From Nitrospirota bacterium (GTDB lineage Bacteria; Nitrospirota; Thermodesulfovibrionia; Thermodesulfovibrionales; Dissulfurispiraceae): DNA of 32,000 nucleotides. Positions 1-32,000 of the stretch are shown piece by piece (within the stretch, counting starts at the first letter, position 1; every line of letters begins with the position of its first letter). Location of the stretch: assembly GCA_040752355.1 (NCBI GenBank), contig JBFMHE010000006.1, positions 76,721-108,720 of the forward strand. Direction: 5' to 3'. The position numbers and the translations under genes were made by a program. The notes below the pieces were generated by a model. The model did no database searches and was not told the DNA's origin. It worked only from the letters and a program-made list of their open reading frames with translations.

Positions 1-7272: not shown

Positions 7273-9294
7273 ATGGGTATGCTCGCAAAGAGAAAGAGAA
7301 AGGAGCCCGTAGTCCGGCCGCTCATTCCGCCTGACATCGGCCGGCAGGCCCGGCGCAATCATCCTGCCGTCACCTTCCTCAAGCCGGGTCTCAGGGAGCT
7401 CATGAAGAGAGCAACGGAAGCGGTACAGAAGACTCGTTCCTACTACGTAAGGGAACAGCACCCGGACGGCTACTGGTGGTACGAGCTCGAATCCAACGTC
7501 ACCATAACCGCCGAATACCTCATGCTCCTCCGCTTTCTCGGAGTCAGAAACGAGCACCGCGAGCAAAAGATGGCACGGCATGTCCTGAACCGGCAGCGGC
7601 CGGACGGCACCTGGTCCATTCACGCAGGCGGCAGGGGGGACCTCAGCACGACCATCGAGGCCTACTTCGCGCTGAAGCTCGCCGGCTATTCCGCCGACGA
7701 CCCGCTCCTGCGCAAAGCGCGCTCGTTCATCCTCGATGCAGGAGGGGTCGAGGCGTCACGGGTCTTCACGAAGATATTCCTCGCCCTCTTCGGCCAGTTC
7801 GAATGGAAGGCGATCCCCTCCATTCCGGTCGAGCTCATACTGCTGCCCGGCTGGTTTCCGTTCAACATCTACAGCTTCTCGAGCTGGGCGCGCTCCACCA
7901 TTGTGCCGCTCTCGGTCGTCCTGGAACAGAGGCCCGTAAAGCCGATTCCCGAAGCGAGCCAGGTGCGCGAGCTCTACCGCGATCAGCACCGGAGCCCTGC
8001 ACTGGCGGCCCAGCGCTTTTCATCGTTCTCGTGGAAGGGGTTCTTCATCCTCCTCGACCGTGCCGTGAAGATGATGGAGCGCGCGCCGGTGAGACCCCTC
8101 CGGAGAAAGGCCTTGAGCGTGATCGAGCGATGGATACTCGACCACCAGGACCCGACAGGAGACTGGGGCGGCATACAGCCGGCGATGGTGAACGCCCTGC
8201 TCGCCCTCGCCGTCCTCGACTACGATCCCTCGCACGAGGCGGTCAGAAGAGGGCTCGAAGCGCTCGAGCGGTTCACTATCGATAAGGAGGACGAACTGGT
8301 GCTCCAGTCGTGCATATCGCCGGTATGGGATACGGCGCTCACCGGGCTGGCGCTCCTCTCTTCGGGCATGGAGCGGGATGACGCCGTGCTCATGCGCGCC
8401 TGCCGGTGGCTCGCCGCGCGCCAGATCGGGGAGAGAGGGGACTGGAGCATCAAGAGACCCGATCTCGAACCCGGCGGGTGGGCCTTCGAGTTCGACAACT
8501 GCCGGTACCCCGATGTCGACGACACCGCCGCGGTGCTCATGTTCCTCACCCGGTATGCGGATACTTCCGCCGTCGACCGGGAGGCGCTCGAGCGCGGGGT
8601 CCGGTGGCTCCTCGGCATGCAGGGGAAAGACGGCGGATGGGGCGCCTTCGATGCGGACAACACGATGCGCATACTCAACCAGCTGCCCTTCGGCGACCTG
8701 GAGGCGATGATCGACCCGAGCACCGCCGACCTCACCGGAAGGGTGCTCGAGCTCCTCGGCATGATAGGGTACCCTTCTTCGCACGCTGCGGTGCAGAGCG
8801 CGATAGCCTTTCTCAAGAGAGAGCAGGACGCCGACGGTTCGTGGTGGGGACGGTGGGGAGTCAACTACCTTTACGGGACGAGCACCGTGCTGGCTGGCCT
8901 CGCCTCGATCGGCGAAGACATGACGCAGCCCTATATCAGGAGGGCGGTCCGGTGGCTCAAGGCGAACCAGAATACCGACGGCGGGTGGGGAGAGTGCTGC
9001 GAGTCGTACGGCGATGCGACCCTCAAGTGCATCGGGTCGAGCACCCCTTCGCAGACCGCCTGGGCGCTCCTTGCGCTCATCGCTGCCGGCGAAGCCGCCT
9101 GCAATGAAGCGACCCGCGGCGTTCAGTACCTCCTCGACCGGCAGCGCGCCGACGGGACCTGGGAGGAGGAGCACTTTACCGGCACGGGATTCCCGAAGTA
9201 TTTCATGATCCGCTACCACAATTACCGCAACTGCTTCCCGCTCATGGCGCTCGGGAAATTACTCTCCTTCTTCAAGGGGGGCACGGCCCCATGA
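7273..9294 (+). CDS. shc: Squalene-hopene cyclase
   Basis: The DxDDTA catalytic motif is present (YPDVDDTAAVLMF). There are multiple QW-type repeats: RQRPDGTWS, QGKDGGWGAF, EQDADGSWWGRWG, NQNTDGGWGE, RQRADGTWEEE. Start is taken at MGMLAKRK (7273). The 6562 start in the ORF track is an upstream read-through that overlaps hpnK and the EamA-like gene. Confidence 0.9.
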   Translation: MGMLAKRKRKEPVVRPLIPPDIGRQARRNHPAVTFLKPGLRELMKRATEAVQKTRSYYVREQHPDGYWWYELESNVTITAEYLMLLRFLGVRNEHREQKMARHVLNRQRPDGTWSIHAGGRGDLSTTIEAYFALKLAGYSADDPLLRKARSFILDAGGVEASRVFTKIFLALFGQFEWKAIPSIPVELILLPGWFPFNIYSFSSWARSTIVPLSVVLEQRPVKPIPEASQVRELYRDQHRSPALAAQRFSSFSWKGFFILLDRAVKMMERAPVRPLRRKALSVIERWILDHQDPTGDWGGIQPAMVNALLALAVLDYDPSHEAVRRGLEALERFTIDKEDELVLQSCISPVWDTALTGLALLSSGMERDDAVLMRACRWLAARQIGERGDWSIKRPDLEPGGWAFEFDNCRYPDVDDTAAVLMFLTRYADTSAVDREALERGVRWLLGMQGKDGGWGAFDADNTMRILNQLPFGDLEAMIDPSTADLTGRVLELLGMIGYPSSHAAVQSAIAFLKREQDADGSWWGRWGVNYLYGTSTVLAGLASIGEDMTQPYIRRAVRWLKANQNTDGGWGECCESYGDATLKCIGSSTPSQTAWALLALIAAGEAACNEATRGVQYLLDRQRADGTWEEEHFTGTGFPKYFMIRYHNYRNCFPLMALGKLLSFFKGGTAP

Positions 9295-10307
9295 GAGCGC
9301 TGGTGACCGGGGCAACGGGGTTCGTCGGCTTCCATGTGGCGAAGCTGCTCAGGGAGCAGGGCCTCGCCGTACGGGCGCTGGTGCGCAGGGGCAGCAGCGC
9401 CGTCCCGCTCGCGGCCCTGGGCGTCGAGCCCGTCATCGGCGACGTGCGGGACCTCCATTCACTGCAGCGTGCGGTGAAAGGATGCCGCTGCCTTTTTCAT
9501 CTCGCTGCCGACTACCGGCTCTGGGTCCCTGATCCCGAAACGATGTACGATATCAACGTCGGCGGGACCCGGAACGCCCTCCAGGCCGCGTTCGTTGAGG
9601 GTGTCGAGCGGGTGGTCTATACGAGCACCGTGGGCGTGCTGAAGACGAGCGTCGACGGCAGCATTGCGAACGAGGAGCAGCGCATTCCGGCAGATGCCAT
9701 GGTGGGCCATTACAAACGCTCGAAGCACCGCGCCGAAGAGGAGGTCTATCGCTTTATCGAGGCGGGTCTCCCGGCAGTGATCGTGAATCCGTCGACACCC
9801 ATAGGCCCGATGGACCGCAAGCCCACGCCCACGGGAAAGATCATCGTCGACTTCCTCAACGGGAAGATCCCCGCCTACCTCGACACCGGGATGAACTTCG
9901 TCGATGTCGCGGATGTGGCTATGGGCCATTGGCTCGCGGCGTGCAGGGGAAGGATAGGCGAGCGCTATATCCTCGGCAACAGGAACCTTTCGCTCAGGGA
10001 GTTCTTCGAGATACTGGCGGGAGTGACGCGGCGGAGGGCCCCCCGCATACGGCTGCCCTATGTCCCGGTGCTCCTCGCCGCCTATGTGAGCGAGGCGCTG
10101 GCGAATACCGTTACCGGCAGGCACCCCGCGATCCCGCTGACCGGCGTAAAAATGGCGCGGCGCTATATGTATTTCGACTGCTCGAAAGCCGTGCAGGAAC
10201 TGGACATGCCGCAGACGCCGGTCGAGCAGGCGGTCGAACGAGCGGTGGCCTGGTTCCGGGAAAACGGCTACGCGGGGATGGTCGTCAAGAGACGGAGCGC
10301 GGGATGA
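9291..10307 (+). CDS. hpnA: Hopanoid-associated NAD-dependent sugar epimerase/dehydratase HpnA
   Basis: Rossmann motif VTGATGFVGFHV and the SDR catalytic YxxxK (YKRSKHRAE). ATGA overlap with the shc stop (9291-9294). Confidence 0.75.
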   Translation: MRALVTGATGFVGFHVAKLLREQGLAVRALVRRGSSAVPLAALGVEPVIGDVRDLHSLQRAVKGCRCLFHLAADYRLWVPDPETMYDINVGGTRNALQAAFVEGVERVVYTSTVGVLKTSVDGSIANEEQRIPADAMVGHYKRSKHRAEEEVYRFIEAGLPAVIVNPSTPIGPMDRKPTPTGKIIVDFLNGKIPAYLDTGMNFVDVADVAMGHWLAACRGRIGERYILGNRNLSLREFFEILAGVTRRRAPRIRLPYVPVLLAAYVSEALANTVTGRHPAIPLTGVKMARRYMYFDCSKAVQELDMPQTPVEQAVERAVAWFRENGYAGMVVKRRSAG

Positions 10308-10341
10308 TTCCCGCCGGAACCCGGTCCCCACGGAGACGCTT

Positions 10342-11142
10342 ATGGCAAAAGAAACGAAGCCGGAGAGAAGACACGACAGAAAGCTCGGTGACGAGTGGTC
10401 CGACTGGGACGGCAGCAGCGGAGGGGAGCAGGGCATCGACGAGCGCCTCTCCACCTTCTTCGTCCTCGCCCTCTGCATACTGCTCGTCACGCTCGCCCTC
10501 ATTCCGGCAGGATGGTATTTGATAAAGCCGAGGGTGGTACAGCTGAGCCCGTCCCTCTCGGCAGTAATCGAGTGGTCTGTCCTGGCCGTGATCGGTGTCG
10601 TCTTCTTCATGGCGGCAGCCGAGGGGATCGCTTTCACGGTCTTCAGGAGGTCCCTGCTTCCCTACCGCTGGACAGAGCGGCTGCTGCTCGCCCTTCTTCC
10701 CGGGGCCGTCTGGCTCGGCGGCAAGCTCGGTATCAGCAGGGATAGGGTGGGCAGCTCATTCATCAAGGCGCACAACTCGCTCCTCGCGAGCAACCGCGGG
10801 GCAGTGAGTACCGAGCGGCTGCTGGTCCTGCTCCCGCGCTGCCTCAGCAGAGAGACGAGGGGTCATATCCTGGAGCGGTTCGGCGGCAGCAGCGCAGAGA
10901 TCGTCACCGCGGGAGGAGGAGAGGAAGCGAGAGCGGCGATCGCCAAACACCGGCCCACCCTCATCCTCGCCCTCGCCTGCGAGCGGGACCTGATGAGCGG
11001 ACTGAAGGACGTGGCGGAGAAGATACCCGTCCTCGCCGTGCCGAACAAAAGACCTGAAGGCCCCTGCAAGAACACGCTCGTCTCCCGTGAAGTGCTGGAT
11101 GAGGCGCTGCAGGTCATTTCCCACAGAGAAGAGGTTCGATGA
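10342..11142 (+). CDS. DUF116-like membrane protein (variant lacking the central Cys cluster)
   Basis: Two N-terminal TM helices. The C-terminal domain has LLPRCL, LALACERDL and EGPCKNTLV motifs resembling DUF116 (LPHCL...VAC..eL...gC.nT). ATGA overlap with the hpnH start (11139-11142). Confidence 0.5.
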   Translation: MAKETKPERRHDRKLGDEWSDWDGSSGGEQGIDERLSTFFVLALCILLVTLALIPAGWYLIKPRVVQLSPSLSAVIEWSVLAVIGVVFFMAAAEGIAFTVFRRSLLPYRWTERLLLALLPGAVWLGGKLGISRDRVGSSFIKAHNSLLASNRGAVSTERLLVLLPRCLSRETRGHILERFGGSSAEIVTAGGGEEARAAIAKHRPTLILALACERDLMSGLKDVAEKIPVLAVPNKRPEGPCKNTLVSREVLDEALQVISHREEVR

Positions 11143-12158
11143 GGTTTCCGGCGAGTCTCCATAGCGCCCTCACCCGCTGCTTCGTGCGCAACGCCCTCGC
11201 GGGCAGGAAGCGCTTTCCCCTGGTGCTCATGCTCGAGCCCACGCACCGCTGCAATCTCGCCTGCGCGGGCTGCGACCGGATACGGCTCCACCAGGAAGAG
11301 CAGGCCGCCGGTCTCTCGGCCGATCTATCGCTCGAGGAGTGCATCGACGCAGCGGTCGCCTCGGCCACACCGGTAGTGACCGTCACCGGAGGAGAGCCGC
11401 TGCTCTACCCCCGGCTCGTGCCCCTGGTGAGCGAGCTCCTGCGCATGAAGCGGCATGTCTATCTCTGCACCAACGGCATACTCGCCGGGTCCTTTATCGA
11501 TGTCTTCGCCCCTCATCCGCGGCTGACCCTGAATATCCACCTCGACGGCATGGAAAAGACCCACGACCGCGTCACGAACAGGGAGGGCGCCTTCAGGAGC
11601 GCCCTCCTCGTCATCCAGAAGGCGAAACAGAAGGGCTTCAGGGTGAGCACCAACACCTCGGTGTACAAGACGACCGACCCTGCCGATCTGGAGCGGCTCT
11701 TCGCCCTGCTCAAGAGGCTCCGTGTCGACGGGATCCTCGTTGCGCCGGCCTTCAGCTACGAGCGTGTCGAGGACGACATCTTCCTGAGCAGGGAGGAGGC
11801 GGTCGAGCGCTTCGGCATGATGGCCCGTCTGCTCGCGGAGACGCCCATCATGAACTCGCCCGTATACATGGAATTTCTGCAGGGGAGACGGGAGCTCCGC
11901 TGCACTCCCTGGGGCAACCCTACCCGCAACCCCCTCGGCTGGAAATCCCCCTGCTACCTGATCACGGACGGGTACTACCGCTCGTTCGGCGAGATGATGG
12001 AAAAGACGGCGTGGGACCGCTACGGGACGGGCAACGATCCCCGCTGCCGCGACTGCATGGTGCACAGCGGGTATGAGGCGACGGTGACGCGGCTCGCCTT
12101 CTCCGATCCGAGGGTGCTGCTCAGGCTCGCCCGATGGAATATGCAGCGGCCGCAATGA
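11139..12158 (+). CDS. hpnH: Adenosylhopane synthase, radical SAM protein HpnH
   Basis: RFPLVLMLEPTHRCNLACAGC, VTGGEPLLYP, and a C-terminal CTPWGNPTRNPLGWKSPCYL...CRDCMVHSGYE region (DUF3463-like). This is close to characterised HpnH sequences. Confidence 0.9.
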   Translation: MRFPASLHSALTRCFVRNALAGRKRFPLVLMLEPTHRCNLACAGCDRIRLHQEEQAAGLSADLSLEECIDAAVASATPVVTVTGGEPLLYPRLVPLVSELLRMKRHVYLCTNGILAGSFIDVFAPHPRLTLNIHLDGMEKTHDRVTNREGAFRSALLVIQKAKQKGFRVSTNTSVYKTTDPADLERLFALLKRLRVDGILVAPAFSYERVEDDIFLSREEAVERFGMMARLLAETPIMNSPVYMEFLQGRRELRCTPWGNPTRNPLGWKSPCYLITDGYYRSFGEMMEKTAWDRYGTGNDPRCRDCMVHSGYEATVTRLAFSDPRVLLRLARWNMQRPQ

Positions 12159-13024
12159 TCGACCGGGTCGTCTCGCTGCTCGCCGGCACGCTCTTCCTGC
12201 GGCCCTACGTGGCCGCCTTTTTCATTGTCTATCTCCTCGGCTGCTCGCTCCACCTCGGCATGAAGCGGGCGCTGCTCTTCGGCCTGATCGGCTACGGCAT
12301 CGCCTGGCTTTCGGAGCTCTCGTCCATCCATACCGGCATCCCCTACGGCGATTACTTCTACATCGAGACGACCAGGGGACAGGAGCTCTGGGTCCTCGGG
12401 GTGCCGCTCATGGATTCGGCGAGCTATGTGTTCCTCGCCTATGCGAGCTACTCCATGGCGCTGCTCGTGACCGCCCCGGTCATCCTCGTTCGCAAGCTCC
12501 CGTACCTCCTCGAGACGAGGGCGCTCAGGAGCGGGCTCTCCGTACGCCTCCTCGGCGCGCTCTTCTTCGTCTATCTCGATATCATCATCGACCCTGTCGC
12601 CCTGCAGGGGAGCCGCTGGTTCCTCGGCCAGATCTACGGCTACCCGGAGCAGGGTGTCTATTTCGGCGTGCCGATCTCGAACTTCATCGGCTGGTTCATT
12701 GTCGGGTTCCTCATGATCTGCGCCCTCCAGCGGATCGACGCGTTTCTCTACCGGAGGAACGCGCCTGATTGCGCCGGCTACGCCTATCCCTGGCGCTATC
12801 TCATCGGGCCCGCTCTCTACGGCAGCGTGCTGCTCTTCAACCTGGCGGTCACCTTTGCGATTGAAGACTATACGCTCGGGTGGGTAGGGATCTTCATCAT
12901 ACTGATGCCGGCGGTGCTGCTCGTCCGGCTCGTCAGGATGAAGTACCTGCACGGAGCGAACGATGAAGCGCTGAAGGCTCACCTCAGGGACTTCCCCGAG
13001 GCTGCAGTCCCCGGCTCGCAGTAG
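12155..13024 (+). CDS. Polytopic membrane protein, DUF422 / carotenoid-biosynthesis-protein (CruF-like) family
   Basis: About 7-8 TM helices. The motif HTGIPYGDYFYIETTRGQELWVLGVPLMDSASY resembles the TG.PFG.Y.Y...GVP signature of PF04240-type proteins. Start is chosen at the ATGA overlap with the hpnH stop (12155); the alternative is 12134. Confidence 0.5.
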   Translation: MIDRVVSLLAGTLFLRPYVAAFFIVYLLGCSLHLGMKRALLFGLIGYGIAWLSELSSIHTGIPYGDYFYIETTRGQELWVLGVPLMDSASYVFLAYASYSMALLVTAPVILVRKLPYLLETRALRSGLSVRLLGALFFVYLDIIIDPVALQGSRWFLGQIYGYPEQGVYFGVPISNFIGWFIVGFLMICALQRIDAFLYRRNAPDCAGYAYPWRYLIGPALYGSVLLFNLAVTFAIEDYTLGWVGIFIILMPAVLLVRLVRMKYLHGANDEALKAHLRDFPEAAVPGSQ

Positions 13025-13791
13025 GACTGCCGCATCCCGCTCAGGGCCTGCACCGCGCGCCAGAGCTGCATCGAGGCGGTCCGCGCGTTACGCCCCATTC
13101 TTATGCTGCAGGGAATGAGCCGGGGGTTCAGCAGGAGCCTGCGGAGGGCGCGGGAGGACCGGTATACGCCCTGCTCGTCCGTTACCGCAAAGAGCTCGGG
13201 GGGAATATCTTCCTCCGCGCTGTCGGTAACCGCCCGCACCGCCAGGAAGGGGATATCCTTGTTCACGGCATAGCGGGCCAGGGGATAGGTCTCCATATCG
13301 CATACGGGATGGGGGAGATCTTTCGGTATATGCGGCGCGAGAGCAGCCTTCGTCATCCTCTCGCCGATGGTGATAATGCTGCCCTCGCTGGCATCGAGCA
13401 TGCGGGCAATGCAGCGGACCGCTCCCCCTGCATCGGGGAGCTGGAGCGTATCTTTTATCATTGGTATCATCGGCATCCCGGGAGCGCCCGCCACGAGAAG
13501 GGAGACGCTCCGCGCGATGACGAGATCGCCGGTCGAAAGCCCGGGCCGCAGAGCGCCGCCGAACCCTATCGAGACGAGGCATCCGGGCGCATACGCATTG
13601 CAGACCTGCTCTACTGCGGCTTCGGCATTGCGCACTCCCATGCCGGTCCGGACTATGATGAGCTCATGAGCAGCGCAGGAACCGGAATACAGCGTAAAAG
13701 GAGGCGCCTTCGCGCGCAGCCTCACCGCAGCGGTCTTTCTTTTTATCTGCGCGATCTCCTGGGGGAATGCGGCAAACAGGGCTATCTTCAT
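12979..13791 (-). CDS. hpnG: Hopanoid-associated PNP/MTAN-family nucleosidase HpnG
   Basis: MKIALFAAFPQE...IIVRTGMGVRNAEAA...SIGFGGAL shows a PNP_UDP_1-type fold. Start is taken at the internal Met (13791), preceded by GGGAAG; the ORF track start is 13845. Convergent 46-nt overlap with the DUF422 gene. Confidence 0.7.
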   Translation of the reverse strand: MKIALFAAFPQEIAQIKRKTAAVRLRAKAPPFTLYSGSCAAHELIIVRTGMGVRNAEAAVEQVCNAYAPGCLVSIGFGGALRPGLSTGDLVIARSVSLLVAGAPGMPMIPMIKDTLQLPDAGGAVRCIARMLDASEGSIITIGERMTKAALAPHIPKDLPHPVCDMETYPLARYAVNKDIPFLAVRAVTDSAEEDIPPELFAVTDEQGVYRSSRALRRLLLNPRLIPCSIRMGRNARTASMQLWRAVQALSGMRQSYCEPGTAASGKSLR

Positions 13792-13893
13792 CTTCCCGGC
13801 ACGCTCGGCGCTGAATAACGGTCCATCGGCAAACGAGCACGTCATAAAAATTATAGCAGCTCAATCTCCACAGGGCCACAACCTAATGCAGTA

Positions 13894-14160
13894 GGGGTGT
13901 AATAAAAAGGTGACAAGAGGGAGGCAAGGCGGAGGAGGGGAAGGGGGTAGGGGAGGAGCAAATCGGGAGTATTTCGTGACGGCTCTTAGCGAAATGGAGC
14001 GTTAGGCTGCAGCACCTGTCTGAGGTCGGTGCGACCGAGTTGTGCTGCGGCAGCGTAATGAGCTTAGAGCCGTAGAAATCTCCCGTCTGAGCGGAGCCCC
14101 TGCCCTCTTCCCCGGCACCACATTGAGTGAGATGCTTGCCACCACCTTATAATTACACCC
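13894..14160 (+). other. About 267-nt imperfect foldback: candidate structured RNA or palindromic MITE
   Basis: Pairings read directly from the sequence. GGGTGTAAT 13895-13903 pairs with ATTACACCC 14152-14160. AAGGTG 13907-12 pairs with CACCTT 14143-48. GGCAAG 13923-28 pairs with CTTGCC 14135-40. GGGGAAGGGGG 13937-47 pairs with CCCTCTTCCCC 14103-13 (one G-U). GGGAG/ATTTC 13965-75 pairs with GAAAT/CTCCC 14075-84. ACGGCTCTTAGC 13979-90 pairs with GCTTAGAGCCGT 14062-73. GCTGCAGCAC 14006-15 pairs with GTGCTGCGGC 14042-51 (one U-G). The apical hairpin is GGTCG-GTG-CGACC at 14024-36. No ORF. Confidence 0.5.
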
Positions 14161-14218
14161 AAGTAGTTAATGCAAGTGCTTCATTGCATTTGTCCCTGAT
14201 TTCTGCTGTGATTTAAGT

Positions 14219-15382
14219 ATGATCGAGACTATTCTGGTGCTGCTCATTGCAGGCGGGAGCCTTTACCAGCTCTTTTCGCTCTTCTGCATCGTCTCTTTCT
14301 TCGGGCCCGGGATCACCGCGCAGGAAGAGGACACCGCGCTTCCCGCAGTATCCCTGCTGAAGCCCCTCTGCGGCACGGACCCGGAGCTGGAGAAGAACAT
14401 AAGGAGCTTCTGCGATCAGGACTATCCCGAATACGAAGTGCTCCTCGGATTTACCGACCCCGATGACAGCGGCCTGCCCGTTGCACGAGAGCACGCGCGC
14501 TCTCCGGAATGCATGCTCCGCGTTGTCGTAAGCTCCGGGACTCTCGGAACGAACCGCAAAGTATCCAACCTGCAGGGCCTCGCAGAGGCGGCGCAGTATC
14601 CGCTCCTGGCGATCAGCGACAGCGACATGAGAGCAGAGCGTACGTACCTTCGGCGGATCATTGAAGAATACCGGGCCGGCCGCCGGCGCGGGAGCAACGT
14701 CGGGCTGGTAACTTCACTCTACAAGATTTCCGATCCCCGCACCCCCGGCGCCGCTCTCGAGTCGCTCACGCTCGCCCTCGATTTCATACCCGCCGTGCTC
14801 GCGGTAGAACGCATGGAAGGGGTCACCTTCGGCCTGGGCGCTTCGATGCTCCTCTCGAAGCAGGCCCTCGAGGAGGTCGGGGGCTTCCCGGCCATCGCCA
14901 ACCACCTCGCCGACGACTACCAGATCGGCAACCGCTTATCGAAAAAGGGGTACGCCGTCGTCCTCTCGAAGTACGTGCTCGAAGACATTGCGGGCCCGAT
15001 GCGCATTGACGATCATGTCACCCATCAGCTCAGATGGGCGCGCACCTACCGGGCGTGCAGGCCGAAGGGTTACTGGGGGTACGGCGTCACCTATATCGTC
15101 CCCCTCGCCCTCCTGCTCCTCGCGGTCGAGGGGCCGACGCCTCGCGCGCTCTTGCTGTTCGGCGGGACCCTGGCGCTGAGACTGCTTACGGCGTTTGCGG
15201 TCTATCGGCGCATCATCCGCGCTCAGCGATGGCTGCGGTGGCTTCCGCTCATTCCGCTGAAGGATATACTGAGCTTCGGCATCTGGTTCCGGAGCCTCTG
15301 GGGGAATACGGTTCGCTGGAGAGGAGCGACGTTCCGCGTAGTAAAGGATGGATTGATCGAGCCGCTCCCCGAACGGCGCTGA
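14219..15382 (+). CDS. hpnI: Hopanoid-associated family-2/21 glycosyltransferase HpnI
   Basis: N-terminal TM helix, then PAVSLLKPLCGTDPELEKNIRSFCDQDYPEYEVLLG (ceramide-glucosyltransferase-like GT21 signature), ISDSDM (DxD) and QLRWARTYR (Q/RxxRW-like). 387 aa. Confidence 0.75.
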   Translation: MIETILVLLIAGGSLYQLFSLFCIVSFFGPGITAQEEDTALPAVSLLKPLCGTDPELEKNIRSFCDQDYPEYEVLLGFTDPDDSGLPVAREHARSPECMLRVVVSSGTLGTNRKVSNLQGLAEAAQYPLLAISDSDMRAERTYLRRIIEEYRAGRRRGSNVGLVTSLYKISDPRTPGAALESLTLALDFIPAVLAVERMEGVTFGLGASMLLSKQALEEVGGFPAIANHLADDYQIGNRLSKKGYAVVLSKYVLEDIAGPMRIDDHVTHQLRWARTYRACRPKGYWGYGVTYIVPLALLLLAVEGPTPRALLLFGGTLALRLLTAFAVYRRIIRAQRWLRWLPLIPLKDILSFGIWFRSLWGNTVRWRGATFRVVKDGLIEPLPERR

Positions 15383-15542
15383 GCCCATACAGAGAACGGC
15401 TCAGGGTATCTGCCTTGATACACGGAAATGAAGGGGAAAAATAAGACGAGCAGCACGGCGAGGACAATCTGGGGGGAGGTGACTGCCCAAGCCGGTGCCC
15501 GTCGCTGTACTATAACCGGCATCGTGGTCGTCTGTCAAATGG

Positions 15543-15554
15543 CCCCCCCCCCCC
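15543..15554. repeat. Homopolymeric C12 tract
   Basis: Counted directly: ggCCCCCCCCCCCCgtt. It is intergenic between hpnI and the 104-aa gene. Confidence 0.9.
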
Positions 15555-15752
15555 GTTCCGTGCGGAGGATGCGCTGCCGGACGCCGGGAGAATGACCGAG
15601 CCCAAAAGGGCCTGTAGTGTGCAGAAATCTCAACCTGCACCTCGAGCTCAGCTGATCCTCTTGTTTTATATTCTAAAAAATATAGATAAACGTTCTCTTG
15701 ACAAGAGGAAAAATCTTGCAACTCATCAATGTCATTGATTTAACTAAATTCG

Positions 15753-15775
15753 TTCTGCCTAAAAAATAGGCAGAA
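15753..15775. terminator. Hairpin in the convergent gap (possible bidirectional terminator)
   Basis: TTCTGCCT (15753-60), loop AAAAAAT, then AGGCAGAA (15768-75). It lies between the 3-prime ends of hpnI (+) and the 104-aa gene (-). The T-run is in the loop rather than after the stem, so this is weak as a canonical intrinsic terminator. Confidence 0.3.
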
Positions 15776-15861
15776 ACGGAGCGGGCCGCGCAAATAAAGG
15801 GTTTCCGGGTGAAGTGAAAAACGATTTAGGAACAGGTTATCAACAACTGTTAGGAAACAGC

Positions 15862-16176
15862 TTACTGCTCCTCCCACACCTGCTGCCACAGGGCCAGCTC
15901 ACGCTCTATCTCCGCGGCGCTCGCCCGTGCCTCTCTCAGAGACGAGTATTGCAGCAAGGCCAGGGTCAGCTCCTTGTTGAAAAGCGCCTCGATCATATCG
16001 ACCACTCTGCTGTTTTTGTCGATGAGCGCCTTGTACAGCATCGCCCGGGGAAGAACTTCCGCCTTCTTGAACCGGTTGAGGAGCCTTTCGAGATAGGCGG
16101 GGTCGCCCTCGCACCTCATGAGTGTTTCGGCTATCCGGGGAGCGAACTGCCCGTAGTGGCGGTCGAGACTCTTCAT
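15862..16176 (-). CDS. Hypothetical helical protein (104 aa), no family recognised
   Basis: Strong SD (GGAGGGGG) 5 nt upstream of the ATG at 16176. The helical sequence MKSLDRHYGQFAPRIAETLMRCEGDPAYLERLL... looks more protein-like than the overlapping 221-aa plus-strand ORF. Confidence 0.5.
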   Translation of the reverse strand: MKSLDRHYGQFAPRIAETLMRCEGDPAYLERLLNRFKKAEVLPRAMLYKALIDKNSRVVDMIEALFNKELTLALLQYSSLREARASAAEIERELALWQQVWEEQ

Positions 16177-16347
16177 TGCTGTTCCCCCTCCGGAACCGAA
16201 GACAGCAACGGATTACTGCGCGACAGCGAGTGCGAATCGCCCTCTCACCGAAAGCGCTGCAACAACCTCTTTATCTGTATTTACCATCGATCGCAACCGT
16301 TTGCAAGGGGGAAAATTGCTCCGCCTGTGATATACCCCCAAGACGTA

Positions 16348-16470
16348 TTACCTTCCCCCGAGGGTCGCCACAAGGGCCCCCTTCCTCATGAATTGATCGC
16401 TTCTATCGATAGCCTGATCGAACAGTCCGCCGGGGCTATCGCGGAGATCGAGCACGAGAGCCTCCGATCT
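16348..16470 (-). pseudogene. Relic of an S41 C-terminal processing peptidase (about 40-aa fragment)
   Basis: The minus-frame translation SEALVLDLRDSPGGLFDQAIDRSDQFMRKGALVATLGGR matches the conserved LILDLRnNPGGLLdqAv..sdlFl..G.iV.t.gR block of Ctp/S41 proteases. There is no plausible N- or C-terminal remainder, and the ORF upstream part overlaps the tRNA. Confidence 0.35.
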
Positions 16471-16529
16471 CGGGACTGAAAGAGGGGATGTTTTGAACGG
16501 ACAATGCTGAACAGCAGAGGCGCTGAAAG

Positions 16530-16614
<85 letters not shown>

Positions 16615-16749
16615 TTCATTGATTGTAAAGGATATTCAGAGGCGTGGTCAAACATTTACCCTCCTACTGTGACTAAACTGTATGAACGAAGAGCCGGGAC
16701 GGTTTTATTTTCCACCCGGTAATTAAAGAGAACCGTCCCGGTTAACTCC

Positions 16750-17086
16750 TGCGGCAACCGGGAACATCACGAATATCAGCTGTATCTTGCGGTAGAAGAC
16801 ATCGACCACAGCAAGACGAAAGCACGGTCGCCGCAGAGCAACGGAATCTGCGAGAGATTCCACAGAACGATACTTGATGAGTTCTACAGGGTGGCGTTCA
16901 GGAAAAAGGTGTACTTCTCGCTCGAGGAGCTTCAGAAGGATCTGGACAACATGGATAGCCGAATATAACGAGCAGAGGACTCATAGCGGCAAATACTGCT
17001 ATGGCAAGACCCCGCTGCAAACGTTTAAAGATTCTTTGCCTTGGGCGAAGGAGAAAATGCTGGCCAGCTTACAGTCGGCAGCATAA
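16750..17086 (+). pseudogene. 5-prime-truncated, frameshifted IS481-family DDE (rve) transposase remnant
   Basis: Frame 1 reads CGNREHHEYQLYLAVEDIDHSKTKARSPQSNGICERFHRTILDEFYRVAFRKKVYFSLEELQKDLDN. After an apparent 1-nt insertion near 16957 the next frame continues WIAEYNEQRTHSGKYCYGKTPLQTFKDSL. Only the C-terminal third of the catalytic domain is present, and no N-terminal part or left end is seen. Confidence 0.75.
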
Positions 17087-17332
17087 TTTCCAAAGGAGTT
17101 GTCAGATCAAGTCTTGACAATTACACCTGATCATCCCTGGAGGGATAGTAACAAGAGAATGTTTGAGCGCCAGAAGTTGAGGAAACGGCCTCAGAAAGCA
17201 GCTGCATAAAACCGGACATTTCTATTTTGGCTTGACAGACAGCCGCCGCTTTTGTTGACTTCCTTTCTCCTGCTGTGTTAGTATTTCGATTGCCTCATGG
17301 GGCTCAATCGTATTCCTCTGGAGGGTGCTATC

Positions 17333-17476
17333 GTGTGTGCCGTGCTGAATGGTTCTGATGAAAATGAGCAGTTCGACTTCGAAGACCGCAACGGGGCTTA
17401 TGATTTCTATAAAACCCAGGAGGGGGTATCGTGCGGAGAGTGGGATCTGCCGTCCCCTGAAGAGCGGCTGAACTGA
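17333..17476 (+). CDS. Candidate small acidic protein (47 aa from GTG; 59 aa if the in-frame ATG at 17297 is used)
   Basis: GGAGGG (17320-25) lies 7 nt before the GTG at 17333. Translation: (M)CAVLNGSDENEQFDFEDRNGAYDFYKTQEGVSCGEWDLPSPEERLN. A promoter-like TTGACT (17255-60), 18-nt spacer, TAGTAT (17279-84) lies upstream. It falls below the ORF-track length cutoff. Confidence 0.25.
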   Translation: MCAVLNGSDENEQFDFEDRNGAYDFYKTQEGVSCGEWDLPSPEERLN

Positions 17477-17599
17477 GCGGCAACCCCGGCGGACACCTTC
17501 CCCTGTCACTGAAAATTCTCTTCAGCTCTCCCTGTTAAAGAACACCTGGGCCTTTTCAGTTCATCAAAGCACTATGCCTGGATACGCTCTCACGCGGCA

Positions 17600-19093
17600 T
17601 CAGTACGAGCTGATTCCCTCGGGTATCACGAAGAACTCTTCCGGCAGCCCTTCTGCCCGGGCCGCTTTCTCCTCTCTCTGCGGCCTGCGCCGGGGCCGGC
17701 GCGCAACGGCAGCTCCGGAGCTCACCGATACGGCAAGCGCGAAGAACTCAGCGGGCAGGCCGGCGGCCTCGCCCGCCTCGTCCGCTGGCCGCGGCCTTAC
17801 AGGAGCGGGACCCTTCTCCCTCTCCCCGGCAGCGGGCTCAGGAGGTCCGCCGACAGGCCGCGCCTCGGGCTCGGGCGCTGCTTTCACTGCAATCCTCCTC
17901 TTCGGGGGCTCGGCCATTCTCTCGGGGGGGGTCGTTGCTACGAGCGGCCTGCCCTTCTGCTGCGGGATCATGGTGACGAACTCGCCCTTGCGGTCGATCA
18001 CGCCGATCTCGGCAGTATACTCTCCCTCGGGGCTGACCGTAACAAAATACTCGCCGATCCGCTCGTCCACCGGCAGGTAAAAGGCATCTCCCTTTTTCAT
18101 CTCGACGATCTTGATATTGAGATTGCCGGGGCGGCGCGCGACCGTCTCCTCGGACACTTCCCAATAGAGATAGAGCCGCCGCGGCGTCACTGTCATGGTG
18201 ACGATCTTGTCCTCGCCTGACCGTGGCAGCGGCGCTTCCACCGGAGGCTTTTCCATGAGCTTCGGGAGCTCCCTGAAGAGCGGCTCTTTTTTTACGGATG
18301 CAGGCTTTCGCAGGACTCGAGGGGCTGTCATGCCTGCGGCCTTCCCGGCTGCCGCAGCCCTGGCGGGCTTGCCTTTGCGGAGAGCAGGAGCAGGCTCTTT
18401 CCTGTCCTTGAGAGCGGAAGACACCCTCTTCCTCCCGGACACGCCCTTGCCGAGAGGGATCTTCGCCGGGGTCTTCGGCATCCGGAGGGCCTTTATGATG
18501 TCCGCCTTCCTGTAGCCGCTCTTGAGCGGCACCTTGAGCGCCTGCGCAAGCGCCTTCAGCTCGGCTACGGTAAGCTTCTCCATGGGCCACTGCCCTGTCG
18601 CGGGAGCGGCTCTGGGGCCTGTGCGGGGTGCTTTGGAGGACGCCCCTGCCTTTGGCGCAGGCTTCCGGGCAGCTCGAGGGGCAGCTTTCTCTTTCGGACG
18701 GCTCCGCTCGGTCTTCTTGGGAGCCGCCGGCGCCTTTGCCTTGAGCGCAGGCCGGGGAGCGGCTTTGGGCGGCTGTTTGGCCGCGGGCTTCTTCTTTCTA
18801 TCTCGTGAGGCCGGAGCTGCCTTCGAAGGAGCTTTCGCCTTTGCGGCTTTCTTCTGCGGGGCTTTGGCGGCGACCTTGACGCTCTTCTTTGCCGGAGATT
18901 TCTTCGGCGCTTTCGCGGGCGCTGGCTTCGGCTTGGCCGCCTTCTTTGCCGCCTTTCGTGTCGGAGATTGTTTCGCTGCCAGGGCCTTTATGAAATCCTC
19001 TTTTTTCCACGAGCTCCTGGCAGCGACCCCCGCCTTTTTAGCCATAGTCCTGAGCTCGGCCATAGTCTTTGCAGCAAGGTTCTGCTTTCTCAT
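17600..19093 (-). CDS. Lys/Ala/Pro-rich protein with two Rho_N/SAP-like motifs and a C-terminal DUF4912-like domain
   Basis: MAELRTMAKKAGVAARSSWKKEDFIKAL and LTVAELKALAQALKVPLKSGYRKADIIKAL resemble the Rho termination factor N-terminal helix-extended-loop-helix. There are long histone-H1-like AKKAAKPKPAPAKAPKK tracts. The C-terminal region VTMTVTPRRLYLYWEVSEETV...EYFVTVSPEGEYTAEIGVIDRKGEF is DUF4912-like. SD GGAGGCGGAAGGGG precedes the ATG at 19093. Confidence 0.6.
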   Translation of the reverse strand: MRKQNLAAKTMAELRTMAKKAGVAARSSWKKEDFIKALAAKQSPTRKAAKKAAKPKPAPAKAPKKSPAKKSVKVAAKAPQKKAAKAKAPSKAAPASRDRKKKPAAKQPPKAAPRPALKAKAPAAPKKTERSRPKEKAAPRAARKPAPKAGASSKAPRTGPRAAPATGQWPMEKLTVAELKALAQALKVPLKSGYRKADIIKALRMPKTPAKIPLGKGVSGRKRVSSALKDRKEPAPALRKGKPARAAAAGKAAGMTAPRVLRKPASVKKEPLFRELPKLMEKPPVEAPLPRSGEDKIVTMTVTPRRLYLYWEVSEETVARRPGNLNIKIVEMKKGDAFYLPVDERIGEYFVTVSPEGEYTAEIGVIDRKGEFVTMIPQQKGRPLVATTPPERMAEPPKRRIAVKAAPEPEARPVGGPPEPAAGEREKGPAPVRPRPADEAGEAAGLPAEFFALAVSVSSGAAVARRPRRRPQREEKAARAEGLPEEFFVIPEGISSY

Positions 19094-19252
19094 ATCCCCT
19101 TCCGCCTCCAGATGACACCCGCTCTTGTGATACGCCCCGTAACGGTATTATATACCAGTATTTTCCCAAACTGCTATTATTGAGGACACTCCTGCGGCGC
19201 AGGCAACCTGATCGTGAAGACAGCGAGCTCCCGCGCCCTTGAGCTTTGGAGA

Positions 19253-19340
19253 CGGAGGGGGAGGGATTCGAACCCCCGGCAGGGTGTAACCCTGCAACGA
19301 TTTTCAAGACCGCCGCTTTAAACCGCTCAGCCACCCCTCC
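19253..19340 (-). tRNA. tRNA-Ser (anticodon TGA), CCA not encoded
   Basis: The reverse complement is GGAGGGGTGGCTGAGCGGTTTAAAGCGGCGGTCTTGAAAATCGTTGCAGGGTTACACCCTGCCGGGGGTTCGAATCCCTCCCCCTCCG. Acceptor stem is GGAGGGG/CCCCTCC. Anticodon loop is CTTGAAA. It has a long variable arm and a T-loop GGTTCGAATCC. Confidence 0.9.
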
Positions 19341-19478
19341 ACGAACGGTGAGTCAAGAATGAATTGTATCAAACTTTCCGGGCAAAATGCCACCGAACCG
19401 CCCGCTGCCGACCTGCTACTTCCACGGGATTTCAGGTACAATAGCAGGGAAGCATATACCCCGATCAAGGAGTGGTCC

Positions 19479-20021
19479 ATGAAACGCCTTACCAAGTATT
19501 TCTTCGAGGGACTGCTGTTCCTCACGCCCATTGTCGCAACCGTCTATGTCCTGTTCCTCATCTTCTCGAAGATAGATCATATCTTCCGGTTCAGCATTCC
19601 GGGCCTCGGCTTTCTCGTCACGATCGCAATCGTGACGGCGATCGGATTCCTCGTCTCGACCTTTTTCGCGAAGGGCGTCGTCATACTGATCGATAAGCTC
19701 TTCAGCCGGATGCCGCTCACCAAGCTCATCTACACCTCGATCAAAGACCTGATCAACGCCTTCGTGGGCGAGAAGAAGCGGTTCAGCAAGCCGGTGCTGG
19801 TGACGCTCTCTCCGGCAAGCAGCCTCCAGATCATCGGCTTCGTCACCTGCGAGAGCCTCGAAACGCTCGCCCTGCCGGGAAGCGTAGCGGTCTACATCCC
19901 GCAGTCCTATAATTTCGCAGGGAACCTGATCGTAGTCCCCAGGGAGCAGGTGACGCCGATCGCCGCCGACAGCGGCAGTGTGATGGCCTTCATCGTGTCA
20001 GGAGGAGTAACGGCGCCGTAG
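19479..20021 (+). CDS. DUF502-family membrane protein
   Basis: MKRLTKYFFEGLLFLTPIVATVYVLFLIFSKID plus a second TM helix, and a C-terminal PQSYNFAGNLIVVPRE motif typical of DUF502. AAGGAG SD lies 6 nt upstream of the ATG at 19479. The ORF track start at 19359 has no SD. Confidence 0.65.
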   Translation: MKRLTKYFFEGLLFLTPIVATVYVLFLIFSKIDHIFRFSIPGLGFLVTIAIVTAIGFLVSTFFAKGVVILIDKLFSRMPLTKLIYTSIKDLINAFVGEKKRFSKPVLVTLSPASSLQIIGFVTCESLETLALPGSVAVYIPQSYNFAGNLIVVPREQVTPIAADSGSVMAFIVSGGVTAP

Positions 20022-20039
20022 AGGGGCTGCAGAGGGTCG

Positions 20040-20474
20040 CTAGACTTTCAGCAATACCATTCCCGACACAGGGTCGAGCTCCCTCGCCGCGGTCACTCCC
20101 TTGATCTCCATGATGATCGCTTCGAGGACGAGGAAGGCCTGTGCGCCCTCCCGCATGCAGCCGGCCTTTACGTTGTCCCGCTTCGCATAGGCGCCGTGGA
20201 AATGGAGCTTCGGCTCGTCGCCCTGCCAGAAAATCGTGCCGAGCCCGACGATCTCGTGGCTCTCGTTCAGCTCGCGCCATACCGGCACCGGCGGCATCTC
20301 TTCTCTCTCCGGCCCTACCACGAACCTGCCGCTCTTCATGCCTCCCACGAGATAGAATACGCCCGCCTGTATATTCTCCTTTTTGGCGATCTCTCCCAGG
20401 CCCTGCAGGACAGTATCGCCATCCTCGAACCGCACCACCACGATCCTTCCGGTCTCGCCGATCTGGTAGTTCAT
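20040..20474 (-). CDS. PPC (DUF296) domain protein
   Basis: 144 aa. GRIVVVRFEDGDTVLQGLGEIAKKENIQAGVFYLVGGM...HFHGAY shows the plants-and-prokaryotes-conserved PPC/DUF296 pattern. Confidence 0.65.
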   Translation of the reverse strand: MNYQIGETGRIVVVRFEDGDTVLQGLGEIAKKENIQAGVFYLVGGMKSGRFVVGPEREEMPPVPVWRELNESHEIVGLGTIFWQGDEPKLHFHGAYAKRDNVKAGCMREGAQAFLVLEAIIMEIKGVTAARELDPVSGMVLLKV

Positions 20475-20493
20475 TCATCCTCCTTTAACGACA

Positions 20494-20585
20494 GTGATGC
20501 GTAATGTGTAATGCGTGATAGGTGATGAACCATAAGGATAAAGACCCGCCAAAGAGTACTGCTCATCACGCATCACCTATTACGG
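20494..20585. repeat. Heptamer-periodic GTRATNN array plus a partner arm, related to the 3107-3161 element
   Basis: 20494-20528 reads GTGATGC GTAATGT GTAATGC GTGATAG GTGATGA (5 x 7 nt). The minus strand of 20563-20585 reads CCGTAATAGGTGATGCGTGATGA. This equals the 3107-3122 word CCGTAATGCGTGATGA with one extra AGGTGAT heptamer, and it supplies the last codons and double stop of the GT9 gene. Confidence 0.6.
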
Positions 20586-21594
20586 TCTTTACCGCATCGT
20601 ATACGCCCTCGACGGTGATCTCGTTCATGCACCGCAGACTTTTGCACTTCCTCTTATAGCACGGGGCACAGGACACCGGGGCCTGTACGATCCTGTTGCG
20701 CTCGCCGTAGGGGCCGGTCCTCATCGGATTCGTAGGGCCGAAGATCGCCACTGCCGGCACCCTGCAGGCTGCCGCAATATGCAGAGGCCCGGAATCGTTG
20801 GTGATCACCAGCCGCGCATCCCTGATGAGCGAGATGAGCTCCCTGAGGCTCGTCTTTCCCGCCATCGAGCGCGCCTTCCCCCCCGAGGAGGATTCTATCT
20901 GCGCGCCGAGCCCGGCATCGGACGACGAGCCGATAATCACGCTCCTCATCGGCAGCAGCGCCGCCACCCTGCCGAAGCGCTCGGCCGGCCACCGTTTCGT
21001 TGTCCATCGTGCGCCCGGAACGACTACCGCGTAATCGCCCATCTCCTGCTTTGCGGCCTGCACGCCCTTCGACTCTTTCACCAGGGGAAGCGGAAAGCGC
21101 ACCTCCTGCGGGTCGCAGCCGAGGGCTGCCGCAACCTTCAGGTAGCGGTCCACGGCATGCACATCGCGGCCGCCTTCGACTTTATGCGTATAGAAGAGCG
21201 CGCTCCCCTCGCGCGCCTCCTTGAAGCCTATCCTGAGCGGCGCCCGGCTCGCCCTCGTCAGGAGGCCGCTCCGCAGGAGCCCCTGGAGATCGATGGTGAT
21301 ATCGTACTGCTCCTCTCTCAGCCGCCTGAACAGGCTCCCGACTTCGGCAACCGTCCCTTTGATCCTCCTGATCTTCTTCCACTGGTCCTTGTCGATGATC
21401 CAGAGCTTCTTCACCATGGGATTGCCTTCGAGCAGCTCCTCGAGCCCTTTTGCGATCACCCAGTGAATATGCGCCCGGGGGAAGCTGCCGTGCAGCGCAT
21501 GGAGAAAGGCGAGGCTATGCACCACGTCTCCGAGGGAGCTCGGTTTGACGACCAGTATCTTGCGGGGTATTTTTTTAATCTCGACCGTCTTCAT
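20566..21594 (-). CDS. GT9 ADP-heptose:LPS heptosyltransferase (WaaC-like)
   Basis: The N-terminus MKTVEIKKIPRKILVVKPSSLGDVVHSLAFLHAL has the GT9 signature; the C-terminal region has TNDSGPLHIAAA. Start is taken at 21594. The 433-aa ORF in the track extends upstream into the neighbouring gene. Confidence 0.7.
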   Translation of the reverse strand: MKTVEIKKIPRKILVVKPSSLGDVVHSLAFLHALHGSFPRAHIHWVIAKGLEELLEGNPMVKKLWIIDKDQWKKIRRIKGTVAEVGSLFRRLREEQYDITIDLQGLLRSGLLTRASRAPLRIGFKEAREGSALFYTHKVEGGRDVHAVDRYLKVAAALGCDPQEVRFPLPLVKESKGVQAAKQEMGDYAVVVPGARWTTKRWPAERFGRVAALLPMRSVIIGSSSDAGLGAQIESSSGGKARSMAGKTSLRELISLIRDARLVITNDSGPLHIAAACRVPAVAIFGPTNPMRTGPYGERNRIVQAPVSCAPCYKRKCKSLRCMNEITVEGVYDAVKTVIGDA

Positions 21595-23128
21595 TCCGGA
21601 GTATAACCCTGACCGCCTCATCCAGGCTGTTGACAGTGATGTCCGCATGCGCCGACGACTGCTGCTTGCCTGTCGTGACGAGTATCGCCGTGGCGCCTGC
21701 CGCCTTTGCGGTGAGCATATCGTCGTCCTTGTCGCCGACCAGATAGGAACGCTGCAGATCGATGCCGTGCTCTGCACGTGCCCGAACGAGCATGCCCGGC
21801 TCCGGCTTCCTGCAGGAGCAGTAGTCGTCCGGCCCGTGGGAACAGTAATAAAACGCATCGAAACCAAACTCCTCGGTGAACATCCGGTTCACCTCTTTCA
21901 CGAAGGCCTCGTTGACGATCCCGCGGGAGACACCCGACTGGTTGCTCACCCCGATAAGGGCGAACCCCGCGTCTTTCAGTACGCCGAGGCGCTCCACACC
22001 CGGGAGCAGCTCGAAATCCTCCCACCTCTTCAGATAGTGCGCGTCCCTGCAGAGGGTGCCGTCGCGGTCGAAGAAGACCGCGGGCCTCTTCGGCAGCAGC
22101 TCCTTGACCGTAAAAAAGACCTCTTCCGAAGTAATGGTATACATGCAGCGGAGGTCGCCGGTGTCACAGGTGCGTTCGAAGCAGGGGCCGCACGAAAAGC
22201 CCTTCCTGACGATCCTGTTGCCGTACCCTACGGGCCCGGTAAGCTGCGGCGAGGTCGAGCCGAAGATCGTCACCAGAGGCGTGCCCACGGCATAACCGAG
22301 ATGCATCGGCCCTGAATCGTTGGTGACGAGGACATCGCAGGCAGCGATCAATGAGATGAGCTCTCGCACCGTCGTCCTCCCGGAGAGACTCAGCAATGCG
22401 CGATGCCCGACGCCCGACGCCTCACTCCCGATAAGCTTCTCGATCTCTTCCGCCGTCGCCGCCTCCTTCGGCCCTCCGAAGATGACGACGCCGCCCCCTC
22501 TATCCTTGATGAACCACTGCGCGACCTCTGCGAAGCGCTGCGGCAGCCAGCGCTTGGCAGAGCCGTAGGCAGCCCCGGGATTGATGCCGAGAATCGGCCG
22601 GGGAAGCGCGGCGAGCCTCTCCCGGGCGGTCCTCCTCTCGTCGAGGGAGAGCCGAATCCAGGGCTGCTGGTAAAAGACCGGCATACCGACCGCTTTGAGG
22701 AGCGTCAGGTAGTAGGCGATGTGGTGAATCTTCCGGTCCTCGCCGTTGAACGAGACGGGGTGGGTCAGGAGAAAGCCCCTCCGGTCCCTGTCATAGCCGA
22801 TGCGCTCGGGTATCCCCGCGAGAAAGGCGAGCAGCGCGGCATCGAAGGCGTTCTGGAGGAGGATCGCCTTCGAGAAGTGTTTCTTCCTGAGGCGGTAGGC
22901 GAGCTTGAAGCGCCCGAAGGCGGTCCGGAAGCAGTCCTCATAGAGAATGATCTCATCGACAGCGGGATCTCTTTCGAAGACAGGGGCCACGGAGGGTTTC
23001 ACGAGCAGACTGATCGGAGCGTCCGGAAAGGCCTTGCGCACGCTCCAGAGGGCGGGCATGGTCATCACGGCGTCGCCGATCCAGTTGACCCCGCGGACAA
23101 GAATGGACGATGCGGTATTCCCGGACAT
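21575..23128 (-). CDS. Fusion protein: GT9 heptosyltransferase (WaaF-like) plus HAD-IIIA D,D-heptose-1,7-bisphosphate phosphatase (GmhB-like) domain
   Basis: The N-terminal part has ILVRGVNWIGDAVMTMPAL and TNDSGPMHLGYA (GT9). The C-terminal ~170 aa has AVFFDRDGTL (DxDGT nucleophile motif), GVSNQSG, a C..H.....C.CRKP zinc/loop motif and GDKDDDM (HAD motif IV). Confidence 0.75.
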   Translation of the reverse strand: MSGNTASSILVRGVNWIGDAVMTMPALWSVRKAFPDAPISLLVKPSVAPVFERDPAVDEIILYEDCFRTAFGRFKLAYRLRKKHFSKAILLQNAFDAALLAFLAGIPERIGYDRDRRGFLLTHPVSFNGEDRKIHHIAYYLTLLKAVGMPVFYQQPWIRLSLDERRTARERLAALPRPILGINPGAAYGSAKRWLPQRFAEVAQWFIKDRGGGVVIFGGPKEAATAEEIEKLIGSEASGVGHRALLSLSGRTTVRELISLIAACDVLVTNDSGPMHLGYAVGTPLVTIFGSTSPQLTGPVGYGNRIVRKGFSCGPCFERTCDTGDLRCMYTITSEEVFFTVKELLPKRPAVFFDRDGTLCRDAHYLKRWEDFELLPGVERLGVLKDAGFALIGVSNQSGVSRGIVNEAFVKEVNRMFTEEFGFDAFYYCSHGPDDYCSCRKPEPGMLVRARAEHGIDLQRSYLVGDKDDDMLTAKAAGATAILVTTGKQQSSAHADITVNSLDEAVRVILRNEDGRD

Positions 23129-23232
23129 CCTCTAGTTTACCATGAGCAGGCCCTGCTGCCGATAGCAGGGGGAGGCACTGAAGAGCCGGGCCGAGAGCTG
23201 TTAAGAAAAGACTTGACAAGGCTAGTTCTAAT

Positions 23233-23265
23233 TTGATAAAAATTATCAAACGATAATCATTATAA
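23233..23265. promoter_or_regulatory. Two operator-like palindromes (Fur/PerR-type boxes) upstream of the Fur-family gene
   Basis: TTGATAA-AAA-TTATCAA (23233-23249) is a perfect 7-3-7 inverted repeat. cGATAATcATTATAA (23251-23265) matches 13 of 15 positions of the 7-1-7 PerR/Fur box TTATAATnATTATAA. A TTGACA at 23213-18 and a TATAAT at 23261-66 are nearby. Confidence 0.6.
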
Positions 23266-23287
23266 TCTAAACAAGGGCGAGGTGATC

Positions 23288-23689
23288 ATGAACAAGACAA
23301 GAGAGAGGGGGCTCAAGCTGACGCCGCAGCGGATGGCGATTTTCGACTATCTCAGGGACAATACCGACCACCCTTCGGCAGAGGACGTTTATGCCGCGGT
23401 CTCGAAGAGGTTCCCGACCATGTCCTTTGCGACGGTCTACAATACGCTCGAGACATTGCGGAAGAGGGGAGAGGTGCTGGAGCTCACGATCGATGCGGAC
23501 AGGAAGCGCTTCGACCCGAACACGCATCCGCACCACCATCTTATCTGCATACACTGCAAACGGATCGTGGATATCCATAGCGAGTTCGAGCTCTCCCTCT
23601 CCGGCAAGGACAGGGCCGATTTCGAGGTAGTCGGCAACCATGTGGAGTTTTACGGCGTATGCGGCAATTGCAGGAAAAAGAAGAGTTAG
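23288..23689 (+). CDS. Fur-family metalloregulator, PerR-like by context
   Basis: LKLTPQRMAIFDYL...HPSAEDVY is a winged helix. HHHLICIHCKRIVD and CGNC supply the structural Zn CxxC pairs. It is followed by peroxide and oxygen detoxification genes. The ATG at 23288 lies 6 nt after GAGG; the track uses the GTG at 23282. Confidence 0.8.
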   Translation: MNKTRERGLKLTPQRMAIFDYLRDNTDHPSAEDVYAAVSKRFPTMSFATVYNTLETLRKRGEVLELTIDADRKRFDPNTHPHHHLICIHCKRIVDIHSEFELSLSGKDRADFEVVGNHVEFYGVCGNCRKKKS

Positions 23690-23782
23690 CTTTTATCGGC
23701 GATTTTTTTCCTGTAGAATTTTTATTAGGGTTTAAGGAGTCCTTGGCTCCTGATTGCATACCATCGGAAGAGGTCTATCATT

Positions 23783-24391
23783 ATGGAACACGTATGCTGC
23801 GGATTGAGAGTGGGACAGACGGCGCCGGACTTCACGATCGAGACCTTCGAGCCTACCCGGGGGGATTTCGGCGAGAGGAGCCTCGCGGAACAGAAGAAGG
23901 CGGGGAAGTGGACTATTCTCTTTTTCTATCCCGCTGATTTCACCTTTGTCTGAGCGACCGAATTCGCTGATCTGGCGGATCAGTACGAAAACATCAAGGC
24001 AGCGAACGCCGAGTTGATCACGGTGAGCACCGATACGAAATTCGTTCACCTCGCCTGGAAGACGAGCGAAAAGCTCCTCGAGAAGGTTAAGTACCCCATG
24101 GGAGCGGACCCGACCGGCAGGCTCTCGCGGCTTTTCGGCATTTATGACGAAGAGACCGGGCTGGCGCTCAGGGGAACGTTCCTCATCAGCCCCGACGGCA
24201 AGCTCCTCGGCTCGGAAGTCAACTTCTACAATGTGGGAAGGAATTCCGAGGAGCTACTCCGGAAGCTGCAGGCGAGCGACTATCTCAGGGGAGCCCCTGA
24301 AGAGGCCTGCCCCGCCCGGTGGACCAAGGGAGAAAAAACGCTGAAGCCGTCTGCCGAGATGGTCGGCAAGGTGTATGAGGCCCTGCAGTAG
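23783..24391 (+). CDS. Typical 2-Cys peroxiredoxin (AhpC/Prx1 type) with selenocysteine (UGA at 23951-23953) at the peroxidatic position
   Basis: Own translation in one frame gives MEHVCCGLRVGQTAPDFTIETFEP...KWTILFFYPADFTFV-[TGA]-ATEFADLADQYENIKAANAELITVSTDTKFVHLAWK...EEACPARWTKGEKTLKP. The TGA replaces the Cys of the universal DFTFVCPTE motif. The resolving Cys is in the VCPA.W-like motif. The ORF track shows only the C-terminal half (24014-24391). Confidence 0.75.
23963..23989 (+). promoter_or_regulatory. SECIS-like hairpin downstream of the in-frame UGA
   Basis: TTCGCTGATC (23963-72), loop TGGCG (23973-77), then GATCAG-TA-CGAA (23978-89). This gives a 10-bp stem with a 2-nt bulge. The stem starts 9 nt after the UGA and the G-containing apical loop starts 19 nt after it. 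Confidence 0.55.
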
Positions 24392-24524
24392 GCCGGCCGC
24401 TCATAGAGCAACAACTATCATAGCGAGGGTGTCATGGTTCAGGGGATTTCATTGCCTGAAAAGGGAGCTTTCAGCTCCGATTTAAACGGGTCGATGCTTA
24501 TCTCATTCGATCGAGGAGGATGTC

Positions 24525-24968
24525 ATGTGCGTTGCGTGTGAACGAAGGTGCAGGTGCGGCAGCCGGTCTGCGAGCTTTCATTTCAAGGACAATGTCCTGT
24601 CGGACCGGGTCGTGCGGGAGCTCTACTGCCCCTCCTGCTCGCCGGGGATAACCGTGGACCCGGCGAGCATGGTCGCCGATAACGGGTGGGTGATCGAGCT
24701 CGATATGGAGGTCGCGGCATTCATGGGGCGCTGCCTTCCTTTTCCGGCGCTCACGCCGGATATCCTCTTCGATGAGGGCTACTGCAGCTGGAACGGCATG
24801 TATCCCGGCGACCATATCGACTGCATCAGGGAGCGGGAAGCCATTGTACCCCTCGCGAAGTCGGACCCTGCACGATACCTCAAAGAGATGAGGTTGTGGG
24901 CGACGCAAAGAAATGATAGACTCTCTGCTGAAGGATGGAGAAAGGCGCGGAAGCCGACTGCGGTATAG
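24525..24968 (+). CDS. Cys-rich hypothetical protein (147 aa)
   Basis: GAGGAGG SD 5 nt before the ATG. The N-terminal MCVACERRCRCG ... CPSC resembles a zinc-ribbon-type arrangement. 9 Cys in total. No family recognised. Confidence 0.5.
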   Translation: MCVACERRCRCGSRSASFHFKDNVLSDRVVRELYCPSCSPGITVDPASMVADNGWVIELDMEVAAFMGRCLPFPALTPDILFDEGYCSWNGMYPGDHIDCIREREAIVPLAKSDPARYLKEMRLWATQRNDRLSAEGWRKARKPTAV

Positions 24969-25056
24969 ATGAGAGGAGCGGCTCCTGGCCGGCACACAGC
25001 GCGGTCCGTCCGGGAGGGATGCTCGTCATTACTAACTATGAACGGAGGTTGAGGGG

Positions 25057-26271
25057 ATGAAGGCAGTAGAGATCAAGAACGGAATCTACTGGGTCGGCGC
25101 GATCGACTGGGCGGTGAGGGACTTCCACGGGTACGAGACGCCCCGCGGCACGACCTACAACAACTATCTCGTCATGGACGACGAGATCACTCTGATCGAT
25201 ACGGTGAAGCACGACTTCGCCGAGGTGATGCTCAAGAACATCCGGAGCATCGTCGACCCGTCGAAGATCAGGCATATGGTGGTGAACCATATCGAGAACG
25301 ATCATGTGACGAGTCTCGGCCGCATCATGGAGCTCATTCCCCACGCCACGGTTTACATAACCGAAAAGGGCAGGAAAGGGCTCGAAAAGTTCTTCGATAT
25401 CGCCAAATGGAACATGAAGGTCGTCAAGAGCGGCGATACGCTCACGATCGGCAAGAGGACGCTCCTCTTTCTCGAGACCCCCATGCTCCACTGGCCCGAC
25501 TCGATGATGACCTACATAAAAGAGGACAAGCTCCTCATCAGCCAGGACGGCTTCGGCCAGCATATCGCCTCCGCCGTCCGCTTCGACGACGAGTTCGTCA
25601 CCTGCGAATCGATGGCCGAGCTCGAGGACGCCGTGATCGATTACTACGCCAATATCCTGATGCCCTTCGGCCAGCTCATCAAGACGAAGGTGGCCGAGAT
25701 CCAGAAGCTCGGCCTCGAGATCGATATGATCGCGCCCGACCACGGCGTCATCTGGAGGGCGAACCCCGGGAAAGTGCTCCAGATGTATCTCGATATGGCG
25801 GGCGGCAGGGCGGCCCGCTGTGTCTCGATCATCTACGATACGATGTGGCACAGCACGGAGCAGATGACCTCTCCCATCATGCAGGGCGTAAAGGACGAGG
25901 GCTGCGACTGCAAGGTGATCAAGCTGAGGGCCACCCCGATGAGCGTCGCGATCAAGGAGTTCTGGAAGGCCCGGGGCTGCCTCGTCGGCACGCCGACGCT
26001 GAACAACATCATGTACCCCTCGGTCGCCGAGTTCCTTACGCATTTGCGGGGCCTCCGTCCGAAGAACAGGATCGTCGGCGCCTTCGGGAGCTACGGCTGG
26101 GGAGGCGGCGCCGTGAAGGAGGCGTACGAGGAGTTCAAGAGGATGGGCCTCGAGACCTTCGATCAGGGCCTGCAGGTCCTCTACCGCCCCTCGGCAGAGG
26201 ATGAGGCGAAGTGCTACGATTTCGGAAGGGCGTTTGCGCGGACAATGAAGGAATACCACGAGAAATTCTAA
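25057..26271 (+). CDS. Flavodiiron protein (FprA / rubredoxin:oxygen oxidoreductase class A)
   Basis: The metallo-beta-lactamase-like N-domain carries the diiron ligand motif NHIENDH, plus HWPDSMMTY. The C-terminal domain is flavodoxin-like (SIIYDTMWHSTEQM, GSYGWGGGA). 404 aa. Confidence 0.85.
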   Translation: MKAVEIKNGIYWVGAIDWAVRDFHGYETPRGTTYNNYLVMDDEITLIDTVKHDFAEVMLKNIRSIVDPSKIRHMVVNHIENDHVTSLGRIMELIPHATVYITEKGRKGLEKFFDIAKWNMKVVKSGDTLTIGKRTLLFLETPMLHWPDSMMTYIKEDKLLISQDGFGQHIASAVRFDDEFVTCESMAELEDAVIDYYANILMPFGQLIKTKVAEIQKLGLEIDMIAPDHGVIWRANPGKVLQMYLDMAGGRAARCVSIIYDTMWHSTEQMTSPIMQGVKDEGCDCKVIKLRATPMSVAIKEFWKARGCLVGTPTLNNIMYPSVAEFLTHLRGLRPKNRIVGAFGSYGWGGGAVKEAYEEFKRMGLETFDQGLQVLYRPSAEDEAKCYDFGRAFARTMKEYHEKF

Positions 26272-26299
26272 CGATCGGATAAAACTGGCAGGAGGATTC

Positions 26300-26794
26300 A
26301 TGGGAACAGCGATGAACGATTTAATGGCGGCATTCGCCGGGGAGAGCCAGGCGAACAGGAAGTATCTCGCCTTTGCGAAGAAGGCGGAGCAGGAAGGCTT
26401 TAAGCAGGCTGCCAAGCTCTTCAGGGCTGCTGCCGAGGCGGAGACGATTCATGCCCACAACCACCTGAGGGAGGCGGGTGGCATCAAGAGCACGCGGGAG
26501 AACCTCGAGGCTGCCATCAACGGCGAGGTCTACGAGTTCGAGAAGATGTACCCCGAGATGATCAAGGATGCCGAGAGAGAGGGCAATAAAGGAGCGCTCC
26601 GCTCGTTCACGTTTGCGAACGAGGTCGAGAAGGTCCATGCAGCGCTCTACAAGAAGGCGCTCGAGAGCCTCGGCAGCGCTGCCGAGACCGACTACTACGT
26701 ATGCGGCGTCTGCGGCCATACCGTGGAAGACGAGGCGCCCGACACCTGCCCGGTCTGCGGCGCGAAAAAGCAGGCATTCAAAAAAGTGGACTAG
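26300..26794 (+). CDS. rbr: Rubrerythrin
   Basis: The N-terminal ferritin-like diiron domain has AGESQANRKY and EAETIHAHNH / NGEVYE..MY / EVEKVHAALY. The C-terminal rubredoxin-like domain has CGVCGH...CPVCGA. AGGAGG SD present. Confidence 0.9.
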   Translation: MGTAMNDLMAAFAGESQANRKYLAFAKKAEQEGFKQAAKLFRAAAEAETIHAHNHLREAGGIKSTRENLEAAINGEVYEFEKMYPEMIKDAEREGNKGALRSFTFANEVEKVHAALYKKALESLGSAAETDYYVCGVCGHTVEDEAPDTCPVCGAKKQAFKKVD

Positions 26795-26852
26795 ACATTC
26801 CATGCCGGGGGAGCAGCAGGCGAGGCGAACCATTTCCCTGAAAGGAGTTTTT

Positions 26853-28394
26853 ATGAGACCGGCACTTAAACAGATTTTTCCGTTCCTGGCATCACTGTTT
26901 CTCTTGTCCCTGTTCCCGCTCTCGGGCGGTGCGGCAGGAGCTGCAGAGATGAAGGGCGATGCCGCCCCGCTGAGCCCCCAGACCCAGGCATGTATCGACT
27001 GCCACAAGACGTATACCCCCGGGATCGTCCATGACTGGCTCTCGAGCAGACACGCGAAGACGACCCCTGACGCTGCGCTGAAGAAGCCGGCCCTGCAGCG
27101 GAGGATCTCCGCTGCAAAAGTGCCGGACGACCTCTCCCCGTACGCGGTCGGCTGCTATGAGTGCCACAGCAGGAATATCGAAAAGCATAAAGACAGCTTC
27201 GACCACATGGGCTACCGGATCAACGTGATCGTCAGTCCCCATGACTGCAAGACCTGCCACCCCGTCGAGGCCGACCAGTTTGCCGGGACCAAAAAGGCGC
27301 ATGCAGTCAAAAACCTCATGAGCAATCCTGTTTATCACTCTCTGGTAAGCACGATTACCGGCGTCAAGGAGATCAAGGACGGGAAGATCTCGGCGAAAGA
27401 GCCTTCGAACGCGGCGCTCATGGACTCCTGCCTCGGCTGTCATGGGACAAAGGTCGAAACCAAAGGTATGAAAAAGGTCTTCACCAGGATGGGCGTCGTG
27501 GAAGTGCCTGAGCTCACCAATTGGCCCAACGAGGGCGTCGGCAGGGAGAACCCCGACGGCAGCCTCGGCTCCTGCTCATCGTGCCATGCGCGCCATTCCT
27601 TCTCGATCGAGACAGCGAGAAAGCCCTACACGTGCGGCCAGTGCCATCTGGAGCCCGATGTCCCCGCCTACAACGTCTACAAAGAGAGCAAACACGGCAA
27701 TATCTTCGAATCGAAGTACCACGAGTGGGATTTCAGCGCCGTGCCCTGGACCGTGGGAAAGGACTTCACCGCGCCGACCTGCTCCACCTGCCACAACAGC
27801 CTCATCGTTTCACCGAGCGGCGACGTGCTGGCCGAGCGGAGCCATGATTTCGGCGCGCGCTTGTGGGTGAGGATATTCGGCCTCATTTACAGCCACCCCC
27901 AGCCGAAATCGGGAAATACGACTCTTATAAAGAATAAAGACGGCCTGCCGCTGCCCACGACCTTTGCCGGAGAGCCGGCAACCGAACACCTTATCACCGC
28001 GTCGGAGCAGGAGAAGCGGCAGGGAGTGATGAAAGGTGTCTGCAACGGGTGCCACGGCACCAACTGGATCAACGGCCATTTTGCAAAGTTCGACACCACG
28101 GTGCAGGAGACCGACGCCATGGTGCGCGCAGCTACCGCTCTCATGTCCGATGCATGGAACAGCAAGATCGAGGAGCCGACCAATCCGTTCGATGAGGGGA
28201 TCGAGGAGATGTGGATAAAGCAGTGGCTCTTCTACGCAAATACCGTGCGGTATTCCTCTGCCATGACCGGCGCGCCGGACTATGGCGCCTTCAAGCTCGG
28301 CTGGTGGGAGATGACCAACAATCTGAGAAACATGAAAGACCTCATAAATCTTAAGAAAGCAGTCAAGTCCCTCAGCGAGAAAGAGGCAAGATGA
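26853..28394 (+). CDS. Secreted octaheme c-type cytochrome, hydroxylamine-oxidoreductase (HAO)-like family
   Basis: Signal peptide MRPALKQIFPFLASLFLLSLFPLSGGAAGAAE. Eight CxxCH motifs: CIDCH, CYECH, CKTCH, CLGCH, CSSCH, CGQCH, CSTCH, CNGCH. The CGQCHLEPDVPAYNVYKESKHG block resembles HAO-family proteins. AAAGGAG SD precedes the ATG at 26853. The track start at 26568 overlaps rbr. Confidence 0.7.
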   Translation: MRPALKQIFPFLASLFLLSLFPLSGGAAGAAEMKGDAAPLSPQTQACIDCHKTYTPGIVHDWLSSRHAKTTPDAALKKPALQRRISAAKVPDDLSPYAVGCYECHSRNIEKHKDSFDHMGYRINVIVSPHDCKTCHPVEADQFAGTKKAHAVKNLMSNPVYHSLVSTITGVKEIKDGKISAKEPSNAALMDSCLGCHGTKVETKGMKKVFTRMGVVEVPELTNWPNEGVGRENPDGSLGSCSSCHARHSFSIETARKPYTCGQCHLEPDVPAYNVYKESKHGNIFESKYHEWDFSAVPWTVGKDFTAPTCSTCHNSLIVSPSGDVLAERSHDFGARLWVRIFGLIYSHPQPKSGNTTLIKNKDGLPLPTTFAGEPATEHLITASEQEKRQGVMKGVCNGCHGTNWINGHFAKFDTTVQETDAMVRAATALMSDAWNSKIEEPTNPFDEGIEEMWIKQWLFYANTVRYSSAMTGAPDYGAFKLGWWEMTNNLRNMKDLINLKKAVKSLSEKEAR

Positions 28395-28963
28395 AAGTCG
28401 CCGCGTTCCAGGGCAGTCCGCGCATCGAGGGGAACACGGACCTCCTGCTGCGCGGGGCGGTGCGCGCCATAGACGAGGCCGGGCACGAGATACAGCTCTT
28501 CAAGCTCAATTACATGAACATCAAGCCCTGCCAGAACTGCGGGGGCTGCGATAAGACCGGGCAGTGTATCGTCAAAGACGATATGGAAGAGATTTATCAG
28601 GCGATACGGGAGGCAGACAGGATCATCCTCGCCTCCCCTATCTTCTTTTTCGGCGTCAGCGCGCAGGCGAAGATGATGATCGACCGGTGCCAGGCCTTCT
28701 GGTGCGAGAAGTATCTGCTGAAGAGAGAGATCCCCGCAGGCCCCGCGGGAAGAAAGGGGCTCCTGCTGCTGGTGGGCGGCATGAAAAAAGAGATCGGCAT
28801 TCAATGCTCGGAAGCCACGGCAAAGGCTTTCTTCAGGACCATCAGTGTTCCCGGGCATGAAACACTAGGCTATCTGGAAGTAGATGCAAAAGGAGACATC
28901 CTCAAACACCCGACCGCATTACGCGACGCCTATGAGGCGGGAAAGAGACTCATCACGTCATAA
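28391..28963 (+). CDS. Iron-sulfur flavoprotein (Isf) / NADPH-dependent FMN reductase-like
   Basis: MKVAAFQGSPRIEGNT is a flavodoxin-like FMN site. The compact Cys cluster PCQNCGGCDKTGQC is as in Isf-type [4Fe-4S] flavoproteins, followed by ASPIFFFGVSAQ. ATGA overlap with the cytochrome stop (28391-28394). Confidence 0.7.
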   Translation: MKVAAFQGSPRIEGNTDLLLRGAVRAIDEAGHEIQLFKLNYMNIKPCQNCGGCDKTGQCIVKDDMEEIYQAIREADRIILASPIFFFGVSAQAKMMIDRCQAFWCEKYLLKREIPAGPAGRKGLLLLVGGMKKEIGIQCSEATAKAFFRTISVPGHETLGYLEVDAKGDILKHPTALRDAYEAGKRLITS

Positions 28964-28979
28964 TACCGAGGAGGAGAAC

Positions 28980-29312
28980 ATGACCGTGCAGCCAGGACAG
29001 TTACCGGAGCAGTACAAGAGCATCAAGAAGAGGTTCAGTAAATATTTCAAGGCGCTCGAGAATTTCGGCAAAGCAGCGCGCGAGGCAGGGCCGATCGACG
29101 ACAAGACCGCCCATCTCATTCAACTGGCGGCTGCTGCCGCCGTATGGTCGCAGGGCTCTGTCCACTCCCATGCGCGGAGGGCGCTCGAAGCCGGAGCCAC
29201 GCCCGATGAGCTGCACCACGCCATCATCCTGATCTCGAGCACTGTGGGCTTCCCCAATGTGTCTGCGGCATTGAGCTGGGTCGACGACCTCCTGCGGCAC
29301 CACAAGGGCTGA
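28980..29312 (+). CDS. Carboxymuconolactone decarboxylase (CMD/AhpD-like) family protein lacking the CxxC motif
   Basis: IDDKTAHLIQLAAAAAVWSQGSVHSHARRALEAGATPDELHHAIIL follows the CMD-family helix pattern, but Ser occupies both positions of the usual CxxCxxxH. GAGGAGGAG SD precedes the ATG at 28980. 110 aa. Confidence 0.6.
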   Translation: MTVQPGQLPEQYKSIKKRFSKYFKALENFGKAAREAGPIDDKTAHLIQLAAAAAVWSQGSVHSHARRALEAGATPDELHHAIILISSTVGFPNVSAALSWVDDLLRHHKG

Positions 29313-30263
29313 TTGACTCCCCCGTCTCCCGGGTATATCCAGCTCTTCCCGACGCTGCACTGCAACCAGCAGTGCAGCTTCTGTTTCAACCGCGGCATCA
29401 CCCGACAGCCCGGCGGCCTTACTGCCGCCGGGCTCGAGCAGCTCGTCCGGCGCATTGCAGAGGCGGGCATTCCCGCGCTCGATATCCTCGGCGGAGAGCC
29501 GACGCTCCATCGCGACCTCTACGGACTGCTCGGCAGCGCGGTCGAATACGGACTGCGCGTCACTATGAGCACGAACGGCTCCGACCCGGCAGCGCTCCGG
29601 AGGATCAGGCACTCCTTCGGAGACAGCGTCGCCATAGGGATATCGCTCAACGGCGAGCCCGTGAGCGCCGGGCTCCACGACTTCATCGTTGCGTACCGCC
29701 CCCTGCTCAAGAGTCTGTATGAGCCGCGGTCGCGGCTGCTCCGGCAGCGCCTGCGGGCGTATGCCGGTCTGGCCGGCACAACCTACTATCTCCTCTACCG
29801 GGACGCGCTCACCTCCGAGGACCTCGGTCGCAGTATTCCTCTTCCGCGCTTTCTGGACGCCGCACGCTCGCTCCGGAAGCGCTACGCGGGTATCGATACC
29901 GTCTATTGCTCGGGCTTTATCCCCAATGCAACGGATCACTCTCTTACGGAAAGCGCCAGATGCCCTGCGGGATCCGCGAAGCTCTCGGTGATGCCCGACG
30001 GCTCCGTTTATCCCTGCTACCTTCTTTTCAGGCATAAGGAGTTCATGCTCGGCAACATACTGACGGACGATATCGCCGGCATCCTGGCGCATCCGGCGCT
30101 CGACTGGTTCAGGACCTTTGCCGGGAACCGCTGCCCGGACACCGGCTGCAGGCTCTTCTCGCGATGCCGCGGGGGATGCCCTGCCGTCAGCCTCCTCGTC
30201 TGTAGCGACCTCACCGCCCCCGACCCCCGCTGCATCCGTCCGGCTATCGGTGGAGGGCGATGA
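29313..30263 (+). CDS. Radical SAM enzyme with a full C-terminal SPASM domain
   Basis: CxxxCxxC is in [15 protein letters not shown], followed by GGEPTL. SPASM cysteines are [19 protein letters not shown] ... [16 protein letters not shown] ... C. The only available start before the cluster motif is TTG at 29313, immediately after the CMD stop and in the same frame. Confidence 0.75.
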
Positions 30264-32000
30264 GGGCGCCTATCTCGTCGGCAGGGACAGGCCTGCTGAA
30301 GAGGTATCCCTGTACCGCGTCGCAGCGGCTCGCCTTCAGGAACGAGAGCTGGTCATCCGTCTCGACCCCTTCGGCAACGACCTGCAGCTTCATCGTGTGC
30401 GCCATCGCGATGACCGCCGTAACAATCGCCTGATCATCGGGGTCGTCGCTCAGGCCGCTGATGAACGATTTGTCTATCTTGATCCTCCGGATGGGCAGCC
30501 GCTTCAGGTAGCTCAGCGACGAATAGCCGGTGCCGAAATCATCGATCGAGAGCCCGATGCCCCTGCTGCTCAGGTTGGCCAGGTGGGGGATGGTGATATC
30601 GATATGCTGCATCGCGATACTTTCCGTCACCTCGATCTCGAGGCACTCGGGACGCAGCCCCGTCTCCTCCAGGGTCCGCGAAACCACCTCGACGAGATCG
30701 GCCTGCTGGAACTGCCGGGCGGAGAGGTTCACCGTCACGCAGAGCTCCCGGTATCCTGCATCCTGCCACTGTTTATTCTGCGCACAGGCGGTGCGCAGCA
30801 CCCATTCATCGATCGAAACGACGAGCCCCGTCTCTTCGGCAAGGGGAAGGAACTGGAACGGCTGGAGCATCCCGAGCTCGGGATGCCGCCACCGGACGAG
30901 CGCCTCGACGCAGGTAATGCCGGGGCGTTTCAGATCGATCTGGGGCTGGTAGTGGAGCTCCAGCTGTCCCTTCTTGAGGGTCTGCCGCAGGCTCTGCTCG
31001 AGGATCATCAGCTCGAGGGTCCGCAGGTTCATGGCAGGACTGTAGAACCGGTAGTTGTTCCTCCCCTGCTCCTTCACATGGTACATCGCGACATCGGCGT
31101 TCTTCAGCAGCATCTCGGGATACTCGCTGTCATCCGGGTACATGCTTATGCCGATGCTGGCGGTAATATGAAACTCGTGCCCGTCGAAGTGGTAGGACTG
31201 ATCGAGGATCATCCGGAGCTCCTGCGCAATCCTGGCCGCGCTGTCGGTATCCGCGATATCGGGCAGCACGATGGCGAACTCATCGCCGCCGATGCGGGCG
31301 ATCGTATCGGACGCCCGCAGGCAGTTCCTCAGCCGTGAAGCGACCTCCCTGAGGAGCCGGTCGCCGGCAGCATGGCCGAGAGAATCATTGATATTTTTAA
31401 AACGGTCGAGGTCGAGGAAGAGGACCGCAAGCTTGGCGCGATGGCGGCGCGCCTGGGCGATCTCGAGGGAAAGGCGGTCCATGAAGAGCGTTCTGTTCGC
31501 TACGCCGGTCAGGAGATCGTGATAGGCCTGGTACCTGATCGTCTCTTCGGCCTGCTTCCGTTCGGTGATATCGGTGATCATGCCGAGGGCCCCTGCATAC
31601 GCTCCCTCCTTGTCGAAGAGGGAATTCGTCGAGACGATGGCCCAGAGCGCCGAGCCGTCCTTTCGCCGGAACCGGAAATCGTGCTGCTCGGCAATGCCGT
31701 CCCTGCGGCGCGCGAGGTTCAGTTCCGCTTCCTGCCGGACCTCCTCATCCATGAAGTCGAAGAGCGGCCGCCCCAGCATCTCCTCTGCGGCATAGCCGAG
31801 CATTTCGGTCATATGCCGGTTGACATAGGTTGTGAGGCCCTGCGCATCGACGATCCAGACTCCTTCGTTCGCTGTATCGATGAGCTGGCGGTAGCGGGCC
31901 TCGCTCTCCCTGAGCGCCTCCTCGACCCTGCTCCGTTCGGCTATTTCGGTCTGGAGGCGCTTGTTGGCGAGCTTAAGGTCCGCGGTGCGCTCCTGCACCA
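30244..32000 (-). CDS. PAS-GGDEF-EAL signalling protein (partial, N-terminus outside window)
   Basis: A coiled-coil/PAS region ([21 protein letters not shown]), an intact GGDEF ([11 protein letters not shown]), and an EAL domain ([21 protein letters not shown]). The frame is open to the window edge. The track start is a GTG at the edge, not a real start. Confidence 0.85.

Follow-up and report, generated by a model that had tools for sequence, protein, structure and literature searches.

Bacterial MITEs are usually restricted to one lineage, with conserved ends and a middle that drifts freely. The Correia element of Neisseria, ERIC of the enterobacteria, RUP and BOX of pneumococcus and QMITE of Coxiella are short, intergenic, multi-copy and transposase-less; their transcripts form long hairpins and can alter the expression of neighbouring genes or yield small RNAs (PMC3184786, PMC10969869). 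In Geobacter uraniireducens Rf4, Chunjie (Chen et al. 2008; summaries in PMC3184786 and PMC10969869) is an intergenic MITE of 178-235 bp with about 38 copies, 21-bp terminal inverted repeats (TIRs), 9-bp direct repeats and hairpin folds of -98 to -130 kcal/mol. The ISKra4 group of transposons has inverted repeats of 18-39 bp with a terminal C and direct repeats of 8-9 bp, is found in Nitrospirae, and occasionally carries passenger genes (PMC3942029). The literature searched contained no description of MITE derivatives of this group.

The window, that is, the whole 32,000-nucleotide stretch of Nitrospirota DNA that was analysed, contains a 267-nt foldback between two divergent genes. With high probability this foldback is a mobile MITE in which an ISKra4-type shell encloses an independently conserved structured core. 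The features of the locus are the following.

12979-13845, minus strand: neighbouring hpnG-like PNP_UDP_1 phosphorylase gene
13888-13893, no strand: possible left copy of a decayed target-site duplication, CAGTAG, from comparison of the flanks
13894-14160, plus strand: the whole non-autonomous element (MITE), 267 nt, one interrupted rod, from its sequence, its folds and a second copy
13894-13942, plus strand: left shell, consisting of the ISKra4-group terminal inverted repeat GGGGTGTAATAAAAAGGTGACAAG (aligned with the termini of the C11 cassette and the G083 element), then AGGGAGGCA, an RBS-like remnant from the left end of the parent element, then a purine-rich outer stem
13943-14110, plus strand: conserved structured core, about 165 nt, with 10 helices between invariant loops, from the covariance model, the consensus structure and covariation
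Within 13943-14110, plus strand: the invariant loops of the core, GAGCGA; (U)AGCGAAAUGGAGCG; UGUCUGAG-[hairpin]-CGAGUU; AGCGNAAUGAGC; UGAGCGA
14020-14047, plus strand: apical domain with the most invariant motifs, namely UGUCUGAG, the hairpin GGUCG-GUG-CGACC, and CGAGUU
14111-14160, plus strand: right shell, consisting of a pyrimidine-rich outer stem and the right terminal inverted repeat CTTGCCACCACCTTATAATTACACCC, from alignment
14161-14166, no strand: possible right copy of the decayed target-site duplication, AAGTAG, from comparison of the flanks
14219-15382, plus strand: neighbouring hpnI-like family-21 glycosyltransferase gene

The first-pass annotation had described a foldback with paired termini (GGGGTGTAAT and ATTACACCC), whose 5' arm is rich in G (GGAGGAGGGGAAGGGGGTAGGGGAGGAG) and whose apex is a GGTCG-GTG-CGACC hairpin, free of ORFs and situated in the hpnG/hpnI divergent spacer. 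This description is confirmed. The plus strand of 13894-14160 is predicted to fold as RNA into one interrupted rod of -134.1 kcal/mol, against -93.5 +/- 4.7 kcal/mol for shuffled sequences (z -8.71; none of 200 was as good), and the minus strand reaches -117.6 kcal/mol (z -8.20). The interval holds no ORF of at least 60 aa, and a consensus scan of 13700-14400 predicted neither a sigma-70-like promoter nor an intrinsic terminator. The G-rich arm contains several G-runs and belongs to a lineage-specific outer region that is not conserved in the family; the G-quadruplex once suggested for it found no support. The core matches no described RNA family in Rfam 15: the element gave no match at E<=1 in a search of the window region, nor did five element loci from diverse lineages at E<=0.1, and the resemblance to 6S RNA raised earlier gained no support. 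Weak Rfam matches to Twister-P5 and to an IRES model fall outside the element and far below threshold.

At the level of sequence, the terminal ~50 nt at either side are shown to be ends that belong to a transposon of the ISKra4 group (Mutator-like DDE). The terminal inverted repeats, aligned with those of other copies, read GGGGTGTAATAAAAAGGTG... and ...CACCTTATAATTACACCC. A terminus of about 27 nt, which starts with GGGTGT, ends with ACACCC and fits the inverted repeats of 18-39 bp with a terminal C that define ISKra4 ends, is common to the window element and to a 2.7-kb transposase-bearing element of a related genome (G083:C59:121064-123801). The latter encodes an ISKra4-family transposase (NF033572, 117.7 + 86.1 bits; Pfam UPF0236), the gene of which is interrupted by the insertion of an IS256-type gene. 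It was found only through a search for the family and not by adjacency to the termini; all 11 GGGTGTRAT termini in G083 belong to short copies beside housekeeping genes, and none is next to a transposase. The same terminus bounds a 4-kb passenger cassette (C11) in the window's genome, which is flanked by a 9-bp duplication, GGACCTGCG, and has at its end an ORF with 65% identity (E 1e-39) to the N-terminus of the G083 transposase. No ISKra4 transposase gene was found in the window's genome. In the 68 genomes of the family, traces of such genes occur in only 10, mostly as fragments, and their co-occurrence with the core is poor. Only one is intact. From the shared ends we infer mobilisation in trans, in which an ISKra4-group transposase would bind at the ~27-nt inverted repeats and the insertion of the unit would duplicate 8-9 bp of the target. 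The window copy is probably stranded, since no such transposase gene is now present in its genome.

Two insertions in genome G006 have empty orthologous counterparts in the same-genus genomes G073, G075, G076 and G077. Target duplications of 8-10 bp flank four of the five G006 copies, and duplications of 5 bp, the left and right sides of which vary together, flank three of the eight copies in G015. Empty orthologous sites and target duplications of 5-10 bp together show that the element is mobile. Repeats close to the 8-9 bp of ISKra4 elements flank the C11 cassette (9 bp) and the copy G010_C8 (9-10 bp, ACCCGACGCT); those of the copy on contig C44 (CCTGCT) measure 6-8 bp and those of the window copy only 5-6 bp, where the flanks CAGTAG and AAGTAG match at five of six positions, which is weak taken alone. 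An automated scan of 118 copies found 5 duplications against 2.3 in the control, barely above it. Traits of a MITE that the window element itself shows are a length of 267 nt, below the limit of about 500 bp, without coding capacity, terminal inverted repeats, dispersed copies, and ends common to a transposase-encoding element. The palindromic MITE that the first-pass annotation had offered as its alternative is upheld by ISKra4-group termini, target-site duplications and empty sites.

Matches in the window's genome lie at four places by BLAST/nhmmer, and the covariance model recovers three full cores. In all, this genome has two full copies of shell and core, one core in another shell, two end fragments and one cassette with the same ends. 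The second full-length copy (C44:57726-57989) is 84% identical to the window element, and fragments of the right end alone lie at C43:30930-30990 and C6:~41367-41406. Of the two cores outside the window, one is situated upstream of a tRNA gene and the other, antisense, separates the genes for an efflux adaptor and an ABC ATPase. Across genomes, the core is present in 36 of the 68 genomes of the window's family (1 to 40+ copies each), in 38 of 151 genomes of its phylum, and in 20 of the 23 genomes of one Geobacter family (up to 54 copies), the order of which has it in 38 of 151. Cultured hosts include G. argillaceus with 11 copies and Acidithiobacillus marinus SH with 8. Many of the genomes are MAGs with unreliable labels; a 'Nitrospinota' match was not counted as a separate phylum because the flanks on its contig are identical to those of a Thermodesulfovibrionales contig. 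True members score 85-165 bits with the covariance model R1. Single matches in Gemmatimonadota and Aminicenantes MAGs score 74, 51 and 48 bits. Plasmid records and viral contigs gave no core matches, and the core motifs are absent from the lists of 'multicopy nucleotide sequences' in the supplements of Geobacter genome papers.

At least four unrelated sets of termini surround the core in different lineages, of the GGGTGTRAT, GCAATTCAGACAGTGTAAT, CCTRAAAA and ATCCGTGAGG types, and 77 of 111 copies carry other ends. The core is better conserved than any of these sets. Elsewhere, its neighbours are unrelated (TilS, pyruvate kinase, GpsA, histidine kinases, radical-SAM enzymes). All-against-all clustering of the ORFs around ~110 copies gave no partner gene; the clusters were either orthologous loci or big families of paralogues, namely histidine kinases, radical-SAM enzymes and ABC ATPases.

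The central ~165 nt are shown to be a separately conserved module, of which only the plus strand folds into a rod of short covarying helices. R1 matches the window at 13944-14108 (G000:C41:90664-90828) with 155.7 bits and E 2.6e-29. RNAalifold of 13 sequences gave 55 pairs, 42 of them compensatory. In an alignment of 84 sequences, 91.6% of the cells are paired, against 32-45% when the partners are slid; double compensatory changes occur in 50 of the 55 base pairs, and the covariation score is 0.623 against ~0.08, with none of 500 shuffles as high. Helix sequences diverge widely between lineages while the pairing is kept. The excess of G-U/U-G over A-C/C-A pairs across the family (236 vs 67, 3.5-fold) indicates that one strand folds, and with the more stable fold of the plus strand it sustains the earlier choice of that strand. 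It had also been proposed that many copies would mean a MITE and a single covarying copy an RNA. Each half of this test returned its own result, many copies together with a very strongly covarying central 165 nt, and the either-or did not hold.

The least variable positions of the core are not in its helices but in the mismatched, purine-rich loops in which G and A are juxtaposed. In the internal loops, the two arms of one strand share a motif (AGCGA...AGCGA; GNA opposite GNA) and are not reverse complements of each other. Apical loops are mostly closed by G and A: GNA in 37 and GNNA in 27 of 83 (together 64), with GNRA tetraloops in only four. The apical domain is also a free-standing module in G092. 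Three copies of equal score in that genome were considered as a larger autonomous unit, which was dismissed when they proved to be a 506-nt non-coding composite. On inspection, none of k-turn, hammerhead, sarcin-ricin and the plasmid single-strand origin (CS-6 TAGCGT) fitted the loops.

Taken together, a MITE has probably landed in the divergent promoter spacer of hpnG and hpnI, where it displaces the upstream promoter DNA of both genes; no evidence was found that the window copy regulates either of them. The core would be the unit under selection, ferried by whichever transposon ends are locally usable, and the constraint on it would be a single-stranded fold that is independent of any one transposase. 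Our best, tentative guess is that the core has a role at the RNA level: the fold would work in an RNA whose transcription comes from read-through or starts at promoters of the transposon ends, and its loops would bind a widely conserved host factor. The mixed orientation of the copies is awkward for read-through RNA, as those between tandem genes lean two to one towards antisense (13 same-sense vs 26 antisense). It is with similar reserve that we suggest the fuller reading, in which the core is an undescribed functional module, likeliest an RNA with invariant G-A-rich loops to which a conserved cellular factor binds, and has crossed phyla inside unrelated MITE shells.

The strongest competitor, somewhat less probable than the RNA reading, is that the core acts as folded single-stranded or cruciform DNA, recognised for example in replication, repair or transposition, so that the rod is needed for propagation. 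The orientation of the copies is not tied to the transcription of their neighbours, and with DNA parameters the plus strand still folds well (-63.3 kcal/mol, z -7.05; minus strand -55.6 kcal/mol, z -6.27). GNA triloops with C-G closure are characteristic of very stable DNA hairpins, and DNA can accommodate sheared G-A pairs and G-T wobbles. The dominance of C(GNA)G triloops and G..A-closed tetraloops among the apical loops, with so few GNRA loops, therefore favours single-stranded DNA. If the spread of master copies depended on the core, its stronger conservation relative to the termini would also follow. Against this, the only shell with an identified enzyme uses a DDE Mutator-like transposase, and such transposases act on double-stranded ends and do not require a central hairpin. 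Neither HUH/Y1 transposases nor relaxases nor other single-strand enzymes recur beside the copies, and the core is missing from the plasmid and viral sequences searched. In the complete Geobacter genome G307, an informal look, with the origin taken at position 1, showed no clean switch of strand between the chromosome halves.

Much less probable is an account in which conservation and covariation have no function, the inverted repeats being kept alike by the transposase or by homogenisation of the arms in a lineage that has recently spread horizontally. MITEs in general form stable hairpins through their inverted repeats alone (PMC10969869), and both the near-identical subfamilies within genomes, as in G015, and the patchy distribution are what recent spread predicts. 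Homogenising arms, however, would erase mismatches, and the mismatched loops are the least variable part of the core. A protein reading inverted repeats would meet two different sequences where one motif stands in the same strand of either arm, and the termini that a transposase reads differ completely between lineages whereas the core does not. The excess of G-U over A-C pairs and the persistence of pairing through double changes in nearly all base pairs speak against the same account. The first-pass annotation's own preference, a structured RNA that serves hpnI or the hopanoid locus in cis as a 5' leader or regulator, draws on a folding strand that is the more stable one and is co-oriented with hpnI, whose start codon lies 58 nt past the element end, but it is very improbable and largely refuted by the distribution, since two further copies in the same genome are at a tRNA gene and, antisense, in an efflux/ABC operon, hundreds elsewhere have unrelated neighbours, no tie to hopanoid genes and inconsistent orientation, the same-genus genome G001 lacks both the element and an hpnI homologue, and no promoter is predicted upstream of or inside the element.

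With the MITE reading preferred, it would be wrong to annotate the hairpin in front of hpnI as a riboswitch or leader for hopanoid genes, since it is a mobile element that is probably stranded. Nitrospirota and Geobacter genomes contain hundreds of intergenic hairpins that are otherwise puzzling, and the R1 covariance model could serve to mask or annotate them. The nature of the selection that favours a strand-specific fold within a DNA transposon has become a testable question.

Compared with known systems, the window element is nearest in its shell to the ISKra4 group (p-MULT 4, the prokaryotic Mutator-like DDE elements; Guerillot et al. 2014, PMC3942029), with which it has in common ~27-nt inverted repeats and GGG...CCC ends; duplications of 8-10 bp are seen at other copies. 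The occurrence of the group in Nitrospirae and the passenger-carrying relative in the window's own genome agree with this placement, and so does the position in a spacer beside promoters, as insertion upstream of sigma-A promoters is reported for the group (PMC3942029). The window element differs in having no transposase and in its conserved central core, which is absent from the parent element. Chunjie resembles it in class and appearance, and its host genus also carries the core family, but it is a different sequence family with other TIRs and without the core motifs. Tried as a member, a published copy (NC_009483:2632106-2632324; direct repeat ACGACCGGT, TIR CAGCGTTGTCCGGTTTGGTTT) scored only 10.7 bits with R1, against 85-165 for members. 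Correia, ERIC, RUP, BOX and QMITE are likewise short, multi-copy, hairpin-forming and transposase-less, but they are confined to a genus or family and conserved at their ends. In the window family it is the middle of the MITE that is conserved, with systematic compensatory change of the kind normally used to nominate functional RNAs. This core recurs with varied ends in at least three phyla, including the cultivable Geobacter argillaceus and Acidithiobacillus marinus. 6S RNA has a similar rod-like outline, while the window element is multi-copy and mobile, has no large central bubble and carries other conserved motifs. The eukaryotic CORE-, V- and Deu-SINEs have a conserved central domain common to families with differing ends and different mobilising partners. 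The core would be analogous to this shared centre, although SINEs move by reverse transcription, for which the window family offers no evidence, its identified shell being that of a DNA transposon. If the core is indeed functional, it would be a bacterial counterpart of the SINE central domains, a MITE in which the cargo and not the ends is under selection.

The foldback at window 13894-14160 is a repeated, mobile, non-coding element. Its outer ~50 nt on each side, the shell, is of the ISKra4 type, and its inner ~165 nt (window 13943-14110), the core, is strand-specific, covarying and common to different shells and phyla. The element is flanked by two genes of the hopanoid locus:

12979-13845, minus strand: hpnG-like phosphorylase-superfamily gene
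13894-14160, plus strand: foldback element, 267 nt, in agreement with its sequence as first described
14219-15382, plus strand: hpnI-like family-21 glycosyltransferase gene

All 267 nt fold into a single interrupted rod. As RNA, the plus strand has a folding energy of -134.1 kcal/mol against -93.5 +/- 4.7 for shuffled sequences (z -8.71) and the minus strand of -117.6 kcal/mol (z -8.20); with DNA parameters the plus strand reaches -63.3 (z -7.05) and the minus strand -55.6 (z -6.27). The rod claimed in the first-pass annotation is real, its fold energy being far beyond chance. The Rfam 15 covariance models, proposed there as a check for a known RNA family, gave no match to the element at E<=1, and a scan for consensus promoters and terminators called none in the hpnG-hpnI spacer. 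Within the hpnG coding region, a weak Twister-P5 ribozyme match at window 13501-13544, plus strand (18.5 bits, E 0.38, where the gathering score is 37.6), is almost certainly due to chance.

The window's own assembly (3.57 Mb, 44 contigs) was searched with BLAST and nhmmer, and the termini were sought by a 9-mer scan. The relatives found are:

C44:57726-57989: second full-length copy, 84% identical, 60 nt upstream of a tRNA gene
C34: core-only relative sharing the inner ~155 nt, with different outer arms, between an efflux adaptor gene and an ABC ATPase gene and antisense to both
C43: right-end fragment of 61 nt (BLAST/nhmmer)
C6: second right-end fragment (9-mer scan)
G000 C11:51096-55149 (locus L018 1597-5650): cassette of ~4 kb with the element's ISKra4-type inverted repeats and 9 bp, GGACCTGCG, duplicated perfectly

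The covariance model of the core, R1, recognizes 3 core copies in this genome. The C11 cassette, which the 9-mer scan showed to be bracketed by the ~25-nt element ends with the duplication directly on both sides, encodes an AbiEi antitoxin/truncated AbiEii toxin pair, a cupin-domain protein, a RidA/L-PSP protein and an orphan 129-aa ORF. No transposase was found in it; the cassette is a passenger-carrying, transposase-less transposon.

A family search located an ISKra4-type transposase in the related genome G083. The element that bears it (2,738 bp, G083:C59:121064-123801, loci L188/L190) is bounded by GGGTGCAATTAAAAGTGAGGGCAAGTA and its inverted copy, and alignment A3 shows that its ~27-nt terminus is common to the window copy, the C44 copy, the C11 cassette and G010_C8. 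The ISKra4 assignment of the shell is supported by an RBS-like stretch of the parent element (AGGGAGGCA), retained in the left arm of the window copy, and by the 129-aa ORF at the cassette end, which shares 65% identity (E 1e-39) with the G083 transposase N-terminus and is, judging by this similarity, a remnant of it. The G083 element is broken by an IS256-family (Transposase_mut) gene, a nested insertion, and its reading frame changes from the N-terminal ORF to the catalytic part.

The ISKra4 group comprises Mutator-like DDE elements with inverted repeats of 18-39 bp that have a terminal C, and with direct repeats of 8-9 bp; they are found in Nitrospirae, carry passenger genes now and then and are often inserted 13-17 bp ahead of a sigma-A promoter (Guerillot et al., PMC3942029). 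All these features fit a copy in a divergent promoter spacer. A perfect TATAAT, not called by the consensus scan, precedes the hpnG start codon by 5 nt (window 13846-13893, minus strand), which would imply a leaderless or near-leaderless hpnG mRNA. A -35 box, if placed 16-18 nt further upstream, would begin ~15-17 nt from the left end of the element, a spacing loosely consistent with the insertion habit of the group. No ISKra4 transposase gene was found in the window's own genome, and only 10 of 68 genomes of its taxonomic family have traces of one, intact in G070 alone; the window copy is therefore probably stranded. The visible end of the G070 transposase element, GCAATTCAAAAC, resembles the shell GCAATTCAGACA of G006, a MAG of the same genus as G070 ('Nitrospirota bacterium MFD03726.bin.1.73') and a member of the window's family.

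The first-pass annotation had offered a palindromic MITE or repeat as its alternative, and many dispersed copies, ISKra4-type ends and empty sites bear this out. The near-identical copies of genome G015 have sharp ends at CCTAAAAACAGCAG... and ...CCGAATATAGG; their 5-bp flanks differ among copies and agree within a copy in three of eight cases (ATAAA, TTTAA, ATAAC). One G006 subfamily has 33-nt inverted ends, with 8-10-bp duplications in four of five copies. At two G006 insertions the flanks are only 20-112 nt apart in the same-genus genomes G073, G075, G076 and G077, and in the alignments of these sites the ~245-nt element is simply absent. An automated duplication scan of 118 copies was barely above control, which fits the usual decay in old copies and means that most core copies give no direct evidence of insertion mode. 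In two Geobacter MAGs from different species-level genomes (loci L075 and L107), a core copy occupies a shared site, a short way downstream of a gene pair for a MASE3 histidine kinase and a HemN-like radical-SAM protein; some insertions are therefore older than speciation. In locus L063 (G006:C3:199131-200092), a different repeat of ~170 nt (~599-768) lies directly beside a core copy. It has dozens of copies in G073 and G077, genomes without core copies, and forms another interspersed repeat family in the genus of G006, unrelated to the core.

The neighbours of the copies are unrelated and the orientation is mixed, which largely refutes the hpnI leader RNA that had been preferred; no transposase, reverse transcriptase or integrase recurs as a partner gene beside core copies. 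The proposed BLASTN comparison had set many copies, for a MITE, against a single covarying copy, for an RNA; there are many copies and strong covariation in the core, and only the single copy fell away.

Matches in related genomes are confined to the inner part of the query. Side by side, the copies have invariant motifs (GAGCGA, (T)AGCGAAATGGAGCG, TGTCTGAG-hairpin-CGAGTT, AGCGNAATGAGC and TGAGCGA), and the helices between them vary in sequence from copy to copy while complementarity is kept. RNAalifold on 13 copies gave 55 pairs, 42 of them with double compensatory changes. R1, run on 80 loci taken by an exact-pattern scan of named genomes, yielded 84 matches, nearly all full length. In the alignment of these matches, fitted to R1 so that the counts lean towards the structure, 91.6% of cells are paired against 32-45% with partners slid by 1-3 columns, both sides change in 50 of the 55 pairs, and the covariation score is 0.623 against ~0.08, reached by none of 500 shuffles. 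Two results speak for a real signal despite this fitting: the control with slid partners and the independent RNAalifold prediction. Among the core pairs, G-U/U-G (236) far outnumber A-C/C-A (67), and in the internal loops the two arms of one strand have the same purine-rich motif rather than reverse complements (A-GC-G facing A-GC-G, GAA facing GA, GNA facing GNA). The core signature is therefore the fold of one single strand, plus in the window; it is not that of a palindromic duplex recognized by a dimeric protein. The core tip tolerates insertions: the copy at G010:C41:2365-2579 (locus L011) has ~60 nt inserted in the apical loop, holding a GC-rich hairpin (GGGGTCCCCGAAA...TTTTCGGGGC).

The core is held within several kinds of ends:

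GGGTGTRAT ends: the window's genome, G010, G083 and a Nitrospira MAG
GCAATTCAGACAGTGTAAT ends: G006
CCTRAAAA ends with 5-bp duplications: G015 and G017
(TGA)ATCCGTGAGG ends: Geobacter
a further end type: the C34 copy of the window's own genome

Four end patterns were scored, and 77 of 111 core copies fit none of them. A composite non-coding repeat of 506 nt in G092 (locus L184 4026-4531, G092:C3, also G092:C4 and C5; 3 copies, ~96% identical) includes a diverged full core and an inverted apical module that stands alone (helix-TGTCTGAG-hairpin-CGAGTT), ~70 nt upstream of that core; the pairing recurs in several genomes of that family. Conservation is thus higher in the core than in any of its termini, opposite to what a normal MITE shows.

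Core copies occur in 36 of 68 genomes of the window's family (Thermodesulfovibrionales-type Nitrospirota; 1 to at least 40 copies each) and in 38 of 151 sampled from the phylum. They are also present in 20 of 23 genomes of one Geobacter family (up to 54 copies), in 38 of 151 sampled from its order, in the cultured Geobacter argillaceus ATCC BAA-1139 (11 copies) and Acidithiobacillus marinus SH (8), and in one Nitrospira MAG (13). The distribution is patchy even inside genera, and many copies lie at contig ends. IMG/VR viral contigs and PLSDB plasmids gave no matches. One copy in a MAG labelled Nitrospinota (KR13_N2.mb.31, L104) has element ends and 14-nt flanks identical on both sides to those in the Thermodesulfovibrionales MAG MFD12052 (L114), which suggests a mislabelled or mis-binned MAG, or one organism under two labels; because of this exact match, Nitrospinota is not counted as a separate phylum. 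From isolate genomes and many MAGs, the host range includes at least Nitrospirota, Geobacterales and Acidithiobacillia.

A transposase of the ISKra4 group, acting in trans, would move the shell. The core may be selected for its single-stranded fold independently of the transposase, because transposase-specific ends are interchangeable, and its invariant G-A-rich loops could bind a widely conserved factor. Action of the core as RNA is slightly ahead of action as single-stranded or cruciform DNA. Purine-rich asymmetric loops are typical protein-binding RNA motifs, and DDE transposases are not known to require a central hairpin. Folding of MITE transcripts, and small RNAs derived from them, have been described (PMC3184786, PMC10969869). 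In favour of DNA, the orientation of the core is mixed, leaning 2:1 antisense to neighbouring genes, and the apical loops are mostly C(GNA)G triloops (37 of 83), GNRA tetraloops being found in only 4 of 83.

The core is absent from the Rfam families, against which the window copy and other loci were scanned, and from the tables of multicopy sequences for G. metallireducens and G. bemidjiensis. A known Geobacter MITE, Chunjie, is 178-235 bp long with 9-bp direct repeats (PMC3184786, PMC10969869). Its published copy from G. uraniireducens Rf4 (direct repeat ACGACCGGT) scores 10.7 bits with R1, and the identification with Chunjie was rejected: both families occur in Geobacter, but Chunjie has terminal inverted repeats of its own and no core. 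The element described here holds an undescribed, cross-phylum, covarying structured core, a more interesting content than that of an ordinary MITE.

Follow-up and report, generated by a model that had tools for sequence, protein, structure and literature searches.

Four adjacent genes within a 32,000-nucleotide stretch of DNA from a Nitrospirota bacterium, hereafter called the window, encode a secreted octaheme cytochrome, an iron-sulfur flavoprotein (Isf), a Cys-less CMD protein and a radical SAM/SPASM enzyme (rSAM). In this anaerobic bacterium, the quartet is probably the distal, variable tail of a nine-gene oxidative/nitrosative stress operon. The original prediction had treated the quartet as a discrete system; this was not borne out, since each gene occurs elsewhere without the others. 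The gene anatomy, the homologies and the synteny counts given below are observations.

Organization of the nine-gene cluster

The four open reading frames are all on the plus strand, from the cytochrome start at 26853 to the rSAM end at 30263. They form the distal end of a single-strand cluster of nine genes, about 7 kb long, in the order perR, Sec-peroxiredoxin, u147, flavodiiron protein (FDP), rubrerythrin (Rbr), cytochrome, Isf, CMD and rSAM. The 15 kb upstream of the cluster is a hopanoid cluster. The coordinates of the quartet, the ATGA overlap and the gaps of 16 nt and 0 nt were found as predicted, and the tight packing is conserved in L081, L083 and L164.

A promoter-like region with Fur/PerR-box-like palindromes (23213..23263, plus strand) is located upstream of perR. 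It contains TTGACA at 23213-18, TGATAAAAATTATCA at 23234-48 and ATAATCATTAT at 23253-63, and it has the only sigma-70-like plus-strand site between 22900 and 30600. Palindromes of the form TGATAA-N3-TTATCA and/or ATAATNATTAT were also present 5' of perR in L074, L028, L017, L030 and L115. No convincing internal terminator was found within the nine-gene cluster. We infer that the nine genes form one co-transcribed operon under PerR control, and a PerR-repressed promoter 5' of perR probably drives the whole predicted operon.

The five upstream genes, all on the plus strand, were assigned as follows. The product of the first gene (23282..23689) is a Fur-family, PerR-like regulator; its best NCBIfam match is PerR NF052545 with 137 bits, under the equivalog cut-off of 180, and the gene is syntenic with the cluster in L017, L019, L028, L030, L036, L164, L165 and L167. 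The second gene (23783..24391) encodes a peroxiredoxin (Prx, AhpC/TSA), the N-terminal part of which matches Pfam AhpC-TSA. An in-frame TGA (23951-23953) was found at the position of the peroxidatic Cys, with the translation FTFV*ATE. In six other loci the homologue reads FTFVCATE or FTFVCPTE, or likewise has a stop in frame at this position. This peroxiredoxin is a probable selenoprotein. The third gene (24525..24968) encodes u147, a conserved Cys-rich protein of 147 aa without a match in Pfam and NCBIfam, which was recognized by its synteny in L024, L025, L033, L036, L066, L090 and L160. It is followed by a flavodiiron protein of the O2/NO reductase type (25057..26271), with a flavorubredoxin-type NCBIfam match of 405 bits (under the equivalog cut-off) and homologues containing the Pfam domains Lactamase_B, ODP and Flavodoxin_1. 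The fifth gene (26300..26794) encodes a rubrerythrin with NCBIfam nigerythrin and rubrerythrin matches, and a homologue contains Pfam Rubrerythrin and RUBY_RBDX.

The cluster resembles the PerR-regulated oxidative-stress clusters of anaerobes, which are composed of Rbr, FDP, Prx and superoxide reductase (SOR). A PerR-like regulator with operator-like palindromes is followed by Prx, FDP and Rbr, and the loci of the relatives add SOR, rubredoxin and glutaredoxin, as in the known clusters. However, the cluster goes beyond them in its periplasmic octaheme cytochrome, Isf, Cys-less CMD protein and radical SAM/SPASM enzyme. A literature search for these four components in PerR regulons found no description, and we know of none in PerR-type regulons. 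The role in reductive detoxification that had been proposed for the quartet is supported, as it fits this conserved position after PerR, Prx, FDP and Rbr.

The octaheme cytochrome and its relation to IhOCC

The cytochrome gene (26853..28394, plus strand) has an ATG start preceded by GGAG. The CxxCH motifs, the signal peptide and the match to PDB 4QO5 mark its product as a secreted octaheme cytochrome c that belongs to the HAO family and, within it, to the IhOCC clade. The N-terminus, MRPALKQIFPFLASLFLLSLFPLSGGAAGAAE, resembles a Sec signal peptide. An N-terminal hydrophobic leader is absent from Isf, CMD and rSAM, so that the module spans two compartments as predicted. Eight CxxCH motifs are present (CIDCH, CYECH, CKTCH, CLGCH, CSSCH, CGQCH, CSTCH and CNGCH), and all of their Cys and His residues are invariant in 17 homologues. 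The Pfam domains are Multi-haem_cyto and Cytochrome_C554; Pfam likewise agreed with the earlier domain calls for the other three proteins, namely FMN_red, CMD, and Radical_SAM with SPASM.

PDB 4QO5, the solved structure of IhOCC (Igni_0955), the octaheme HAO-like cytochrome c of Ignicoccus hospitalis, aligned at E 3.3e-133 over most of the protein, in two segments, and the profile search gave E 1.8e-167. HAO, HDH and kustc0458 matched at E 1e-8 to 1e-19, in the haem 5-7 region. The alignment to HAO that had been proposed as a check for the cross-linking Tyr was run by hhalign of the family profile against NeHAO. It placed the invariant Phe480 of the cytochrome at NeHAO Tyr467, with identical P-x4-[Y/F]-x2-GW spacing, at moderate confidence; the NeHAO sequence used agrees with three segments and with the numbering from the profile-search output. 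A Tyr (Y477) is present three residues upstream of Phe480. With Phe at the cross-linking position, again at moderate confidence, the assignment as an oxidative HAO sensu stricto with P460 haem was rejected. According to PMC9250108, IhOCC is a nitrite reductase and has no P460 haem. The cytochrome is similar to IhOCC in its eight haem motifs, in the alignment over most of the protein and in the lack of a Tyr at the HAO cross-link position. Unlike IhOCC, it is bacterial (Nitrospirota), its gene is part of a PerR/FDP/Rbr stress operon with translational coupling to Isf, and its activity is a prediction.

In the proposed mechanism, each protein of the cluster would remove oxidants in its own compartment. 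By homology to IhOCC, the secreted cytochrome, which lacks the HAO Tyr cross-link, may reduce nitrite, hydroxylamine or NO in the periplasm, and possibly peroxide as well. No electron donor for it is encoded in the cluster, and its electrons would come from the periplasmic cytochrome/hydrogenase pool. In the cytoplasm, Isf, FDP, Rbr and Prx would reduce O2, H2O2 and NO, as suggested by what is known of their families; the substrates of the system are inferred in this way.

In Nitrospirota MAGs, the annotation "hydroxylamine oxidase" is often given to IhOCC-type cytochromes. The location of an IhOCC-type cytochrome between rubrerythrin and Isf in PerR-type clusters provides a physiological context for these proteins and argues for periplasmic detoxification over energy metabolism. 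IhOCC-type cytochromes should be read with caution and not be taken as nitrification markers.

The iron-sulfur flavoprotein and the Ser-type CMD protein

The Isf gene (28391..28963, plus strand) was identified by Pfam FMN_red and a compact Cys motif. Its start codon and the cytochrome stop codon share the 4 nt ATGA (28391-94). The protein matches FMN_red, a flavodoxin-like FMN reductase fold, with 80.8 bits against a cut-off of 24, and contains the motif C47-QN-C50-GG-C53-DKTGQ-C59 (C47-x2-C50-x2-C53-x5-C59). The motif of Isf is defined as CX2CX2CX5-7C (PMC3164229), and the [4Fe-4S] pattern looked for here was CX2CX2CX4-7C. The protein is similar to the Isf of Methanosarcina thermophila in size (about 190 aa), in its flavodoxin-like FMN_red fold and in the CX2CX2CX5C motif at residues 47-59, but it differs in gene context. 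A search of the PDB gave no significant match to entries named Isf; the best match was 1RLI (E 2e-9).

The CMD gene (28980..29312, plus strand) follows after a gap of 16 nt, with GGAGGAG upstream. The product, a CMD/AhpD-fold protein, matches Pfam CMD (PF02627) with 60.6 bits against a cut-off of 23. As noted in the original prediction, it has no Cys at all, and SQGSVHSH replaces the canonical CxxCxxxH. The Ser codons are TCG and TCT, and these residues are therefore not Sec. Translated homologues were compared from 25 related loci, and in 22 of these the Ser pattern is kept; of the remaining three, two end before the motif and one is out of frame. Across 15 homologues, S57, H62, H64, R66, R67 and H80 do not vary, while either Ser or Ala occupies position 60. 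Judged by these sequence features, the protein belongs to a conserved Ser-for-Cys (SxxSxxxH) subfamily.

Other assignments were rejected. The protein lacks the catalytic CxxC of the AhpD-type alkylhydroperoxidases, having SQGSVHSH in its place, and it scored 21.6 bits against the cut-off of 155.7 for PcaC, 4-carboxymuconolactone decarboxylase (TIGR02425). The pair of a TIGR04169 CMD "peroxidase-like" protein and an ArsS radical SAM enzyme is likewise a small CMD-fold gene adjoining a radical SAM gene, and a pair of this type is located beside a homologous stress cluster in L167. It differs in that its CMD has CxxC and its rSAM has DUF3641 instead of SPASM; the window CMD protein reached 16.6 bits against the TIGR04169 cut-off of 120.

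Conservation of the gene neighbourhood

The order FDP-Rbr-Cyt-Isf-CMD-rSAM is kept in the closest relatives L081, L083 and L164, where an overlap or a 1-nt gap between the cytochrome and Isf genes is retained. CMD and rSAM abut in L081 and L164 and are about 30 nt or less apart in L083, L002, L008, L017, L064 and others. The expected co-occurrence of the quartet stood for the full order in these relatives and failed in the wider sample. Neighbours within 6 kb were counted in the 45 genome loci where the rSAM is flanked by 3 kb or more on each side. CMD and FDP were the most frequent neighbours (13/45 each); the cytochrome was present in 9/45, and 28/45 had none of CMD, Isf, Cyt, FDP and Rbr. 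In the CMD-centred loci, the rSAM is directly 3' of CMD in 6 of 56, and CMD terminates clusters containing Rbr, Prx, Isf, FDP or Cyt, mostly without rSAM. The same operon type has the cytochrome without the rSAM in L090, L165 and L167, and Isf-CMD-rSAM without Cyt was found in eight loci. Every gene of the quartet is separable, and the cluster is mix-and-match. The Ser-type CMD protein is frequent in such clusters as a terminal accessory.

A different rSAM clade has the order rSAM-FDP-CMD-Rbr-Cyt-Isf, and L073 and L076 have FDP-Cyt-rSAM. With three gene orders in three rSAM clades, the rSAM stays beside stress genes, near FDP and CMD, down to 35% rSAM identity. The association of rSAM with stress clusters was seen only in Nitrospirota records, plus one MAG labelled Chloroflexota (L019).

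Further rSAM clades adjoin genes for an HhH-GPD glycosylase and Smr, or UbiD, or putative HD-GYP-type and TatC-like genes. A second rSAM/SPASM recurs in about 20 loci of Nitrospirota and Desulfobacterales, part of which also have a Cys-rich protein of 120 aa.

The radical SAM/SPASM enzyme and its candidate roles

The rSAM gene (29313..30263, plus strand) starts with TTG, the codon that immediately follows the TGA of CMD, and the N-termini of 24 aligned homologues are at the same place. The protein matches Pfam Radical_SAM (PF04055, 52.7 bits) and SPASM (PF13186, 37.2 bits), with the cluster motif CNQQCSFC (CxxxCxxC; C17, C21, C24) and eight conserved auxiliary Cys (199, 217, 235, 274, 279, 285, 289 and 307). 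It starts 16 residues before the cluster motif, and therefore there is no room for an RRE. Among the NCBIfam matches listed (25 of 59), no curated cut-off was reached, and the family search suggested earlier gave no named family. MftC (78 vs 265 bits), PqqE (41 vs 381), anSME (32.9 vs 349) and StsB (59.5 vs 625) were all rejected by score. QhpD was absent from the 25 of 59 matches listed, and no qhp genes are present in the cluster.

SPASM-domain enzymes such as anSME, SuiB and PqqE modify proteins or peptides. The AF2 model of the rSAM (pLDDT 80) has its nearest folds in these three, and also in CteB. The best structural matches, anSME, SuiB and PqqE (TM 0.65-0.74), share the CxxxCxxC core and a full SPASM with eight conserved Cys; the rSAM differs from them in its identity of 17-19%, in reaching no curated cut-off and in having neither an RRE domain nor a precursor peptide nearby, as no plausible small ORF was found near it. 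It is a member of an uncharacterised family and is not a dedicated partner of the cytochrome.

The earlier proposal of an AhbD- or NirJ-like haem-forming enzyme dedicated to the cytochrome is disfavoured and extremely improbable. AhbD and NirJ, which also belong to the SPASM type, are about as large as the rSAM and show a weak, detectable similarity to it, but the scores are far below the cut-offs (AhbD, TIGR04545, 42.9 vs 500 bits; AhbC, 44.9 vs 650; NirJ, TIGR04051, 35.1 vs 515). The window has no ahb (ahbA, ahbB, ahbC) or nir genes, and the rSAM is mostly found without a cytochrome.

The other earlier proposal was that the rSAM matures either the cytochrome or the CMD protein. Maturation of the cytochrome apoprotein before export, as QhpD acts on QhpC, is very unlikely. 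The two genes share an operon in the window and its closest relatives, and the rSAM is directly 3' of the cytochrome in L073 and L076; however, 36 of 45 rSAM loci have no cytochrome nearby, and L090, L165 and L167 have the cytochrome without the rSAM. In the papers covered, no rSAM-dependent modification of IhOCC was described.

Maturation of the Cys-less CMD protein, or of another operon protein such as FDP, is doubtful; for CMD it would be a possible, though not obligatory, relationship. Like anSME, which acts on Ser or Cys, the enzyme might introduce a cross-link or oxidise one of the conserved residues, for instance Ser57 or Ser60. CMD and rSAM abut (0 nt) in the window, L081 and L164 and are close in other loci, and CMD and FDP are the commonest rSAM neighbours. 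The rSAM fold resembles the protein-modifying anSME without an RRE, and CMD has an invariant Ser where Cys is usual. Against this, the Ser-type CMD has no adjacent rSAM in 50/56 loci, the rSAM has no CMD in 32/45, the 120 homologues listed include no fusion protein, and no motif for such a modification is known.

It is possible, though rather unlikely, that the rSAM has a housekeeping or unrelated role, perhaps shared with the second rSAM/SPASM and the Cys-rich protein, and that its position at the operon end is due only to inherited synteny. The 28/45 rSAM loci without stress genes indicate that the link to defence could be lineage-specific Nitrospirota synteny rather than function. The entire clades with other neighbours, the recurrence of the second rSAM and the confinement of the stress-cluster link to Nitrospirota records except L019 also favour it. 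On the other side, the proximity to FDP and CMD is kept across the three gene orders, and the abutment of the CMD stop and the rSAM start is conserved.

Within the stress operon, the rSAM would be a facultative accessory, neither a cytochrome maturase nor a haem synthase. With its anSME/SuiB-like architecture lacking a peptide-recognition domain, it would most likely modify a protein, a peptide or a cofactor of this defence. That it is a maturase adding a modification or cofactor to a component of anaerobic oxidant defence is quite unlikely. Such a maturase would, if real, provide a previously unknown radical-SAM-dependent catalytic group for peroxide/NO detoxification. Candidate targets are the invariant Ser of the Cys-less CMD protein or a residue of the flavodiiron protein, and the maturase might work by itself or jointly with the second rSAM/SPASM and Cys-rich protein of related loci. 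The cytochrome-rSAM partnership fails, and in other respects the cluster is a recognisable variant of known stress operons. Two uncharacterised families, the Ser-type CMD and a compact rSAM/SPASM without a recognition domain, are tied to the oxidant defence of anaerobes. That oxygen-defence clusters retain an oxygen-labile radical SAM enzyme across three gene orders gives a concrete, testable lead.

Organization of the proposed oxidant-defence operon

The original prediction described four tightly spaced genes, and both the genes and their spacing were borne out by the ORF listing and the junction sequence. Each domain assignment was backed by Pfam. The octaheme cytochrome gene (26853-28394, + strand) starts with ATG and has GGAG upstream; its product bears eight CxxCH motifs behind a Sec-type leader. 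The ATG of the iron-sulfur flavoprotein gene Isf (28391-28963, + strand) overlaps the cytochrome stop codon as ATGA. The Isf protein combines the FMN_red fold with the compact Cys motif C47/C50/C53/C59, which is the hallmark of iron-sulfur flavoproteins. After a 16-nt gap, the gene for the CMD protein of the CMD/AhpD fold follows (28980-29312, + strand). The radical SAM/SPASM gene, rSAM (29313-30263, + strand), begins with TTG immediately after the CMD TGA, and this start agrees with the N-termini of the aligned homologues. Within the rSAM gene, a perfect inverted repeat of 10 bp with a loop of 5 nt (GCTGCACTGC AACCA GCAGTGCAGC) at 29354-29378 was flagged as terminator-like. It is located 40 nt past the gene start and covers the stretch encoding the CNQQC cluster motif; it may be due to chance or may attenuate rSAM expression. 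The 3' end of rSAM overlaps by 20 nt a convergent gene for a putative 584-aa diguanylate-cyclase/phosphodiesterase-like (GGDEF-type) signalling protein (30244-31998, - strand).

The four genes form the distal end of a nine-gene same-strand run. The upstream genes encode a PerR-like Fur-family regulator (23282-23689), a peroxiredoxin (23783-24391), the conserved Cys-rich 147-aa protein u147 (24525-24968; MCVACERRCRCG..., YCPSCS), a flavodiiron protein, FDP (25057-26271), and a rubrerythrin, Rbr (26300-26794). No Pfam or NCBIfam family was matched by u147; in several stress clusters of Nitrospirota it shows synteny with FDP. Within 22900-30600, the + strand showed promoter-like matches solely in the region immediately upstream of perR. 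This region carries a TTGACA hexamer and, 3' of it, two palindromes resembling Fur/PerR boxes, TGATAAAAATTATCA and ATAATCATTAT. The same palindrome types lie 5' of perR in five related loci, and no convincing terminator was found within the run. From this arrangement we infer that the nine genes are co-transcribed under PerR control.

The peroxiredoxin gene has an in-frame TGA (23951-23953) exactly at the position of the peroxidatic Cys (FTFV*ATE). The protein is probably a selenocysteine peroxiredoxin, since its homologues align either Cys at this position or, in six other loci, the same stop. In the SECIS test 3' of the TGA, a hairpin was present with a non-significant fold z-score.

Hopanoid, not haem, biosynthesis is encoded in the initial 15 kb of the window. 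The hopanoid cluster (468-15382) contains HpnN, HpnJ, squalene-hopene cyclase, HpnA, HpnH and HpnI, together with an HpnK-like gene that scores 214 bits against a cut-off of 232.6, an unassigned radical SAM gene (4726-5859) and a CruF-like gene (12134-13024).

The cytochrome belongs to the IhOCC type

The cytochrome matched PDB 4QO5, the octaheme cytochrome IhOCC (Igni_0955) of Ignicoccus hospitalis, in two stretches with an E-value of 3.3e-133, and the family profile matched it with 1.8e-167. The next PDB matches, namely the Tyr-less kustc0458-type HAO (6H5L), true HAO and HDH, covered the haem 5-7 region only. By sequence, the cytochrome is a close IhOCC homologue and adds a new member to this clade. 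IhOCC has been described as an octaheme nitrite reductase of the HAO/HDH clade without P460 haem (PMC9250108), and reduction of Igni_0955 by hydrogenase was reported (PMC4429474).

Whether the cross-linking Tyr of HAO is present was examined by alignment. Direct alignment of the cytochrome C-terminus to PDB HAO sequences returned nothing. The family profile was then compared via hhalign with Nitrosomonas HAO (NeHAO), whose sequence agreed with the matched PDB segments and numbering; an invariant Phe480, not Tyr, lies at the position of the cross-linking Tyr467, and the P-x4-[Y/F]-x2-GW spacing is identical. This is moderate evidence that the HAO-type Tyr cross-link is absent. A small doubt comes from Y477, which lies close by, three residues upstream of Phe480, and is Trp in IhOCC. 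Many public records (P0137, P0143, P0144, P0166 and others) call this IhOCC-type family 'hydroxylamine oxidase' or 'hydroxylamine dehydrogenase'. These names seem misleading in view of the Phe found where HAO has its cross-linking Tyr and of the location in a stress operon.

The radical SAM enzyme and the CMD protein represent uncharacterised families

It had been proposed that rSAM could be an AhbD-like enzyme forming haem for the cytochrome. Both the family scores and the gene context, which lacks ahb genes, contradict this proposal. Among the NCBIfam matches listed, none reached its cut-off and no curated family was assigned; the top score was MftC (78 bits against 265), with AhbD at 42.9/500, PqqE at 41/381, NirJ at 35/515 and anSME at 33/349. 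Together with the lack of ahb genes in the window, these scores led us to reject an AhbD or NirJ identity. The rSAM family is uncharacterised. Its CxxxCxxC motif is located at residues 17-24, so an RRE domain cannot fit before it, and the eight conserved C-terminal Cys would be enough for two auxiliary clusters. The AlphaFold model (pLDDT 80) has SuiB, anSME, PqqE and CteB as its nearest folds (TM 0.63-0.74, 17-19% identity), all of which are peptide- or protein-modifying enzymes. A small-ORF scan of the largest operon gap (24391-24525) gave no plausible precursor peptide.

The CMD protein is Cys-free. The usual CxxCxxxH is replaced by SQGSVHSH, encoded with ordinary Ser codons. Of 25 related loci, 22 encode CMD homologues that keep this Ser pattern; the translations from the remaining three were incomplete or out of frame. 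The Ser-type CMD subfamily is uncharacterised.

Recurrence and modularity of the gene cluster

Scanning genomes with the rSAM alignment gave 80 loci, one per species. The nine window proteins were mapped on these loci, the neighbours were clustered, and the contexts were placed on the rSAM tree. The order Cyt-Isf-CMD-rSAM recurs in five loci (L002, L017, L019, L022 and L028). An exact-protein look-up found it also in the closest relatives (L081, L083 and L164), where Cyt and Isf overlap or lie 1 nt apart and CMD and rSAM abut. Isf-CMD-rSAM without the cytochrome was found in eight loci, including a magnetotactic Nitrospirota group whose cluster additionally encodes superoxide reductase and glutaredoxin. 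In a more distant rSAM clade (35% identity) the order is rSAM-FDP-CMD-(Rbr)-Cyt-Isf, and two loci have FDP-Cyt-rSAM.

Neighbours within a 6-kb radius were counted in the 45 rSAM loci flanked by 3 kb or more on each side. CMD and FDP were each found in 13, Isf in 12, Rbr in 11 and Cyt in 9, and 28 of the 45 had none of these five. In the reciprocal metagenome scan, which started from the Ser-type CMD, CMD mostly terminates clusters containing Rbr, Prx, Isf, FDP or Cyt, or sits elsewhere; rSAM lies directly 3' of CMD in 6 of 56 loci and within 6 kb in 6 of 15 well-flanked loci. Of four cytochrome-centred look-ups, three led to PerR/FDP/Rbr clusters in which Isf lies downstream; rSAM is present in one of these and absent from the other two. 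The fourth led to an unrelated context. The order recurs in relatives, yet the reciprocal neighbourhood counts rule out a fixed four-gene module and speak against the quartet as a discrete system.

These data are consistent with an oxidant-defence operon built from modules rather than with four genes forming a dedicated machine, and thereby support the predicted role in reductive detoxification. The common building blocks are an Rbr-(Cyt)-Isf core and a CMD tail. The cytochrome is an optional periplasmic addition, almost always followed by Isf, and rSAM is an optional accessory in a terminal or leading position.

It had also been proposed that rSAM matures the cytochrome apoprotein or the CMD protein. 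The co-occurrence counts argue against the cytochrome as substrate. Maturation of the CMD protein or another operon protein is possible: CMD and rSAM are translationally coupled, and rSAM stays near FDP and CMD through three gene orders. However, such CMD maturation is not obligatory, because each family mostly lacks the other as a neighbour. The rSAM neighbourhood may also be purely inherited and non-functional, as the stress association is almost confined to Nitrospirota-labelled loci, with a single Chloroflexota-labelled MAG (L019) as the exception.

In the modular operon, PerR would leave the promoter upon oxidant exposure. The selenocysteine-type Prx, Rbr, FDP and Isf would reduce peroxide, O2 and NO in the cytoplasm, and the cytochrome would reduce nitrite, hydroxylamine or NO, and possibly peroxide, in the periplasm. 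Its electrons would be drawn from the cytochrome/hydrogenase pool of the periplasm, as the cluster encodes no dedicated donor. The CMD protein and rSAM would serve as accessories. PerR-type stress operons are known already, and the variant with this gene set is new; no description of the combination came up in the literature searches. The original claim that the four genes form a novel system has lost weight. What remains is that IhOCC-type cytochromes, named 'hydroxylamine oxidases', sit in stress operons and that a radical SAM enzyme, itself oxygen-labile, recurs in clusters for oxygen defence.

Other entire rSAM clades adjoin either an HhH-GPD glycosylase together with Smr, or UbiD, or both a putative HD-GYP-type protein and a TatC-like gene. 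In the L040-L050 clade (e.g. L040:~6000-8891), the Smr-domain protein and the HhH-GPD glycosylase-like protein, which bears a C-terminal winged helix, are always 5' of rSAM on the same strand, a DNA-repair-type context. In about 20 loci of Nitrospirota and Desulfobacterales (L072:4475-9011, also L007, L013, L015, L069-L080, L091, L093, L126 and L138), rSAM is paired with a second, longer rSAM/SPASM that has a length of about 385 aa and an N-terminal extension of 85 aa. Its companions include a Cys-rich 120-aa protein in some loci, a small ferredoxin and ferritin-like proteins. The Cys-rich protein c10 matched no Pfam or NCBIfam family. The window contains neither the second rSAM/SPASM nor c10: a search for these two and for the ferritin-like c7 yielded only the rSAM genes of the hopanoid cluster, as weak (30%) hits.

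A second case of CMD and rSAM near stress genes was found at L167:9658-10971 (- strand), beside a homologous PerR-FDP-SOR-Prx-Rbr-Cyt-Isf-Grx cluster. This pair is ruled out as the same system by its domains and motifs: its ArsS-like radical SAM carries DUF3641 and its CMD is of the CxxC type, whereas the window rSAM carries SPASM and the window CMD is of the Ser type.
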